Shown: positions 1 to 64,000 of the stretch, in pieces
How the letters are laid out: each line of letters begins with the position of its first letter
Position numbering within the stretch: position 1 is the first letter of the stretch
Translations under genes and position numbers: made by a program
Assembly: GCA_963847625.1 (NCBI GenBank)
Contig: CAWKAR010000045.1
Coordinates: forward strand, 1-64,000
From: a candidate division FCPU426 bacterium
GTDB taxonomy: Bacteria; Oederibacteriota; Muellerivitia; Muellerivitales; Muellerivitaceae
DNA: 64,000 nt
Reading direction: 5' to 3'
Notes under the pieces: model-generated
Databases searched by the model: none
The model's input: only the letters and a program-made list of their open reading frames with translations
Told to the model about the DNA's origin: nothing

Positions 1-30
1 ATTATCATTCCTTGACTCATCGTATTGCTA

Positions 31-268
31 TGCCCCGCAAATCTTTAAGGGAAGCATAAGGATTCGCGGGACTATACCAACTTCATTGTAATTTTCAGAA
101 GAGGAGAGTCGGCATGCGCCGATCATCCATAAAGAAATATTGAGATCGGTACTATACCGGCAACATTAAATGCTACAAGGAGAGTCGGCATGTGCCGATC
201 CTCTATAAAAATATATTGAGATGGGCATTATACCGGCAACATTAAATGCTTCAAGGAGAGTCGGCATG
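31..268 (+). repeat. Three tandem copies (84, 76, 76 bp) of a double-hairpin element joined by shared TG dinucleotides
   Basis: AGGAGAGTCGGCATG recurs at 102, 178 and 254. Each unit is TG-(hairpin 1)-TATACC...GGCA. The reverse complement matches the copies at 3594, 3851, 4033, 11344 and 15833. Confidence 0.85.
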
Positions 269-517
269 CGGTCGCAAATCATACAAATCGGCAATTCGAA
301 AGGCATACGGATTCCACGGCCCCTCTTGGAGCAGTGCCAGCTGGAGGATGAAGTCGAGTTGGAGGCCCAGCCCGGCCAACTCGTGGTGAGGCCGGTCGGC
401 GGACTCCGCCAGGGGTGGGCCGCGGCTTTTGAGAAGATGGCCCAATACGGCGACGACGGGTTGCTGGATGAGGGCGGTCCCGCGACCGAATGGTCCCGTA
501 AGGACTGGAAATGGTAA
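266..517 (+). CDS. mazE: AbrB/MazE/SpoVT-family antitoxin
   Basis: IIQIGNSKGIRIP AbrB-type N-terminus. ATG 266 follows AAGGAGAG. Overlaps the toxin gene. Confidence 0.9.
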   Translation: MRSQIIQIGNSKGIRIPRPLLEQCQLEDEVELEAQPGQLVVRPVGGLRQGWAAAFEKMAQYGDDGLLDEGGPATEWSRKDWKW

Positions 518-834
518 TCTCGCGTTTCGAGGTTCATTTGGTCCGGTTGGACCCCGCCGAGGGAAGCGAAATCAAAAAGACCAGGCCTTGCCTGGTCATC
601 TCCCCCGACGATATGAACCAATATATCCGGACAGTGATCGTAGCCCCCATGACGAGCAAGGGGAGGGATTACCCGACCCGCGTCCCGGTCGAATTCCAGG
701 GTAAACAGGGCCAGATCGTCCTGGACCAGATCCGAACCGTGGATAAGACCCGTCTCGTTAAAAAACTGGGTAAGATCGGTGACGCGACCTCGGAAAAGGT
801 ATTGAGGCTCCTCGGGGAAATGTTCGGGCCCTAA
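511..834 (+). CDS. mazF: PemK/MazF-family mRNA interferase toxin
   Basis: LDPAEGSEIKKTRPCLVIS...VAPMTS...DQIRTVDKTRL PemK motifs. Confidence 0.93.
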   Translation: MVISRFEVHLVRLDPAEGSEIKKTRPCLVISPDDMNQYIRTVIVAPMTSKGRDYPTRVPVEFQGKQGQIVLDQIRTVDKTRLVKKLGKIGDATSEKVLRLLGEMFGP

Positions 835-1019
835 GGAACAAAGTTGATGCTTTTCCAGGGTGTTCATTGGCCCCTTTTTCCTTCCATTATTCGGGCTGAA
901 AATACGGTTTAGGAAACCTTTTTCCTAATTTCTGCCTTTTTTTATGGCACTTTTTTAAACCCCCCTTTTAAAATTATCCCAATTGGCCGCCTAACCATAT
1001 GGTCGAAAAGGGCTTCAAA

Positions 1020-1091
1020 TTGAGGTCACAATTTGTGATTTCAAGATGGGGTTAAAGAGACTTCTTTAAGGTCACAAATTGTGACCTTAAA
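1020..1091. promoter_or_regulatory. Two related palindromic boxes (core TCACAA-N-TTGTGA), putative protein-binding sites
   Basis: TTGAGGTCACAA-T-TTGTGATTTCAA (1020-1044) and perfect TTTAAGGTCACAA-A-TTGTGACCTTAAA (1065-1091). Confidence 0.6.
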
Positions 1092-1104
1092 AGATAGCCC
1101 GATA

Positions 1105-1524
1105 CCCCAGTAGAAAGGGCCGGTAGACCCAGTAGACAAAGCCGGTGCCCCAGTAGACAAGGCCGGTAGACCCAGTAGACAAGGCCAGTACCCCGGTAGA
1201 AAGGGCCGGTAGACCCGGTAGACAAGGCCGGTACCCCAGTAGACAAGGCCAGTACCCCGGTAGAAAGGGCCGGTAGACCCGGTAGACAAGGCCGGTACCC
1301 CAGTAGACAAGGCCGGTAGACCCGGTAGACAAAGCCGGTACCCCAGTAGACAAGGCCGGTAGACCCGGTAGACAAAGCCGGTACCCCAGTAGACAAGGCC
1401 GGTAGACCCAGTAGACAAGGCCAGTACCCCGGTAGAAAGGGCCGGTAGACCCGGTAGACAAGGCCGGTACCCCAGTAGACAAGGCCGGTAGACCCGGTAG
1501 ACAAAGCCGGTACCCCAGTAGAAA
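1105..1524. repeat. Tandem array of 19 full plus one partial 21/22-bp units, iteron/centromere-like
   Basis: Mostly alternating CCCCAGTAGACAAGGCCGGTA (21 bp, 10 copies) and GACCCGGTAGACAAGGCCGGTA (22 bp, 9 copies) with minor variants; no unique spacers. Confidence 0.95.
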
Positions 1525-1536
1525 AAGGAGGATGCC

Positions 1537-3384
1537 TTGGCAGATCAAAAGCTTGATACTTTGGCATGGTTGGATAATTTGTCTGATTTGGAAGCCGAAC
1601 TTAAGAAAAACCCCTCTATCAATAGTGCTGATCTTATAAAAACCTTAAATCTCAGCAAATCGATGGTTTATTTCCTTTTAGCCATAAACAGTTGTTTTGA
1701 TCCGGTGGCGATAAAGAAGATTCGCGTGGCGGCAAAGGCTATCCCCATTTATGAACTTACTTTTAACAACGCCCGGGCTATAGGCAAATTGAAAGGTAAA
1801 GTGCCGGATCTGGATCTCCCTGAAGTGGTCCACGAGGTGCTGGATGTGACCATTTCCAAGCGATTGATCACCATTCAAATCGAGAGCCTGGTAGCCCATG
1901 TCATCAGCGGCAAACCGGCCAAGGATTTCAACCCCTCCCAGGCGCCAACCAGCCGCCCTAAAAAAGCCCCCAAGCTTAAACCTGAAAAGACCGAAAAAGC
2001 CCAAACGGCCTTGGACCAGCGGTTGGAGGAGGCCAAGGCCGGGGGTAAACCGCTGACCCTAGGAGAAAAGCTTGGATTGGCGGTTGAGGTATTACGAGGT
2101 GACGCCTCAAGCGGCCAAGAGGATGCTAAAACGGAGGCGGAACCTGATCCTGAAAAGCCCGCCCATACCAAGTCCAAGGGCTCAACGAACAGAATTTTGG
2201 TGTTCCTGGGAGGTTTTTTTGATATCACCCGGAAAGACTTTGAGGCCAGAAACTTGGGGGTGCTTAGCCGCAAAATCCTAATTGGGATTTTCAAAGCGAT
2301 TGGGCACTTAATAAAATGGCTCTTCAAAGTAATTTGGATTGTGATTAAATGGCCATTCAAGGAAGCTTGGTCCGTCGTGGGGAGGCCGGTAAAAAAGGTG
2401 GTTGCCTTGGCTATCCTTGCCGGCATCGTCCTTTATTTCTTCTTTCCCGCCAAATACCAGGCAGTGTATCAATTACTGAGGGAAAAAACCGTTCAAGCCG
2501 CCTATGGCGCCTATCACAGGCTATCCGAAATTCATAATTCATCATCCAAAATTCAAAATTCGGGCTCAATCGCGCCCGTTGAACCTTCCTCAATTCAAAA
2601 TTCATCATTCAAAATTCAAAATTCGGGGGCAACGGGCGCACCAGCGCCCACTGCCCCCGTTGCTTGGGATTTTTCCTTCGAATCCGAAACACAAAGGGAC
2701 AACGAACTATTTCCCATACCTGGTTACTGCATCATCAAGCCCATCCTTCCCCCGGTGGCGGGAATGGACGCGACGATGGCGGATAATCGGCTTGCCCTCC
2801 TACAGGATTCCCACAAGTATTCCGTCTGGTATGGGAATGACAGAGTGACCGTTGAATCAGTCACCGTAAATCCAACGTCCCTATCCTTGGCATTCATGGA
2901 TAAAGGAACGGCGTTGCTTAATTGGGACAACCTGAAGGCCATCCATTGCGACGAGATTCGGGTATACGCGAATAACAAGGAAAAGATTTTATACCAATGC
3001 GGGCTGGTGTCATCCAACCTTGAAAAGGCCGTCGAGGTCGAATGCCCCTCGCAGGAGAATTTCAACAGCCTGGTTTCGGCCCTACTCTATTGGGCCAAGA
3101 ACATCGCGCCTTCGGGCCTGCCTTACCTTCACCAGGGATTGGTACCCGATGACCTCGGGAAGGTCGGGGCGTTATGGGCCGGAAGCCCGGCGGACAAGGC
3201 GGGTATGGAATTAAGCGACGCGCTTTGGGGGGTGGACCGGGACGGCGTCCGCCAACAAAAACCCCTCGATGTGGTGCGCCGGTTGGACGCGCTCAAGCCT
3301 GGTAGGCATGGGATTTACGTGATCCGGGACGCGAAGGTGTCACCTAAAACGCCACGGATGAGGCTGGAAATAAACATACCATAA
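1537..3384 (+). CDS. Membrane-anchored protein: N-terminal ParB/Spo0J-like HTH region, amphipathic helix plus TM, C-terminal PDZ-like domain
   Basis: SADLIKTLNLSKSMVYFLLAI...LTFNNARAI...KRLITIQIESLV resembles the ParB HTH region. TM is VVALAILAGIVLYFFFP. GSPADKAGM is a PDZ-like motif. TTG start after AAGGAGG. Confidence 0.7.
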   Translation: MADQKLDTLAWLDNLSDLEAELKKNPSINSADLIKTLNLSKSMVYFLLAINSCFDPVAIKKIRVAAKAIPIYELTFNNARAIGKLKGKVPDLDLPEVVHEVLDVTISKRLITIQIESLVAHVISGKPAKDFNPSQAPTSRPKKAPKLKPEKTEKAQTALDQRLEEAKAGGKPLTLGEKLGLAVEVLRGDASSGQEDAKTEAEPDPEKPAHTKSKGSTNRILVFLGGFFDITRKDFEARNLGVLSRKILIGIFKAIGHLIKWLFKVIWIVIKWPFKEAWSVVGRPVKKVVALAILAGIVLYFFFPAKYQAVYQLLREKTVQAAYGAYHRLSEIHNSSSKIQNSGSIAPVEPSSIQNSSFKIQNSGATGAPAPTAPVAWDFSFESETQRDNELFPIPGYCIIKPILPPVAGMDATMADNRLALLQDSHKYSVWYGNDRVTVESVTVNPTSLSLAFMDKGTALLNWDNLKAIHCDEIRVYANNKEKILYQCGLVSSNLEKAVEVECPSQENFNSLVSALLYWAKNIAPSGLPYLHQGLVPDDLGKVGALWAGSPADKAGMELSDALWGVDRDGVRQQKPLDVVRRLDALKPGRHGIYVIRDAKVSPKTPRMRLEINIP

Positions 3385-3593
3385 AAAGAAATTTTGAATT
3401 TTAAATTGACGGCTTAAGCGAACCATTCTTAGCCACGGATTCAGGGGATTCATTTAGATGGCCGAAGGAAAAAGGCTTTAAATATTGGTGACTATACCTT
3501 TATGACACGTCAAGAATTTTATTTACCGCCGATAACGGCCGATTAACGCCGATAACAGCTTACAGCTTAAGGCTTTCCCAACTTATCGGCGTT

Positions 3594-3677
3594 CATGCCA
3601 CTTCACTATTGAAAGGATTTCAATTGAAAGTGGTATTGTCCCGCAATCCATTAACTTTTTTATGGAGATGCGGGACA
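3594..3677 (-). repeat. Double-hairpin element copy
   Basis: CATGCCACTT...AAGTGGTAT-T-GTCCCGCA...TGCGGGACA. Confidence 0.8.
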
Positions 3678-3850
3678 TCGGATTTGATCGGCGGTTCCAT
3701 GACTTTTTGCTTTTACTTGTTGTAAAGGGATACTTAAATTTTAAAGGTGACTACCTTCACGACACGTAAAGAAATTTTTTACCGCAGATAACGGCCGATT
3801 AACGCCGATAAAGGCTTAAAGTTTAAGGCTTTCTCAAACTTATCGGCGTC

Positions 3851-3934
3851 CATGCCACTTCACTATTGAAAGGATTTCTAATGAAAGTGGTATTGTCCCG
3901 CAATCCATTAACTCCTTTATGGAGATGCGGGACA
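3851..3934 (-). repeat. Double-hairpin element copy
   Basis: Near-identical to 3594-3677. Confidence 0.8.
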
Positions 3935-4032
3935 TCGGATTTGATCGGCGGTTACATGTCTTTTTGCTTTTGCTTGTTGAAAAGGGATACTTACCTTAAA
4001 TATTTATGTTTATAAATCCCATGAATCCCATG

Positions 4033-4111
4033 CATGCCAGCCTTCAATAATTCTTTTAATGAGGCTGGTATCGTACCGATTTCTTTAACTGTCTTAATGT
4101 GAATCGGCACA
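4033..4111 (-). repeat. Double-hairpin element copy
   Basis: CATGCCAGCCT...AGGCTGGTAT-C-GTACCGATT...AATCGGCACA. Confidence 0.8.
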
Positions 4112-4535
4112 TCCGTGGCTAAGTTTTATTTTGGACAGGTGTGAAGATTTATATGGAAAAATGGCGCGGAAATCTTTGGGGTCGAAACCTCTGTTGGCCG
4201 CTTTTTAATAGTTTTTCAGAGGTTTCAGTATTTATTACTGGTTCCATTTGCGCCTCAGTGAGCATTACACATACAGGGATCCCCTTGCGCTCACGAGCGC
4301 ATGAATCGGGTGGGCCGCTTGGTTTAAGCTTTCATGAAGGGGCGGGGGTTTTAATAAACAGCAAAAGCAAAAGCGGTTGTCCCCAAACGCCCCGGGGAAG
4401 ACTTGAACTGTTAGTGCCTTAAAACAGCCAAAAGCGGCCGGAATGAAAACCCAAAGGAAATACCGGTTTTTGTGGTTTTAATCCGGGTTGGGTACTAAGT
4501 TAGAGGGAGTTTATTACGGGAAAAGGAAGGCGAAA

Positions 4536-4742
4536 ATGTTTTTAATTATTTTCACTATCCAAAAACAAAAAGTCTGTATAAACACTGATAATATTACCGA
4601 TATTTGTTTCATTCCTAATAAAGGCGCAATTATTTACACGAATGGAAATCAAGAACCAATTGCAATTTCAGAGGAAGAAGCATCTAAAATATTAAATAAA
4701 ATCGGGGCTTTGGGTATTCACGAACCGGATCGTAAATATTAA
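4536..4742 (+). CDS. Small hypothetical protein (68 aa)
   Basis: ATG 4536 after AAGGAAGG; AT-rich; protein-like composition. Confidence 0.55.
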   Translation: MFLIIFTIQKQKVCINTDNITDICFIPNKGAIIYTNGNQEPIAISEEEASKILNKIGALGIHEPDRKY

Positions 4743-4855
4743 ATAAACCCCCCCCCATCACTGGGTAGTAAACGATGCCAAGGACGGAAGGGATTTATAG
4801 TTGATTCATCCCCGGGGGAATTAAAAGTTGAATATGCGGACATGGAGGCTGGCCT

Positions 4856-5392
4856 ATGCCTGGGACAGGGTTGACTCATCGCTTTTGTCCGACTCGGCGG
4901 TTTTTTTGGGTTATTTGGCTGCTGCTTCTGTATCCCCCCGCGGCCGGAGCCGCGTCCATCACCGATGGTGATCATCAGAAAAATCCGGAAGTTTTCTATA
5001 AAGGGGAATACCCCGTATTAGGGCTGACCTTTGGGGATATCCCCCCCTTCCTCAACCTAGTGGGAGGGTATTATTGGAAAGATTATGGTTTCAAGCTGAA
5101 CGGATTCTCGGCCGGGGGATTGGAAAGCATACAACTCGATCTGTCGAAAAAATTAACCGACACGAAAAATTTCTCCGCCAATTTATCCCTGGTGGGCGGT
5201 TATATCAATTTAGGCGGTGCCATCAGCACGATTGTTTCCCTCGGAACGGTGTCCCGGGGTTTGGGGTTTTGTTATGGAGGCGCCGGCATGGATATCAATT
5301 GGGGCGGTTTCGCGGTGGAGTTGGATACCGTTGCGATAACCGATCAAATAGTCCCTGCCTTCCAGATTGGTTACATACAAAGATTCAATTAA
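4856..5392 (+). CDS. Secreted small outer-membrane beta-barrel-like protein
   Basis: GGAGG RBS, signal peptide, Gly/aromatic alternating strands, C-terminal GYIQRFN. Confidence 0.65.
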   Translation: MPGTGLTHRFCPTRRFFWVIWLLLLYPPAAGAASITDGDHQKNPEVFYKGEYPVLGLTFGDIPPFLNLVGGYYWKDYGFKLNGFSAGGLESIQLDLSKKLTDTKNFSANLSLVGGYINLGGAISTIVSLGTVSRGLGFCYGGAGMDINWGGFAVELDTVAITDQIVPAFQIGYIQRFN

Positions 5393-5533
5393 GGGTACCT
5401 CTATAAATTGCTGTTCCCCTTCTCCCTAGAGGGGAGAAGGATGGGATGAGGGTGGAAATAGCGAGGTTTTTTACCCCTCACCCTACCCTCTCCCTCAAGG
5501 GGCGAGGGCTTAAATGAATTTTTAGAGGTTCCC
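5393..5533. mobile_element. 141-bp MITE-like element with TIRs and TTAA flanks, enclosing a REP-like palindrome pair
   Basis: TTAA|GGGTACCTCTATAAATT ... AATTTTTAGAGGTTCCC|TTAA. Internal CCTTCTCCC-tagag-GGGAGAAGG and CCCTCTCCC-tcaag-GGGCGAGGG. Confidence 0.75.
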
Positions 5534-5808
5534 TTAAGAAAAAGGCAACCACCGGGTAAACCCGCTCAACCGCTTAAACCGGTGTCAAAAAAACGCCATC
5601 TTTGTTGGAATAAAGCCCACCCAAGAACCACTATATAGCAGGAGAAGATGGAAAGCGGATGATTCCCTGATTAAGGGGCTCCATTCATTGGCATGGTTGA
5701 TGCATTTATTAAGGAATAGATGTCCGCTTGAAGCGGTCTTACCGCCTGGGGTTGAAAGGGGCCAGGCGACCGCACAACGCCTTTGGACGCCGGAAAGCGA
5801 GGGGAGTC

Positions 5809-5958
5809 ATGGATGAGAATTGCGAGAAAATCAAAAAGATGCTGGACCTTTACCGGGAGGGAAAATTGACGGATTCGGAAAAGGCCGATGTGGAATACCA
5901 CTTGCTCTATTGCCCGGAGTGCATATTCCTTTTGACCATAGTGCCGTCATTAAACTAG
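5809..5958 (+). CDS. Stand-alone anti-sigma-type zinc finger (zf-HC2-like) microprotein, 49 aa
   Basis: CEKIKKMLDLYREGKL...HLLYCPEC (HxxxCxxC); GGGGAG RBS. Confidence 0.75.
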   Translation: MDENCEKIKKMLDLYREGKLTDSEKADVEYHLLYCPECIFLLTIVPSLN

Positions 5959-5996
5959 GACCTTTGAACAACCGGTAAAACAATTGATAAATCCCT

Positions 5997-6022
5997 GCCC
6001 GCCCTGCCCGGCGGGCTTTTTT
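5997..6022 (+). terminator. Rho-independent terminator
   Basis: GCCCGCC-ctgccc-GGCGGGC followed by TTTTTT. Confidence 0.8.
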
Positions 6023-6198
6023 GTTTTAAGGCACGGTCCCCGAACATAGAGCGTCCATGGAAGAAAATCCGGGGACGGGCTTAACATTTTGAGAAGGGAA
6101 TTGAAAACTCTTCCGGCGATTTAGACCTGATTCACCCCGATGATGAAAGAAATTGAAATGGGAGTTGGGAATTGACCGCAAGACATCCATATGACAGG

Positions 6199-6909
6199 TC
6201 AGGCCAGGTCGAAAAGCAGTATTTCAGCCGGCTCTTGGGCCGTAAAGGATACGCATCTTTCGCCCGTGAAACCCGCCCCATCCCCCGTGCGCAGCTCCAG
6301 CTCATCCAGGCTGATCCGGCCTTTCACCACGTGAAGCCAGGCGTTCCGCCAGGGCTTCAGTTCGTGAATGATGTGATTGCCCTGGCTCAGGAGAGTGGAG
6401 TACATTTCGACGTCCTGCTGGAGTTTGAGCGAAGCCTCTTTTCCGCTGGAGGAGGCGATGAGCCTCAGGGCCCCCTTGCGCTCGGCAAGCGTAAAATGCT
6501 TTTTCTGGCCGCCCGGCTCCAACACGCCCACGCCGGGGGTGAATTCGCTCCGGAAGACATGCGCGTCGCCGGTTCTTGAGGCGCCTGCCATGGATTGCTC
6601 GGCGTCGGCCGGGACGTTGATCCGGTGGAAGCTTCCCTGCCTTAGTAACGAGTTATTTTCCTGCGGGTCGTAATAGATCACCACGCCCTCGTGGATATAG
6701 GTCACGACCACCATGTCCTTGGGCGTGCGGAGGATGAACGCCTTGCCGGGCGTTAGGACTTCCTCGTTGAGTATTTTGAGCACGCCGAAGCCGTTTCGCA
6801 GGGGATCGGCCTCGTTTTCCCGGTCGAAAGTCATCCGGGTTTTTTGCATCTCGTTTGCGATATGGCGGCGTTCTTTTGACCTTCTTACGGTAATCAATTC
6901 CACCCCCAA
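6199..6909 (-). CDS. Pirin-family bicupin lacking the metal-binding His motif
   Basis: FGVLKILNEE and AWLHVVKG...GDGA...AEILLFDLA pirin C-terminus. Start may be TTG at 6897. Confidence 0.85.
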   Translation of the reverse strand: MGVELITVRRSKERRHIANEMQKTRMTFDRENEADPLRNGFGVLKILNEEVLTPGKAFILRTPKDMVVVTYIHEGVVIYYDPQENNSLLRQGSFHRINVPADAEQSMAGASRTGDAHVFRSEFTPGVGVLEPGGQKKHFTLAERKGALRLIASSSGKEASLKLQQDVEMYSTLLSQGNHIIHELKPWRNAWLHVVKGRISLDELELRTGDGAGFTGERCVSFTAQEPAEILLFDLA

Positions 6910-6930
6910 GGCGCTTGCCTGCCGGTTTGA

Positions 6931-7308
6931 CTAATGAACCGGCAGTAAAGTATTCCTAAAGCACTTTTTAACGGCCGATTCGACGTTGGAAAAAGATTTC
7001 AAAATGCTGTCAAATTCCAACATTTTGAATACCTCCGTGACTTCAGGGCTCATTCCCACCAGGACCAAATCCCCTTTTTGATTGCGGATCCCCTTGATTT
7101 CACTGATAAAAATACCCCAACCCGCGCTGCTGATGTAGCCCACATCCTTCAGGTCGATCACCAGCTTGGTCTTTTTTTCAACTATGACCGAATGGAACTT
7201 TTCCTCGAATTCCGAGGCCGTGGTGGTGTCGATGTATCCCTTGACCGTTAAAAGGGTGATGCCCTTGTCGTGGGGATATTCGGAAATTTTGACCGATAGG
7301 TTGTCCAT
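6931..7308 (-). CDS. STAS-domain anti-sigma factor antagonist
   Basis: VKGYIDTTTA...VIDLKDVGYISSAG motif. Confidence 0.9.
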   Translation of the reverse strand: MDNLSVKISEYPHDKGITLLTVKGYIDTTTASEFEEKFHSVIVEKKTKLVIDLKDVGYISSAGWGIFISEIKGIRNQKGDLVLVGMSPEVTEVFKMLEFDSILKSFSNVESAVKKCFRNTLLPVH

Positions 7309-7343
7309 GGTTTCTCCGGTTAATGCGGCGAGTAAGGGCTTTC

Positions 7344-7583
7344 TCAGTTATTTTTTTCCAGCCGCTGTTTTACCCAGTGGAAGATACCGCTTACGGGGCA
7401 GTTCGCGTTGCTTAAGCCTATGCGCACTTTCTTTTCCGACTCGACCCAATCGCTCAATTCGTCACCCGCCTGGGCGTAACGCTTGCGGTTCAACCAGCTG
7501 TAATAAGCGGCTTCCTCGATGTTCTTTTTTAAATCTTCCCCGGTCTGGAGGGGGGCTGGATTGGCTGGATTTGTTTTGGCCAT
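7344..7583 (-). CDS. DUF2934-like small protein
   Basis: IEEAAYYSW...GDELSDWVESE pattern. Confidence 0.75.
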   Translation of the reverse strand: MAKTNPANPAPLQTGEDLKKNIEEAAYYSWLNRKRYAQAGDELSDWVESEKKVRIGLSNANCPVSGIFHWVKQRLEKNN

Positions 7584-7649
7584 GGCAACTTCCTTGATCG
7601 TGATTTGAACTCAAGCCGGTTTTGCGGGAAACGGCTAATGATTAAAGAA

Positions 7650-7665
7650 AGCAAGAAACAAGCCA
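7650..7665 (-). promoter_or_regulatory. Putative sigma54 -24/-12 promoter for the leftward DUF2934-STAS-pirin genes
   Basis: TGGCTTGTTTCTTGCT on the minus strand (GG-N10-GC). Confidence 0.6.
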
Positions 7666-7728
7666 CGAATTGGCAGGCCTTGAACATCATTATTCGGCGT
7701 TCCAGGTGATCCGCGCCTTTGGAAGGGA

Positions 7729-7759
7729 ATCAAAATGAGAGCGGGAAGATCATTTTGAT
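7729..7759. promoter_or_regulatory. Inverted repeat, candidate enhancer-binding-protein site
   Basis: ATCAAAATGA-N11-TCATTTTGAT between two divergent sigma54-like promoters. Confidence 0.5.
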
Positions 7760-7864
7760 CGGCCCTTCGCGGCCGGGGTCCGCGTAAAAATTTCACCGGT
7801 GCGGGAAACCGTGGTTTCCCGGGGCTGGAAAAGAATCCGGGATAAAATACCCCCGCGCCCCGCG

Positions 7865-7880
7865 CGGTACGGAACTTGCT
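7865..7880 (+). promoter_or_regulatory. Putative sigma54 -24/-12 promoter for the rhodanese genes
   Basis: CGGTACGGAACTTGCT (GG-N10-GC) about 40 bp before ATG 7922. Confidence 0.55.
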
Positions 7881-7921
7881 TTAACCGGTGGCAGTCTCAA
7901 AAACTCCAAAGAGGTGAAAGC

Positions 7922-8311
7922 ATGGGAATGTCGAAAGAAGCCGTAAAAGACAAGATGAAGGACGCGAAGGTCGTGGTGTTGAACGTCCTGCCGGAGAGTG
8001 ATTATTCGAAGCTCCATATCAAAGGCTCGGACAACATTCCGATGGGACTCAAGGACGACGATTTCGTCCAGGCGGTCGAGAAGAAGTACGGGAAGGACAA
8101 ATTCTTTATCACTTATTGCGCCGGCTTATCCTGCAACGCGGGGCCAAACGCGGCCAAAGCCTTGCAGAGAAAGGGTTTCAAGGCTAATGATTTTAAAGGC
8201 GGTATCGCGGAATGGTCGAACGCGGGTTATCCCACCGAAGGAACCGAAGCGAAGGCCCCGGTAGTTGCAGTGGCGCCCGCACCGGCGGCGGCTTCCGCGT
8301 CGTCGAACTAA
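7922..8311 (+). CDS. Rhodanese-like domain protein
   Basis: HIKGS, ITYCAGLSC, FKGGIAEW; GAGG RBS. Confidence 0.9.
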   Translation: MGMSKEAVKDKMKDAKVVVLNVLPESDYSKLHIKGSDNIPMGLKDDDFVQAVEKKYGKDKFFITYCAGLSCNAGPNAAKALQRKGFKANDFKGGIAEWSNAGYPTEGTEAKAPVVAVAPAPAAASASSN

Positions 8312-8446
8312 TTTTTTGCGGACCGCGTTCCCTTGGGGGAAACGCGGGGTTTCTCCATGTAATCCACGCAAAAATGAAATTGGAATGGTAGTTAAGGATA
8401 TCGGGTTGGATGGATATCACGGCGTCATCACGGAAAGAAGGGTCCG

Positions 8447-8803
8447 ATGTTACTCACAAAAGAAGCGTTATTAAAAAAAATGAAACAAGACCATGTACTG
8501 GTTTTGGATGTTCTTCCGGAAGTGGAGTTTCAAAAAATCCATATCCGGGGATCACGCAACCTCCCATTGACCCAGGATTACAGCGCTTTTGTCCAGGAAG
8601 CCGATAGGTTGTACGGGAAAAACAGGATTTATATCACCTATTGCTCCGGCCATACCAACGCGGTGGGCGCCAATGCCGCCAAAATCCTCCGGGAACATGG
8701 CTTCGCGGCGGAGAATTATCCGGGCGGGGTCGAGGAATGGAATGAGGCGGGATATCCCGTGGATGGTATCCAAACCGGCAAACTAGCCGGGTCTCCCCAA
8801 TGA
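8447..8803 (+). CDS. Rhodanese-like domain protein
   Basis: LDV...HIRGS, ITYCSG, YPGGVEEW. Confidence 0.9.
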   Translation: MLLTKEALLKKMKQDHVLVLDVLPEVEFQKIHIRGSRNLPLTQDYSAFVQEADRLYGKNRIYITYCSGHTNAVGANAAKILREHGFAAENYPGGVEEWNEAGYPVDGIQTGKLAGSPQ

Positions 8804-9156
8804 ACCACCTGGTTTTAGTCCACGATTCGGAGAAACTCAAAATCCAGGAGCCTTGGGGTTCCATGGCGTGGATGGCCAACCAGTCCCTTTCCGGAAGCTC
8901 GGTGTCCGTGGGCCGTTTGATCCTCTATCCCGGTTTTTCAGGTTCCCCGCACAGCCATTCCAACGCCGATGAGGTCATTTACCTGTCCAGGGGAAGCGTC
9001 CACGTGCAAATCGGCGGTTCGGAGACGCGCCTTCACCCGGGAGACGCGCTGACGATTCCGTTGAAGGTCGTCCATATGATCAAGAACAGCGGGGAAGAAG
9101 AAGCCGAAATGACGCTTTCCTATTCGTCCGGCATCAGGAAGTACACGTCCGAATAA
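8800..9156 (+). CDS. Cupin-domain protein
   Basis: PHSH...DEVIY...GDALTIP...VH cupin motifs. Confidence 0.9.
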   Translation: MNHLVLVHDSEKLKIQEPWGSMAWMANQSLSGSSVSVGRLILYPGFSGSPHSHSNADEVIYLSRGSVHVQIGGSETRLHPGDALTIPLKVVHMIKNSGEEEAEMTLSYSSGIRKYTSE

Positions 9157-9367
9157 CATGCCTTCCGCCCTGTTGATTCTTCGTAAAAAAGTGTCTACAT
9201 ATTACAGGATGGAATTTATTTAAATTCCCAGGACCTATCGCGAAGGTTTTAGAAAACACATCCGGCGATTTAGACCGGATCCACCCGGTCAAGATGTGGA
9301 AAAGGGATTGTTTTTTTGTCAGCGGGATACAATGGGTTGCTAAAAAAATTAAGGGAGGCGCGGTTAT

Positions 9368-9784
9368 ATGAGTAAATTTGAGAAGCATTTATTGAAGTAT
9401 TCGGAGGAAGCCTACGGCTTATTGCGGATCGTGTCCGGATTTTTATTCTCGTTCCATGGGGCCCAGAAGATTTTGGGTTTGTTGGCCGACCCCAATATGC
9501 GGCCTCCGGTGGGGTCCGAAATGTGGATCGGCGGCATCATTGAATTGGTGTGCGGGCTGTTGATCTTGGCGGGTTTTCGAACGACCTTCGCCGCGTTCCT
9601 AGCCAGCGGCCAAATGGCGGTGGCTTATTTTCAATTCCATTGGAAGTTCGCGTTCGACAACAATTTTTTCCCGATCGTCAACCACGGCGAGCTGGCGGTG
9701 ATTTACTGCTTTGTATTTCTCTTGATCGCCACCCAGGGCGGGGGGAAGTGGTCTGTCGACAATTCAAAGCGGAAGCGGCGTTAA
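9368..9784 (+). CDS. DoxX-family membrane protein
   Basis: LLRIVSG...HGAQK...MAVAYF...GELAVIYCF...GGGKWSVD. Confidence 0.9.
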   Translation: MSKFEKHLLKYSEEAYGLLRIVSGFLFSFHGAQKILGLLADPNMRPPVGSEMWIGGIIELVCGLLILAGFRTTFAAFLASGQMAVAYFQFHWKFAFDNNFFPIVNHGELAVIYCFVFLLIATQGGGKWSVDNSKRKRR

Positions 9785-9911
9785 GGACAAAGGGGCCGCA
9801 AATTACGCGTTAGAATTTGATTAGAATTTCCCGAACCTATTGCGAATGATATATCCCCTGAAAAAAGTTAGAAATTAGTCCCAACTATTTTTTTGATAGT
9901 TGGGACAACCA

Positions 9912-10061
9912 CCTATTGGGCTTGCGCCTACCCGTTGGACTTGCGTCCACCCATTGGACTTGCGTCCAAGGGCGATCAAGAGCATCGAAAGCGATAAAGA
10001 GCATCGAGGGCGGTAGAAAACATCGAGGCATGCGTCTCGGCTTGTGGCCTCGACGCATGCC
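9912..10061. repeat. Two back-to-back triplets of 19-bp tandem repeats followed by a REP-like hairpin
   Basis: CCCRTTGGACTTGCGTCCA-like x3 (9912-9968); RRGCGRTNRARARCATCGA x3 (9970-10026); GGCATGCGTC...GACGCATGCC (10027-10061). Confidence 0.75.
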
Positions 10062-10570
10062 GACCCTCAATAAAGCTTATAAGGAGGGAACGGCTTTGCC
10101 GTTCCAGGGTGTATAGCACTGATTTTCATAACGGTCTTATTTTTAATCAGCGCAAGAGCTTGTACCCATTGTCTTTCAATGGGCATTACCAAACTCTGCC
10201 CCTCACCGTTGGAGCCTTTTTTGGCTCCAACACATTCAAGGCATGCGCCTCAACTTGAGGTTTCGGCGCAGAAGCTGGTGGGTGAAGGGCAGGTAAATAG
10301 GCTCATGGCAGGTGCGGTTAGAAGTTGGGAATTGACCACGAAACGTCAAAAGAATTAAAACCATTCCTTCCCAATTTATTGCGTTTTTCAAAGAATCCCT
10401 GCCGTTTATCCCAAAGCGTTAAAATAAAGGCAATTCAAAGACAATGGATGGTGAGCTTGCCCTGTGTGAAACGAAGGAAGTCCAACCCGGGAAGCCATTT
10501 AAAGAGTTGGCTTTAAAAAACATGGTTATAATAAAAGTCGTTGATGGAAGCTTTTATATAGGGGGACGGT

Positions 10571-10843
10571 GTGAATTCTTTCAAAAAATTGAACCTTTTC
10601 CTTTTTATTTTCACCTTTATCGGCCCGCTGACCGTTTTGTTTCTTGGCCTGATGGGAATATTAAGTTGGACGTTGGCGATGATTCTTTTTACCGCCATTG
10701 TTCTGACTGTTTCGATTTACGCTTCCAATATCAAATGTTCCCATTGCGGGTTTCGCTTTTCCCGATTTGTGATGCAACCCTGGTGGTGTCTGGTGCTTTG
10801 GCATAAGAACTCGAAATGCTGGAAGTGCGATAAAGAATTTTGA
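10571..10843 (+). CDS. Small membrane protein with zinc-ribbon-like CxxC...CxxC
   Basis: Two hydrophobic helices, then KCSHCG...KCWKCD; GGGGGA RBS, GTG start. Confidence 0.6.
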   Translation: MNSFKKLNLFLFIFTFIGPLTVLFLGLMGILSWTLAMILFTAIVLTVSIYASNIKCSHCGFRFSRFVMQPWWCLVLWHKNSKCWKCDKEF

Positions 10844-10905
10844 CCATAATGGTTATTTCCCCGCCGCTCAAAATTTGATCGCCAGATCATCCGCTGGAGG
10901 CATAA

Positions 10906-11298
10906 ATGAAATTCCAAGATTACATTGTCCGTGACCCTAATATTCTCAACGGGGTTCCGGTGATCAAGGGAACCCAAGTCGCCTTGAACGTTGTTCTTGA
11001 ACACTTGTCATTGGGCGATACCCTGGAAAACATCGTCAGCTCTTATCCGGGATTAACCCCCGAAGCGGTCAGGGCTGTCATCGCTTACGCGGCGTCCCTG
11101 GCCAAAATGGACCTGGACCGGTCGACCCCAGACAAGGGGGAGTTCTTTTCGATCGACGTCGTCAATATTTATATCCGCCAGGGACTTTATCCCCAGGCCA
11201 CCAATATCATCCGCTATATGCTCCGGAAAGATCCCAAAAACCCGAAGTTGAAGAAAAAATTGGAACAGTTGAAAAAGTTGATGAAGCGGAAGGGTTAA
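10906..11298 (+). CDS. DUF433-family protein with C-terminal TPR-like extension
   Basis: DPNILNGVPVIKGT...YPGLTPEAVRAVIAYAA, then IYIRQGLYPQA...DPKN. Confidence 0.85.
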   Translation: MKFQDYIVRDPNILNGVPVIKGTQVALNVVLEHLSLGDTLENIVSSYPGLTPEAVRAVIAYAASLAKMDLDRSTPDKGEFFSIDVVNIYIRQGLYPQATNIIRYMLRKDPKNPKLKKKLEQLKKLMKRKG

Positions 11299-11343
11299 TT
11301 CGTATCTTTTTGGAAGGCATTAATCAAAAGAATTTCTTAGCCA

Positions 11344-11421
11344 CATGCCAATCTTCCATGAAGCTTATAAAGTGATTGGTATCGTACCGATCTCCAATAA
11401 TTTTTATGGATGATCGGCACA
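11344..11421 (-). repeat. Double-hairpin element copy
   Basis: CATGCCAATC...GATTGGTAT-C-GTACCGATC...GATCGGCACA, interrupting TTAGCCACA|GATGCAGGGGAT. Confidence 0.8.
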
Positions 11422-11654
11422 GATGCAGGGGATACATTTAGATTAGGCAAAGAAAAAGAGCTTGTAACCTCTGGAAAATTGGGAGCTGGTAAACGGGGAA
11501 ATTGGCTTAAAAATCCTTTGAATTCCATGGTTTTTTAAATAATAAAATTTATGGATTAAATCAGCTTTTAACCGTCTAGAGGGTAGAAGATGTGATCAAT
11601 ACCCTTTAGCCCTATGACGCATTTTCGGATAGTAGGTCGGTTTCCGAGGCGCGT

Positions 11655-12929
11655 ATGAATCGAATGCCGGTTCTTCATGGAACAGCTCTTTTGGTTTTAG
11701 GGTTTATTTTCTTCGTGGCTGGATGTTCCCAAAAGTTTAATGTGCCTTCCTCGCCTTTGCCACCCGCCCTAAATACCCCAACTGCCACTTTGACGAATAC
11801 CTCTACGACGACAGTATTAGTTTCCACAAATACTTTTACTTCTACTGCGACCAATACGCCCACCTTTACAATGACGCCAACTTCAATCATTCCCACGAAT
11901 ACTTTCACGAATTCGCCGACAATCACACAAACACAGACTTTCACATCTACTGGGACTTTGACAAACACCCCGACTTGGACATTATCACCTACAACAACAG
12001 TAACACCCTCACCTACTCTTACCTACACATCTACAAATACCCTGACTATTACCAATACCCCGACGATTACAAGCACTCCCACAATTACCAATAGTCCCAC
12101 TCCCTGGCCAACGGGGGTTCCCACCTGGACGTTAACGCCCACGTTTACTGCGACGAACACGGCTACTGCCATTACGATTTACACCACCGGTCTATACAAT
12201 ATTGATTGTTGGAATATCTCGTGGGGTACGGTGACCATCATGGGGGCGGTGACTATCATTACTAATTGTTTTTCCCTAAACGCTGGTGCCACAATTCTGG
12301 GCCTTGCTGAAGCTTATCCACCGGGCATGTCTCCATGTCAATTTTCAATTGGTAATTGGATTAACGGCGGTGGTGGGCATGGGGGCGCTGGAGGGGCTGC
12401 CGGTGACCCGAATTGCGATGTGTGCCCAGGGGAAGCCGCATTCGATGATCCGATACATCCTACTTCAACAGGTGGCAACGGCGGAAACGCTGATTGCCTG
12501 GGGGGTTCTCAACTATATTCCGTAGGTGGCGGGCTTCTCGATATTATCGTTTATAACTCTGTCAGCGGAACATTGGGCGCTGCCACTATTAATGGAACTA
12601 TCAATATGAATGGGAATGACGGTTGTTGGGGATGTGGTTGCTCCTCTGAATCTGGAGGAGGGGGTGCGGGTGGAGCCATTATAATTGAAGCCAATGAAAT
12701 TGACGGGGGGGGAACAATGACCGCAAACGGAGGAAATGGTGGAACGTCCTCGGGTTCTGGCGGGGGCGGGGGAGGAATCATTTCCCTGATTAGGAATATA
12801 TCTACTTTCTCCGGAACCTTTTCGGTTGGTGGCGGAAATGGTTCAGTTTCATATTGCACACATCCGATCGTATTCAACGGTTCACCAGGCATAGTGTCTT
12901 TCACATCGGCGCCTGTTACAGGATATTAA
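11655..12929 (+). CDS. Lipoprotein with Thr/Pro-rich stalk and Gly/Cys-rich C-terminal domain
   Basis: Lipobox VAG-C; TxT repeats; GGGGAGG and GGGGGG motifs. Confidence 0.85.
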   Translation: MNRMPVLHGTALLVLGFIFFVAGCSQKFNVPSSPLPPALNTPTATLTNTSTTTVLVSTNTFTSTATNTPTFTMTPTSIIPTNTFTNSPTITQTQTFTSTGTLTNTPTWTLSPTTTVTPSPTLTYTSTNTLTITNTPTITSTPTITNSPTPWPTGVPTWTLTPTFTATNTATAITIYTTGLYNIDCWNISWGTVTIMGAVTIITNCFSLNAGATILGLAEAYPPGMSPCQFSIGNWINGGGGHGGAGGAAGDPNCDVCPGEAAFDDPIHPTSTGGNGGNADCLGGSQLYSVGGGLLDIIVYNSVSGTLGAATINGTINMNGNDGCWGCGCSSESGGGGAGGAIIIEANEIDGGGTMTANGGNGGTSSGSGGGGGGIISLIRNISTFSGTFSVGGGNGSVSYCTHPIVFNGSPGIVSFTSAPVTGY

Positions 12930-12940
12930 TTCCTTTTCCC

Positions 12941-15106
12941 TCAAATTTTTGCGCCAAACCACCGGCAGGGAACCACGAACCAGGTTCGGATATGTGCCCG
13001 AAATCCCAATGCGAGTGCCAGCAAGAGCCAGAACCCTAAAGTAATCCACGAGCAGACATACAGAAGCACCGGCCTGTATTCCATCCGAATCTGGTGGTTT
13101 CCTGGCTGTTCCAGCGCCACCGCGCGGAAAACCCCGTCGGCCCGAAGAATGGGTTTTTCCACTCCATCCACCCAGGCGTGCCAACCCGGATAATAGGAAT
13201 CGGAAAGGAATAGAAATCCTGGCTGGTCCATTTTGCAATTCATTACGGCACTACAATTCCCGTAATGGGTAATGGCAGCCTCCCCAAGATAGCCATTCTT
13301 CCAAGAGGCATTTCCCATCGGCACCTTTTCCAACAGCACCTCACCCCGGATATCAACATTTCCGGCTTGGATGGCCCCCAATGCTTCGGAAGGGCCCGTG
13401 ACCAAGGCATACCCCCCCACCACGAAGGCCCGGGGAAGTACCTGGGTATTCACGATCGTCCCGTCCGATAGGGGTTTCCAGCGGCCGTTCGGGTGGTTGA
13501 AGTAACTGGGACTGTACAGGTACTTCAGGCCGACAAGGTCGGAAAGGGGGGTGTTCCAATCCGTGCGGAGGGCCTGCAGGCAGTCGTAGGCTTCCTTGAT
13601 GAGGATGGTGTAAGTGAACTCGCTGAGGGGTTGGTTTACCCGGGCGTCCATCTCGAAGTCGGCCAGATAGCCGGATTGGGCCCTGAAGGAAGTCTTGTCC
13701 TTTTTAATCGTATCCCAGGCCTCCCCCGGAAACATGGGAAGGCCTCTCAGGTAAAAATCCCCCTCTTTGGTTATCACGAAGCCTTTGCCGTAATGCCAGA
13801 GGTCGACGGCGCTTGCAACCACCAGGAGGGCGGGCAGGGCGGCCGCCAGGACTCGCACCAGTTTTTTTCTCTTGAAGGCCCAACTTTCCAGAAGCCGGTT
13901 CCATATGGTTCTCAGACCCTCCAGGGTGAGCCCCGCCGCGCAAGAGAGGCAAAAAAGGGTCAACAGCATGACGCGGGCCATGGCCCGGTTATGCGAGAAA
14001 GCAGGGAAGAAATCGTAGAAAAACCGGAAAACCCAATGGGAGAGGCTTGTCGAATCCCCCATGGCCAGCACCGTGAAAAGCAGGGCCAGGGCCCAGAACC
14101 AGCCGAGGAGGGGCTTTCGCCTCACCAGCGCCAAACCCGCGACCGCCAGGAAAAGGGGGATCAACCCGATATAGGTCGCCATCTCGTGGTAGCCCCAGTG
14201 CCCGGTGACGACGTAGCTGTTATCCAATGGCGAGCCCATGAAAAAGGGGTTGAGGAAGTAGCGAAGGTTTCCGGGGTTTGTATAGTCCGTCATGATGTCC
14301 TTGTAGGTCCAATCCCAGCGGTTGCTGAGCATGGCAAACCGCCATGAGGGAAGCCATTGGCAGAGGCTTAAAAGCGCCGCCACGATCAGCGGAAGGCCGC
14401 AGCCCAGGAGAAACTGTCCGAACCGGATTTCCTTCCTGACCCAAAGGAAGAATAGAAATAAAACCATCATCAGGATGGAGTAATAGGTCATCTGGGGGTG
14501 GCCTTCCAGGACCTGCAGGGCCATCAGGATTCCCGCAGCCGCCAGCCGGGAGGCCTTGAAGTCCCCGGTGAAGCGCTTCAGGAGGAACAACACCAGAGGG
14601 AACCAGGAGGCGGCCCAGACGAAATTCACCGCCCCGGAATAAGTGTGGGCCATGAAAAAGCTGGAAAAGGCGAAGGCCAACCCTCCAAGGAATGAACCCC
14701 AGGACCCGCCGCCGAGGGCCCGGATGAAAAGGCATGTCCCGAACGCCGCGAGGAACAAGTGCGCGAAACTCACCCAGGTCAGGGCCCAGCCGAGGGGGAG
14801 AACGAAACAAAGGAGAGAAAAGGGTGAAAAGACCGAATAGTTCATCATTTCCGGCAGGGGCTGGCCCAGGCTGGCAAAGGGCTCCCAAAAGGCGGGGTCC
14901 CCGGCCTTAAGGCATTCGACCCAGTAATGACGCATGGGATAAACCAAAGTCATGTCCCCGGTGCCCCAAACTAACCGGGGATTTGAGAGAGGCTCCCAAA
15001 GGAGGACCGTAAGATAGGCAACGTATAGGACCGCCGCGAGGAAGGCGGCCCGGTCCCACACTTGAACCGGCTTGTTTCCGGGTTTGGACTTGGATGGGGA
15101 AGTCAT
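12941..15106 (-). CDS. YfhO-family (GT-C type) membrane glycosyltransferase
   Basis: Multi-TM with WEPF..LGQP and GHPQ; C-terminal LPRAF...LSDSYYPGWHAWVDG...FRAV. Confidence 0.85.
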   Translation of the reverse strand: MTSPSKSKPGNKPVQVWDRAAFLAAVLYVAYLTVLLWEPLSNPRLVWGTGDMTLVYPMRHYWVECLKAGDPAFWEPFASLGQPLPEMMNYSVFSPFSLLCFVLPLGWALTWVSFAHLFLAAFGTCLFIRALGGGSWGSFLGGLAFAFSSFFMAHTYSGAVNFVWAASWFPLVLFLLKRFTGDFKASRLAAAGILMALQVLEGHPQMTYYSILMMVLFLFFLWVRKEIRFGQFLLGCGLPLIVAALLSLCQWLPSWRFAMLSNRWDWTYKDIMTDYTNPGNLRYFLNPFFMGSPLDNSYVVTGHWGYHEMATYIGLIPLFLAVAGLALVRRKPLLGWFWALALLFTVLAMGDSTSLSHWVFRFFYDFFPAFSHNRAMARVMLLTLFCLSCAAGLTLEGLRTIWNRLLESWAFKRKKLVRVLAAALPALLVVASAVDLWHYGKGFVITKEGDFYLRGLPMFPGEAWDTIKKDKTSFRAQSGYLADFEMDARVNQPLSEFTYTILIKEAYDCLQALRTDWNTPLSDLVGLKYLYSPSYFNHPNGRWKPLSDGTIVNTQVLPRAFVVGGYALVTGPSEALGAIQAGNVDIRGEVLLEKVPMGNASWKNGYLGEAAITHYGNCSAVMNCKMDQPGFLFLSDSYYPGWHAWVDGVEKPILRADGVFRAVALEQPGNHQIRMEYRPVLLYVCSWITLGFWLLLALALGFRAHIRTWFVVPCRWFGAKI

Positions 15107-15172
15107 GGGGTGGTCCGGAATAGTAAGACTACCGCCGGGATCGGCAACGGTTTTCGAAGGGTCGGGCCCGAA

Positions 15173-15601
15173 TTACTTGGAGGCGTTATCTGGTTCGCCC
15201 GTGTCACCGACAGCCTTTCCATTTTCGTCCAGCATTTTTTCAAGTTGGAGAAGTTGGTCATCCGTCAGGTCCTGCCGTCCGTTTTGTTTCATGAATTCGT
15301 ATTGTTGTTTCCGGGTATTCTTGATCCCCTCCCTCAGGTTTCCAGATTCCGTTTGGGTGATCCTGCCCGCTTTCATCGCTTCCGTGATTTTCTGCCACTG
15401 ACTACTTATCCGGCGGGCGATCTTGTAAAGGTTGGGGCGGGTGGAGGGAATGCCGATTAATTTCCCCGCTTTTCCGGAATGCTTTGCCGGGGCAATCACT
15501 TTTTTCGCTGGTGGGGTTGGAACCGGGGTGGGATCGGCTCCCGCCGGGCCCACGGTGAAAAGCAGGATTATTCCGAGGAATGCCAGGACTGAAGTTTTCA
15601 T
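15173..15601 (-). CDS. Secreted helical hypothetical protein
   Basis: GGAGG RBS, signal peptide MKTSVLAFLG...AGA, G.IT..E repeat-like helices. Confidence 0.75.
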   Translation of the reverse strand: MKTSVLAFLGIILLFTVGPAGADPTPVPTPPAKKVIAPAKHSGKAGKLIGIPSTRPNLYKIARRISSQWQKITEAMKAGRITQTESGNLREGIKNTRKQQYEFMKQNGRQDLTDDQLLQLEKMLDENGKAVGDTGEPDNASK

Positions 15602-15751
15602 TTGCCCCTCCCGCGCAAAATTGTGGAAACCAGTATGGCATATCACCTGGCCCGGCGGGGTTCAAGGGGAAAAGAACGGGTAGCACGGGTTGGCTGATAT
15701 AATGGAGTGAAATTTTAATTCTAAAAGGCGTTAAGCAAAACCAAGTCTTTT

Positions 15752-15919
15752 GCCACGGATTCAGGGGATGCACTCGGATAGTCCACAAAAAAGGCTTAAA
15801 TATTTATGTTTATAAATCCCATGAATCCCATGCATGCCAGCCTTCAATAATTCTTTTAATGAGGCTGGTATCGTACCGATTTCTTTAACTGTCTTAATGT
15901 GAATCGGCACATCCGTGGC
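15752..15919. repeat. Palindromic element GCCACGGAT...ATCCGTGGC containing a double-hairpin copy (15833-15911)
   Basis: 15795-15944 matches 3995-4144 with one mismatch. Confidence 0.85.
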
Positions 15920-16008
15920 TAAGTTTTATTTTGGGCAGGTGTGATGCATTATTTAAACTGGGGTTGTGTTGCCTCCGATGACATATTGAAACTTTATAAA
16001 GGGATAAC

Positions 16009-18024
16009 TTGGAAAATACTTTCGAAAATCTAAAGCCCATCTCACAGGCGAACCGGCGCCTTTTCTGGAGCTTGGGGTTGCTCGCGGTTTTCCTGGCCTT
16101 CCTGGCGTATCTCCCATCTTTAGACAACGGTTTCGTCAACTGGGATGATCCGGACAACATCCAAAACAACCTTCATATCCGTTCACTGGACGCCTCCTCC
16201 TTGGGCTGGATGCTCACCTCCTTTTTCCAGGGTTTTTGGTTTCCGCTATCCCTCTTTTCCCTCGCCCTGGATTACGGCATAGGAGGATTGAACCCCGGGA
16301 TTTACCATCTCCACAGCCTTCTTTTGCATTGCTTGAACACCTTCCTTTTTTTCCTTTTTTGCTCGCGGGTTTTGGAATGGGCTCGAAACGCAACGGGCCT
16401 GAAGGGCGGGGAAGAAGCGACCGCCTGGGTGGTGAAGGCCTCCTTCCTGGCCGCCCTCCTTTTCGGGCTTCATCCGGCGCACGTGGAAACGGTGTGCTGG
16501 GCCGCGGACCGGAAGGATGTCCTCTGCGGCCTTTTCTACCTCGCGGCCCTGGTGGTTTACCTGGGTTACGCTTCCTCCGGCGCAAAGTGGAAACTTTACG
16601 CCTGCCTGTGCCTATTCCTGTTCGCCCTCATGTCCAAGCCCATGGCCGTCACCCTTCCCCTGGTTTTCCTCCTCCTGGACGCCTGGCCCCTCAAGAGAAT
16701 TGGAACCCGGGTGATCCTGGAGAAAATCCCGTTTTTCATCCTGGCGGCGTTAACGGGTTGGATGGCCTTTTTAGCCGAATCCCGGCTGGGCGCGATGCCG
16801 TCCGAACAGGAATTGCCTGTGATCAACCGTGTCCTTAATTCCCTGCATTCCGTTTTTTTCCACCTTTGGAAAATGCTTGCGCCTTTGGATTTATCGGCCC
16901 TTTACCCCTTGACCCTGAAAACCGATGTTGTTTCATGGAAAAACCTGGTCTTGTTTTTACTGTTCCTGGGGGTTTCCTGGGTTTGTTTTTATTACCGGAG
17001 GAAATGGCCTTTCTTGGCGCTAGTTTGGCTTTCTTACCTGACCACCCTGGCGCCGGTCTCGGGCCTGCTTCAAGTCGGGGGCCTGGCCGCCGGGGACCGC
17101 TATACCTATTTATCCTGCCTGGGCCCATTCCTGCTCCTGGCTTCTGGAATGGCGGCTCTCCTTTCAAACCGAAAATTTTTGGCGGCGTTTTTTATCCCGG
17201 CCCTGGCGCTTCTACTGGGCGGGGGAACCATCCGGCAGGCTGGGACTTGGAAGGATTCCATTGCCCTTTGGGAAAATGCGCTGAAAGTGTATTCCGGCAG
17301 TTCCGGCGCGGCCTACTCCAACCTCGCCCTCGCCTATGAAGGGGCCGGCCGGGTGGAGGAGGCCCTCCAGGCAATCGACCACGCCCTCTGGCTCAACCCC
17401 CGGTCCGCCCTTTTCCATGAGCAGAAGGGGGCTTTGTTGTTCCATAAGGGCATGGCCGGCGATGCCATCCGGGAATTCAAGGCTTCCATCGCATTGAACC
17501 CCAACCAGGCCTCGGCCCACCGGAACCTTGGGCATGTGTATATGAAGTTGGGGAAGCCGGAGGACGCGGAAAAAGAGTACGAGGTTGCCATCCGGCTTGA
17601 CCCGGGCCTGGCCGATGTCCAGGACTCACTCGGCGCCATTTACCTGGGCCGGGGACGGGTGGACCTGGCGCTCCCCGCTTTCATCCAAGCGCAGGCCTTG
17701 GAACCGGCGAACATGAAATACCTCCTGGACCTGGCTTACGTCTACCAGCAATTGAAAAAATTCGACGAGGCCATTGAGCTGTTCAAGCGCGGGATCGAGT
17801 TGAACCCCCGGGAAGGGGTTTATTATTTGGACCTGGGAATCGCCTATTACCTGAAGGGGAGCTACCCGGAAGCCGCGGAACATTTGAAAAAAGCCACGGA
17901 ATTACAGCCCCGCAACCCGGACATTCTCAAGAAACTGGCGCTGGCCTATGCCAGGTCGGGACAGAAAGACCTGGCGGAGGAAACCATGAGGAAAGCCGTG
18001 ACGCTGGAAGCCGCAAAGCCGTAA
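16009..18024 (+). CDS. TMTC-like GT-C membrane protein with TPR repeats (putative protein O-mannosyltransferase)
   Basis: NGFVNWDD, HPAHVETVCWAADRKDVL, SKPMAVTLP, DRYTY, WKDSIALW, then multiple TPRs. Confidence 0.88.
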   Translation: MENTFENLKPISQANRRLFWSLGLLAVFLAFLAYLPSLDNGFVNWDDPDNIQNNLHIRSLDASSLGWMLTSFFQGFWFPLSLFSLALDYGIGGLNPGIYHLHSLLLHCLNTFLFFLFCSRVLEWARNATGLKGGEEATAWVVKASFLAALLFGLHPAHVETVCWAADRKDVLCGLFYLAALVVYLGYASSGAKWKLYACLCLFLFALMSKPMAVTLPLVFLLLDAWPLKRIGTRVILEKIPFFILAALTGWMAFLAESRLGAMPSEQELPVINRVLNSLHSVFFHLWKMLAPLDLSALYPLTLKTDVVSWKNLVLFLLFLGVSWVCFYYRRKWPFLALVWLSYLTTLAPVSGLLQVGGLAAGDRYTYLSCLGPFLLLASGMAALLSNRKFLAAFFIPALALLLGGGTIRQAGTWKDSIALWENALKVYSGSSGAAYSNLALAYEGAGRVEEALQAIDHALWLNPRSALFHEQKGALLFHKGMAGDAIREFKASIALNPNQASAHRNLGHVYMKLGKPEDAEKEYEVAIRLDPGLADVQDSLGAIYLGRGRVDLALPAFIQAQALEPANMKYLLDLAYVYQQLKKFDEAIELFKRGIELNPREGVYYLDLGIAYYLKGSYPEAAEHLKKATELQPRNPDILKKLALAYARSGQKDLAEETMRKAVTLEAAKP

Positions 18025-18101
18025 GTATTGACTTGGATGGGAGGCCGGGAGGTTATGGATTTGGGATGGGGTTGGTATTTATATTTTCAAAGGAGACGAA
18101 A

Positions 18102-19160
18102 ATGCTATTCACTCCGTTTACGTTAAGGGATGTCACCTTCCGGAACCGCATCGCGGTTTCGCCCATGTGCCAGTATTCCTACGAGGATGGTTTCTCGAAC
18201 GATTGGCAGGTGGTCCACCTGGGAAGCCGGGCCGCCGGCGGAGCCGCGCTGGTCATCGCCGAAGCCACGGCCGTGGAGGCGAGAGGCCGCATCAGCCCCG
18301 GGGATGCGGGCATCTGGAAGGACGAACACGTCGAACCCCTGGCCCGGGTCACCCGCTTCGTGTCCTCGCAGGGGGCGGTGCCGGGCATCCAACTGGCCCA
18401 CGCGGGCCGGAAAGCGTCCACGGGCGTTCCCTGGATCACGGAAAAGCCTTTGGCCGAAACCGGGGGCGGATGGAAGACCGTGGGCCCCAGCGCCATCCCC
18501 TTTGACGAAGGTTTTCCCGTGCCGGAGGTTTTAACCAAGGAAGGCATCGCCCAAATCGTCCAGGCTTTCGGCAGGGCGGCCCAACGCGCCCTGGCCGCCG
18601 GCTTCCAAGCCGTCGAGATTCACGCGGCCCATGGCTACCTGATCAGCGAATTTCTTTCCCCCTTTTCCAACCATCGGACCGACGAGTACGGCGGATCGTT
18701 TGAAAACCGCACGCGTATTCTTTTTGAAACCGTGAGGAACGTCCGGAAGGTTTGGCCAGAAAAATACCCTCTTATCACCCGAATTTCCGCGACGGAGTGG
18801 AAGGAAGGGGGGTGGACGGTCGAGGATTCGGTGGAACTGGCCAAGCGCCTGAAGCCGGAAGGCGTGGACTTGATCGACTGCTCCAGCGGGGGCAATGTTC
18901 CGGGAGTCAAAATTAATGCCGGCCCGGGCTACCAGACACCCCTGGCTGAGCGAATCCGCCGCGAAGCGCAAATCCCGACCTCGGCCGTGGGGTTCATCAC
19001 CTCGGCCCAACAAGCAGACCACATTTTGAGGACGGGCCAGGCGGACATGGTTCTCCTGGGGCGCCAGATGTTGCGGGACCCCTACTGGCCCCTGCATGCG
19101 GCTGCGGAGATGAAGGCGCAAATCCAATGGCCGAAACAGTACATGAGAGTGAGCGCGTAA
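18102..19160 (+). CDS. namA: NADH:flavin oxidoreductase, Old Yellow Enzyme of YqjM/NamA type
   Basis: NRIAVSPMCQYS, QLAHAGRKAS, EIHAAHGYL; AAGGAG RBS. Confidence 0.92.
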   Translation: MLFTPFTLRDVTFRNRIAVSPMCQYSYEDGFSNDWQVVHLGSRAAGGAALVIAEATAVEARGRISPGDAGIWKDEHVEPLARVTRFVSSQGAVPGIQLAHAGRKASTGVPWITEKPLAETGGGWKTVGPSAIPFDEGFPVPEVLTKEGIAQIVQAFGRAAQRALAAGFQAVEIHAAHGYLISEFLSPFSNHRTDEYGGSFENRTRILFETVRNVRKVWPEKYPLITRISATEWKEGGWTVEDSVELAKRLKPEGVDLIDCSSGGNVPGVKINAGPGYQTPLAERIRREAQIPTSAVGFITSAQQADHILRTGQADMVLLGRQMLRDPYWPLHAAAEMKAQIQWPKQYMRVSA

Positions 19161-19354
19161 GACTGGCTATCCTGGGAAAAAATTATTAATGGGATCTTCT
19201 TCTTCACGACGGGCAGGGCCGGCAAGGGCGTACTCAGGAAATACCGCTGCGCACTGTTTCAATGGCAAGACGCCCGCGGCCATGGATGCCACTTTAAACC
19301 GTTCCCTTAAAACCCTATAATTTTCTCTTTCGCTCAAGGAAAGACAGAAAAACC

Positions 19355-20470
19355 ATGATCAGCCCAGGGAAACCCAAAAAACGAAAATTCTCCAAGTTCG
19401 GCGGCATTAATTTGAGCCGCAGGACCCAGGATACCCACCTGGCCGGGTCCGAGGTCCTGATCACTCCCAAGAAGGTCCGGGCCACTTTGCCCGGCACCCG
19501 CCAGGCCTATGAGACCGTCCTGAGGACCCGCAAGGAAGTAGCGGACATCCTCGACCGCAGGGACCGGCGCCTTTTCGTGATCGTGGGACCCTGCTCCATC
19601 CACGATCTCCGGGCGGCCTACGAATACGCCACGAAATTAAAGCGCCTGGCGAGCCTGGTGCGTTCCACCATGGTGTTGATCATGCGGGTTTATTTCGAAA
19701 AACCCCGCACCACCGTGGGTTGGAAGGGCCTTATCAACGACCCGGACATGGACGATTCCTTCCATATCGAGAAAGGAATCCTCCTGGCCCGGCGTCTCCT
19801 GCTGAAATTCGGGGATATGGGCCTTCCGGTTGCCACCGAGGCCCTGGACCCCATCATCCCCCAGTACCTGGCCGACCTGATCAGCTGGTCCGCCATCGGG
19901 GCGCGCACGACCGAATCCCAGACCCACCGGGAAATGGCCAGCGGCCTTTCCATGGCGGTTGGATTCAAGAACGCCACGGACGGGAGCATCCAGGTCGCCC
20001 TGAACGGGATCAAGGCGGCCCGGACTTCACACCATTTCCTGGGCATCAACACGGACGGCCAGACCGCCGTATTCCGGACCACCGGGAACCCCTACGCGCA
20101 CATCGTCCTTCGGGGCGGGGCCAAGCCCAACTACGGCCCTGCTTCCATCGCCGCCTGCGAAAAGGCCCTCAAACGGGCGGGCCTGCCCCTCAATATCGTG
20201 GTGGATTGCAGCCACGGGAACTCCTGCAAGGACTACAAGCTCCAGCCCATTGCCTTCGACCGGGTCCTCCGGCAGATCGAGAAAGGGAACAACTCGGCCG
20301 TGGGTTTCATGATCGAGAGCAATCTCCACGAGGGAAACCAGTCCCTGAACATGGACAGGGCCAAGCTAAGATACGGGGTTTCGATCACCGACCCCTGCAT
20401 CAACTGGGTCACGACCGAGGAAATGCTATTGTCGGCCCACAAGCGGCTGAGGAAGCTGTGGAACCGCTGA
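19355..20470 (+). CDS. 3-deoxy-7-phosphoheptulonate (DAHP) synthase, class I-alpha (AroF/G/H type)
   Basis: GPCSIHD, RVYFEKPRTTVGWKG, IGARTTESQ, DCSHGNS, SITDPC. Confidence 0.96.
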   Translation: MISPGKPKKRKFSKFGGINLSRRTQDTHLAGSEVLITPKKVRATLPGTRQAYETVLRTRKEVADILDRRDRRLFVIVGPCSIHDLRAAYEYATKLKRLASLVRSTMVLIMRVYFEKPRTTVGWKGLINDPDMDDSFHIEKGILLARRLLLKFGDMGLPVATEALDPIIPQYLADLISWSAIGARTTESQTHREMASGLSMAVGFKNATDGSIQVALNGIKAARTSHHFLGINTDGQTAVFRTTGNPYAHIVLRGGAKPNYGPASIAACEKALKRAGLPLNIVVDCSHGNSCKDYKLQPIAFDRVLRQIEKGNNSAVGFMIESNLHEGNQSLNMDRAKLRYGVSITDPCINWVTTEEMLLSAHKRLRKLWNR

Positions 20471-20582
20471 TTTTAAGGTTGGACTGATTTAAGACGCCGG
20501 TTAAGGCTGTTTTTTAGGCACCGGTTTAGGCCGGGCTTCTCGTAACACATATCAGTCAGTAATTAATTTTCCGGGGGAAAAA

Positions 20583-21203
20583 ATGTTTTCTTTCCCGTTC
20601 GCCAGGATCACAACCTGGTGGTTCATTGACAGTTATTTCCGCCCCGAAACCCCCGGCATCGAGAACATCCCCACGACCGGCCCCTGCATCATCGCCTCCA
20701 ACCACGCCAGCAACCTCGACCCTTACATGCTCGGATACACCATCAAGGAGAGGGAAGTGTATTTCCTGGCCAAGGAGGAACTTTTCCGCAATCCGGTCTT
20801 CGGCTGGATTATCCGCATGAACAACGCCTTCCCCGTGAAGAGGGGCCAGAAGGACCTGGAAGCCATCAAGAAATTCCACGACTTCATCCAGTCCGGGAAA
20901 CCCCTGGTGGTTTTCGTGGAGGGGACCCGCACCCACGACGGCGGCCTCCAGCCGGCCAAGAAGGGCGCGGGACGGCTGATTTACGACGCGAAAGCGCCTG
21001 TCATCCCGACTTATATAGAGGGGACCTACCGGTCCATGCCGCGGGGCAGTTTATTCCCGAAACCGGTAAAAATTTTCGTCCACTTCGGGCCGCCGATCCC
21101 CCTGGAGGATCTCTTGGCCGAACCGCCGGATAAACCGACTTATATCAAGATCGCGGACCGGGTCATGGAGCACATCGCCAAGCTGAAACCAAAAACCGTC
21201 TGA
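20583..21203 (+). CDS. plsC: 1-acyl-sn-glycerol-3-phosphate acyltransferase
   Basis: NHASNLD, FLAKEELF, FVEGTRT. Confidence 0.92.
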   Translation: MFSFPFARITTWWFIDSYFRPETPGIENIPTTGPCIIASNHASNLDPYMLGYTIKEREVYFLAKEELFRNPVFGWIIRMNNAFPVKRGQKDLEAIKKFHDFIQSGKPLVVFVEGTRTHDGGLQPAKKGAGRLIYDAKAPVIPTYIEGTYRSMPRGSLFPKPVKIFVHFGPPIPLEDLLAEPPDKPTYIKIADRVMEHIAKLKPKTV

Positions 21204-21477
21204 TCCGCGCCGGCAATTTAAAATCGTTTTGAAGATTTTAATTCATGAAACCCTTTTCTTGAGCAACGCATCGCCATTCCCACGGGGAAACAAATCCATC
21301 CTTAAAATCCCCCGTGAACCAGACCAAACCCCCTCCAAAACGCCTTTTACCCTGAAAACCGAAAAAGCGTTTTAAAGCTCTTTTGATGCCTGAAAAGGTT
21401 CCACCTAACTTTCCCCCTGGTGTAGAATATTCGCTAAATTTCATCCCCAACGCGGGGCCAAGAACGTGAGGAAAACC

Positions 21478-23196
21478 ATGACTGAATCACCCATCCAAGA
21501 AATGACAATGGAAGAACTTTTAAGCTCGGAACACCGGGTCGCCCGGGGCCAGGTCGTCACGGGCCAAATCGTGAAGATCGGGGACGAGGACATCGTCGTG
21601 GACATCGGCTATAAGACGGAGGGGGTCATCCCCCGCGACGAGTTCCTGGACGTGGCCGGCGAGCTCACCGTCAAGCAGGGCGACAAGGTCGAGGTTTCCG
21701 TGGAGCGCATGTCCGATTCCAACGGCCGCATGCGCCTTTCCAAGCGCAACGTGGACCGCAGCCGGATTTGGCAGAACCTGGAGGAAATCAGCCACTCCGG
21801 GGGAGTCATCAAGGGCCGGGTGGTCAAGAAGGTGAACGGCGGCTGGCGCGTGGATATCGGCACCGTGGAGGCTTTCCTCCCGGCAAGCCAGGTCACCCTT
21901 CAAAAGGGGCCCGAGGATGAGGACCATCTGGAAAAGATCTATGAGTTCAAGATCATCAAGCTGGACCGGGCCCGCACCAATGTGGTGCTTTCCCGCCGGC
22001 CGGTTCTGGAAATGGCCCGGGATGAGAACCGCCTTAAGCGTATTTCCGAGATCAACCCCGGGGACATCCTGGAAGGCAATGTGAAAAACCTGGTCAGCTA
22101 CGGCGCTTTCGTGGATTTGAACGGCGTGGACGGCCTCCTGCACATCGGGGACATGGATTGGGGCCGGGTCAACAAGGCCGAGGACTTCGTGAAGCCCAAC
22201 ACCACGGTCAAGGTCATGGTCCTGCAGGTGGATAAGGAAAAAGGCAAAATTTCCCTGGGTTTAAAACAGATGACCCCGGACCCCTGGACCGACGCCGAGA
22301 AGAAATACCGGGTGGATCAGATCGTGGAAGTGGAAGTGACTCATATAGTGGATTACGGCGTCTTCCTGAAGACGCCGGACAACCTGGAGGGTTTCTGCCA
22401 CATGACCGAACTCATCTGGTCGAAAAAGCCCAAGAAACCCTCGGAGCTTATCAAACTGGGGGAAAAGCGGCAGGCGCAGATCATCGAAATCGATTTCGAA
22501 AAGCGAAAGATCAACTTCAGCTTCAAACGCCTGGAAAAGAGCCCCTGGGAGAATGTCTCATCCCATTATCCCATCGGGTCCAACGTCCAGGCCACCGTGA
22601 CCAACGTCGCCGAATTCGGGGTGTTCCTTGAAATCGGCGAGGGCCTGGAAGGCCTTCTGCACCAGTCGGACATCACGTGGGACAAGCGGGTCAAGAACCC
22701 CCAGAAGGAATACAAGGCCGGGCAGGTCCTGACGGTCAAGGTGCTGGCCATTGACACCGAGAAAAAGCGCATTTCCCTGGGCTTGAAACAGGTGGAGGGG
22801 GATCCCTGGGACAAAGTGGAGGAAAAATACAAGCCCGGGCAGGTCCTGACCGGTAAAATCGCCCGAGTGGTGGAATTCGGCGCTTTCCTCGAGCTTGAAA
22901 AGAACATCGAGGGCTTGATCCATAAGACCGAGATCTCCAGTCCGCCTCCCAAGAAGACCGAGGACGCCCTGAAACCGGGGGACGAGGTGACCTTTAAGGT
23001 CGTCTCGGTGGACCCGGGCAAGCGCCGCATCGGCTTGAGCATCAAGGCCATGACCAAATCGGCCGGCCAAAAGGAAGGCGAGGGACCGAGCGAGGAGCAC
23101 GTGATTCACCGCAAGACCAGCACGTTCCAGAAGATGTTGAAAAAATTCCTGAAAAAGATTAAGACGGAAGACGATGACGACGGGGACGATTATTAA
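21478..23196 (+). CDS. rpsA: 30S ribosomal protein S1
   Basis: Six S1 repeats: VDIGYKTEG, AFLPASQ, YGAFVDL..VDGLLH, ISLGLKQ. Confidence 0.95.
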   Translation: MTESPIQEMTMEELLSSEHRVARGQVVTGQIVKIGDEDIVVDIGYKTEGVIPRDEFLDVAGELTVKQGDKVEVSVERMSDSNGRMRLSKRNVDRSRIWQNLEEISHSGGVIKGRVVKKVNGGWRVDIGTVEAFLPASQVTLQKGPEDEDHLEKIYEFKIIKLDRARTNVVLSRRPVLEMARDENRLKRISEINPGDILEGNVKNLVSYGAFVDLNGVDGLLHIGDMDWGRVNKAEDFVKPNTTVKVMVLQVDKEKGKISLGLKQMTPDPWTDAEKKYRVDQIVEVEVTHIVDYGVFLKTPDNLEGFCHMTELIWSKKPKKPSELIKLGEKRQAQIIEIDFEKRKINFSFKRLEKSPWENVSSHYPIGSNVQATVTNVAEFGVFLEIGEGLEGLLHQSDITWDKRVKNPQKEYKAGQVLTVKVLAIDTEKKRISLGLKQVEGDPWDKVEEKYKPGQVLTGKIARVVEFGAFLELEKNIEGLIHKTEISSPPPKKTEDALKPGDEVTFKVVSVDPGKRRIGLSIKAMTKSAGQKEGEGPSEEHVIHRKTSTFQKMLKKFLKKIKTEDDDDGDDY

Positions 23197-23401
23197 TCTC
23201 AAGGTTTATTTTGGCTGATTCGGGTAGAACGCGGAGAAAAACAGGCTATTTTGCCGCCGCCCCTTTTTAAGGATCCCTGATGTTGCATAGGGCATTCCTT
23301 AAAAAAATTGCGTTGAAAATTGGAATCTTGGCGGTGAATCATTACACAATTTTTAGTTCCTGGCATTTGCTGGAATTCCCACGAAAAGCACCCACCGTTC
23401 C

Positions 23402-26400
23402 ATGACCATTAAACGAAGTGAAAATTTAAAGAGACTTCTTAATCACCGTATTTTTCCAGGGATTTTCAGCGTTTTTACAGGGAAACTTTCCGGTTTTGCC
23501 GCGGTTTTCAAGATTTTTCTCCCATTTTTGCTTTTAACGGCACCCGGCCTCCTGACTGCCGCCGGCATCGAGCCCCCCTTGCCGGTGGAGGAGGGAAGGG
23601 CCCTCCTGAAGGCCCGGGCTTACCACCTGGCCATGGAGCGCTTCCTGCTGGTGGAGGAAAAGAGCGAGAGTTCCCTGGAAAGGGCCCTGGCCCTGAGGTT
23701 CATCGGGGAGACCGAGTTCCGCGAGAAGGATTACGCCGCCGCTTACCAGGCCTACCAGCAGTCCCTCCGGATGAATCCTCTCTTTACCGGCGCGCTGGCG
23801 CTGGAGTTTAAGTCCGCCGTCGCGCTGGTTTACCTCAAGAACTATCCCACCGCGGTCTCGAAATTCCGGGAATTGGAAAAGAAAGCCTACGAACCCAACT
23901 CCCTCTCGGACCTTTATTTCTGGGAGGCGGAATGCCATTTCCAGATGGAGAAATACGACCAGGCCGGGGAGAAATACGGGAAGATCCTGAAAGACAACCC
24001 CGGTTACCAGTACAGAGACCTCGTGCGCTATCTGCAGTCCTGGTGCTTTTTCCAGCAAAAGGATTACGAGAAGGCCCTGGAGGGTTTCTCCAAGACCCTG
24101 GATTCGACCGGCGACAAGTCTTTGAAAAAACTGGCTTTGTTCCAGGCCGGGGAAACCCAATTCCGGATGGGCCGCTATTCGGACGCGGAGGGGACTTACC
24201 AGGAATTCCTGAAGAAATACCCGAGCGATTTCCTCACCGTGGCCGCCCTTTACGGATTGGGCTGGGTTTTCGGCAAGGAGGAGGATCACGAGCAGGCCGC
24301 CAGGAATTTTGAGAAGATCCTTTCGGACTACCCGGACCACCCCCTGGCACCCTGGGCCGCCGTGAGGGCCGGCACCGAGGAAAAAGCCCTGGATCTCCCT
24401 GATAAAGCCCGAAAGGATTACAACTGGGGTTTGGACGCCTCGCCGGACCAGCCCCCGGCCGACTTGTTGGAATATGGGCTGGGTTGGCTGGATTATACCG
24501 ACCAGAAATTCTCCGACGCCGGGAAGCATTTTTCCGCGGTTTGCCATTTCCTCCAGGAGAGCGCCCTCAAGTGGGACGCGGCTTACCTGGAGGCGGGATG
24601 CCTGTACCAGGACGGCAAGTACGACGAGGCCCGGGCCGATTACGAGAAACTGCGAAACCAGGCCCCCCCGGAGCTGGCCTCGGACGCGGCTTATTGGGCC
24701 GGGTGGTGCGATTACGCCAATGGAAAATTCGACCAGGCTTTCGCGGAGTTCCAGAGGCTTTCCGAAAAGGCCGCAGGGGACCTCAAGGCCAGGACGCTCT
24801 GGGCCGCGGCTGAAACGGCCTACCAACTCCAGAAATACCAGGAAGCCACCAAGCTGTACGAGGAAGCCCTGGAAAGCCATCCCTCGGAGACGGTCGCCCA
24901 GCAGTGCTACTCGGGTGTGGGTTGGAGCTTATTCCAGCAGGAAAGTTTCGAGGACTCCCTGGCGCAATTCAAGAAAGCAGCCCAAAAAAACCCGGATTCT
25001 CCCCTGGCCTTGGAGGCCCAATTGCGGTGCGGGGATTGCTATTACAACCTGCATGATTACGAGAAGGCCCGGGAGTCTTACCAGAAGATACTGGACGGCA
25101 AGGCCGGCCCCCCCTACTCTCTGGATGCGGGGGAGCAACTGGGATGGTGCGATTACCGGCAGGAAAAGTACCCCCAGGCCATCTACGAATGGGCCCTGCT
25201 CATGAAAAAGAACGGCACCGAGGACCGGCAAGCCCGCCTTACCTATTGGACGGCCTGGGCCTACTTCCGGGAAAAAAGGTTCCAGGATGCCCAGGAGGAA
25301 TTCAAGAAAGTCGAAGCGGATTTCCCCAAGGACCCCCTCGCTCCCGAGGCACACCTTCGAAGCGCGGACTGCCTTTTCAACCTCAAGAAGTTCCAAGAGG
25401 CCAAGGCGGCCTACAAGAGTTTCCTCACAGCCTATCCGGACCATTCGCTTCTTCCCGACGCCCTCTATGGCCTGCAGTGGTCCTCGGAGAAGTTGGGGGA
25501 GAAGGAGGAGGTCAACGCCGTGGCGGGCGAATTCCTGGAAAAGTTCCCCGCCAGCCGTTACGCCCCCGATGTCCAGTACCGGCTGGCGGACAGCCTGTTC
25601 CATGACCAGAAATTCCCCCAGGCTGTCGACGCCTTCCGGACCCTGCTGAAAAAATACCCGGACAGTTCGGAGGCGCCACGGGCCCTCTTTTGGCTGGGAG
25701 AGGCCCTGGTCAAGAACGACCAGAGCGCGGAAGCCTTCCCGGTCTTCCAGGAACTCCTAAAGAAGTACCCGGAGGATCCCCTGGCCCTGGAGGCCCAATT
25801 CAGCCTGGGCTCCCTTTACTTCGAGTCCAAGAACTACTCCAAGGCCCTGGAATCCTACACCCGCATTTTCCAGAATTACCCGGACCACCGCCTCGCCCCC
25901 CATTCGCTTTTTAACAGCGCGGTGTGCGAAAACAAGATCGGACATCCGGACAGGGCCCTCCAGGATTTCAAAAAACTCATGACGGATTATCCGCTGGATC
26001 CCCTGGCCCAGGAAGCCGGCTTGAACGGGGGCATCCTGCTGGAAAACCTGGGGAAGAAGGACGAGGCTCTCAAGGCCTACGAGCTTTGCATGAAGTCGCC
26101 CGACGAGAAGCTCGCCGTGGAGGCCACCTACTACCATGCCGGGATTTTAAAGAGCCAGAAAAAATACGCGGACGCGGTCCAGGAGTTCAACAAGATCACC
26201 CTGCAATACCGCAAGGAGAGCCAATGGGTTCTGGTATCCTTCGCGGCCATGGCCGAGTGCTATGAGCAGATGAAGGAGTATGACAAGGCGGCGTCCACCT
26301 ACCGGCGCATCCTGAAATACACCAAGGTCAAGCAGTACACTACCGCGACCCTGAAACGCTTGAAGGCCCTGGAACCCTACCTGAAAAAGAAACCCAAGAA

Positions 26401-26443
26401 GGCGGTGAAACACAGAGCCCCCGTGGCGGAGGAAACCCAATGA
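23402..26443 (+). CDS. Large periplasmic TPR protein (CpoB/BamD-like repeats)
   Basis: About 1000 aa of TPRs with repeated YP.S/D..A..A motifs and an N-terminal hydrophobic segment; exact start uncertain. Confidence 0.88.
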   Translation: MTIKRSENLKRLLNHRIFPGIFSVFTGKLSGFAAVFKIFLPFLLLTAPGLLTAAGIEPPLPVEEGRALLKARAYHLAMERFLLVEEKSESSLERALALRFIGETEFREKDYAAAYQAYQQSLRMNPLFTGALALEFKSAVALVYLKNYPTAVSKFRELEKKAYEPNSLSDLYFWEAECHFQMEKYDQAGEKYGKILKDNPGYQYRDLVRYLQSWCFFQQKDYEKALEGFSKTLDSTGDKSLKKLALFQAGETQFRMGRYSDAEGTYQEFLKKYPSDFLTVAALYGLGWVFGKEEDHEQAARNFEKILSDYPDHPLAPWAAVRAGTEEKALDLPDKARKDYNWGLDASPDQPPADLLEYGLGWLDYTDQKFSDAGKHFSAVCHFLQESALKWDAAYLEAGCLYQDGKYDEARADYEKLRNQAPPELASDAAYWAGWCDYANGKFDQAFAEFQRLSEKAAGDLKARTLWAAAETAYQLQKYQEATKLYEEALESHPSETVAQQCYSGVGWSLFQQESFEDSLAQFKKAAQKNPDSPLALEAQLRCGDCYYNLHDYEKARESYQKILDGKAGPPYSLDAGEQLGWCDYRQEKYPQAIYEWALLMKKNGTEDRQARLTYWTAWAYFREKRFQDAQEEFKKVEADFPKDPLAPEAHLRSADCLFNLKKFQEAKAAYKSFLTAYPDHSLLPDALYGLQWSSEKLGEKEEVNAVAGEFLEKFPASRYAPDVQYRLADSLFHDQKFPQAVDAFRTLLKKYPDSSEAPRALFWLGEALVKNDQSAEAFPVFQELLKKYPEDPLALEAQFSLGSLYFESKNYSKALESYTRIFQNYPDHRLAPHSLFNSAVCENKIGHPDRALQDFKKLMTDYPLDPLAQEAGLNGGILLENLGKKDEALKAYELCMKSPDEKLAVEATYYHAGILKSQKKYADAVQEFNKITLQYRKESQWVLVSFAAMAECYEQMKEYDKAASTYRRILKYTKVKQYTTATLKRLKALEPYLKKKPKKAVKHRAPVAEETQ

Positions 26444-28323
26444 AATATCTCCGCCCGGTATTTATTACGGCTTTCCTGATCCTCGGCCTGTTCCTGGCAC
26501 AAAGACCCGCCGTGCTGGCCCAGGAGGCCGGTTCTCTTATGGAACCGGCACCACCAAAAAGTGGGCCTTGGCTTGAAGCCTCGGCCCAGGAGGCCGAGGC
26601 GCCCGCCACTCCCGAATCGGAAACCATTCCCTCGGAACCCGCTTTTATTTCCCAGCCTGTAACCGCGCCCGCGGAGGCAGTATCGGGAAACCAGGCCCCC
26701 GGTCCCGGCCAGAAACCCTCCCAGGGGGAGGGCGAAAAGGCCCCGGCCCAAAGCCGTCCCACGGCGGTCCCCGAGTTCGCCCTGCCAGAAGTGGTCATTA
26801 CCGGGGAGAACGAGCTGACCATCGGTGCCAACCGCCTGGACCGGAAAGAAAACGACGTGACCCTGGGGACCCGCGACTTGACCAGGTTCGAGCGCACTTT
26901 TAACGACCTGCCCGGGTTGAACAAGACCCTGACGGCCCTTTCCACCGAGGAAGCGGGGCCTTCCAAGAACACGGCCTTGGTCCTGCATTTAGGGGGAGGG
27001 GTTCCGGACACTTACGGGGGATGGGGACTGCTCGGCCAGGAATTCAAGGGCTTGCAGTACCTGCTTTCCGGTTATTACTCCAACTGGGGGGGCCAGGCTG
27101 CCGGAGCGGGCTTGGACGGAGATAAAAGGACCGGCGGGGAACTGGATGTCCAGATTTCCCCCCGGAGTTCGCCCGCTTTCAAACTCACCGCGGGTTACGA
27201 CCAGGCCGACGCCGAACTGCCCTACCAGAAGTCCATCCGGGAGCTGCATGAGGGTTGGAATTTCGCGGGAAGCGCCGATTGGAAACTGACCAGCCTGTTC
27301 ATGGGGCAAGTCAAAATAACCTACCAAGACACGACTTTGAATTATTGGGACCTCCTACCCCAAACCAACGACACCGGGGAACTGGAGAGTGTTTTCAAGA
27401 TGACCGCGGACGGTATCGGCCCTTTCCTGAGCCGTTTGGTGCTGGACGCCGGTGTCCGCCACGCCTCATCCGATTTTCCTTCTCCTTGGGTGACCGGCTA
27501 TGACTGGGGCTGGGCCGGGTTCCAGGCTGATTTCAAGGGCGGCGAGACACTGGATCTTCTCGCGAAACTCCAGGCCCAGGGAGGCGGAGGTTTGGACCTC
27601 CCCTTCAACCTCTATCCGGTGGTGGACCTGATGTGGAGGGTCTTTGAGAGCAGCAAACTCGACCTCTATTGGAAAACGGACCGTTTCGTCGACGGCTTAA
27701 GGAACAACTTCCTGGAGACCGAACACGTGAGCCCCTTCGGAGGGTTCCCCTCCCCCACCGAGATCACCGGCGAGTGGGGCGGGCGTCTGACCCAAAAACT
27801 GAACGAGAGGTTTATTTTCTCCCTTTCCGCCTCCACCGCCCAGATCAACGGTTATCACGATTGGTCGGATCTCAATTCCGGGAGCCCCGATTTCATCCAA
27901 GCCTATTCCACCCTCCGGCAGGTCCAACTTCATCAGGCCGGACTCGACCTTCAATGGAATTTCGCCAAGGATTACCAAGCGGCAGCCGCTTATGAATGGA
28001 CCGAAGCGGACAACACCGGCGGGGATGGAAAGAATTTGACGAATCTGCCGACCAGCAAGGGGGTCCTCTCCCTTTACCGGGGCAACGAGAAATTGGAGAC
28101 CCGGTTGGAATTGGGTTTGGCCTCCACCCGATACACTTTCGAGACCGGGAATGCCACCCTTCCCGCCTACGCCGCGCTGAACCTGGACGCGACCTACCAC
28201 TGGACCAAAACTTTTTCCCTCTGGTTGAACGGTGACAATTTGACGGGAACGGACTTCGAACTCCAGCCGGGGTATCCGGAGCCCCGGTTCCATCTCCGGG
28301 GAGGGTTGGAAATTATCTTCTGA
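26440..28323 (+). CDS. TonB-dependent-receptor-like outer-membrane beta-barrel
   Basis: Signal peptide, LPEVVITG TonB-box-like motif, C-terminal LNLDATY...GDNL...GGLEIIF. Confidence 0.75.
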   Translation: MKYLRPVFITAFLILGLFLAQRPAVLAQEAGSLMEPAPPKSGPWLEASAQEAEAPATPESETIPSEPAFISQPVTAPAEAVSGNQAPGPGQKPSQGEGEKAPAQSRPTAVPEFALPEVVITGENELTIGANRLDRKENDVTLGTRDLTRFERTFNDLPGLNKTLTALSTEEAGPSKNTALVLHLGGGVPDTYGGWGLLGQEFKGLQYLLSGYYSNWGGQAAGAGLDGDKRTGGELDVQISPRSSPAFKLTAGYDQADAELPYQKSIRELHEGWNFAGSADWKLTSLFMGQVKITYQDTTLNYWDLLPQTNDTGELESVFKMTADGIGPFLSRLVLDAGVRHASSDFPSPWVTGYDWGWAGFQADFKGGETLDLLAKLQAQGGGGLDLPFNLYPVVDLMWRVFESSKLDLYWKTDRFVDGLRNNFLETEHVSPFGGFPSPTEITGEWGGRLTQKLNERFIFSLSASTAQINGYHDWSDLNSGSPDFIQAYSTLRQVQLHQAGLDLQWNFAKDYQAAAAYEWTEADNTGGDGKNLTNLPTSKGVLSLYRGNEKLETRLELGLASTRYTFETGNATLPAYAALNLDATYHWTKTFSLWLNGDNLTGTDFELQPGYPEPRFHLRGGLEIIF

Positions 28324-28375
28324 ACCGGAATAAGCAATAATCGGGATCGAATGGGACTAAGGGCGGGTGGTAAGG

Positions 28376-28735
28376 TTATTTCCCCACGGCTACGGGCGTT
28401 TTGGCTTCGGTGCCCTCTGTGGGAAAACCCGCTTCCGACCATTCCTGGATGCCGCCTGGATAATCTTCCGCGTTGATTCCTTGTTCTTTCAAAACAACGG
28501 CTGCGTTGTGGCTTGACAGGGAATCCCCCCGGCTGGCGCCATAGGTGATAAAGAACTTCCCTTTGCCGTATTTTTTTTCCACCGATAGGACGAAACTGCG
28601 CACATTCTGCCCGAACGCGATAAAATCCGAACCCTTGATATGGAGTTTCTCGAAGTCGCTTTTTGGGATTACACCCAATACGATCGTATTTTCATCCTTC
28701 ATTTTTTTCAAAAGCGCTTCCTTCGACATGCCCAT
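28376..28735 (-). CDS. Rhodanese-like protein lacking the catalytic Cys
   Basis: Close paralogue of 7922-8311 with ITYGAS in place of ITYCAG. Confidence 0.88.
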   Translation of the reverse strand: MGMSKEALLKKMKDENTIVLGVIPKSDFEKLHIKGSDFIAFGQNVRSFVLSVEKKYGKGKFFITYGASRGDSLSSHNAAVVLKEQGINAEDYPGGIQEWSEAGFPTEGTEAKTPVAVGK

Positions 28736-29192
28736 GCTTTGCCTCTTTCCTTAACCCTTTCCCCTATGATTCTAGACCTTTATGGGGGAATTAGCAGAAG
28801 AAAGCGGGAAAAATATTCGTGACTGGCAAACAATTCCCGGTTTTTTTCGAGCTGCATCTGCTTGATTTGATTCCTGCCGGGAAGGCCTCCACGGATCGGG
28901 ATCGCCCGTCAAAATACCGCGAATCGGGAAAACAAAGCCGGGTTTGGATAAAAAGTATATTGCGCCGCCCTGGCTCCAAGGAAACCTTGACAATCGTTTT
29001 TAAGAAGATTGGAATATATTGCTGTTTAAACGAGTGCGTGATTGGGTTAAGCAGGTGTGTTTGCCGGTTGTGGTCTCTGGGAATATTTCGCGGAAACCGG
29101 CTTCGATTTACCCTGGAGCCTTTAACAGTTATTGTGTTACCCTTGGCGGGTCGAAAGAAGCCTTTTTCGCCTTTAACTATTGGGAGGGTTCA

Positions 29193-29807
29193 ATGGCTTA
29201 CGATTTTTCACTATGGGAGGTCATTTCAAAAGGCGGCTGGACGATCGGTTTTTTGATCCTCATGTCCATCGTGGTGTTCGCCGTTCTTTTCGAGCGTTTG
29301 AGCTTTTACCGGAAAAACCTGCGGGGACGGGAAGAGGTCCTGGCGGGCTTGGAATCATTCCTCAACAAGGGTAACCTTCAAGAATGCCTGGAAGCCTGCG
29401 ACCGTGACGGGACCTTCCTGGCCAAGGTCGTCCAGGCGGGATTGAGGGCCAGGCTGGAAAAGACCGGGCCTGAGGAGGCCATGGAAAGGGAAGCCAAGAT
29501 CCAGCTTTTGCGGTTGGAAAAACGGCTGCCGCTCCTGGCCACCATCGGAAGCACCGCCCCCTTCATGGGTTTGTTCGGGACGGTCCTGGGCATCATCCGG
29601 GCTTTCCGTGACTTGGCCATTGCCAACAGCGGCGGGGCCGCGGTGGTATCCCAGGGAATCGCCGAGGCCCTGGTGGCCACGGCCGCGGGCCTTTTCGTAG
29701 CCATCACCGCTGTCTTCATCTACAACTGGTTCCAAAGCCGGATCAACGCCATGGCTTTGGAGGCCGAGATCGTGGTTTCTGCGATGCTGGAAAGGCTCGG
29801 GGACTGA
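29193..29807 (+). CDS. exbB: MotA/TolQ/ExbB proton channel protein
   Basis: LATIGSTAPFMGLFGTVLG, GIAEALVATAAGL; ATG 29193 after GGGAGG. Confidence 0.92.
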   Translation: MAYDFSLWEVISKGGWTIGFLILMSIVVFAVLFERLSFYRKNLRGREEVLAGLESFLNKGNLQECLEACDRDGTFLAKVVQAGLRARLEKTGPEEAMEREAKIQLLRLEKRLPLLATIGSTAPFMGLFGTVLGIIRAFRDLAIANSGGAAVVSQGIAEALVATAAGLFVAITAVFIYNWFQSRINAMALEAEIVVSAMLERLGD

Positions 29808-29810
29808 GCC

Positions 29811-30287
29811 ATGGAAAGCCACCTCCGGGCCAAGGCCAAGCTGATGTCCGAGATCAACATGGTGCCCTTCACGGATGTCGTGCTGGTGTTATTGGTCATC
29901 TTCATGGTGACCACCCCCTTTCTTTTTCAGGGCGCCTTTCAAGTGAAACTGCCCAAAGTGGCGGCGCCCTCGCCCAACCTGCCTGAGACTTTCACCATCA
30001 CGATCACCCAGGGAGACAAGGTCTACGTCAACGACAAGGAAACCAGCATGGACGATCTGCAGGTCCGGATGAAGGAATTGATCGCCCAGAAGCCCGGCGC
30101 CTTGGTCATGATCAACGCCGACAAGAACGTGTCCCATGGGACGGTCATGGGCGTCATGTCCCAAGCCTACCAGGCCGGCATTTCCAAGGTGGGGGTGGCG
30201 GTAGAAATCGCAAACAACCCCGGGGCTCCCGCGACGGTTGGAAACACCGGACCCCAAACGGCTCAAGCTCCGGTTTCGAACAAATAG
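29811..30287 (+). CDS. exbD: ExbD/TolR biopolymer transport protein
   Basis: SEINMVPFTDVVLVLLVIFMVT, INADK. Confidence 0.93.
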   Translation: MESHLRAKAKLMSEINMVPFTDVVLVLLVIFMVTTPFLFQGAFQVKLPKVAAPSPNLPETFTITITQGDKVYVNDKETSMDDLQVRMKELIAQKPGALVMINADKNVSHGTVMGVMSQAYQAGISKVGVAVEIANNPGAPATVGNTGPQTAQAPVSNK

Positions 30288-30296
30288 GGGTGAATA

Positions 30297-31073
30297 ATGG
30301 ATCGTGAATTTCAAAAATCCATTTTTTACTCGACCGTTTTCCACGCGCTTCTTTTCTTGATTTTTTTCCTGTTGTATCGTTCTTTCATCGTGGTCCGCAC
30401 ACCCTTGCTGATGGAATTGACCCTGATCGGGGAAATGTCCCAAGGGCAGGGAATGGGGTCTCCCGCCCCGCACGCAGGGGTAGAGCCCGGTCAAATGCCC
30501 CCGGCCCAAACCAACGGGGAATTTTCGACACCCCGGAAGGAAACCGCGAATCCACCCGTGCATCCCGCCGAGAAACCCGAAGCCGCGGTGAGGCGGCCCC
30601 TGAAACCCAAACCCCACTCCGGAAACGCTAGTTCCGAGTCCTACCTGGAAAGTCTGGAACGGAAGGCTCCCATCGGGTTCAACATCAAAAAAGACGTGAC
30701 AGGCGACATCAAAACAACCGCCGGTTTGGGACATGCGGGGGTGGCTGGCACACCCGAGGGAAATCCACAAATCGAGGGGGAATTGGCCGCCCGGAGCATC
30801 AAAAGGCGGGTGAATCCGGATTACCCCGATTGGGCCAAGAAACAGGGTATCGAGGCCACCGTGCGTTTCCACTTGACGGTCCTGCCCAACGGGTTGTTGA
30901 AAGACGAGTTGGAGTTGGAGCAGACCTCGGGCTATCGTGAGCTGGACCGGGTGGTTTATGAGGCTTTGATCCAATGGGAATTTGAGCCCCTGCCGCCGGA
31001 ATTACCGCAGGTGGATCAGTCGGGAATCATCACCTTTACCTTCAGCCTTAACAACGCCTCTTCCTCTCCATGA
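30297..31073 (+). CDS. tonB: TonB-family energy transducer
   Basis: N-terminal TM with S..FH, Pro-rich linker, PDYP..A...G, SGY..LD, WEFEP. Confidence 0.88.
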   Translation: MDREFQKSIFYSTVFHALLFLIFFLLYRSFIVVRTPLLMELTLIGEMSQGQGMGSPAPHAGVEPGQMPPAQTNGEFSTPRKETANPPVHPAEKPEAAVRRPLKPKPHSGNASSESYLESLERKAPIGFNIKKDVTGDIKTTAGLGHAGVAGTPEGNPQIEGELAARSIKRRVNPDYPDWAKKQGIEATVRFHLTVLPNGLLKDELELEQTSGYRELDRVVYEALIQWEFEPLPPELPQVDQSGIITFTFSLNNASSSP

Positions 31074-33175
31074 TTTATCTTTTGCTCGGCGGTGTGGCCC
31101 TATTCTGGACGGGTTTGGCATTGACCGCCGCGGCCCCCGGCATCGTGGGAGGAGACGCGCCGGAATTGACTTGCGCGGCCTTCCATTTGGGTTCAGCCCA
31201 CGCCCCGGGATACCCTCTTTACGTCACACTGGTTCGGTTATTCCTGGACCTGCCGCTGGGGACTCCCGCTTTCCGGTCCACATTCTTCTCGATCCTTTGC
31301 CAAACCTCCGCCTTTGTCATCTTGACCTATGCCCTCCAAGGTCTCTTGGGGAGCGTGTGGAAGGCAGGGGAGAAATGGGGAATGGCTGCACTGGCGTCCT
31401 GCCTGGTGATGGCGGGGCCCCTTGTTTTCCGCCAATTCGTGAGCCCGGAAGTGTTCGCTTTCCATTTTTTTTTCATCGCCATTTGCCTGCTTTTGATTTT
31501 TAAAGCTGGTTCAACAGCTTTCCTGGTCTCCGCCTTTGTCACTGGGGCTGCCCTGACCCACCAGCACCTGGCCCTGCTTGTCCTCCCGGCCTTGTTATGG
31601 AATTACCGGTCCCATCTGAAACGGCCCAAGTACTTGCTTTACGGGATTTCCCTATTCCTGTTGGGGTTTTCCGCCTACCTGGTTCTTCCCTTGCGAGCGG
31701 TCCAACATCCTTTAGTGAATTGGGGTCATCCGGACAGCCTGCGGCAATTTCTTTACCATTTGGGCCGTGTCCAGTATGGCGGGGACATTACCGGTGGAAG
31801 GCTGGTAAACGGGTTCCTGGAACTTTGGCTGTACATGCGGGATTATATTCAGGAGGTTTTGGGCTGGGGTTTGATCCCCGCACTTTTAGGCTTTTGGATC
31901 GCCTGCCGGAAATTCCATTCTCCTTATTGGATCGGCCTTGTAACGCAATTCGTGATCCTTCCTTTTTTAATCCGGGCCCCGTACGACCCGGAGAACAACT
32001 ACGTCAACGGTGCTTTCCTGACACCGGCCATCCTATGGCTTTCCCCGCTCACACTCCTGGGGCTGGAATGGTTATATGCCAAAGTGGGGAAGTTCCAAGC
32101 GGCGATTCTGGGCCTCTTTTTACTGCTCGTTTTGGCGAGTACCTGCTTTTCCTACGCCAAGATGGATACTTCTCGGAACCTGGCGATGGACGATATCGGG
32201 AGAGATATTCTCCGGCAAATGCCCAGGAAGTCCGTTTTATATAGCGAGGGCGACGCGGTGACATTCCCCCTGGCTTACTTGAAGCAGGTCCTGGGGTTTC
32301 GCCCGGACTTGGACCTGTTCGACAGGACTGGGGGGCTTTTTCAGGACCTTTACCACCTCTTGGATTACCGGAACAGCCCCAGCGTCACCCCCGCCCAACT
32401 GGTGAGCCGGGAAAGAAACTACGAAGAAAACCGCAAACCGTCGGATGTCTATTACACCGAATCCTCGGAATCCCCTGGACGGGCATTGACGATGACCGGT
32501 TTGCTTTTCGAGGTCATGGAGGGTGGCCAGGGGTTGGAGCCGGTCGATTTATGGAGCGGTTTCCGCCCACCCCGGATTGAAACTCACCATGATTATTTCT
32601 CAAGGGAAACGGGGGCCCGTTTTTACCTATTCAAGGCTTCCTGGGACTTGGATGAAGCCAAGAACACATCACAGTACCGGAAAGATATGGACCGGGTCGT
32701 GGAACTGGCCTATGACAACTACCGGCTCCTTGTGAACGAGGGACTGGTGGAAAGCGCCCACGGCTGGACGGACCAGGCGGTCCTGGATTACGAAAAGGCC
32801 GCTGAAATTGCGCCTGGCGCCGCCTTGGCCTGGGTAAACCTTGGCATCGTGGCCCACAAACAAGGCCGTATCGCGGAAGCGGTGAGATACTACCGAAAAG
32901 CTGTGGGGGTGGAGCCGGATAATTCGAATTACCACAGCCATTTGGGGTTTGAGTATTACCAAAACCGGCAAGTCCCGGAGGCCATCCGGGAATGGGAAGC
33001 CGCCCGAAAGATCGATCCCTCCAACCCAGAGTCCTACCACAATTTGGGATTGGTTTATATGCAGACCAATCCTGATTACGCGGCTCAGATGCTTGGGCGA
33101 TTCCTGGCATTGTCACCCGGGGCGGCGGACCGGTCTGCCATCGAGAAATGGCTCGCGAAACGGCCAAACCAATAG
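31070..33175 (+). CDS. DUF2723/TMEM260-like GT-C membrane protein with TPRs
   Basis: GDAPEL..AA..LGSAHAPGYPLY, NWG.P, EGD..TFPL.Y, C-terminal TPRs. Confidence 0.88.
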   Translation: MIYLLLGGVALFWTGLALTAAAPGIVGGDAPELTCAAFHLGSAHAPGYPLYVTLVRLFLDLPLGTPAFRSTFFSILCQTSAFVILTYALQGLLGSVWKAGEKWGMAALASCLVMAGPLVFRQFVSPEVFAFHFFFIAICLLLIFKAGSTAFLVSAFVTGAALTHQHLALLVLPALLWNYRSHLKRPKYLLYGISLFLLGFSAYLVLPLRAVQHPLVNWGHPDSLRQFLYHLGRVQYGGDITGGRLVNGFLELWLYMRDYIQEVLGWGLIPALLGFWIACRKFHSPYWIGLVTQFVILPFLIRAPYDPENNYVNGAFLTPAILWLSPLTLLGLEWLYAKVGKFQAAILGLFLLLVLASTCFSYAKMDTSRNLAMDDIGRDILRQMPRKSVLYSEGDAVTFPLAYLKQVLGFRPDLDLFDRTGGLFQDLYHLLDYRNSPSVTPAQLVSRERNYEENRKPSDVYYTESSESPGRALTMTGLLFEVMEGGQGLEPVDLWSGFRPPRIETHHDYFSRETGARFYLFKASWDLDEAKNTSQYRKDMDRVVELAYDNYRLLVNEGLVESAHGWTDQAVLDYEKAAEIAPGAALAWVNLGIVAHKQGRIAEAVRYYRKAVGVEPDNSNYHSHLGFEYYQNRQVPEAIREWEAARKIDPSNPESYHNLGLVYMQTNPDYAAQMLGRFLALSPGAADRSAIEKWLAKRPNQ

Positions 33176-33333
33176 CCTTGTCTTTAAGACGAACAGCTAT
33201 CTTGAAAATGGAAAAACACACTTAAGCGCCTTTAGTTTCATCCATCGACCATCCGTTGTTGATATTCGCCATTAACCGCTTTAATCCTTGATCTATGTTA
33301 AAATAACCGCCTATTTCACCTTAAAGGAACGCC

Positions 33334-34272
33334 ATGGCCCGCATCGCCGCCGTATTTCCTAACGAAGGATCGCAATACGTGGGCATGGGCAAGGATTTTT
33401 ACGCAAAATCCCTGACCGTGCGGAAGTACTACGACGACACCGAGAAACTCCTGAACTCCAAGATCGCCAAAGTCTGCTTTTTAGGCCCCAAGGAGGAACA
33501 GGACAGGTTTCTGAACGCCCATTTGGCCACCTTCGTGAACGACGTTGCTTTTTTCGAGCCAATTGTTCAGAACCGGAGGAAACCGGAACTTATAACAGGG
33601 GTTGGAGTGGGGGAGGTGGCGGCCCTGGTCGCGGGCGAATGCCTTCCTTTCATCAATGCCCTCCAGTTCGTGGTCAAACGGATACCACTTTTAGAAGCGT
33701 TCGCCAAAAAACACGGTGGCGCCTCCATTTCCCTGATGGGCATCACCCAGGAACAGCTCCAACCCCTTTTGGCCCGGGAGGAAGGGGAAGTGAGGGTGAC
33801 TCATTTCCTGGCCCCGGACACCTTCATCGTTTGGGGGCCGAAGGAGGCTGTGGGTTCACTCCAGTCAGAATTGCAGGGGGTTAAAGGCCTCAAGACCAAT
33901 CCCCAGCCCCCTAGGGGTCCCCTGTTCACCCCCTTCGCGGCTGAACTGGAAACGGAGTTGGGAAAGCTGCTGGACGAGTGCCTGGGCGATGTGAAACTGA
34001 AGAATCCCAAGATCGCGTTCCATACTTGTTCCGATGGGGAGAGAATCGGAACTCTGGAAAACGTGCGGGATGTTCTGGTGAAACAATATTCCAAGCCGGT
34101 CCAATGGATCCAAACGGTCAAGGCCATTATCTTCCAGGGCTTTCGGAGCTGGGTGGAAGTGGGCCCGGGCCGGACCTACGTCTCCATGGTGAAGAAGATT
34201 GACGTGGATACCCGTATCACCAATGTGGAGGACATGAAGACCCTATCCCTGATGGTGAGGGTAACGGGATAA
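33334..34272 (+). CDS. FabD-like (malonyl-CoA:ACP transacylase) homologue with degenerate active site
   Basis: VFPNEGSQYVGMG, PVQW and VEVGPG give the fold; GHSxG is replaced by GVGVG. Confidence 0.85.
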   Translation: MARIAAVFPNEGSQYVGMGKDFYAKSLTVRKYYDDTEKLLNSKIAKVCFLGPKEEQDRFLNAHLATFVNDVAFFEPIVQNRRKPELITGVGVGEVAALVAGECLPFINALQFVVKRIPLLEAFAKKHGGASISLMGITQEQLQPLLAREEGEVRVTHFLAPDTFIVWGPKEAVGSLQSELQGVKGLKTNPQPPRGPLFTPFAAELETELGKLLDECLGDVKLKNPKIAFHTCSDGERIGTLENVRDVLVKQYSKPVQWIQTVKAIIFQGFRSWVEVGPGRTYVSMVKKIDVDTRITNVEDMKTLSLMVRVTG

Positions 34273-34826
34273 TGAAACTCAAATTTCCTGTTTGCCTTCT
34301 CATCCTCTTTTTTAACCTTGCCGCCGTAGGATACGGGACGGACGTTTCGAACGAGACACCGGCCTCCGCGCCGGATTCTGGAAACTCGTCCCCATCGTCC
34401 AAAGCCGATACCGCGGGCAAGTCGGATACTGGGAACAAGATGGGCGCCCAACTCAACCTGCCTGCGGCTAACACCAGTCCGACTGATACTCCGACCCCGG
34501 TCATCCACCGGACCCCTGTGGTCACCAAACCCGGCATCAGCGTCATCCCCAACCCGGCCCGGGGGAAGAAATTGTCTTTCCGGATCATGGCCCCCTCCCC
34601 CAGCAAGGTCTTTATCCGCGTTTACAACCGCAACTTCGACCCGGTGACCGTCATGGAGCAGGAAGGGGAACAACTTTTCGACGTCATGTGGAACCTCCAG
34701 AAGGTGCCGGAAGGGCTTTACTATTACCAGGCCCAGTTGGAGGCGAAAGACGGGGGAAAACTCACCAAATTTCCGATGAAAAAATTCGCGGTGATCAAGG
34801 ATGAAGTCCCGGCGGTCAAACCATGA
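34272..34826 (+). CDS. Secreted protein consisting of a low-complexity linker plus a PNP...GLYY C-terminal Ig-like domain
   Basis: Signal peptide; VIPNPARG...IRVYN...W..VPEGLYYY. Confidence 0.75.
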   Translation: MKLKFPVCLLILFFNLAAVGYGTDVSNETPASAPDSGNSSPSSKADTAGKSDTGNKMGAQLNLPAANTSPTDTPTPVIHRTPVVTKPGISVIPNPARGKKLSFRIMAPSPSKVFIRVYNRNFDPVTVMEQEGEQLFDVMWNLQKVPEGLYYYQAQLEAKDGGKLTKFPMKKFAVIKDEVPAVKP

Positions 34827-36247
34827 CCCTTCCTGAAGTCCTGATCGTCGGTCGGCCCAACGTTGGAAAATCCACTCTTTTCAACCGCCTCATCGGGAAA
34901 TCCATCGCCCTGGTGGACGGACAACCCGGCTCCACCCGGGACTTGAAAAGCCTGGAAGCCGAGTGGAACGGCACGGACTTTCTTTTGACCGATTCGGGAG
35001 GATGGGTCCCCGGCGAGAAGGAAACCATCGCGGCGAAAGTGGGCGCCCTCCTGGAACGGAAGATCCGGCATGCCTCGGCCCTTTTGCTCGTCGTGGACGG
35101 TTCGGAAGGCGTGACGCACCCGGATGAGATCATCGTCCGTCACCTGTGGGAGCGGGGCCTGCCGATGTGGCTGCTGGTCAATAAGGCAGATTGCTTCGAA
35201 AAGTGGGATGAGACCCTCTCGGATTTTCAACGATTAGGGTTCGAAAGGTGTTTCCCCATCTCCGCCGTGCACGGACTGGGAATCGACGACTTCCTCGACA
35301 GCCTGGTGGAGTTCTTGAAGGGGGAAGCCCGGTCCGTGCCGGAGGCGGTGACGGAAAAGCGGCCCATGCGACTCGCCGTCCTGGGCAAGCCCAATGTCGG
35401 GAAATCCTCCCTTGTCAACGCCCTCCTGGGCAAGAATAAACTGCTCGTGGACGACCTGCCGGGTACGACCCATGACGCGATACCCCTCATCCTGGAAATA
35501 GGAAACGACCCATTGGTTCTGGTAGATACCGCGGGAATCCGGGCCCCCCAAAAACAGGACAGCCGCATCGAGGAACTCAGCGTCCAACAGACGCTGTACG
35601 AGCTCCAAACCTGCCAGGTTGCGTTATTCCTTTTGGACGGGGAAAAAGGCATCACCCACCAGGATGTCTCGATCGGCCGGATCCTCCAAGAGGCTTTCCG
35701 CCCGGTGGTGATCCTCGTCAACAAGTGGGACATCCACCCCAAGGGCGCGGAGCAGGCCCGGGCCGAGAGAATCATCCGGAAGGAACTCAGGACGATCCAT
35801 TTCGCGCCGATCCTGTTTGTGTCGGCGAAAACCGGCCAGGGATTGGAGAAGATCCTGCCCCTGGCGGCCGCAGCATTCGAGGAAAGCCTCCGGAAAGCGC
35901 CGACGGCCCAGGTTAACCGGGTCTTCCAGGAAGCCGTTTCCCGGCAACAGCCCCCCTTCAAGAAAGGGAACCAGGTACGGTTCTTTTACGGATACCAGCG
36001 GCAGGGTCATCCCCCGGCGTTCGAGGTTTTCGTCAGCCACCCCGAATGTATTACTCCCTCGTATTTACGCTACCTGGAGGAAGAACTACGGAAATCAGTG
36101 GGAATGGAGTCCACCCCTCTCCAGATCGTGCTGAAAGAAAAAACCGACAAACACGGGTTCAAGAAACCCACCTTCAAGCGTAACTTCGATCCAAACGTTT
36201 CCAGCAGGAAAAAGAGACTTGCGGGAGAAAGAAAGGATAAGCAGTGA
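34823..36247 (+). CDS. der: Ribosome biogenesis GTPase Der (EngA)
   Basis: Two G domains (GRPNVGKS, GKPNVGKSS, DTAG, NKWD) and a KH-like C-terminus. Confidence 0.96.
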   Translation: MTLPEVLIVGRPNVGKSTLFNRLIGKSIALVDGQPGSTRDLKSLEAEWNGTDFLLTDSGGWVPGEKETIAAKVGALLERKIRHASALLLVVDGSEGVTHPDEIIVRHLWERGLPMWLLVNKADCFEKWDETLSDFQRLGFERCFPISAVHGLGIDDFLDSLVEFLKGEARSVPEAVTEKRPMRLAVLGKPNVGKSSLVNALLGKNKLLVDDLPGTTHDAIPLILEIGNDPLVLVDTAGIRAPQKQDSRIEELSVQQTLYELQTCQVALFLLDGEKGITHQDVSIGRILQEAFRPVVILVNKWDIHPKGAEQARAERIIRKELRTIHFAPILFVSAKTGQGLEKILPLAAAAFEESLRKAPTAQVNRVFQEAVSRQQPPFKKGNQVRFFYGYQRQGHPPAFEVFVSHPECITPSYLRYLEEELRKSVGMESTPLQIVLKEKTDKHGFKKPTFKRNFDPNVSSRKKRLAGERKDKQ

Positions 36248-36840
36248 CGGCTTTTCTGACATTTTTAGGATCCTACCTTCTGGGTTCTGTGCCATTCGGA
36301 TTTCTAGTGGTGAAGCTCACCATGGGTGTGGATATTCGGACCCAGGGAAGCGGGAATATCGGCATGACCAACGTTTGGAGGGTGGCCGGAGCGCCATGGG
36401 GTGTCTTGACCCTGGTTCTGGACGCGGGCAAGGGGGTCCTGGCCGTCTGGCTGGGACAGCATTTCATATTGGGCGGCGAATGGGGCGAGGTGCTTTGCGG
36501 TCTTTTAGCGCTCGTCGGGAACGTTTTCAGCGTTTTTATGAAATTTAAGGGGGGAAAGGGCGTCGGTGTGAGCGCTGGCGTTTTTTTTAGTCTACTCCCC
36601 ATGGAAAGCGCCGCTGGCGCGGTTGTTTTCGCTCTGGCGCTTCTTTTGTGGAGGATGATCTCGGTTGGAAGTTTGTTGGGTTTCACTACCATGACCCTGT
36701 TGACCTTTTATTTTCAAAGAGGACTGACCTGGCTTTCCGGATTGGCGTTGGCCGCCGCCGTGGTCGTTTGGTGGTCCCACCGCCAAAATATCCGCCGTCT
36801 CTTGAAGGGAACCGAGAGTAAAATAAGTCGAAAACGCTAG
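36244..36840 (+). CDS. plsY: Glycerol-3-phosphate acyltransferase PlsY
   Basis: YLLGSVPFG, GSGNIGMTN..R, FKGGKGV, HRQNI.RL. Confidence 0.95.
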   Translation: MTAFLTFLGSYLLGSVPFGFLVVKLTMGVDIRTQGSGNIGMTNVWRVAGAPWGVLTLVLDAGKGVLAVWLGQHFILGGEWGEVLCGLLALVGNVFSVFMKFKGGKGVGVSAGVFFSLLPMESAAGAVVFALALLLWRMISVGSLLGFTTMTLLTFYFQRGLTWLSGLALAAAVVVWWSHRQNIRRLLKGTESKISRKR

Positions 36841-36856
36841 GAGAGAACGAACCACC

Positions 36857-37852
36857 ATGAGAATAGGCATCCTGGGAAGCGGAAGCTGGGGAACGGCGTT
36901 ATCTTCACTTCTCCATAAAGCAGGCCATGATCTAAGTCTGTGGGCTTTTGATCAAAAGGAATTTAAGATCTTGAGCGAGAAAAGGGAAAATCCTCTCCTC
37001 CCAGGGATCGTCTTAAGCTCAAAGGTTTTAATCACGGATGACATCAAGAAGGCTTTGGCGGGCCGGGAGGGAATCGTCGTGGCTGTGCCTTCGCACGCTA
37101 TCCGCTCCACGGCTGGATTGGCCGCTTCCGCCTGGCCTCCTTCCACCTGGGCCGTCTGCGTGAGCAAGGGTTTGGAAATGGATAGCCGGTTGCGGCTAAG
37201 TCAGGTCCTCCAGCAAACCCTTCCCCCAGGGACGCCCATCGGCGTGTTATCCGGGCCGAGCCACGCCGAGGAGGTTTCCGTGGAAATGCCGACCACCGTC
37301 GTGGCCGCTTCCGAAGATTCGAATATGGCCGAGAAGATTCAAAAGGTCTTCCATACGGAGTATTTTCGTGTATATACCTCTCAGGATGTCCTGGGAGTGG
37401 AGTTGGGGGGGTCCCTGAAAAATATTATAGCCATCGCCGCTGGTATCTTGGATGGGATGGGATTGGGCGACAACACCAAGGCGGCCCTGATGACAAGGGG
37501 CCTCTACGAAATCACCAAGATGGGAGTGGCCATGGGAGCCAAGCCGGAGACTTTTTCAGGGCTGGCCGGAATGGGTGATTTGGTGGTCACCTGCATCAGC
37601 CATCACAGCCGCAATCGCTTATTAGGCGAGAAAATAGGGAAAGGCATACCACCGGCCCAGGCTATGAAGGAAATGACGATGGTGGCGGAGGGCGTGAAGA
37701 CCTCCAAAGCCGCCTTGGCCATGGCCCGGGACCTGGGTGTGGAGGTCCCCATCACCCAGGAGGTCTACCAAGTTCTTTTCGAAAATAAACCGGTTCGGGA
37801 GGCCATTTCCAGCCTTCTGTCGAGATCGGCCAAGCCCGAGAATATGATTTAA
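36857..37852 (+). CDS. gpsA: NAD(P)H-dependent glycerol-3-phosphate dehydrogenase
   Basis: GSGSWGTAL, SGPSHAEEV, LKNIIAIAAG, GDLVVTC...SRN. Confidence 0.96.
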   Translation: MRIGILGSGSWGTALSSLLHKAGHDLSLWAFDQKEFKILSEKRENPLLPGIVLSSKVLITDDIKKALAGREGIVVAVPSHAIRSTAGLAASAWPPSTWAVCVSKGLEMDSRLRLSQVLQQTLPPGTPIGVLSGPSHAEEVSVEMPTTVVAASEDSNMAEKIQKVFHTEYFRVYTSQDVLGVELGGSLKNIIAIAAGILDGMGLGDNTKAALMTRGLYEITKMGVAMGAKPETFSGLAGMGDLVVTCISHHSRNRLLGEKIGKGIPPAQAMKEMTMVAEGVKTSKAALAMARDLGVEVPITQEVYQVLFENKPVREAISSLLSRSAKPENMI

Positions 37853-37860
37853 GGAATCGC

Positions 37861-38151
37861 ATGAAACGGAAAGATATTCTGAACCAATTGACCCGGCTGG
37901 GTTTGACAAAGAACCAGGCCCAAATGGCCGTGGACGGTTTTTTTAATTCGATTACGGACGCCTTGCGGGCAGGAAAAAAAGTTTCTATAGTGGGATTGGG
38001 AAGCTGGGAATGGAAAAGCCGGCCCGCGCGTCAGGCCCGGAATCCTAGGACCGGCAAGGTGGTCCAACTCCTGGCCCGCAAAACCTTGGTTTTCAAACCT
38101 AGCCAATTGATTAAAGACAAATTGAACGCTGATCACAAAATGAGCAAATAA
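37861..38151 (+). CDS. HU/IHF-family DNA-binding protein
   Basis: RPARQARNPRTG...FKPS. Confidence 0.93.
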   Translation: MKRKDILNQLTRLGLTKNQAQMAVDGFFNSITDALRAGKKVSIVGLGSWEWKSRPARQARNPRTGKVVQLLARKTLVFKPSQLIKDKLNADHKMSK

Positions 38152-38167
38152 ATCCTGAGGACCTGGA

Positions 38168-38659
38168 ATGGAAGAAAAGCTTTTTTACACCATCGGAGAG
38201 GCTTCCAAGTATGTCGATGTCAAGCCTTACGTCCTGCGGTATTGGGAAACTGAATTCCGGAAGCTGAACCCCCAGAAGTCCGTCACCGGGCAGCGGACCT
38301 ACCGGAAAAAGGACATTCAAATGGCTTTAACCATCCGGCGGCTGCTTTACGAGGAGAAATACACCATCGCAGGAGCCATCCAAAAATTGGAAGAACTCGA
38401 GAAAGAGGGATTGGATCCATTCGTTCCTACCGCCGAGGAAAACGCCTCTGAGATTGAAAATGTTCCCGCGCGGAATGCGGAAACGGTGGAAGAAAAAACG
38501 AACGTGGAAAAAAGAACCGAGGAGTCGGGAAATGCGGATGGACCCGTGGGAAAAGAACTAAAATCCAAATCTCCGTCCTATTCTCCTGAGAAAGTAAAGG
38601 AACTTTTCAAACTTATCACCGAGTCGAAAAACATCCTCGGGAAATATCCCTTAGCTTGA
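38168..38659 (+). CDS. MerR-family transcriptional regulator (type usually found after ihfA)
   Basis: YTIGEAS...[14 protein letters not shown]...GQR.Y. Confidence 0.9.
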
Positions 38660-38821
38660 GATTTCAATCAGTTGGCACCCTTTTTCTTGAAGATGGTTAT
38701 TTTTTGGCCTATAGTATGCAGTCAATCAAGGGAAGGTCACTATTTCCCCTTTTTGGGCTGGAAATCCGACGTAGTTGGGTTAGGGACCAAGAAGATGTTA
38801 TCGTCCCGGGGTATCTTTGGG

Positions 38822-38898
<77 letters not shown>

Positions 38899-38946
38899 GG
38901 ATATCGAGTCCGGTAAAAAACCTATAAAACGCTATTGGTCGGTTAT

Positions 38947-39023
38947 CGGGGCGTGGCGCAGCTCGGTAGCGCAGTTGCATGGGGTGCAAAAGGTCGCAGG
39001 TTCAAATCCTGCCGCCCCGACCA
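38947..39023 (+). tRNA. tRNA-Pro(GGG)
   Basis: Cloverleaf; anticodon loop ATGGGGT; GGTTCAAATCC; encoded CCA. Confidence 0.95.
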
Positions 39024-39196
39024 TTGTTGTTGGATAAGTTGTTATTGTTTCGTCAGTGTTTTCCTGCCTGAAGTTTTTCCAACCCTTTTAAAACCCCTTT
39101 TTCTTGTTATTTTTCATCGATGAGTCAAAAATAGGCCAGTTTCGTTCAAAAAACTGACAATATAACCCTTATTTTTTCATTGGAAGGAGTTCCACG

Positions 39197-39472
39197 ATGC
39201 CGATGGGTCTTTCAGCAGTTGTCCATGGCCAGGTTCAGGGGGTTGGATTCCGATATTTCGCTAAAACAAGGGCAGATAACCTCGGGTTGAACGGTTGGGT
39301 TTGTAATTTAGGCGATGGTACGGTTGAAATCATGGCAGTCGGAAATCCTTCGGATTTGGAACGGTTTTTGCAGGAAGTAAACAGAGGGCCTCTAGGGAGT
39401 TGGGTCGAGAAAGTGGATTTTCAATGGATTGAGGAACCCTCGTCTTATACAGGTTTTAACATTAAGGGTTGA
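39197..39472 (+). CDS. acyP: Acylphosphatase
   Basis: VHGQVQGVGFRY, GWVCNLGDGTVE. Confidence 0.94.
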   Translation: MPMGLSAVVHGQVQGVGFRYFAKTRADNLGLNGWVCNLGDGTVEIMAVGNPSDLERFLQEVNRGPLGSWVEKVDFQWIEEPSSYTGFNIKG

Positions 39473-40446
39473 AAATGGCCAAAAAAGCGGAATTAAAACA
39501 CAGACATAAAACCAAACCGCGAAAAATGAGAATATCCCCCCTGATTCCCATCGCTGAAAAATCAATAAAAAAATTAGCTCCAATTTCCAAGCAAGAAAGA
39601 GTCACCACTGACAGCCTTAAGCTTTATTTTCGAGAAATTTCCAGGGTTCCCCTGCTTACGGCAAAGGAGGAAGTAGACCTTTCCAAGCGGATTGAAAAGG
39701 GCGATTTGAAAGCCAAACAAAAGCTGATCGCGTCGAATCTGCGCCTTGTCATCAACGTGGCTAAAAGATACATGAACCAGGGCTTGGCTTTCCAAGACCT
39801 CATTGAGGAAGGAAACCTGGGTTTGATCAAGGCCAGCGAGAAATTTTCCTGGCGACGGGGATTTAAGTTCAGCACCTACGCGACTTGGTGGATCCGGCAA
39901 GCTATCACGCGGGCCCTTTCCAACCATTCTCGGACCGTCCGGGTCCCAGTCCACGTATCCGAGGATATTAACCGTTTCAGCCGCATCTCCAGGGATCTGA
40001 TCCGTAAGCTGGGAAGGGATCCCAGTTTGTTGGAGCTTTCCAAGGCCGCTCGGCTCAAATACGATAAGATCCATAAGTTGCAGACTATGGGTTTAAGGGA
40101 CATTTCACTTGAAGTCCAGGTGGGGGACGAATCCAATTCCCAATCCGTTGGAGATTTTATCGAGGACCGTTCCAACAACAGTCCAGCCCAAAACGTTTTC
40201 GACCAGCTTCGAAGCGAGAAACTGAAAAGGCTTATCCAAAACCTCAACGAGAAGGAGCAAAAGGTCATCCTGATGCGCTTCGGTTTCGACCGGGATCAAC
40301 CTAAAACTTTGGAACAAACTGGAAACATTTTAGGGGTGACGCGCGAACGCATCCGTCAAATCGAGGAAAAAGCCCTTAAAAAAATCCGAGTCCTAATGAA
40401 ATCCCAGAACCAAGAATATCGTGAACTTTTGGACGAATTTGTGTAA
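39469..40446 (+). CDS. Sigma70-family sigma factor, RpoS/group 2-like (no region 1.1)
   Basis: DSLKLYFREI, NLRLV, DLIEEGNLGL, KFSTYATWWIRQ, TRERIRQIE. Confidence 0.92.
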   Translation: MKMAKKAELKHRHKTKPRKMRISPLIPIAEKSIKKLAPISKQERVTTDSLKLYFREISRVPLLTAKEEVDLSKRIEKGDLKAKQKLIASNLRLVINVAKRYMNQGLAFQDLIEEGNLGLIKASEKFSWRRGFKFSTYATWWIRQAITRALSNHSRTVRVPVHVSEDINRFSRISRDLIRKLGRDPSLLELSKAARLKYDKIHKLQTMGLRDISLEVQVGDESNSQSVGDFIEDRSNNSPAQNVFDQLRSEKLKRLIQNLNEKEQKVILMRFGFDRDQPKTLEQTGNILGVTRERIRQIEEKALKKIRVLMKSQNQEYRELLDEFV

Positions 40447-40515
40447 TATTGGTCCCCGGCAAAGCCCTTCAGCCTCTGAATAAATTTTTAAAACAATACC
40501 CAAAAAAGGTGTGCC

Positions 40516-41028
40516 ATGGACCTGAAAAGTTTTATCCGGGACATCCCCGATTACCCAAAAAAAGGGGTTGTATTTAAGGATATCACCCCGTTGCTTCGGG
40601 ATCCGAAAGCCCTCCAATACGCCATCGACCGGATGGCCGAGCGGTACAAAGGCTCCAATATCAAATCCGTGGTTGCGATGGAATCCCGCGGTTTTATTTT
40701 CGGCGGGGCTTTGGCGGTCAAGTTGGGGGCCGGGTTCATCCCTGTCCGCAAACCTAAGAAGCTTCCCTGGAAGACCTTCCAAGAAACCTATGACCTGGAA
40801 TACGGGACGGATACCTTGGAAATCCATCAGGACGCGGTATCCCCGGGGGACAGGATTTTAGTTCTGGATGACGTTCTGGCCACCGGAGGAACCGCCGCGG
40901 CTGCCATCCGGCTGGTGGAAAGGGCTGGCGGCAAAGTCGTGGAAGCCTGCTTCCTCATCCATTTGGGTTTCCTGAACGGCCAGCAAAAATTGAAAAGCAT
41001 CCCCTTCTTTTCTATAATCCAATATTGA
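40516..41028 (+). CDS. apt: Adenine phosphoribosyltransferase
   Basis: PDYPKKGVVFKDIT, ESRGF, YDLEYG, LDDVLATGGT. Confidence 0.96.
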   Translation: MDLKSFIRDIPDYPKKGVVFKDITPLLRDPKALQYAIDRMAERYKGSNIKSVVAMESRGFIFGGALAVKLGAGFIPVRKPKKLPWKTFQETYDLEYGTDTLEIHQDAVSPGDRILVLDDVLATGGTAAAAIRLVERAGGKVVEACFLIHLGFLNGQQKLKSIPFFSIIQY

Positions 41029-41063
41029 TCCCGTTTTTCCTCCCTTAAGAGGTAGAGGCGGAG

Positions 41064-41140
41064 GCCCTCGTAGCTCAGTTGGATAGAGCGACCCTTTCCT
41101 AAAGGGTAGGTCACGCGTTCGATTCGCGTCGAGGGTACCA
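41064..41140 (+). tRNA. tRNA-Arg(CCT)
   Basis: Anticodon arm ACCCT-TTCCTAA-AGGGT; GTTCGATTC; encoded CCA. Confidence 0.95.
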
Positions 41141-41146
41141 TCGGAT

Positions 41147-41179
41147 GAGGCCTTCCCAGAAGGGAAGGCTTCGCTTTTT
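41147..41179 (+). terminator. Rho-independent terminator after tRNA-Arg
   Basis: GAGGCCTTCCC-agaa-GGGAAGGCTTC followed by a T run. Confidence 0.75.
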
Positions 41180-41205
41180 GCGCTATTCCATTTGAAAGGA
41201 AAATT

Positions 41206-41901
41206 ATGACAAGCCCTTTGCAGTCCCTTCCCGACCTGCCGTCGGAAAAATCCGGCCCTAAGTGGCTGGTTTGGGCCAAGGCTCATCAAGAAATCATCGC
41301 CGTCATCGGAATCTTGATCATCCTCATGTGTGTGGGGATCCCCTATTACCTCCACAGCGTTGAGCAAAGCGAAAAGGACGCGACCCAGGCTTTAAACCTC
41401 GGCCAGTACTATCTTCATTCCGCGGTGGATCCCAAGAACGGTCCATTCAAGACCAACCAGGAAAAAGACCAGCAGGCACTGCAAGCTTTTCAAAGGATCA
41501 CGACAGACTATTCCGGAACCCGCGCCGCCAAAATTGCCAGATTTTACGTGGCCAAATGCCAATTTTTTCTGGGCCAGTTCAATTTAGCCTATGCCAGCTT
41601 CGATTTTGCCGTCCAGGAGCTCAAGGATACTCCCTTGGGAGAGGAGTCTTATCTCGGCAAAGTCCTTTGCTTGGAATCCCAAAGCCAATGGACTCAGGCC
41701 ATCACTTTGCTGGAGACCCGCCTCAAGCTAAAACCGGATAGTTATCTCGTGCCGGAGATGCTGTTAAGGCTGGCCAATTGCTACCTCAAAACCCAAAACA
41801 AACTAAAAGCCATGGAGGTTCTCGGCAAAACCGCTGAAACCTACAAGAATTCCGATTGGGGGAAGGAAGCCGCAAGGCGATTGGAAGCCTTAAAATCCTG
41901 A
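41206..41901 (+). CDS. YfgM-like membrane-anchored TPR protein
   Basis: Single N-terminal TM followed by TPR helices. Confidence 0.8.
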   Translation: MTSPLQSLPDLPSEKSGPKWLVWAKAHQEIIAVIGILIILMCVGIPYYLHSVEQSEKDATQALNLGQYYLHSAVDPKNGPFKTNQEKDQQALQAFQRITTDYSGTRAAKIARFYVAKCQFFLGQFNLAYASFDFAVQELKDTPLGEESYLGKVLCLESQSQWTQAITLLETRLKLKPDSYLVPEMLLRLANCYLKTQNKLKAMEVLGKTAETYKNSDWGKEAARRLEALKS

Positions 41902-41943
41902 TAGCATTCCCGGGCGCGCGCTGAAAAAACCCTTCAAACATTT

Positions 41944-43107
41944 TTAGAAGCTTGAAAGTTGACGAATCAAACGCTTTAGGCCTTCCTTGAAAATTTCTTT
42001 TTCGGGTAGCAGACTGACCACCAGGAAAAAACCCGAGGGAAAATCGTAAAAACTCCCCGGTTGGACCAGAACTTTTTGTTTTTCGATTAATTGGATGATG
42101 AAACTTTCCTCGTCTTGGGGGCAATCTTTCAGCCCGACCAGGGCGTACCATCCGCCCTCCGCAGGCCAGACTTGGGCTAATTTTTCCCGGCCGTTTAAGC
42201 AGGTTTCCAAGAGCGCACGATTGCCTTGAACCCTGTCTAAAAGTTGTTTTTGAAACGAGGGAGCGGTTTCTAGGAGCTTCTTGAGGCCCAATTGAACCGG
42301 CGTATTTACCGAAAGATAAGTATCCGCGATAAATTCTAGACGGTCACGGCATTCCTCTAAGAGTTTCTCGGGTCCGTGGAGGCTAATCCAAGAGAGCTTC
42401 AATTGGGGCAATCCCAGGCTTTTCGAAAGGCCGCCCAGCCGGAAGGTGAGAGTGTCGGAATCCAGCGGTTGAAAAGTGAGGACCTTGGCATAAGAGAATT
42501 CGAAAAACACTTCATCTAATAGAAGGGCCATTTGGTGTTTTTGGCATATCTGCGAAAAGAATTGGTACTCTGGGGACTTGAGGTAGCAACCGGTCGGATT
42601 ATTAGGATTGACGAAGGCGATCAAACGACTGTGGGGTTGAACGGAAGCTTCTAGGGACTTCAAATCGACCGGCCAACCCGGTTTTGGAAAGAGGGGGTAG
42701 GGAATGGTCCGGACCCCGTCCATCCGGGTTAAATGGTCCAGAAGTGGATAGCCCGGCGCCGGAACAAGGATGGAATCGCCGGGGTTCGCTAGGAGCTTGA
42801 ATAGATAGGAATAGGCCTCACTCGTGCTGGATGTCAGGATGATATTCTCGGCTGTGACCTTTTCCCCACGAGCCCCCAAGTAAACTGATAAAATTTCCCG
42901 GGCTTTTAAAAGTCCGAAGGGATGGGGATCATAGACCTTCCCGGCGGGATCTTGGAGAACGCTGAGAAGTTCATCCGAGTATTTAAACCCGCAACGGGTG
43001 GGATTGGATTGGGTCAAGTCTAATACGTTGCTGAGGCCGACTTTTTCCAGGATACTTGCGATCCGGTTCTGGGATAAATCCCCAGGTGTTCGGCTTGAAA
43101 AGCGCAT
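41944..43107 (-). CDS. PLP-dependent aminotransferase class I/II
   Basis: NPNNPTG, DEVF, GLSKSLGLPQLK. Confidence 0.92.
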   Translation of the reverse strand: MRFSSRTPGDLSQNRIASILEKVGLSNVLDLTQSNPTRCGFKYSDELLSVLQDPAGKVYDPHPFGLLKAREILSVYLGARGEKVTAENIILTSSTSEAYSYLFKLLANPGDSILVPAPGYPLLDHLTRMDGVRTIPYPLFPKPGWPVDLKSLEASVQPHSRLIAFVNPNNPTGCYLKSPEYQFFSQICQKHQMALLLDEVFFEFSYAKVLTFQPLDSDTLTFRLGGLSKSLGLPQLKLSWISLHGPEKLLEECRDRLEFIADTYLSVNTPVQLGLKKLLETAPSFQKQLLDRVQGNRALLETCLNGREKLAQVWPAEGGWYALVGLKDCPQDEESFIIQLIEKQKVLVQPGSFYDFPSGFFLVVSLLPEKEIFKEGLKRLIRQLSSF

Positions 43108-43259
43108 AAAGTCATCCTGGAATTGAGAAATTGGAAGCCGGATTTGAAAGCCAGATGAGGCGTTCTGGAACTAAGATTGGCCCTGGCCTAATGGCCGCAC
43201 CAACGAAAAAGTTTATGGATAAAAAACGGCTTTTCGGAAAATGAATATGAAGAGTTTCC

Positions 43260-43886
43260 TTATCGCGCCTTTGGATAGATGGAATATGTGCAGTTCAACT
43301 TGACCTTCGCCAGGGTGATCCCCGAAATGGCGGTAATCACATTCCGGGCGGTGAAATTGCCCTCTACCGGACAACGCTTCTCCTTGAGCGCGTACAAGGT
43401 GAATATGTAATGGTGCAACCTCTCGTCGTTCCAAGCCGGTCCCGGCCCGTCGTAACCGAAGTAATTGCCTTCCATGTTTGGATTACCTTTGAACCAGTTG
43501 GTGTAATCATTCAATCCTTGGCGCATTCCCCGCGGGCCCTGGGGCCCGGGTTTGCCCTTGGCCGTCACTTCCTTACTGAATTCCCCCGATTGAATGGGAG
43601 ACCCTTTTGGAGGAATATCCACTAAAACCCAATGAAAAAAATTGACCCGCGGAAAATCAAAAGGAATGGTCTTATCAATCTTGTTTGCGTATTCCTTGCT
43701 GGCGGGGGCGTCAAGGTCCTGAACGATTAATGCCAGGGATTTTGTCTCCGGGGGCAGATCGCCCCAGGCGAGATGTGGATTCCGGTTTTTTGATAGAGCG
43801 GCATGCTGAGTGGGATGAGGTGTGAAAAAAGTAAAATCCGGCCGAATCTGGGAACCTTCACTAAAACTGTCGCTCCATAGTTTCAT
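43260..43886 (-). CDS. YbhB/YbcL (PEBP/Raf kinase inhibitor-like) protein
   Basis: NPHLAW, DLDAP, FFHWVL, YDGPGP, HHYIFTLYAL. Confidence 0.92.
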   Translation of the reverse strand: MKLWSDSFSEGSQIRPDFTFFTPHPTQHAALSKNRNPHLAWGDLPPETKSLALIVQDLDAPASKEYANKIDKTIPFDFPRVNFFHWVLVDIPPKGSPIQSGEFSKEVTAKGKPGPQGPRGMRQGLNDYTNWFKGNPNMEGNYFGYDGPGPAWNDERLHHYIFTLYALKEKRCPVEGNFTARNVITAISGITLAKVKLNCTYSIYPKAR

Positions 43887-44278
43887 AAGACCTCCATTAT
43901 TTTCACACAGAAATTAATTGTTCGATATTTGTAAAATTCAACTCATAATAAAAGATGTAATAAACAATAGGATAAGATTTTATCATTAAAAGACCTTTCT
44001 TTTTCAATTTGGAATTGAAGAAGAGTTCACCCAATCTGCAAATTTAAGATATTGGCCATTTATACGTGAAAAAGAAGGATTTGGCCCGGAAATTCCTCTT
44101 CGTTTTTGGGATCGAATCATAATTTTAGATAAAGTTTTCATAGGCATTCTTTTCCGGGGTTGTATTTTTAGATAATGATTTGAAGGAATTATTGGATTTT
44201 AAAACGGAGTAAAATGATGGGATTTAGTGCAGGGCAAAATCTTTTAATAAACTGATTATTACTGATTAGAAGGTTTTA

Positions 44279-46210
44279 ATGGTTCAAAAAAAAATATACC
44301 AATTCTTTCTTACTCTTTTTTTGATGGGGACATTCTGGATGTTCTCTACATCGGCATATGGTTTTAACATCCAGAAAAAATCTTTTATGAAAACCATCGC
44401 TGGGCAGCCGACTTTTGCCCCGGGGAAGGTGGTTTTGGAGCTTCCAAAAGGAATGGATTTGGAAAGAGCCGGACAGGAAGTGGAATCGCGTGGATTTATT
44501 GTTACCCGCGCCTCCAAATGGAGCCGGACCCTGGTGGTTTCAGTTCCTGCTGGGGAGGAACTCCGATACGTCGACTATTTCAAAACCGAATTTCATTTTC
44601 GAAGGGTCTTACCGGATTACCTGGGTTTGGCTGATGTAACGAATTACACTCCCTACTCCTATCCCAATGACCCAGCTTACGCTACATATGCTGAAAGTGC
44701 GTCTGGATTAAACGACTGGTATTTGCACCAAGTTGGGATCGACAGGGCCTGGAATGATTCCGATCCTTGGATGGCTACCGCATCAAAAGGCCGGTCCACG
44801 GCCGTTATTGCGGTCATTGACACGGGTATCAATCTCGCTCACGAAGACCTTCCCCTCAATCTTTGGAAAGATCCCATTGGCGGAAATATTGGGGAAAATT
44901 TTGTCGATACTACAGGGGTAACGGATGTTTCGGATACGGACGGCCACGGCACTTGGGTAACGGGAGTCGCTTCGGCTAATACCAATAACAGCCGTGGAGG
45001 CGCCGGTTTTTGCGTCAACTGCACGGTTCTTGTTTTAAAAGCCAGCGACACTGAAAACGCCGGCAGTTATGTTCCTTTTGCCGACGCTATAACTTTTGCG
45101 GTTCAAAACGGGGCGGTGGCCATAAACCTGAGTTGGTCATTTCCGGTCAGTACATTTCAACCCTATACCACAGATGCCTGGAATTCGGGAAGCATCGTGG
45201 TGGCAAGCATGGGAAATACATCAATTAACAACGTTCAAAACACCCCTTTAAGTCCCGCAGCCGACACGTATGCAATAGGGGTTGGGGCCACCGATCCCGA
45301 TAACACTTTGTCACCCTATTCCATTTATGGGTCCTGGGTTGGGATGTGCGCACCGGTGGGTCAGATCATAAATGGCGACGGGGTTTTTACTGATGGTGTC
45401 ACTTGCGGATCCACACCCTGCGGTGATCCCTGCACCAGTTGTTACGTCGTAGCCGATGGTACAAGCTTTTCCTCGATACAGATTTCAGCCATGGTCGCCA
45501 TCTTGGCGGATTTGGGCCTTCCTAATACCGACATCGTCAATCGCTTGTTTAAAACAGCTGATCACCTTGGTCTCCCACCTTATCCAAACACTTTATTTGG
45601 TTGGGGTAACTTGAACGCTTATCGCTGTCTTGCCTCTTGCAGGCCCCCATCAGCACTTCACTCGATTAGTACACCGAACGGAGTGAGTTTGTATTGGTTT
45701 GCGCCCCAAACCACCGCCTTTGCCACAAATTATTATATTGTTCTTCGTTCGTCAACTTCGGGCGGGCCTTATACCCAAATGGGCCAAACGCTCGATGGAA
45801 ACACCACTTATTTTTTCGATTCCAACGCAAGTCCGGGAGTTCATTACTATTATGTCGTTAAGGCTGTTGACAACCAACAGTTGATAACCCTCCCATCCAA
45901 TGAGAGCTATGTCAAAAACACAGAATCGGCCTCTAACTGTGCCGCGATTCTTTATCCCAACCCAATTAAGGGAACCTCACCTGCATGGATCTATTTGCCT
46001 TGCAAACGCACTGGATCCATTCACGTCCAGATTTTCAGCACCGTCTTTCGAAAAGTGAATGATGTTTCACTTGGGCTGGGGAGCTCTGGAAGTTTTGGAC
46101 CGTTGGAACCCAAGGACCAACGAGGTCAACCCTTGGCCAACGGACTGTATTACCTGGTTATTTCGGGGGATGGGAATCGAGTAATCCGGAAATGGATAGT
46201 CCTTAAATAA
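44279..46210 (+). CDS. Secreted S8 subtilisin-like protease with FN3-like and PNP...GLYY C-terminal domains
   Basis: Triad VIDTG / GHGT / DGTSFS; FN3-like W.AP...YYYVVKAVD; LYPNP...LANGLYYLV. Confidence 0.9.
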   Translation: MVQKKIYQFFLTLFLMGTFWMFSTSAYGFNIQKKSFMKTIAGQPTFAPGKVVLELPKGMDLERAGQEVESRGFIVTRASKWSRTLVVSVPAGEELRYVDYFKTEFHFRRVLPDYLGLADVTNYTPYSYPNDPAYATYAESASGLNDWYLHQVGIDRAWNDSDPWMATASKGRSTAVIAVIDTGINLAHEDLPLNLWKDPIGGNIGENFVDTTGVTDVSDTDGHGTWVTGVASANTNNSRGGAGFCVNCTVLVLKASDTENAGSYVPFADAITFAVQNGAVAINLSWSFPVSTFQPYTTDAWNSGSIVVASMGNTSINNVQNTPLSPAADTYAIGVGATDPDNTLSPYSIYGSWVGMCAPVGQIINGDGVFTDGVTCGSTPCGDPCTSCYVVADGTSFSSIQISAMVAILADLGLPNTDIVNRLFKTADHLGLPPYPNTLFGWGNLNAYRCLASCRPPSALHSISTPNGVSLYWFAPQTTAFATNYYIVLRSSTSGGPYTQMGQTLDGNTTYFFDSNASPGVHYYYVVKAVDNQQLITLPSNESYVKNTESASNCAAILYPNPIKGTSPAWIYLPCKRTGSIHVQIFSTVFRKVNDVSLGLGSSGSFGPLEPKDQRGQPLANGLYYLVISGDGNRVIRKWIVLK

Positions 46211-46355
46211 TCCTGATGGGTTCAGAAATAATCGAAGTTGAATGACACGAGGGTATTTGAAACTGAATTAATTAAAGGTTTCGGTTTAAACCTTCTAACT
46301 CACTATGGCTCGTTTTGGATTGACAAGAAACCGGTTGGGAGAAGCGAACAAAATT

Positions 46356-46580
46356 TTAAATTTCCTCAAAAAGTTTGTTAATAGCGCAGCCCAAAGCCTT
46401 GTGAATCTTGACAACATTTTTGAGAGTAATGCTTCTTTCACCGCGTTCCACGAAACCGATGAAATTGGCCGCCAAACCCGACTGGTTGCCCAATTTTTCC
46501 TGGGTCCAGCCGTGTTTTTTACGGATTTTTCGAACATTCTCCCCAAATTTAAAAATGATTTTTTGATCTGATTTTTTCAT
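46356..46580 (-). CDS. XRE-family HTH regulator
   Basis: FGENVRKIRKKHGWTQEKL...IGFVERGER. Confidence 0.88.
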   Translation of the reverse strand: MKKSDQKIIFKFGENVRKIRKKHGWTQEKLGNQSGLAANFIGFVERGERSITLKNVVKIHKALGCAINKLFEEI

Positions 46581-47156
46581 GACTTCATATTAAGAACATT
46601 AGAAGTCGTTTTTCAACCATCCAGGAGTAGTTTTTTTGCCTAATTTCTATTGAAGGTTGAAGGATTTAACCCCGGTTTCACTTGTGGGTTTGGGGAGGAA
46701 TATACAGGACTGGAACTGCAATTTTGAAACTCATGGGGTTATATTGAAAAGATCCTTATCTGATGATTGAAGTTGGCTTATTTATACAAATCAAACAGCT
46801 AAGTGAAGAAACTGGCAGGGTGTCAGGATTAATCCCGGAATGGTATCCTTTCGTAACACATCTACAGGGGATTGGAATTCCAAGCCGGGATTGGTGTTTC
46901 TTGGTGTTAATCTAACCGTATGACATCCCGATCGTTGGTTAAGAGAATCGTTTGACCCCAAATGCATCTCTCTATGTTAGAAATAATCATTTTTACGTTT
47001 TTGTTTTCACTTGAGGTCATCCGCCTTTCGAACCTCAGCCTGTAGTGTTTTTAAGCGTTAAAACAAGATGCTGCTTGATAGGTAAGCTTATCAGGTGCAA
47101 GATATCTTATCGTTCCGATTTCTTTTGCGGATCGGGAGATGAAGGAGTTTGGCCAT

Positions 47157-47429
47157 ATGAAATCCGTTAGATATCCAGAGACGATTTTTTGTGAGGAATG
47201 CAACGGGCATACTCGAATGGTGGACTGCCGGGTTTTGCACCGTAAATCCAAAGGCAAAACACAGATCGAGTTTGATTGTGTTTGCGTGGATTGTGGCCAC
47301 CGGGAATCGGCTGCCAGGGATGCTGAGTTTCTCCATTTCAGCGAAAGGGAATTTTGCGTCGCCAAAGGGCTACCTGACTTTAAGAATAGGGCCAAGGGCG
47401 CCGGAGTGGTTTTCGTTCTTCAAAAATAG
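47157..47429 (+). CDS. Small Cys-rich zinc-ribbon-like protein
   Basis: CEECNG...CVCVDCG; AAGGAG RBS before ATG 47157. Confidence 0.6.
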   Translation: MKSVRYPETIFCEECNGHTRMVDCRVLHRKSKGKTQIEFDCVCVDCGHRESAARDAEFLHFSEREFCVAKGLPDFKNRAKGAGVVFVLQK

Positions 47430-47611
47430 TTTTCTCCATTCTGATTTAAAATCGCCCCCCCTGTTTTGCACATAGCGGATTGCTCAGCTCTACTTAAATT
47501 CGCTTATTTGCCTCGTTAATTTCGCATTTCTGACAAGCGAGGAGAACGTGGTGGAGTGGTTAGTTTAAGCAGCGGAGCCGGTGAACCCACATTGACATTC
47601 CGGGATAAGTC

Positions 47612-48352
47612 ATGAATTCATACGGGGAAGCTTTCGCGGCTTTTTATGACGACCAATTCGGGGATTACGCCGAAAAAGTAGCCCCGCTCCTTTTGCATTT
47701 TTTCTCCAGCCAACCTCTCTCCGAAACCAGCTCCAGAGTTCTGGATCTGGGTTGCGGCACCGGGAGGGTTGCCCTTCATTTCTTGGAGGCCGGATATTCT
47801 TTCACCGGCCTGGATCTTTCCCCTGATATGCTGGCCCTGGCACGGATCCGTTGTTCGCACCTGGTGGCCGGCCGAAACGCCGCTTTCGTCCAGGGCGATT
47901 TTTCCGAATTCGACCTAGAGGACAATTTCGGCCTCGTCGTTTCAACTTTCAACGCGATCAATCACCTGGAAAGCAGGGCGAATCTCCTGGGGTGTTTCCA
48001 GTCGGTCAGGCGGTGCCTGGCCGGGGGTGGGTGGTTCCTTTTCGATTACCACACGAAAAAAGGTCTCCGGGAATGGACGTCTTCCGAATCATTCCGCTTT
48101 GAAAGGGGCGAGGTGAAAACAGTCGGCTCCTTCGACGAGGAAAAAGGTTTGGCTGTATTGAAACTTCATGGATCCTACGGCGACTTCTCGTTCGATGAAA
48201 CTATCCGGAACGTAACGTTCCCATTGCCCGATTTGGAAGGCCTTCTGAAAAAGGAAGGCTTTGGCAAGATAATTTATTCCCGGATGGATGACCTGGGTTA
48301 CCCTGTAAGCGACCCAGAAAACGAATTCCGCGTGGTGGTGATGGCCTCCTAA
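47612..48352 (+). CDS. Class I SAM-dependent methyltransferase
   Basis: VLDLGCGTG, GLDLSPDML, L..GGWFLFD. Confidence 0.92.
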   Translation: MNSYGEAFAAFYDDQFGDYAEKVAPLLLHFFSSQPLSETSSRVLDLGCGTGRVALHFLEAGYSFTGLDLSPDMLALARIRCSHLVAGRNAAFVQGDFSEFDLEDNFGLVVSTFNAINHLESRANLLGCFQSVRRCLAGGGWFLFDYHTKKGLREWTSSESFRFERGEVKTVGSFDEEKGLAVLKLHGSYGDFSFDETIRNVTFPLPDLEGLLKKEGFGKIIYSRMDDLGYPVSDPENEFRVVVMAS

Positions 48353-48449
48353 AGTCGGTTACTTCCTTTTGCGATAGTGGATTTTTTTATATTATTATCA
48401 TTATCGCCTAGAATGATGCTTCTTCAAAATCCCGCAAAAGGAAAAAGAC

Positions 48450-49385
48450 ATTTACCTGGGGAACCAAAATTTCACAAAGCCGCTGACGGGTTTAACCGGG
48501 AATATCCAAATCCTGATCCGCGCTGTTCGGTCCGCTTTCAAACTGTACGCCGGCCGGCCTAAGGCGTACAAGCGGCTTTTCGCAAGCTCCCTCGCTTTCA
48601 AAACTGTTCTCGCCCTGGTTCCGGTCCTCGCCATCCTCATGGCGGTTCTTGCAGGGGAAGCTTTTTCCGAGAAAAGGGAAGCCATCCTGGACCGGATTGT
48701 GGACGTCATCTATCCCGTTGAAAGCCTCGACAACGACCCGACTTTGGACCCCACTGAAAAACAAAACCTCAAGGAAATGAATCAGGGGGGAAAACGGCAA
48801 ATCCGGCGTTCCATGCAGAAATTCGCTGAACATTCGAAAAAGGTCGGGTGGACGGGTTTGATGGCCTTCGCCGTGGTGGTGTTTCTATTATTAAAAGACG
48901 TGGAAAGTTCCTTCAACTTCCTTTGGGGCGTGAACCGGGGAAGGCCCCTTCCTTCCCAGCTCCTGAGGCATACCCTTTTATTTCTGCTCACGCCGCTGAC
49001 GTTGATCCTTGCTTTGAAAATGAAGGATTGGATCCATGGTTGGGGGATTGTAAAACCATTCTGGAATGGCTGGTTCCTTTCGGCCGCGGTACCCTTCTTT
49101 TTCCTCTGGGCCGGATGTGCGGCCATGTATGCTTGGATTCCCAACGCCAAGGTCGGCCGTAAGGCGGCCCTTTCCGCGGGATTTCTGACAGCATTTCTCC
49201 TGGAAGCGGGCCGCCGCGGGATGAACTACTACACTATTCACGTAGTGGAGCATTCCAAGGTTTACGGGGCCCTTTGGACCTTTCCGGTGATTCTAATTTG
49301 GCTGTATGTTTCCTGGACCCTGATCCTATTCGGCGCGGAAGTGGCTTTTTACATCCAACATCCACCTTCGGCGGGGAATCGATAG
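48450..49385 (+). CDS. YihY/BrkB-family membrane protein; start uncertain, upstream of the first ATG (48639)
   Basis: SFNFLWGV...R, YGAL...LIWLYVSW.LILFGAE. The in-frame ASSLAFKTVLALVP motif lies before ATG 48639 and the frame is open from 48417. Confidence 0.8.
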   Translation: MYLGNQNFTKPLTGLTGNIQILIRAVRSAFKLYAGRPKAYKRLFASSLAFKTVLALVPVLAILMAVLAGEAFSEKREAILDRIVDVIYPVESLDNDPTLDPTEKQNLKEMNQGGKRQIRRSMQKFAEHSKKVGWTGLMAFAVVVFLLLKDVESSFNFLWGVNRGRPLPSQLLRHTLLFLLTPLTLILALKMKDWIHGWGIVKPFWNGWFLSAAVPFFFLWAGCAAMYAWIPNAKVGRKAALSAGFLTAFLLEAGRRGMNYYTIHVVEHSKVYGALWTFPVILIWLYVSWTLILFGAEVAFYIQHPPSAGNR

Positions 49386-49422
49386 ATACTCAGACCCTCT
49401 TGCTTATCAACGGGGTGAACAT

Positions 49423-50325
49423 TTGCGGAAAATTCAAGCTCTTACCATGATGATGGCTTGCTTTTTGGGGCTTCTGACAACCCGATCAACCGGGACTGAG
49501 GATCGTTACCTTGTTTCTTGCACTCTGAATGTTTCAGCCGGCAATTCCATCAGCCTCTATTTGAACGGGCATTTGGTAGACCGTGTTTCTTATACAAATG
49601 TCCGGACAGGACCGCAAAAAATCATCGGCCGCCCCTCCAGCCTTTGTTATTTTCAGGCTGAAAATATTTTCGCGTTCGAACTGGATGGCTCCAACCATAT
49701 AACAACCCTTTCGTACGGATATACTGGGTTCGCTTATTCCGTGGACTTGGAATTCTCGGACGGCAGCCATCGGATCATTACTAGCAACGAGACGAATCAA
49801 CACCTGAGCTTATACCTGGCGGATCGTTTGGTGGGAAATCCCAGGGGCTGGGAGAACCTGGATTTCGACGAGACCGGTTGGCAGGTTCCCTATTCGGCGG
49901 CTTCCATTCCGGGTTTGCCGGAAGTTTGGAATCCGCAAACGGGTATTCCCGTAGGTTACCTATCCGCCTCCAAGACCGTTCCTTTACAGGGGTTGAGCGG
50001 GGAACGCCACCTTTTCCGCCGGAAGTTTTCCCTGGAAATGGCTCCCGCGCCGCAGTGCCGGGAACCCAAGCCGGTGGCCAATCTTTACATTTCATGCGAG
50101 GAGGGGCCTGGAGTTTACCAGGTCGAGATCCTGGATAACGACGGAAGGCACGTCAAGACGGCTTTTCAAAAGAAGGTGTTCGGTAAAATAAGTACCTGGG
50201 TTCCCTGGGACGGTAAAGATGAAAAAGGAACAGCGGTACCTTCCGGAACCTATCAAGCGGTTTACACCAAGGATGGCTCCCCCTTGAGAGCCACCACCTT
50301 TTCAACCGATATGGGAAATCAGTGA
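49423..50325 (+). CDS. Secreted protein with C-terminal FlgD-like Ig domain
   Basis: Signal peptide; GW...FDE.GW sugar-binding-like segment; WDGKDEKGTAVPSGTY. Confidence 0.75.
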   Translation: MRKIQALTMMMACFLGLLTTRSTGTEDRYLVSCTLNVSAGNSISLYLNGHLVDRVSYTNVRTGPQKIIGRPSSLCYFQAENIFAFELDGSNHITTLSYGYTGFAYSVDLEFSDGSHRIITSNETNQHLSLYLADRLVGNPRGWENLDFDETGWQVPYSAASIPGLPEVWNPQTGIPVGYLSASKTVPLQGLSGERHLFRRKFSLEMAPAPQCREPKPVANLYISCEEGPGVYQVEILDNDGRHVKTAFQKKVFGKISTWVPWDGKDEKGTAVPSGTYQAVYTKDGSPLRATTFSTDMGNQ

Positions 50326-50351
50326 AGGGTGTGCTTATAATTAAAAGTTAT

Positions 50352-51673
50352 CACTAGTGTCCGGTTAACGATCTTCCAAAAACTCTAAAAGCCTTTGCCT
50401 GTAATCTGTTCCATGCCTAAACGACCTTTTTCGATTTGAACTGAATCGTCCTGCCTCACCATCCTTTCATCCAAGAAAGGGTGGTTCCTTATGAATGCCG
50501 GACGTACTGTTTTTGCTCAGTTGATGGACTTCTTTCCCCGCCATGAGTTTCAGAAATGCGTTGATCGCTACCACGGCAACCGTAGGATCCGCAGCTTCTC
50601 CTGTCTCGATCAATTCCTCTGCATGGTTTTCGCCCAGCTTACCTACCGGGAAGGTCTCCGCGACATTGAAGCCTGTCTGGGTTCCTTCAAAAACAAACTT
50701 TACCACGTAGGTATCCGTGGACGGGTCGCCAGGGCTACACTGGCTGACGCCAACCAAAAGCGAGATTGGCGTATCTACGCCGACTTCGCCCAAGTCCTGA
50801 TCAAAACCGCCCAATCCCTTTACACCAATGACGATTTTAGCGTGGACTTGAACCAAGCCGCCTATGCCTTGGACTCCACCATCATCGACCTATGCCTATC
50901 GCTCTTTCCTTGGGCGCGCTTTCGGTCCACGAAATCAGGCGTCAAACTACACACCCTTCTCAACCTCAGAAGCAACATTCCCGCTTTTGCCTGTGTTTCC
51001 AACGCTTCCGTGCATGACGTACATTTGCTGGACATCCTACCCTTGGAACCAGGCTCCTTCTACATGCTCGACCGTGGCTACACGGATTTCAGCAGATTGA
51101 ACCGCCTCATCGAAAACCTTTCCTTCTTTGTCATACGTGCCAAGTCCAATTTTAACTTCTATCGGCGATATTCCGCCCCTGTGAATTTATCTCTGGGCCT
51201 TCGGTTCGACCAGACTGTCGTCTTGGCCGATCCGAATAAGTTCAAGGAATATCCTCATCCCCTACGCCGCATCGGCTTCGTTGACCCCATCACCCGTAAG
51301 CGCTTGGTTTTTCTTACCAATAACTTCGTCTTACCAGCTTTGACCATCTGTCAACTCTACAAATCTAGATGGCAAGTCGAACTCTTCTTCAAGTGGATCA
51401 AACAGCATCTTCGCATCAAAGCTTTCTTTGGCACATCATCCAATGCCGTCAAAACCCAAATTTGGATCGCTATTTGCGTGTATGTCTTAGTCGCCATCGT
51501 CAAGAAAAAACTCGGCCTTCAATTAAGCCTTTACACAATCCTACAGATTTTGAGCGTCACCCTTTTTGAGAAAACCCCTATACTACAAGCGTTTTCAGAC
51601 GACGCCTGCATTTCAGAAAACACCAACACTGAAAACCAATTGTCTTTACTGCGTTTTTAACCGGACACTTGTG
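50352..51673 (+). mobile_element. Complete IS4-family insertion sequence (1322 bp)
   Basis: TIRs CACTAGTGTCCGGTTAA / TTAACCGGACACTTGTG; 9-bp TSD AAAAGTTAT at 50343-50351 and 51674-51682. Confidence 0.95.
50491..51660 (+). CDS. IS4-family DDE transposase (DUF4372-type N-terminus)
   Basis: DST, GVKLH, DRGY, Y..RWQVELFFKWIKQ (YREK). Confidence 0.96.
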   Translation: MNAGRTVFAQLMDFFPRHEFQKCVDRYHGNRRIRSFSCLDQFLCMVFAQLTYREGLRDIEACLGSFKNKLYHVGIRGRVARATLADANQKRDWRIYADFAQVLIKTAQSLYTNDDFSVDLNQAAYALDSTIIDLCLSLFPWARFRSTKSGVKLHTLLNLRSNIPAFACVSNASVHDVHLLDILPLEPGSFYMLDRGYTDFSRLNRLIENLSFFVIRAKSNFNFYRRYSAPVNLSLGLRFDQTVVLADPNKFKEYPHPLRRIGFVDPITRKRLVFLTNNFVLPALTICQLYKSRWQVELFFKWIKQHLRIKAFFGTSSNAVKTQIWIAICVYVLVAIVKKKLGLQLSLYTILQILSVTLFEKTPILQAFSDDACISENTNTENQLSLLRF

Positions 51674-51808
51674 AAAAGTTATATGAATCCCCTGAGCCCA
51701 ATCCGTTCATTCCAAATATAAAGGAATGTCCTGATGGTTTAAAAGGAGACGAGTTTTCATCGTGTTTTTAAAAATTGGGAGGGGTAATCCCAAAATTGCG
51801 GGAACGAC

Positions 51809-52513
51809 ATGGAATTTTCAGAATACAAAATATTGATCGTGGGCGTGGGAGGCCTTGGATGCCCGGCCGCGGCGGCCCTTGCGGAGGCTGGTGTAGGTAC
51901 CTTGGGCCTGATGGATCCCGATACTGTGGAGATTTCTAACTTGCACCGGCAGATTCTTTATTCTGACGCGGATATCGGCCGTTCCAAGATAGAGGCCGCC
52001 TTGGATTACCTGGGCCCGCTTCACCCGAATACCAAGCTTGTGGGCATTCCCGAAGCCTTGGGTGCCGGGAACGCAGAACGATATTTAAGCGAATACGATC
52101 TGATTGTGGATGGCCTGGACCGCCTGGAAAAGAAATTTTTTCTGAATGACTGGTGCGTGAAATTGATAAAACCCTTCGTGCACGCGGGGGTGGTGAGGTT
52201 CGAGGGCCAGGTGTTGGGGGTTTTGCCGGGACAAACGGCCTGTCTGCGGTGCCTTATCCCCAAAATACCCCCGCCGTTCGCGATGCTTACCTGCCAGGAG
52301 GCGGGAGTTCTCGGCGCCGTATCCCAAACCGTCGGTTATTTGCAAGCCCACGAGGCTTTCCGCTTGACCCAGGGGAAGCGAAATCCCAGGCTTTGGAAGA
52401 TCGACACCCTGAAGAGGGAGGTGCGTTCCATTGTCCCCCAAAGAAACCCGGAATGCTCCGCCTGCGGCCGGGGGAAAGCCCAGCCGGAACAAGTTCCGGG
52501 TTGTCCAACTTAG
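51809..52513 (+). CDS. HesA/MoeB/ThiF-family adenylyltransferase
   Basis: GVGGLG, D.VEISNLHRQ, CLRC, C..AGVLG, CSAC. Confidence 0.93.
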   Translation: MEFSEYKILIVGVGGLGCPAAAALAEAGVGTLGLMDPDTVEISNLHRQILYSDADIGRSKIEAALDYLGPLHPNTKLVGIPEALGAGNAERYLSEYDLIVDGLDRLEKKFFLNDWCVKLIKPFVHAGVVRFEGQVLGVLPGQTACLRCLIPKIPPPFAMLTCQEAGVLGAVSQTVGYLQAHEAFRLTQGKRNPRLWKIDTLKREVRSIVPQRNPECSACGRGKAQPEQVPGCPT

Positions 52514-53799
52514 TCCGGGTCTTTTTCCAATGACAATGCCAGGAAGCCCGCCAGCAGAAGGGTCAAGGCCAAGACGAGCATGCCGCTCTCGAAATGTTTG
52601 GTGGCTTCCCGCACGAACCCGATGATATTGGGCCCCACGAAGCCTCCGATATTTCCCACCGAGTTGATCAAGGCGATCCCTCCAGCGGCCGCCCGGCCGC
52701 TCAAGAAAACAGTGGGCAGGCTCCAGAAGGGCCCCAAAGTGCTCCAGATCCCGGTAGCCGTCAGGCAAAGTGTGAGGAAGGCCAGGAGGGGGTGGCTTTG
52801 CAGGAATAGGGCGCCCAGAAGGAGCCCAAGGCAGGCGCAAAAGGCGGAAGCGGCCACGTACCGCCGCCTTTCCCCCGACTTATCCGACCGGTAGGCGATC
52901 CAGACCATTCCCACCGCGGCGCAAAGGTAGGGAACAGCGGATAAAAGGGCGACGGTCGTGTTATCGAGGCCCGAGAAATTTTTCACGATCTGGGGCAGCC
53001 AGAAAGCCACCCCGTAAAAGCTGATGACGATGGAAAAATAAAGCAGACACAATACCCAGACCCGGGGATGCGTGAGGGCCTCCCCTAGTTTCAGGGGGTG
53101 CCGGTTTTGGAGTTCCTGTCGCTCCTGATCCATGGTTTTCTCAAGCCAATTCCTTTCCTGGGAAGACAGCCAGGATGCGTGTTCCGGCCGGTCCGTCAGG
53201 TAAAAATAAGTGACGAAGCCCAGGGCAAAGGAAGGAAGGCCCTCCAGAAGAAAAAGCCATTGCCAGCCCTGCAGGTTCCAGTAACCCCTAAAGCTCAAAA
53301 GTGCCGCCGAGAGGGGGCCGCCAACCACACCCGCCAGGGCCGTTGATGTGAGGAAAAGGGCGAAGGCCCTTGCCCTTTCCCGGGCCGGGATCCAGAAGGT
53401 GAGATAGTATAAGATTCCCGGGAAGAAACCCGCTTCGGCGGCGCCTAAAAGGAACCGAAGGGTGTAAAAACTCGCCGGGCTCCTCACCCACATCATGCAG
53501 CAGGAAAGCAGGCCCCAGGTCACCATGATGCGTGCGATCCAGATCCTGGCCCCGACCCGTTCTAAAACCAGGTTGCTTGGAATCTCGAACACCACGTACC
53601 CGATGAAAAAAACGCCCGCCCCGAAACCGTAAACCGCGTCGCTGAACCCGAGGTCAGCCTTCATGACCAGCGCCGCGTAACTGATGTTGAAGCGGTCCAA
53701 GTAATTCAAAATGTAACAGAGGAACAAATAGGGGATAATCCGCCGCTGAACTTTCAATGGGGTGTTTGACAGTATGTTTAAAGAACTTAGTTTTTTCAC
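52510..53799 (-). CDS. MFS transporter (anion:cation symporter family)
   Basis: YLDRFNI, FEIPSN, GARIWIARIM, AEAGFFPG, GWQWLFLLEGLP, INSVGNIGGF. Confidence 0.93.
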   Translation of the reverse strand: MKKLSSLNILSNTPLKVQRRIIPYLFLCYILNYLDRFNISYAALVMKADLGFSDAVYGFGAGVFFIGYVVFEIPSNLVLERVGARIWIARIMVTWGLLSCCMMWVRSPASFYTLRFLLGAAEAGFFPGILYYLTFWIPARERARAFALFLTSTALAGVVGGPLSAALLSFRGYWNLQGWQWLFLLEGLPSFALGFVTYFYLTDRPEHASWLSSQERNWLEKTMDQERQELQNRHPLKLGEALTHPRVWVLCLLYFSIVISFYGVAFWLPQIVKNFSGLDNTTVALLSAVPYLCAAVGMVWIAYRSDKSGERRRYVAASAFCACLGLLLGALFLQSHPLLAFLTLCLTATGIWSTLGPFWSLPTVFLSGRAAAGGIALINSVGNIGGFVGPNIIGFVREATKHFESGMLVLALTLLLAGFLALSLEKDPD

Positions 53800-53889
53800 A
53801 AGTCGTTGAAACCTTTGACGGAAATCAGGATGACGCCTATCCTAACTAGACCCTTACCACGGCGGTAATACCGGAAGCATTGGAAAAAA

Positions 53890-55416
53890 ATGAAGCCTTT
53901 TCAACGGAAGAATTTATCATACGGTTTCCCAAGTCCTAAATACAATCCGGATAGGTTGTACCCTCTGTTTTGCTTTATTTTTGTTCTTGCGGGTTTGGCC
54001 CTGCTGTTAGCTGGATTTGTTCCTCTTTCCCAGCGCCTTTTTTGCCCTTTCCAGGTGAACCAAGGCGAGGCCATCAACGTGGAGTTTTCCCGGATTTTTT
54101 TAAGGGGGGGGGCTTTATATCATGACCCGAATATGAGCCCCTATATTAACACCACCTACCCGCCGCTTTTTCCGATCCTCCAGGGCTGGCTTTCGCTCTT
54201 GATACCCGGCACATGGTTGGCGGGAAGGCTGCTGGCTTTCGCAGGTTACCTGGGTTGCGCCTTGGCATTGTTGACTTGGGGATTGCGCCATTGGCCGGCA
54301 GGCCCTTCCATGGCTCTGGCGGTCTTATTCCTCCTTTCACCGACATGGGCAACGTGGGGAAGCATCGTCCGGGTAGATTGTTTCGTAACGGCGCTTGTTT
54401 TTACGGCGTTTCTTTTATTACGCCATACCGATCGTTTACAGCGCAAAAACCCAGGAAAAATTTATTGGTTTTTAACGGCCGGCTTCCTGACCGCCCTTGC
54501 TGTTTTAAGCAAACAAAACGCCGTACTGTTGGCACTTGCCTATGGTTTGACCTGCCTTTTCGAAAAAAGATGGAAGGATATGCTCCTATTCGGGACGGCT
54601 TTCGTGTGCCCGTCCCTAGTATCGGTGATTTTTCTTCAGCACCTCAGTCATGGTTTTTATTGGAAACAGACCGTCCTTTGGGTTCCCGAATACGGATTTC
54701 AGCCTAGCCTTCTGTCCTATTACATTAAAACTAGTTTCCTGCCGGAATGCGGTTGGTTGTTGGCCGGCGTTATCGTGACGGCTTTGTGGAAAAAGACGTC
54801 CCTGCTCAGTAAATGCCAGGTGCTTTTGACTTTACTTTTCGTTATGGGAATGGCTCGAAAAACCAGCGCGGAAAATTATTACTTGGATTTCATTCTTTAC
54901 GGGCTTTTCTTCCTCGGGGAAGGATGGTTTTCTCCGGAGAAGGCCTTTAACCAGAAAGTAGGGATGTTGCCTTTTATCCCGCAATCGAAATGGATCAATG
55001 CGGCTTTGAATTCAAAATTTATATTTTTAATTATTTTGGTATGGGGATTTTTTTCTTTCAGCTCCCGGCCTTGGCCTTGGCCGCCATCCCGAACTGATAT
55101 AGGCATGAAAATGCAGGCGCTTGGCTTATATCGGGCGAAAGGCGAGTATTTGGCCCTGGATTTGGACCTTCCGCTCCTCGCGGGGAAACGACTGTGGATC
55201 CAGCCTGCTGAATATACCGCCCTGGTGGAAAAAGGTTATTGGAGCCCCTCTTCGCTTATCCGGGATATCCGGGAGAAAAAGTTTGTGACGATCGAATTGT
55301 ATGATATCCCGCAGCAATACTTACTACCGGCGGATGTGGTTGAAGAAATAAACCGTTCCTACCGAGTGTTCTTGAGGGGTTTTGGACGAGAATGGTTTGC
55401 CCCCAAAAAAGATTAA
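53890..55416 (+). CDS. ArnT/PMT-like GT-C membrane glycosyltransferase
   Basis: GE, YPPLF, GRL, RVD and SKQ motifs in a multi-TM protein. Confidence 0.75.
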   Translation: MKPFQRKNLSYGFPSPKYNPDRLYPLFCFIFVLAGLALLLAGFVPLSQRLFCPFQVNQGEAINVEFSRIFLRGGALYHDPNMSPYINTTYPPLFPILQGWLSLLIPGTWLAGRLLAFAGYLGCALALLTWGLRHWPAGPSMALAVLFLLSPTWATWGSIVRVDCFVTALVFTAFLLLRHTDRLQRKNPGKIYWFLTAGFLTALAVLSKQNAVLLALAYGLTCLFEKRWKDMLLFGTAFVCPSLVSVIFLQHLSHGFYWKQTVLWVPEYGFQPSLLSYYIKTSFLPECGWLLAGVIVTALWKKTSLLSKCQVLLTLLFVMGMARKTSAENYYLDFILYGLFFLGEGWFSPEKAFNQKVGMLPFIPQSKWINAALNSKFIFLIILVWGFFSFSSRPWPWPPSRTDIGMKMQALGLYRAKGEYLALDLDLPLLAGKRLWIQPAEYTALVEKGYWSPSSLIRDIREKKFVTIELYDIPQQYLLPADVVEEINRSYRVFLRGFGREWFAPKKD

Positions 55417-55648
55417 AAGCCTTTTCCGCACGGCAAGGGAAAGAACTTGGCCTGGGGCCTTCTTGTTTAGGTTTATTTTTTCATCCGACAGAAAAAAATA
55501 CATAAAAAAATACCGCGCACGAAAATAATGAGACTAGTTAATAAAAGAATTTTAATAACTTTAAAGCATGTTTTTGCGTTGGATTGATATAATCTTGGCT
55601 CCTTCTTCTTGCGGGAACCGTACTAAACAAAGGAGTTTTTGAAGAAAA

Positions 55649-58101
55649 ATGCCAACCGCTCTCGTTATCCACGGACATTTCTACCAGCCACCCCGGGAAA
55701 ACCCCTGGACGGGAGTTGTCGACGACCAACCCAACGCCAAACCCTTTCCCAATTGGAACGACCGGGTTTACTACGAATGCTACCGGCCTAACGCCTTCGC
55801 CCGGGTATTCGACTCCAAGTCGAACCGAATCGAAAGCATTGTCAATAGTTACGAGTCCCTCAGCTTTAATTTCGGCCCGACACTCCTTTCCTGGATGGAA
55901 AAAAACCATCCCCATACCTACCAGCGCATCCTGGAGGCGGACCGCAACAGCCTCAAACGCAACGGGGGGCACGGTAACGCCATCGCGCAGGCCTATAACC
56001 ATCCCATCCTGCCCCTTTGCAACGAGGCCGACCGGGTAACCCAGGTGAAATGGGGTATCGCCGACTTCAAGTTCCGGTTCCACCGGGATCCTGAATCCTT
56101 GTGGCTGCCGGAGACCGCCTGCGACGACGCCACCCTTTCAGTGTTGATCGATCACGGGCTCAAATACGCCATCCTTTCCCCGGAGCAGGCCCAAAGGATC
56201 CGGCCGCTGTCGGGGGGGAGTGGCGCGACGTGTCCCGCAACGGCATCGATCCCGGCGTGGCCTACCGTTACTTCCACCGGGATGGATCAAAACGCTACAT
56301 CGACCTTTTCTTTTATGACCCGGGAATCTCGCGCGGGATCGCTTTCGAAGGCGCCCTCGTCACCAGCCAGGCACTCGTGGACCGTATCGCCCGGACGGTC
56401 AAAGGAGAGGGACGAATCGTTCACGCCGCCACCGACGGGGAATCCTACGGACACCATACCAAGTTCGGGGACTTGAGCCTGGCCTACGCCCTCAAGGTGG
56501 AAGCGGCCAACCGGGACTATTGGGTCACCAATTACGGGGCTTATCTGGAAAAATATCCCCCGGCCCAGGAAGTGGAGATCAAGAAGGGGGAGGATGGGCT
56601 GGGTACCTCCTGGAGTTGCGCCCACGGCGTGGGACGATGGTTCCGCGATTGCGGGTGCCAAACCGGGGGTCAGGAAGGCTGGAACCAGGCCTGGAGAGGT
56701 CCCTTGCGAAAAGCGTTCGACTATATCCGGGACCAGGGGGCACGGTTTTTCGAGGAGGAACGCGGAAAGCTATTCCAGGATCCCTGGGCGGTCCGCAACG
56801 ATTACATTCAATTGGTCCTGGACCCCTTGGCTTCCCGGGAAAGTTTCCTGGAAACCCACGCGGGACGGGGGCTTTCGTCCACGGACCAGATGAGGGCCTT
56901 GGCGCACCTGGAAATCCAAAGGAACGCCATGCTGATGTACACCAGCTGCGGCTGGTTCTTCTCGGAGATATCGGGAATCGAGGGCATCCAAGTCATGAAA
57001 TACGCTACCCGGATATTCGACCTGATGAGGATTCTGGGCCTGCCCGCGCCCGAGAACGAGTTCCTGAGGATCCTGGGGGAAGCCAAAAGCAATTTTCCCG
57101 AATTCGGCAACGGCGCGGATGTTTACCGCCGGTTCGCCGAGCCCAGCCGGGTCACCCCCCAAGGCGTGGTGGCCCATTTGGCGCTTTCCTCCCTGGTCAG
57201 TTCCGTGCCGGAAGAGGGCGAGGCAGGGGGTTACTTCTACGAGATGACGGATCCGGTGCGGGAACAGCGCGGGCGTTACACCCTCATGGCGGGCCAGGTC
57301 CACCTCAAGGAAGCCAAGGTCACCCAACAGTTCGCCTACGCCTTTGCGGGGATTCACCTGGGAGGCATCGATTTCTACGGCGCGATCCGGCCCTTCCTCC
57401 CGCCCGTGACTTTCCAGAAATCCTCCCGAAAACTGGTGGAAGCGTTTAACATTCTGTCCCTCCCGAAGCTCTTGCGGCTCCTTCAGGAGGAGTTCGGACC
57501 TGAGGAGTTCGGGGTGGAACAAATCCTACCTGAGGCGCGCCGGAAAGTCTTCCAGGAAGTTTTTGGAAGCCTGGTGGACCGCTTTTCCGAGCAGTACGTG
57601 CGGTTGTACGAGGAAAATCGCCGCAACCTGGAGATGCTCCAGTCCGTCGGGTTCGAGCTCCCCAAGGAAATCCAAGCCGCCGCCGAATTCACCTTCGGCA
57701 AGTTGTTCGAGGAGGAAATCCAGAAAAGGGAATGGTTCAAGGACCCGGAAGCCTACCAGAACCTCATCGAGCTGGCGGACGAGGTCACGCAACACGGCTA
57801 CCGCATCGACCGTTTCGTGCCGCAACACACCTTTCGCAATCTCCTGACGGAGATCGTGGACAACGCCGTGGCCGAGCCCAGTGAGGACAACGTGAAGGCG
57901 GCCGTCGCGGTGGTCCGGATCACGAAGAAACTGGGCCTGGACTATAATCTTTACCTGGCCCAAGAGGCTGTTTTCGAGTCGGCGGAAAAGTCCCGAGACT
58001 TTGAGAAGCTCATGGAGTTGTCGGACCTTTTGAACCTTCGAACCGACCTGCTTATGGAGAAAAACGCGGGAATCAAAGAGACTCTGCGGCCCACGGCTTA
58101 A
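55649..58101 (+). pseudogene. GH57/DUF3536 glycoside hydrolase split by a frameshift at G7 (56212-56218)
   Basis: IHGHFYQPPRENPW and WLPETA are in one frame; ATDGESYGHH, SWSCAHGVGRW and MYTSCGWFF are in another. One extra G joins them. Confidence 0.88.
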
Positions 58102-58118
58102 AGAGAAAGAGGGAAAAA

Positions 58119-60338
58119 TTGCCGCCACGAAAAAAGAAAATCCAAATCGAACCCAAACCTTCCCGGGTTTCAAGCCTCGACCTGGCGAGGTTGCTGAACC
58201 TTTCCCACCGGGATCCCCACTCCATCCTGGGAATCCATCCGGACCCGGATGGCGTATTCATCCGTGTTTTCCGGCCCGAGGCCCTATCCATTACGGTCCT
58301 GGCGGGCAAGCGGGAAATACCACTCCAACCCATCGGCACCAAAGGCCTCTTCGAGACGTTGCTTCCCGGGGAGAAGGAATTCCCCCCCTATCGCGTGAGG
58401 GTGGAATACGCCGGCGGAAAGGCTTTCGAGTATTGGGACCCCTACGCCTTCTGGCCCACCCTGGGGGAATTGGACCTTTTCCTGCTGGGCGAGGGTAAAC
58501 ACGAAAGGCTTTACCAAAAGATGGGGGCCCACCCCATGCGCTGGCAGGATGTCGAGGGCGTTTCCTTCGCGGTTTGGGCTCCGGGCGGAAAAAGCGTGAG
58601 CGTGGTGGGGGATTTCAACGGTTGGGACGGCCGGTTGCACATGATGCGGTGCCTGGGTGTCTCTGGCATCTGGGAAATCTTCATCCCGGAACTGCCGGCC
58701 GGCACCATGTACAAGTACGAAATCCGGACCCCTTCCGGGATCATCCGCATGAAAGCCGATCCCTTTGCCTTCGCCACCGAGGTTCCGCCCAAGACCGCTT
58801 CCGTGGTGCACCGATCCTCTTACAAATTCAACGACGGGGAATGGATGGAGAGGCGGCAGAAAGCCGACGCCCTCCGGGAACCCCTGTCCATCTACGAGTT
58901 ACACCTGGAATCCTGGCGCAAGGTTCCGGAGGAGGGCAACCGGTCCCTGACCTACCGCGAGATGGCCTGCCAATTGGCCGATTACGTCAAGGAAATGGGA
59001 TTCACCCACGTGCAACTCATGCCCGTCATGGAGCACCCTTTTGGCGGATCCTGGGGCTACCAGGTTTCCTCCTATTTCGCGCCCACCTCGCGGTTCGGGG
59101 ACCCGGACGACTTCAAGTTCTTGGTGGACCACCTGCACCAAAACGGTATCGGGGTCCTCTTGGACTGGGTCCCGGCTCATTTCCCCAAGGACGATTTCTC
59201 CCTGGGCCGGTTCGATGGCACGGCCCTTTACGAGCATATCGATCCCCGGCAGGGGGAGCATCCGGATTGGGGCACCTACGTCTTCAACTTCGGCCGCAAC
59301 GAAGTGCGCAACTTCCTGCTCTCCAGCGCCCTCTTCTGGCTTTCCGAGTACCACGTGGACGGCTTGAGGCTGGACGCAGTGGCCTCCATGCTCTACCTGG
59401 ACTACAGCCGCCAGGAAGGGGAGTGGGTGCCAAACCAGTACGGCGGGAACGAGAACCTGGAAGCCATCTCGTTTCTCAAGCGCCTCAACGAGCTGGCCTA
59501 TGCCCAACACCCCGGGGTGATGATGATCGCCGAGGAATCCACGGCCTTCACGGGGGTGAGCAAGCCAACCTATACGGGCGGCCTGGGGTTCGGGTTCAAA
59601 TGGAACATGGGATGGATGCACGACACTCTTTACTACTTCAGCCGGGACCCCATCTACCGGCGCTTCGACCACAACAACCTCACTTTCGGCTTTCTCTACG
59701 CTTGGAGCGAGAACTTCATCCTGCCCTTGTCCCACGACGAGGTGGTGCACGGTAAGTGTTCCCTCATCGACAAGATGCCTGGGGATCGCTGGCAGAAGTT
59801 CGCGGGGCTTCGGTCGCTTTTCGGATATATGTGGGCGCATCCGGGCAAAAAACTCCTGTTCATGGGGGGGGAGTTCGCGCAATTTTATGAGTGGAACCAT
59901 GAGAAAAGCCTGGATTGGCACTTGACCCAGTGGGCGGACCATTGGCGCATGCAGGACTACATGAAGGACTTAAACCGGATTTATAAGGAAAATCCAGCCC
60001 TTTGGGAGGCGGATGTGGACCCCGCCGGGTTCCAGTGGGTGGACGTACACAACGCCAGCGAGAATGTCGTGGCATTCCTTAGGAAATCTCACAAAACCGG
60101 TAGGCAGATCCTCTGTATCGGAAATTTCTCGCCCGTTATCCGCTACAGCTACCGGGTAGGCCTTCCAAAGTGGGGATATTACAAAGAAATCATGAATTCG
60201 GATTCCAAACTCTACGGCGGTAGCAATTTCGGGAACGGGGGAGGGGTCCATTCCGAGGCCATTCCCCATCACGGCCTGCCGCATTCGGCCATCGTAGCCC
60301 TTCCGCCGTTATCCACCGTGTGGTTCGAGGCTCCCTGA
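58119..60338 (+). CDS. glgB: 1,4-alpha-glucan branching enzyme
   Basis: [48 protein letters not shown]. Confidence 0.97.
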
Positions 60339-60637
60339 GTAAAGGGTTGAGTTTTCCTTCAGAACACGTTGGGAATCCGCCAAAGTTCTGTTTTGGTCTT
60401 TTGATATGACTGTTGACTAAAGATCTGAACAACAAAAAAGTTACAGAACGTTGGATTTCTTGACCATTCCTTGCATCGACTGAAAGCAAAATCTGTTAAA
60501 TATATTTTTATTCCCAGAAAATTCATTGAAAAATTTGGATATTTTGTAAAATCGCGGTAATGTTTCTATGTAATCTCATTCGAGATTATTTAATCTTTAA
60601 TAAGCAATACTGAAATCATTTCAAGGTTTAATGAAAA

Positions 60638-63600
60638 ATGAAACCGGTTGAACTCAATAAAAAATTTGGATTATTGAAAACGCTTTTTCAATTTAATTTC
60701 CGTTTCCGCTATGGATTTTTGTCCCTCCTGGTGGTTTCGTTTTGGCTGAATAACGTAACCTATTCATCCGCGCAGGTCATCCATACCGCGTCCACTTCCG
60801 CGATCGCGATCCCGACCTTGATAGCGACACCCCAGTTTTGCCCCAGCGACACTCAACAGATCTATCAGGAGAACCAGCCGACCTATTACACCCAACCGAC
60901 TCTAACCGCTTGCGGTTACCCCGTCGGCACTTACGATCCAAACTACTATGCGGCGATTGATAGTTATGATTTCGGGGACACATCTGCATCAGGAGGATCT
61001 GGCGGCGGCAAGGGAGGGGTTGTTTGCGGAGCCTGCGCGGCCTTGACGAACACCGCCAATGCCAGGGCATGTACTGTCATGATCGTTGATGAATGCCCGC
61101 AGGGAGGAAACAACGCTAATAACTGCTGGAATGGGTCTTACCACTTGGATATTTCCTCGACGGCATACAACTATTTGTCAAATAACGCAAGTTTCCCGAG
61201 CAACACTGATCAGACTGGCCGGGACAGCTCGACGGTTGAGTGGTGGTTTGTCCAATGCCCCTTAACCGGTCAGGGCGCCGTTACCTTTGACAACACGACA
61301 GGCAACATTGCTTATGAATGGGCCAACAGCGCATCCAGCGGCTGGAATCCTCTTATGTTTTTGGATACACTTATTCCAATTAAATCCGTGGCTTATGGCT
61401 CCAGTTCATCCGGGCCGTTCACTTCCATAAGCCGGGATACCGGCAGCAGTCTCCCAAATTTTTGGTACGGTAGCAGTGCCTTCTCGGGGACCGAATACTT
61501 CCAAATCACAAGCTGGGAATCGACTACCCCCGTCACGATCGGTGTGAACGCCAGTAGTTATACCCCGAGTGAAGCGGCGCCTCCGGGAAACCCATCCACT
61601 AGCGGACAGATGCTGGGTTGCAACGCAACACCGGTGGCCACCAACACATTCACCATTACCTACACGCCCACCATTACCTATACGTATACCTATACACGCA
61701 CCTTTACTTATACTTATACCTATACGTCAACCCCGACGTCCACGAGGTCGAATACACCGACCAATTCTCCCACCGTTTCGCCCACATCTACCGCTACACC
61801 CACAAAAACGAATTCGCCGACCGGCACGTCCACCAGTACGGTGACCAATACCCATACCAGCACCGCGACTAGGACCAATACGCAAACGAATACGGTTACC
61901 TCTACCGCCACTCCCACCTCAACCACCACAAGGACGAATACCCTGACCAATACGCCAACGAATACGGTTAGCGCTACTCCCACACGGACGAATTCACCCA
62001 CCAATACAATTACGATTACGCCGACGAATACCCAGACGAATACGGCCACGAATACAGCGACTACTTCACCCACCGCAACGAGGACAAATACGCCTACCAC
62101 TTCGCCTACGAATACGGCGACAACTTCAGCGACCCCCACTCGAACGAATTCGCCCACCAATACTGCCACGATTACGCCGACGAATACTTTGACTAATACC
62201 CCTATAAATACGGTGACATCCACGTCAACCGCAACAAGGACGAATACTTTGACCAATACCCCTGTAAATACGGCGACGTCCACGTCAACCGCAACAAGGA
62301 CAAATACGGCGACCAATACGTTTACGGCCACGCCGACGAATACTTTGACTAATACCCCTGTAAATACGGCGACGTCCACGTCAACTACAACAAGGACGAA
62401 TACGGCGACCAATACGTTTACGGCCACGCCGACGAATACTTTGACCAATACACCCGTAAATACGGGGACGTCCACGTCAACCGCAACAAGGACGAATACA
62501 GCGACCAATACCCCTGTAAATACGGCGACGTCCACGTCAACCGCAACAAGGACAAATACGGCGACCAATACGTTTACGGCCACGCCGACGAATACTTTGA
62601 CTAATACCCCTGTAAATACGGCGACGTCCACGTCAACTACAACAAGGACGAATACGGCGACCAATACGTTTACGGCCACGCCGACGAATACTTTGACTAA
62701 TACCCCTGTAAATACGGCGACGTCCACGTCAACTACAACAAGGACGAATACGCCGACAGTGACTTCTACGGCAACCAATACCAACACGGGAACCACTTCA
62801 CCTACGCCGACTTTCACGATCACCTCAACAAGTACGCAAACTCCAACATCGACAAGGACGAACACATCCACCAATACGCCCACGAATACGGCTACATCCA
62901 CGCTTACCCCGACAAGAACGAACACGCTGACCAACACGCCGACAGTTACGCTCACCTACACCCCGACGATGACGCCAACGGCAACCGATACCACTACGGG
63001 AACCACTTCACCCACGCCGACTTTCACGATCACCTCAACAAGTACGCAAACTCCAACATCGACAAGGACGAACACATCCACCAATACGCCCACGAATACG
63101 GCTACATCCACGCTTACCCCGACAAGAACGAACACGCTGACCAACACGCCGACAGTTACGCCCACCTACACCCCGACGATGACGCCAACGGCAACCGATA
63201 CCACCACGGGAACCACTTCGCCCACGCCGACTTTCACGATCACCTCAACCAGTACGCAAACTCCAACATCGACAAGGACGAACACATCCACCAATACGCC
63301 CACGAATACGGCTACATCCACGCTTACCCCGACAAGGACGAACACTCTGACCAACACGCCGACGGCGACGATCACTCATACCCCGACGATGACGCCAACG
63401 GCAACCGATACCACTACGGGAACCACTTCGCCCACGCCGACTTATACGATCACCTCAACCAGTACGCAAACTCCAACATCGACAAGGACGAACACATCCA
63501 CTAATACGCCCACAAATACGGCTACATCCACGCTTACCCCGACAAGAACGAACACTCTGACCAACACGCCGACGGCGACGATCACTCATACCCCGACGAT

Positions 63601-64000
63601 GACGCCAACGGCAACCGATACCACCACGGGAACCACTTCGCCCACGCCGACTTTCACGATCACCTCAACCAGTACGCAAACTCCAACATCGACAAGGACG
63701 AACACATCCACCAATACGCCCACGAATACGGCTACATCCACGCTTACCCCGACAAGGACGAACACTCTGACCAACACGCCGACGGCGACGATCACTCATA
63801 CCCCGACGATGACGCCAACGGCAACCGATACCACTACGGGAACCACTTCACCCACGCCGACTTTCACGATCACCTCAACAAGTACGCAAACTCCAACATC
63901 GACAAGGACGAACACATCCACCAATACGCCCACGAATACGGCTACATCCACGCTTACCCCGACAAGGACGAACACTCTGACCAACACACCGACGGCGACG
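60638..64000 (+). CDS. Secreted expansin-like protein (DPBB + CBM63-like) with a very long Thr-rich stalk; 3' end beyond the window
   Basis: Manual translation from ATG 60638: signal-like segment, PTYY...ACGY...YAAI...CGAC...TVMIVDECP...HLDISSTAY...VEWWFVQCP, then TxT repeats. No stop seen to 64000. Confidence 0.85.
62770..64000 (+). repeat. 210-bp (70-aa) intragenic tandem repeat, nearly six copies, preceded by 96/60-bp repeats (~62180-62750)
   Basis: GGGAACCACTTC at 62788, 62998, 63208, 63418, 63628 and 63838. Confidence 0.95.

Follow-up and report, generated by a model that had tools for sequence, protein, structure and literature searches.

Phased direct-repeat arrays paired with genes for predicted membrane proteins carrying a ParB/Noc-type DNA-binding head in a candidate division FCPU426 bacterium

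The window analysed here is a stretch of 64,000 nucleotides from a candidate division FCPU426 bacterium (contig CAWKAR010000045.1, positions 1 to 64,000). Near its left end lie a toxin-antitoxin pair, a T-rich tract, two palindromes, an array of direct repeats and a gene for a 615-aa protein, arranged as follows.

266-834, plus strand: mazE-mazF toxin-antitoxin pair (Pfam), a passenger at an insertion hot spot, not conserved beside homologues
871-1001, plus strand: T-rich tract, an ORF6N-cassette leader without its gene here, bystander
1020-1091, no strand assigned: two palindromic ORF6N boxes (1020-1044 and 1065-1091), bystander
1107-1525, plus strand: phased direct-repeat array, predicted cognate binding site
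1526-1531, plus strand: Shine-Dalgarno sequence AGGAGG before a TTG start
1537-3384, plus strand: gene for the 615-aa protein, with a CTPase-less ParB-type DNA-binding domain, a long linker, a transmembrane helix, and PH-like and PDZ domains, as predicted from models and alignments
1537-1956, plus strand: predicted ParB/Noc-type DNA-binding domain (the head), residues 1-140, helix-turn-helix (HTH) at about residues 30-53
2389-2445, plus strand: predicted transmembrane helix, residues 285-303
2770-3120, plus strand: predicted PH-like domain, about residues 412-528, presumably extracytoplasmic
3124-3381, plus strand: predicted PDZ domain of HtrA/Ctp type, about residues 530-615

The array comprises 20 copies of an 11-bp core (motif CCRGTAGAMA) with starts running from 1107 to 1515, and the core-to-core distance is exclusively 21 or 22 bp (mean 21.47); a preliminary description of this DNA had counted 19.5 repeats of 21/22 bp. 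Each of 2000 base shuffles of the stretch contained at most one such core, and TRF reported the array as 43 bp x 9.7. The cores are non-palindromic direct repeats, and the same core also occurs in three arrays lying away from the genes of the family (C27:278501, C25:182147 and C24:93365). As described earlier, the last repeat unit merges into the Shine-Dalgarno sequence: the final core runs into AGGAGG ahead of the TTG at 1537, a start consistent with 26 aligned homologues. A promoter and terminator scan remained at chance level. Window positions 30-954 match the end of contig C63 with 99.6% identity, so the join from mazEF to the array may reflect a duplication or an ambiguity of the assembly.

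The preliminary description had joined mazEF, the T-rich stretch at about 870-980, the two palindromic boxes, the array and the gene into one five-part module. All five features are real; the module consists of the array and the gene only. mazE (266-517) matches PF04014 narrowly below the cut-off (E 4e-5) and mazF (511-834) matches PF02452 (E 6e-31). A MazF neighbour occurs at no other scanned family locus, and toxin-antitoxin genes of other types lie near about 12 of them. Positions 870-980 are 42% T and 63% A+T; the tract shares 94.7% identity with C34:110330-110460, a segment lying ahead of an ORF6N gene, and a similar T-rich tract precedes the ORF6N gene of locus L031. The genome holds 8 ORF6N-type palindromic boxes, 6 in or just before two ORF6N (PF10543) genes and 2 in the window, where the ORF6N gene itself is absent. 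By sequence comparison, the tract and the palindromes are a left-over ORF6N leader.

A Pfam search with the 615-aa ORF gave nothing above noise (best HTH_24, E 0.11), and a profile of the head found no match among the sequences of solved structures. The AF2 model of the head (pLDDT 83.5) had ParB, Noc, Spo0J and KorB as its first-ranked structure matches. Foldseek ranks 1-11 were all Noc/ParB/Spo0J at E values of 0.04-0.15, and VIA aligned the model to ParB with Z 7.8 (rmsd 3.2, 97 aligned), both modest on their own. Profile alignment with hhalign linked the head to its CTPase-bearing relatives (P 99.5), the next link of the chain scoring P 99.3. In the ESM Atlas, residues 1-140 matched clusters without a name at 0.91-0.92 and, at 0.88, one named after the ParB HTH; this is a lead only. 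The ParB-like HTH of the preliminary description is thus backed by Foldseek, VIA and the hhalign chain, and through a predicted homologous HTH and helical-bundle domain the protein is assigned by descent to the ParB/Noc/KorB superfamily.

The transmembrane and PDZ parts claimed earlier were likewise found. The protein has one hydrophobic helix (hydropathy 2.2), at residues 285-303. The PDZ model has an HtrA/DegS-like fold (VIA Z 9.9, rmsd 2.4, 78 aligned; Foldseek E 5e-5), and Pfam PDZ matches in relatives of the protein are weak. The PH-like model (AF2 pLDDT 88.6) aligned over about 100 residues with PH-fold domains (VIA Z 8.8-9.0, rmsd 2.3-2.9). We infer a cytoplasmic head with the PH-like and PDZ domains outside; an even positive-inside count for this protein, 3 and 3, speaks against the favoured reading. 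The protein begins at the DNA-binding domain, and the locus holds no PF02195 (the ParB_N CTPase domain). An N-terminal CTP-controlled amphipathic helix as in Noc is also missing; membrane contact would be made by the predicted internal transmembrane helix.

The CTPase-bearing relatives (long forms) point to the origin of this architecture. PF02195 matched 21 of the 24 long relatives scanned, 15 over cut-off, and the long forms keep ParB_N with its GxxR motif and mostly carry a membrane helix. They align with Noc at E 2e-24 and with Spo0J at E 4e-22. An 8/9 or 9/9 palindrome lies at one homologous codon position in 11 of 20 anchored long forms, versus 12 of 763 control windows. On these alignments, the CTPase-less short forms are shown to descend from full ParB-like proteins, mostly with a predicted membrane helix and often with a private in-gene palindrome. 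A resemblance of the palindrome half-sites to short-form cores was rejected (p 0.69). A separate canonical parAB is retained elsewhere in the window genome, and no ParA was seen among the neighbours of 39 family loci (neighbours above 250 aa being judged by their N-termini only).

The window gene is one of seven intact paralogs in its genome. The preliminary description had proposed asking whether homologues are preceded by arrays; all 41 CTPase-less genes examined, in 9 genomes, have their own upstream phased array, and these arrays are mostly different. In 8 relatives, 33 of the 34 CTPase-less homologues had an upstream phased chain of at least 5, as had 6 of 7 in the window genome. The two misses still have arrays, one a 33-bp array filtered by the detector and the other displaced by IS110. 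Among CTPase-bearing relatives, 0 of 26 had an upstream chain reaching 4; the short forms form a single clade (SH-aLRT 98, quick tree), so this contrast with the 41 counts as one evolutionary event. A chain of 5 was reached in 2 of 150 random upstream regions, and none of 34 downstream regions exceeded 3; no arrays lie downstream of the genes. Phased blocks numbered 0 in 740 kb of a long-form-only genome versus 6 in 400 kb of a short-form genome, and a headless paralog has no phased array. Across the family the array periods are 21, 22, 33, 42-43 and 52-53 bp, and the arrays overlap or adjoin the ribosome-binding site of their gene.

The constant part of the family is the head plus the membrane helix, the latter present in 35 of 39 members. 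Five members end within about 50 residues of this helix and others carry different C-termini, with their arrays kept, which weakens the earlier suggestion that the protein transmits a periplasmic signal. The same observation bears on a membrane one-component regulator of the ToxR/CadC kind, in which the PDZ domain would sense envelope stress and the head would control the genes adjoining each array. Such a regulator would account for the HtrA/DegS-like fold, for the overlap of arrays with ribosome-binding sites and for an outer-membrane barrel gene that follows several copies, although the latter recurs in the window's genus only and no partner gene is universal across family loci. However, the arrays do not depend on the outside domain, and the 5-30 copies per array would be far above what an operator requires. 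Moreover, only 4 of 31 arrays distant from family genes lie between divergent genes, compared with 104 of 454 background gaps (crude gene caller), which is no enrichment, and the genes flanking such arrays have no evident shared function. We regard this explanation as improbable.

Array and protein sequences show a modest co-variation. Among 535 cross-genus pairs, array-motif similarity correlated with HTH similarity (rho 0.24; partial 0.22, p 0.0005, from permutations that ignore kinship) and less with the rest of the domain (rho 0.17; partial 0.15). The co-variation anticipated in the preliminary description is therefore seen to the extent that the motif tracks the HTH more closely than it does the remaining domain; the effect is modest and a recognition-residue code was not significant. 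In a search for a residue-to-base code no pair survived correction (best HTH residue 46, p 0.145); automatic framing of the motifs had put some rows out of register.

Arrays also occur away from the paralogs. The window genome holds 32 further arrays distant from paralog genes (orphan arrays), with about 7 array types for which no gene was found. These chromosomal surroundings weigh heavily against a reading in which a plasmid or an integrated element has its origin of replication or its centromere here and uses mazEF for addiction; the preliminary description had given the locus such an origin or centromere flavour. The succession of iteron-like spacing, T-rich tract and toxin-antitoxin pair fits that reading, and StbA offers a precedent for NTPase-free partition via upstream direct repeats (10.1101/2022.04.29.490116). 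Against it, the 40 array loci lie on chromosomal contigs beside housekeeping genes, the tract and boxes are ORF6N parts, and 72,556 plasmid records contained no match. The absence of ParA noted earlier for the window extends to the whole contig (C45), where neither ParA (PF13614) nor ParB_N was matched. An origin or centromere is thus very improbable.

Nine orphan arrays, anchored on 5 bases, show a nearly invariant remaining core and variable linkers. A conserved core with variable linkers, together with co-orientation with transcription, could also be expected if the arrays worked as RNA, as guide or scaffold, rather than as DNA sites. However, shuffled sequences fold as well as the array RNA does (z -0.64), no Rfam match came near threshold, the spacing follows the DNA helix, and the ancestors' sites are palindromic, the form that a dimer on double-stranded DNA would be expected to bind. 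We give the RNA reading hardly any credence.

More weight attaches to a selfish or conflict-driven cassette, which we still consider unlikely. Here a self-regulating array and gene would duplicate into operon ends, diverge and die; the membrane link would serve the cassette, through persistence or as a defence switch released on loss of the host array, and orphan arrays would mostly be relics or titration sinks. The short form has a patchy distribution, occurring in 9 of the 31 genomes of the family, and is multi-copy; its genes lie amid toxin-antitoxin, ORF6N and IS genes, and several of them are no longer intact. All this is in keeping with an accessory or selfish element. Paralogs often cluster by genome or genus in the tree. 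Two orphan arrays directly precede an outer-membrane gene shortened at its 5' end, a copy of the one found after some paralogs, and are thus relics. In the relative G011, which is 99% complete, arrays stand at two loci, but only long-form matches and no reader were found. Array orientation follows the upstream gene in 25 of 32 cases. Several observations run the other way: orphan arrays preserve their cores as the linkers diverge, none of 20 orphan loci in relatives holds a family remnant, and several orphan arrays flank the same genes in two genomes, yet with different units. No integrase or recombinase recurs beside family genes, and excision between flanking arrays is ruled out by the absence of downstream arrays. 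Array orientation also agrees with local GC skew (26 of 35) and with the local coding strand (25 of 35); since gene content appears to drive the skew and the orientation of the arrays shows no flip at dnaA on G001:C4, a replication-tied orientation was not accepted.

Overall, we lean towards an array-gene unit in which a predicted membrane protein with a ParB-type head binds its own array, keeps its own expression down and fastens many loci to the inner membrane, multiplied sites replacing CTP-driven spreading. That the protein binds its own array is very likely, and that it holds the bound DNA at the membrane is probable. The array and membrane anchor of the preliminary description thus gain support from the ParB-type head, the predicted helix and the pairing, the tether itself being held with less assurance than the binding. 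In this unit, the head, devoid of the CTPase clamp, would grip the 11-bp cores, presumably one head per core. With cores two helical turns apart (10.7 bp per turn), a row of membrane-held proteins would come to lie on one face of the DNA. Occupancy of the array would likely repress the paralog's own gene, and the locus together with sister arrays elsewhere on the chromosome would likely be pinned to the inner membrane. The many sites may substitute for CTP-driven loading and spreading from a single site. The cell might benefit through a Noc- or RacA-like effect on nucleoid position; whether nucleoid organisation is the selected purpose is a slightly worse than even bet.

Sequence-specific anchoring of the chromosome by integral membrane proteins is an old idea with few dedicated examples, and Noc is peripheral and CTP-gated. 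Noc (Bacillus/Geobacillus; PDB 7nfu, 7ol9, 6y93) is likewise a ParB-derived orphan with a homologous DNA-binding domain. It is described as binding sites scattered round the chromosome and recruiting DNA to the membrane (PMC4331003), as needing CTP to build its complex (PMC8429893), and as relying on an amphipathic helix at its N-terminus, a weak one, together with a CTP switch and NBS sites of 16 bp (PMC4331003, PMC8429893). Noc also prevents cell division over the chromosomal DNA that it recruits. The window family differs in its predicted true transmembrane helix and outside domain, the lost CTPase, the non-palindromic tandem arrays and the many paralogs with different sites. ParB/Spo0J-parS (ParABS), KorB, SopB and VirB have a head of the same HTH and helical-bundle type, and the ancestral long forms share ParB_N, GxxR and a palindromic site with ParB. 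Unlike ParABS, the window protein lacks the CTPase domain and a ParA partner, has an added membrane helix, and belongs to a family in which each paralog has a private site with non-palindromic cores, whereas parS is palindromic.

RacA is not known to be a ParB homologue and reaches the pole via DivIVA; ToxR/CadC-type regulators have winged-helix heads and one or few operators. RacA-ram of B. subtilis sporulation is, as proposed here, a DNA-membrane tether with many chromosomal sites (PMC6593407). ToxR/CadC-type regulators are membrane-integrated (PMC7888679). They combine a cytoplasmic DNA-binding head, one membrane helix and an outside domain, the topology predicted here; the family's head is instead ParB-type and its outside domain dispensable in some members. 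In StbA-stbS of plasmid R388, one protein is reported to bind direct repeats that lie ahead of its gene in phase with the helix and to repress that gene, no NTPase being needed, with further repeat clusters elsewhere (10.1101/2022.04.29.490116). Helically phased repeats adjoining the gene of the binding protein, a role predicted in the window unit, are shared by this unit, StbA-stbS and the ParR-parC and TubR-tubC centromeres. StbA is PadR-like, with an 11-bp cycle and a plasmid location, whereas the window family is ParB-derived, integral-membrane by prediction, chromosomal and multi-paralog; the word 'membrane' is absent from the main text of the StbA paper (10.1101/2022.04.29.490116).

A literature search found no description of a system pairing an array with a membrane ParB-type protein. 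The main text of a 2025 survey of the ParB fold contains neither 'transmembrane' nor 'PDZ', and its supplements could list such fusions (PMC12704722). A search of genome contigs with the single protein gave no confirmed relative, and viral contigs gave one 18-residue match, taken as chance.

If the favoured reading is true, the family is a ParB lineage that traded its CTP clamp for multiplied sites, and comparison of long and short forms makes the purpose of ParB spreading directly testable. A bolder and rather doubtful extension sees a satellite-DNA library with co-evolving membrane readers: membrane ParB clamps, each recognising an in-gene palindrome, would have given rise to a clamp-less clade with amplified phased arrays in place of spreading, each duplication creating a new reader-repeat pair, and some 40 programmable points would fasten the chromosome to the membrane. 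It would amount to a motor-free tether in the style of Jacob, Brenner and Cuzin and, at the same time, to a set of orthogonal DNA-membrane anchors supplied by nature. Under the favoured array-gene reading, too, orthogonal DNA-membrane tethers are a possible toolkit. The approximately 40 natural protein-site pairs, with the self-encoded palindromes of the long forms, provide a data set on the diversification of ParB specificity beyond the ParB/Noc pair. Three long-form genes contain 2-4 palindrome copies exactly 42 bp apart.

All five features named in the preliminary description (mazEF, a T-rich tract, palindromic boxes, a repeat array and a membrane-protein gene) are present in the window, which spans the first 64 kb of contig C45 in a 4.43-Mb genome (G000, 94% complete):

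266-517, mazE (Pfam scan)
511-834, mazF (Pfam scan)
870-980, T-rich tract (42% T)
1020-1044 and 1065-1091, two palindromic boxes
1107-1525, array of 20 CCRGTAGAMA cores, starting at 1107 to 1515 in steps of 21 or 22 bp only
1537-3384, + strand, gene for a 615-aa protein with a ParB/Noc-type DNA-binding head

Spacing in the array averages 21.47 bp (10.7 per turn), and none of 2000 shuffles contained more than one core. The final core merges with AGGAGG 5′ of the TTG start at 1537. Positions 30-954 are 99.6% identical to the end of contig C63 (G000:C63:93586-94509), where pieces of one family gene and of an outer-membrane β-barrel gene (barrel gene) lie upstream of the mazEF-stretch copy; the shared stretch is either a duplicate or an ambiguous assembly join. 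Other repeats in the window comprise a 76-bp unit (102-270, 2.2 copies) that stops at the mazE start and resembles stretches at dozens of genome sites, AATTCAA heptamers in the gene's linker (2524-2632) with tracts of the same heptamer scattered through the genome, a 257-bp tandem duplication with internal inverted repeats in AT-rich non-coding DNA (3495-3993), and nested Thr/Pro-type coding repeats with periods of 24-252 bp (61657-64000) that continue past the window edge.

The 615-aa product had no Pfam matches, and only 153 relatives were found among 1.84 billion cluster representatives. In database gene calls (P0001, P0006), the window protein begins at residue 43, which cuts the HTH, and the N-terminus of a homologue is extended through its array. 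With a model of the head (residues 1-140, built on 27 sequences, pLDDT 83.5), Foldseek placed Noc, ParB and Spo0J at ranks 1-11 (E 0.04-0.15), and VIA placed ParB (Z 7.8, rmsd 3.2, 97 aligned), KorB and Spo0J at the top. By themselves, these scores would lend modest support to ParB kinship. A chain of sequence alignments, however, bridges the gap: the head aligned with relatives carrying a ParB_N CTPase domain (long forms; P 99.5), and these in turn with Noc (E 2e-24), Spo0J (E 4e-22) and the canonical ParB of G000 (P 99.3). A second, divergent parA-parB pair (G000:C55:26717-28745) lies on a 36-kb contig that is possibly a plasmid or an integrated element.

The window protein begins at the head and therefore lacks the CTPase domain, as do the other short forms. 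A single hydrophobic helix spans residues 285-303, and in the C-terminal model (pLDDT 88.6) a PH-like fold precedes a PDZ domain of the HtrA/Ctp type. Because no hydrophobic stretch occurs at the N-terminus, the head is probably inside and the PDZ domain outside; positive-inside counts over eight paralogs favored head-in for five, were even for two (including the window protein) and reversed for one. Alignments, helix and model together bear out the earlier account of a membrane protein with a ParB-like HTH and a PDZ domain.

Array and gene are paired across genomes. G000 encodes seven head-bearing paralogs, each with a distinct upstream array (three split or displaced by IS elements), and one head-less paralog with no array. 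High-scoring short forms were found with a head profile in 9 of the 31 family genomes, spread over 6 genera, and 8 others gave weaker matches; 3 of 68 further genomes of the phylum gave matches, all weak (G029, G076, G078), that in G029 being a long form. Using one detector for chains of phased 8-mers in the 700 bases 5′ of every start, we found chains of 5-23 upstream of 33/34 short forms in relatives and 6/7 in G000. The two that it missed also have arrays (L048, 15 × 33 bp, filtered out; the C13 paralog, beyond an IS110), so that arrays consistently precede short-form homologues, as the preliminary description would predict. In contrast, no chain of at least 4 preceded any of the 26 long forms, of which 24 were scanned for ParB_N (21 matches, 15 above cut-off). 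Chains of at least 5 occurred in 2/150 random upstream regions, and chains >3 in none of 34 downstream regions. Since short forms sit on one side of a single branch (SH-aLRT 98, quick tree), the short/long contrast counts as one event, not 41.

Array periods are 21, 22, 33, 42-43 or 52-53 bp, and the cores are non-palindromic words of 9-11 bp. IS elements lie repeatedly in or directly beside arrays (G000:C45:75068-76285, C34:107656-108845, C13:3892-4992, C35:7232-8421; L095, L099). Downstream of several paralogs in the window's genus lies a barrel gene with a weak PF13505 match (G000:C3:25017-25736, C3:21423-22136, C37:1950-2654, C34:103736-104443; L030).

Of the proposed five-part module, the array-gene pair stands, whereas mazEF, the T-rich tract and the boxes are bystanders. 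At 94.7% identity, the tract matches an ORF6N leader on C34, and the ORF6N gene at L031 has a comparable tract in front of it. Six of the eight boxes in G000 lie inside or just 5′ of its two ORF6N genes. C34 reads tract, boxes, ORF6N, array, paralog, and the window repeats this arrangement with ORF6N missing. No MazF was found beside other family loci (114/139 small neighbors of 37 loci, plus C34), and other toxin-antitoxin types adjoin about 11 of these 37 loci, plus C34. Both ORF6N genes (G000:C21:19156-19600, C34:109402-110080) carry the box in leader and coding sequence, a self-addressed layout resembling that of long ParB forms, two of which (L078 and L079) likewise have the box in front of them.

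Co-variation of site and protein was analyzed in 37 pairs (L028, L035 and L064, near-copies or broken, were left out; L063 was not included). Over 535 cross-genus pairs, motif similarity correlated with HTH similarity (rho 0.24; partial rho 0.22 after controlling for the rest of the domain; p 0.0005 by permutations that ignore kinship), above the values for the rest of the domain (rho 0.17, partial 0.15). The top co-varying columns, including residues 30, 34, 41, 46 and 76, lie in or near helices contacting DNA in ParB, a recognition helix and one further helix being named in PMC7383237. The suggested co-variation of array and recognition helix appears as a modest HTH correlation but not as a residue-base link: over 33 pairs (four 43-bp types also left out), residue 46 ranked top by summed score and none was significant after correction (p 0.145).

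A de novo scan of G000 gave 64 phased blocks; three were dropped as unrelated and the remainder merged into 40 loci, comprising 7 before family genes, 1 that probably continues one of these past a contig end, and 32 orphans. Many orphans stack several array types in one orientation. In nine anchored on only 5 bases, the other positions of the 11-bp core hardly change while linkers do, and most units differ from one another; this core conservation extends to types for which no gene was found. When the 31 genomes were searched with four patterns, multi-unit arrays turned up in G000, G001, G019, G022, G023 and G043, all with short forms, and one match in G011; the loosest pattern gave single matches in three other genomes, equal to control levels. 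G002, with long forms only, had 0 blocks in 740 kb, and G001 had 6 true blocks in 400 kb. Of 20 orphan loci in relatives, none had a family remnant, and about six adjoin the same genes as G000 orphans, two of them across genera. Against a purely functional reading of the orphans count the 5′-truncated barrel-gene copies following two of them in G000, the phased arrays, with well-kept cores, at two loci (L109, L119) of G011 (99% complete, only long-form matches found), and orientation, which is that of the upstream gene in 25/32, with only 4/31 between divergent genes. We rate a selfish or defensive cassette as an unlikely explanation of the array-gene unit; as the benefit to the cell, we lean towards nucleoid positioning.

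A membrane helix occurs in 35/39 family members (the exceptions are two truncated and two borderline copies), five members end soon after it, and those of G016 lack the PH/PDZ part. Head and helix are thus the constant part, which points to tethering over sensing. In G042, PH-like and PDZ domains also occur in other proteins of 205-1205 aa (C1:179632, C3:102567, C18:86617, C11:543196 and others). Noc recruits DNA to the membrane (PMC4331003), its membrane-bound complex being built by CTP-dependent association with DNA beside a 16-bp site (PMC8429893). A clamp-less protein would be unable to spread, so many sites would have to provide its occupancy, and proteins held in the membrane would reach only one helix face; two-turn arrays would therefore fit both. 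We assign the window system ParB ancestry and a putative Noc-like mode of action; because tests for CTPase, ParA and parS were negative, it is classed as a variant rather than a ParB/Noc member. A protein bound upstream or across the ribosome-binding site would repress its own gene, much as StbA represses at its phased repeats (10.1101/2022.04.29.490116). That the unit is a regulator seems quite improbable.

No system of this kind was described in the literature searched, and the main text of a 2025 ParB-fold survey contains neither 'transmembrane' nor 'PDZ'. This analysis adds the paralog library, a census of arrays over the whole genome, the contrast between long and short forms, and the palindromes inside ancestral genes.

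These self-encoded palindromes of the long forms are a finding in their own right. Directly past the HTH, at a homologous codon position where long forms have a short insertion relative to Noc, 11/20 anchored long forms (5/25 could not be anchored) have an 8/9 or 9/9 palindrome, as against 12/763 control windows. The palindromes mostly differ from one another, and three genes carry 2-4 copies exactly 42 bp apart. With the long forms standing for the ancestors, self-addressed, fast-diverging and helically spaced sites thus predate the arrays, and the palindromes give separate support for the site following the protein. Half-sites of the long-form palindromes showed no above-chance resemblance to short-form cores (p 0.69). 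Orphan ParB_N-HTH proteins of this expanded group, a membrane helix being present in many, have a private in-frame palindrome inside their own DNA-binding domain at L029, L053, L055, L056, L058, L059, L066, L067, L069, L070, L073, L078, L079, L120 and L121.

Follow-up and report, generated by a model that had tools for sequence, protein, structure and literature searches.

The 64,000-nt stretch of DNA analysed here (the window) opens with a tandem array of a short non-coding element beside a toxin-antitoxin gene pair. It holds nine copies of this element: eight described in an initial annotation and one more. Alignment finds each of the eight, cores included, exactly where it had been described; the covariance model recovers six of them and nhmmer recovers those at 31-116 and 191-268. 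The features are as follows.

31..116, +: element copy 1 of the tandem array, long-loop variant at the contig start (alignment, nhmmer; cores included)
115..192, +: element copy 2, sharing a TG core with each neighbour (alignment, covariance model)
191..268, +: element copy 3, abutting the mazE start (nhmmer)
266..517, +: mazE antitoxin gene, its start codon being the insertion site
511..834, +: PemK/MazF toxin gene of the toxin-antitoxin pair, neighbour of the array
3429..3460, +: unoccupied copy of the host repeat, of the same family as the inverted repeats around a GxxExxY gene on contig C49
3594..3677, -: element copy, CCCGCA/TGCGGG arm variant, within a host repeat (covariance model)
3851..3934, -: element copy, second of a duplicated block (covariance model)
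4033..4111, -: element copy (covariance model)
4071..4073, -: 3-nt spacer, reading C-G-A on the strand with TG and T-C-G on the strand with CA; complementary to the dinucleotide at each junction
10056..10154, -: ninth copy, absent from the initial annotation, with a nested hairpin of ~20 nt inserted in H2 (covariance model)
11344..11421, -: element copy with spacer 11382-11384, at a position in the host repeat where empty alleles are mostly CG (covariance model)
15833..15911, -: element copy identical to 4033-4111 (covariance model)

The element is roughly 77 bases long and consists of a core dinucleotide, a first hairpin (H1), a C-n-A spacer, a second hairpin (H2) and a second core, H1 and H2 being inverted homologues; in tandem arrays adjacent copies have a single core between them. 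In the copy at 4033-4111 these parts occupy 4110-4111 (core), 4074-4109 (H1), 4071-4073 (spacer), 4035-4070 (H2) and 4033-4034 (core). Two larger duplications include element copies: block 3487-3736, with the 3594-3677 copy, is duplicated at 3746-3993, and a host repeat together with its element, block 15795-15952, corresponds to 3995-4152. A further contig, C63, overlaps the window start and differs from it at three sites and one indel in about 925 bp, so some of the small deviations noted for the plus-strand copies may be contig-end errors.

In the source genome (G000) the family amounts to about 140-155 copies. The nhmmer search gave 155 loci at E<1e-3, three of them counted twice because of the C63 overlap, and 139 with both hairpins; the same search of the reversed genome gave 0 matches. 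The element was found in 28 of the 30 other genomes of the host bacterial family, and is nearly absent outside that family among the matches listed; the sister genome G001 carries a tandem array of seven copies. It was not found in plasmids or phages, and viral contigs gave 0 strict matches and three loose ones, all discarded by the model. Comparison with Rfam, suggested in the initial annotation, returned no covariance model that matches the element, and a literature search found no description of the family or of the covariation between spacer and core reported below.

The compensatory changes in the arms, first noticed in eight copies, are borne out by an alignment of 44, in which 98.0% of 748 cells are paired and 13 of the 17 stem pairs change on both sides; none of 500 shuffles attains the observed covariation, and slid controls reach 20-42%. 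Three minus-strand copies, folded on both strands, give z-scores of -3.3 to -8.3; the three plus-strand copies fold weakly (-1.0 to -1.9). A G-T mismatch had been claimed at the base of H1 in all copies. A mismatch is indeed conserved there, as A-C or G-T (90 of 98 distinct H1), and equally at the foot of H2 (92 of 96 distinct H2), but the 3594 and 3851 copies have C-G at H1. On one strand G-T and A-C mismatches are equally frequent in the stems (13:12 and 13:13). The absence, on both strands, of any bias towards G-T rather than A-C, together with the strong covariation, shows that the stems are selected as DNA shape. No replication-strand bias of the copies was seen, the GC skew being noisy.

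Empty sites, which the initial annotation had proposed looking for, were found with a single core. Element-free matches exist elsewhere for 33 of 92 contexts, all with one core and none with two or none; once five tandem or overlap artefacts are set aside, 28 remain. The repeat at 3429, with which the initial annotation had compared an occupied site, is an empty host-repeat copy but has a different core (CA versus CG). The targets are diverse (83 distinct contexts) with a bias towards H-TG-Y-R, and many insertions lie in unique DNA and in start codons. Many copies have also spread as passengers of the surrounding host repeats, and genome G074 has five identical element bodies in copies of a single host repeat that have themselves diverged. 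These data support the earlier view of a non-autonomous mobile element, selected for its shape, that has a dinucleotide core, forms tandem arrays and inserts into palindromic host repeats. Small shares of four DNA sequencing runs, in short assembled contigs, gave no junction omitting exactly one element and no circle or excision.

Several copies lie on real start codons. In the 191-268 copy the mazE ATG is made up of the final A and the TG core, and the right arm supplies a ribosome-site-like GGAG motif; mazE homologues in G072 and G006 have an operator, ribosome-binding site and ATG without the element. Insertion of the element puts back an ATG together with a motif resembling a ribosome site and can thereby rewire translation starts. 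Such placement is not enriched (11/95 versus 31/238).

A further observation, absent from the initial annotation, concerns the 3-nt spacer that separates H1 from H2: its sequence is complementary to the core dinucleotide at both junctions. Among the 139 two-hairpin copies, 102 are TG/CnA/TG, eight CG/CnG/CG and four TA/TnA/TA, the last class resembling one lineage; 25 fall outside all three matched classes. G001 follows the same rule, adding five CG/CnG/CG and two TA/TnA/TA copies, the covariation being based on two alleles in two genomes of one genus. A left C occurs in 7/7 CnG contexts and 4/87 CnA contexts (Fisher 3e-8, for contexts that are not independent), and in a poorly resolved tree of element bodies the CnG copies are scattered over several separate parts, beside CnA copies. 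At one host position, where the empty alleles are CG 78 times and TG 13 times, CnA copies are flanked TG/TG nine times and CnG copies CG/CG three times. Odd spacers in other genera (CnC, GnA) retain TG flanks, and hybrid junctions leave the crossover point unfixed. Orientation is fixed relative to the core, the 102 TG/TG copies having no CA/CA counterpart on the same strand. Folded as circles, 76 of 94 copies retain both stems on each strand, with core-spacer pair probabilities of 0.51-0.75. Read on the CA strand, the spacer is T-n-G and lies immediately 5' of a hairpin. In REP guides T2 and G4 select CA cleavage and an altered guide resets the site (PMC8266576); judged by sequence, the T-n-G to CA pairing seen here and its natural covariation would conform to this tested rule of TnpA-REP guides. 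A sister family of 64 bp, in arrays of exact period, has the same spacer-end pairing with AC as its dinucleotide.

Since the spacer changes together with the end dinucleotide, it is likely that the element moves in the form of a folded single-stranded circle and itself determines where it inserts. We put at about one in two the probability of the following reading of this non-coding two-hairpin DNA element, whose spacer matches its end dinucleotide. The element would be excised as a single-stranded circle and fold into a dumbbell in which core and spacer pair; the spacer would act as a DNA guide choosing or imposing the core dinucleotide; and an enzyme acting in trans, probably with HUH/Y1-like chemistry, would cut and rejoin the circle at the core. 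More tentatively, the family might be the prototype of self-programming dumbbell mini-elements, whose central 2-3-nt DNA guide, readable on either strand, has been naturally reprogrammed (TG, CG and TA, and AC in the sister family) and which would be moved by a lineage-wide single-strand recombinase other than Y1/RAYT, integron integrase or IS110.

Searches of neighbouring genes, Y1 proteins, recombinases and IS110 elements did not reveal a mobilising enzyme. None of 31 Y1 loci carries the element within about 1.5 kb. Y1 genes were undetected in 9 of 31 family genomes, including the element-rich G021, G023 and G019 and the near-complete G004, and are present in both family genomes that lack the element. 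In G000 a home-built Y1 profile and a motif scan returned only the three known genes, which are bounded by an inverted repeat other than the element. The HUH/RAYT lead of the initial annotation agrees with the spacer-core pairing in its chemistry, but its cognate gene was not found. Clustering of proteins neighbouring the G000 copies and 104 outside loci gave no recurring recombinase or transposase beyond resident IS30 insertions and two GIY-YIG genes, and a copy lies near 3 of 43 GxxExxY, GIY-YIG, recombinase and IS110 loci. The transposase flanked by element ends that the initial annotation had suggested seeking does not occur in G000, nor does a gene-bearing version with split ends. IS91 Y2 was not found, the control also giving no match. 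Two reverse transcriptases occur as well.

Among other mechanisms, it is rather unlikely that the folded circle is a tyrosine-recombinase substrate resembling an empty integron cassette, with two arms and a loosely paired 6/7-nt centre, one strand being exchanged and replication resolving the product. Integron attC sites have a conserved fold and a poorly conserved sequence, and the circle crosses over in a fold-back duplex; the element shares the first of these features and is predicted to share the second. In topology the dumbbell would match a cassette circle lacking a gene, its core surrounded by two mismatches and a bulge; the target bias is similar to the circle junction, and tyrosine recombinases are numerous in the family genomes. 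Against this, the element has many dispersed targets and lacks gene cargo and the RYYYAAC/GTTRRRY consensus boxes; no integron integrase exceeded the TIGR02249 cut-off in any of 31 family genomes, a cut-off that no positive-control genome exceeded either. The tyrosine recombinases of G000 (tRNA-island integrases, a recombinase trio and two others) have no full copy in their flanks, and their chemistry would account for the pairing of one core base only. It is also unlikely that no dedicated enzyme exists and that the element is copied in where hairpin repeats are nicked, through host repair or template switching, and overwrites the target dinucleotide with its own, with amplification mainly through host repeats such as those flanking GxxExxY nuclease genes. 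TG/TG copies do occur in subfamilies of host repeat for which the nearest empty alleles are exclusively CG (0 TG in 12-20 matches) or exclusively TT, host and element blocks are duplicated together, and GxxExxY genes occur in 27 of 31 family genomes. However, strict orientation, exact ends, a mismatch kept through G-T/A-C flips and family-wide persistence suggest a specific protein, insertions are often in unique DNA and start codons, and G017 has five GxxExxY genes yet no element.

A MITE of an IS110/IS1111 element, recombined under RNA guidance at a 2-bp core, is very unlikely, although G000 has 14 IS110 matches and the element leaves a single core in empty sites and has a 2-bp core at both junctions, tandem copies and REP-like repeat targets, the last three in common with the non-autonomous MITEPpu9/ssr9 of ISPpu9, which forms circles (PMC12288879). 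The element differs from MITEPpu9/ssr9 in being symmetric and about 77 bp long. The IS110 link drawn in the initial annotation is not supported: neither the ends nor the targets of the three resident IS1111-type families are related to those of the element, the 83 contexts are diverse, and the element loops do not match targets in the way of a guide (3.84/3.91 nt versus 3.73/3.81 for shuffled loops). Highly improbable, in our estimate, is a classical terminal-inverted-repeat MITE with a DDE or serine transposase and a 2-bp duplication: the outer arms do form an imperfect inverted repeat of ~17 bp and a rod-like alternative fold exists, but the duplication is tied to orientation, covariation lies inside each hairpin and not end-to-end, the spacer tracks the core, and G000 has no autonomous partner sharing these ends. 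The structured-RNA reading of the initial annotation, in which host selection keeps a primarily regulatory RNA, is likewise highly improbable; the ribosome-site-like motif and ATG at start codons speak for it, and the balance of mismatches, the Rfam result, the lack of enrichment at start codons and an orthologous intergenic region of G001 without the cluster speak against it.

The proposed folded circle, cut at a guided core, also has parallels among known single-strand systems. With IS200/IS605 ends and their non-autonomous PATEs the element would share, in the model proposed here, DNA-guided target choice through base pairing and a single-stranded circle. A PATE has two subterminal hairpins on the same strand, a 5' guide for each of them, and a 4-5-nt target without duplication; in contrast, the hairpins here are inverted and terminal, with no room for a left guide, and a 2-bp core lies on both sides. 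With REP/BIME/REPIN sequences and TnpA-REP (RAYT) (PMC8266576, PMC3333891, PMC3116915, PMC6006769) the element has several traits in common: it is an intergenic doublet of inverted hairpin units in high copy number, keeps a mismatch in its stems, forms tandem arrays and has a predicted dinucleotide cut site. It differs in that the four bases 5' of its hairpins are A-T-n-G and A-C-n-A instead of the REP tetranucleotide GT[AG]G, in that its two units use one central spacer read on opposite strands, in its exact rather than variable ends, and in having neither a flanking tnpA-REP gene nor co-occurrence with Y1. The double-hairpin elements (DHEs) of chytrid and fission yeast mitochondria are likewise tiny two-hairpin mobile elements but are organellar and GC-rich, and the available part of their description contains no spacer-core covariation (PMC10085805).

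How tiny hairpin repeats such as REPINs, DHEs and SDRs move is a long-standing question, in large part owing to poorly defined ends and intermediates. In the present family the ends are exact, a dumbbell circle is predicted, and the spacer of natural variants tracks the insertion site, which makes the mechanism directly testable using 77-nt oligonucleotides. Should the enzyme prove not to be a known Y1 protein, this would point to an undescribed DNA-guided single-strand recombinase. Cyanobacterial SDRs, as Elhai is said to have described in 2008, are also tiny two-hairpin mobile elements, and their families reportedly nest in each other.

The repeat is a new form of small structured mobile DNA, about 77 bp long and made up of two hairpins (H1 and H2). 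The eight copies reported in the initial annotation align and lie where they had been placed, and a further copy was located:

Window 10056-10154: ninth copy, with a nested hairpin of ~20 nt.

Read along the strand whose cores are TG (the core being the dinucleotide repeated at both ends), the layout is TG, H1 (TGCC-arm-loop-arm-GGTA), a 3-nt spacer, H2 (TACC-arm-loop-arm-GGCA) and TG, with H1 and H2 as inverted homologues. Searched with a profile of element bodies, the 4.43-Mb source genome gave 155 loci at E<1e-3, of which 139 have both hairpins, and the reversed genome used as a control gave no match; the three-copy array appears twice in this tally, owing to the overlap of contig C63 with the start of the window. 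From position 30 on, window 1-954 shares its sequence with the end of C63 (three substitutions and one indel); no other match exists for its first 29 bases, a possible assembly artefact, and overlap between contig ends is also seen at other contigs. A ~20-nt hairpin lies inside H2 of several copies (window 10080-10115; C38:58217-58252 and C10:5716-5751 of the source genome).

Covariation was assessed in 44 copies picked for diversity out of 113 clean copies. The compensatory arm changes described earlier are borne out: 98.0% of 748 cells pair and 13 of 17 pairs vary on both sides; none of 500 shuffles was as good as the real covariation, and slid controls gave 20-42%. The mismatch said to be kept at the foot of H1 in every copy is indeed retained, as the second pair (90/98 in H1), but it is not universal, is found in H2 as well (92/96) and sometimes flips between G-T and A-C. 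Leaving it aside, stem mismatches are 13 G-T and 12 A-C in H1 and 13 of each in H2, so that neither strand is favoured. This equality points to DNA rather than to the structured RNA that had been offered as an option, and comparison with Rfam gave no match. Among 112 copies that have a gene on either side, these genes are tandem in 70 cases, divergent in 28 and convergent in 14, a pattern that does not suggest a terminator role.

Mobility had been predicted to leave empty sites with a single core, and 33 of 92 flanking contexts (five of the 33 being tandem or overlap artefacts) have an element-free match elsewhere with exactly one core, with none showing two or zero. At the MazE homologues of two related genomes (G072 and G006), nothing interrupts the run of operator, ribosome site and ATG, and taking the array out of the source genome's sequence brings back this spacing. 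In the sister genome (G001), which holds an array of seven, the element cluster is wholly missing from the orthologous intergenic region. Targets are diverse (83 distinct 18-mers; weak consensus H-TG-Y-R), and other palindromic repeats are frequent among them. In G074, five identical bodies occupy the same position in diverged host-repeat copies; some copies are passengers of duplicated host repeats, repeat and element having been duplicated as one block at 3995-4152 and 15795-15952. The GxxExxY gene of the source genome (C49:63653-66997) is bounded by inverted copies of an abundant repeat that is itself one of the major hosts of the element. GxxExxY genes are present in 27 of the 31 host-family genomes, and a literature search gave no description of the link.

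Spacer and core are complementary at the junctions. The 139 two-hairpin copies fall into TG/CnA/TG (left core/spacer/right core; 102), CG/CnG/CG (8), TA/TnA/TA (4) and other combinations (25). With repeated contexts removed, a left C accompanies 7/7 CnG versus 4/87 CnA copies (Fisher 3e-8, an overstatement because kin copies are not independent), and the four spacer-junction pairings are each intact in 89-92 of 96 contexts. The sister genome adds five CG/CnG/CG and two TA/TnA/TA copies, with one exception each of CG/CnT/CG, CA/CnG/CG and TG/TnA/TG; in other genera, CnC and GnA spacers keep TG flanks. In a poorly resolved tree of bodies built without the spacer, CnG copies are scattered in several places among CnA, and the TA-core copies seem to form a single lineage. 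One host position has CG (78) and TG (13) as its empty alleles and TG/CnA/TG (9), CG/CnG/CG (3) and CG/CnA/TG (2) as its filled ones; at another, TT makes up 40/90 empty alleles and no filled site. Where a context has empty paralogues (38 cases), the most frequent empty allele is TG in 24, CG in 13 and TT in one, and for several TG/TG copies the closest empty alleles are exclusively CG. From these counts, the element either picks a target allele matching its spacer or overwrites the target base.

A covariance model detected the element in 28 of the 30 other host-family genomes and, weakly, in one of 68 outside the family. Strict patterns match genome and metagenome contigs, Candidatus Firestonebacteria being one record label among the matches listed; searches of viral contigs, plasmids and phages found none.

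Joining of the ends at one core would give a circle folding as a dumbbell, in which both stems are predicted to form in 76/94 copies, on each strand, and the core to pair with the spacer across a 1-nt bulge. Its sequence on the CA strand is T-n-G, immediately 5' of a hairpin. For one TnpA-REP enzyme (PMC8266576), cleavage at CA is selected by T2 and G4 in the GTAG guide, which tolerates a change of its third base, and altered guides reset the cleavage site; the published model (PMC3333891) has single-stranded BIME circles excise and integrate at a dinucleotide. The match of T-n-G and CA to this rule, together with the circle model, leads us to favour HUH-like chemistry as the probable means of movement. 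The HUH/RAYT lead of the initial annotation retains its chemistry, which fits the spacer-core pairing, but none of 31 Y1 loci has the element beside it. Nine of the 31 host-family genomes, element-rich ones among them, yielded no Y1 gene, and both element-free genomes carry Y1 genes; such genes may have been lost from assemblies. The IS110 lead found no support, as IS110 ends are unlike those of the element and its loops do not match targets. No integron integrase was found in the host family at the cut-off, and no recurring enzyme among neighbours of the copies. Elsewhere, short inverted repeats bound HTH-bearing Y1 genes (L001-L003, L013), and an IS1111-type element targets these repeats. 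No strong match to XerC/XerD stands out in the family; at least seven related integrases of ~360 aa, each adjoining a tRNA gene, occur in the source genome instead.

In its workings the element resembles a REPIN/BIME or an empty integron cassette. It fails the tests for REP membership (no GTAG, no REPtron), and likewise those for a PATE, an attC site, an IS110 MITE or a classical MITE. PMC6006769, PMC3116915, PMC3733652, PMC10085805 and PMC12288879 served as comparison literature, and a literature search found no description of the family. Its mechanism is unusually testable among small structured mobile DNAs.

The architecture is supported by a two-hairpin sister family of 64 bp, with 16 pattern matches in the source genome and a period-64 tandem array in G072:

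Source genome C13:123354-123817: sister 64-bp family.
Source genome C57:102987-103050: sister 64-bp family.
Source genome C63:92945-93007: sister 64-bp family.
L330 (G072): sister 64-bp family.

It inserts between A and C, H2 of the ~77-bp element being among its sites, and its central GT is predicted to be able to pair with the bases of both junctions. A third small two-hairpin family (C19:14974-15060, C45:80934-81001 and window 26526-26595) occurs nested within H2 of the ~77-bp element and also alone, possibly within genes.

The right arm of the ~77-bp element terminates in a purine-rich motif plus A, and insertion at an ATG therefore restores a start. About six distinct genes that look real by eye, mazE included, start at its right end, and start-codon placement is not enriched (11/95 versus 31/238). 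The copy at C23:28682-28756 of the source genome sits in frame where a long ORF for a secreted protein begins. Short degenerate repeats are arrayed in tandem at window 1110-1520; the 615-aa ORF downstream of them has no Pfam match and has paralogues in the genome.
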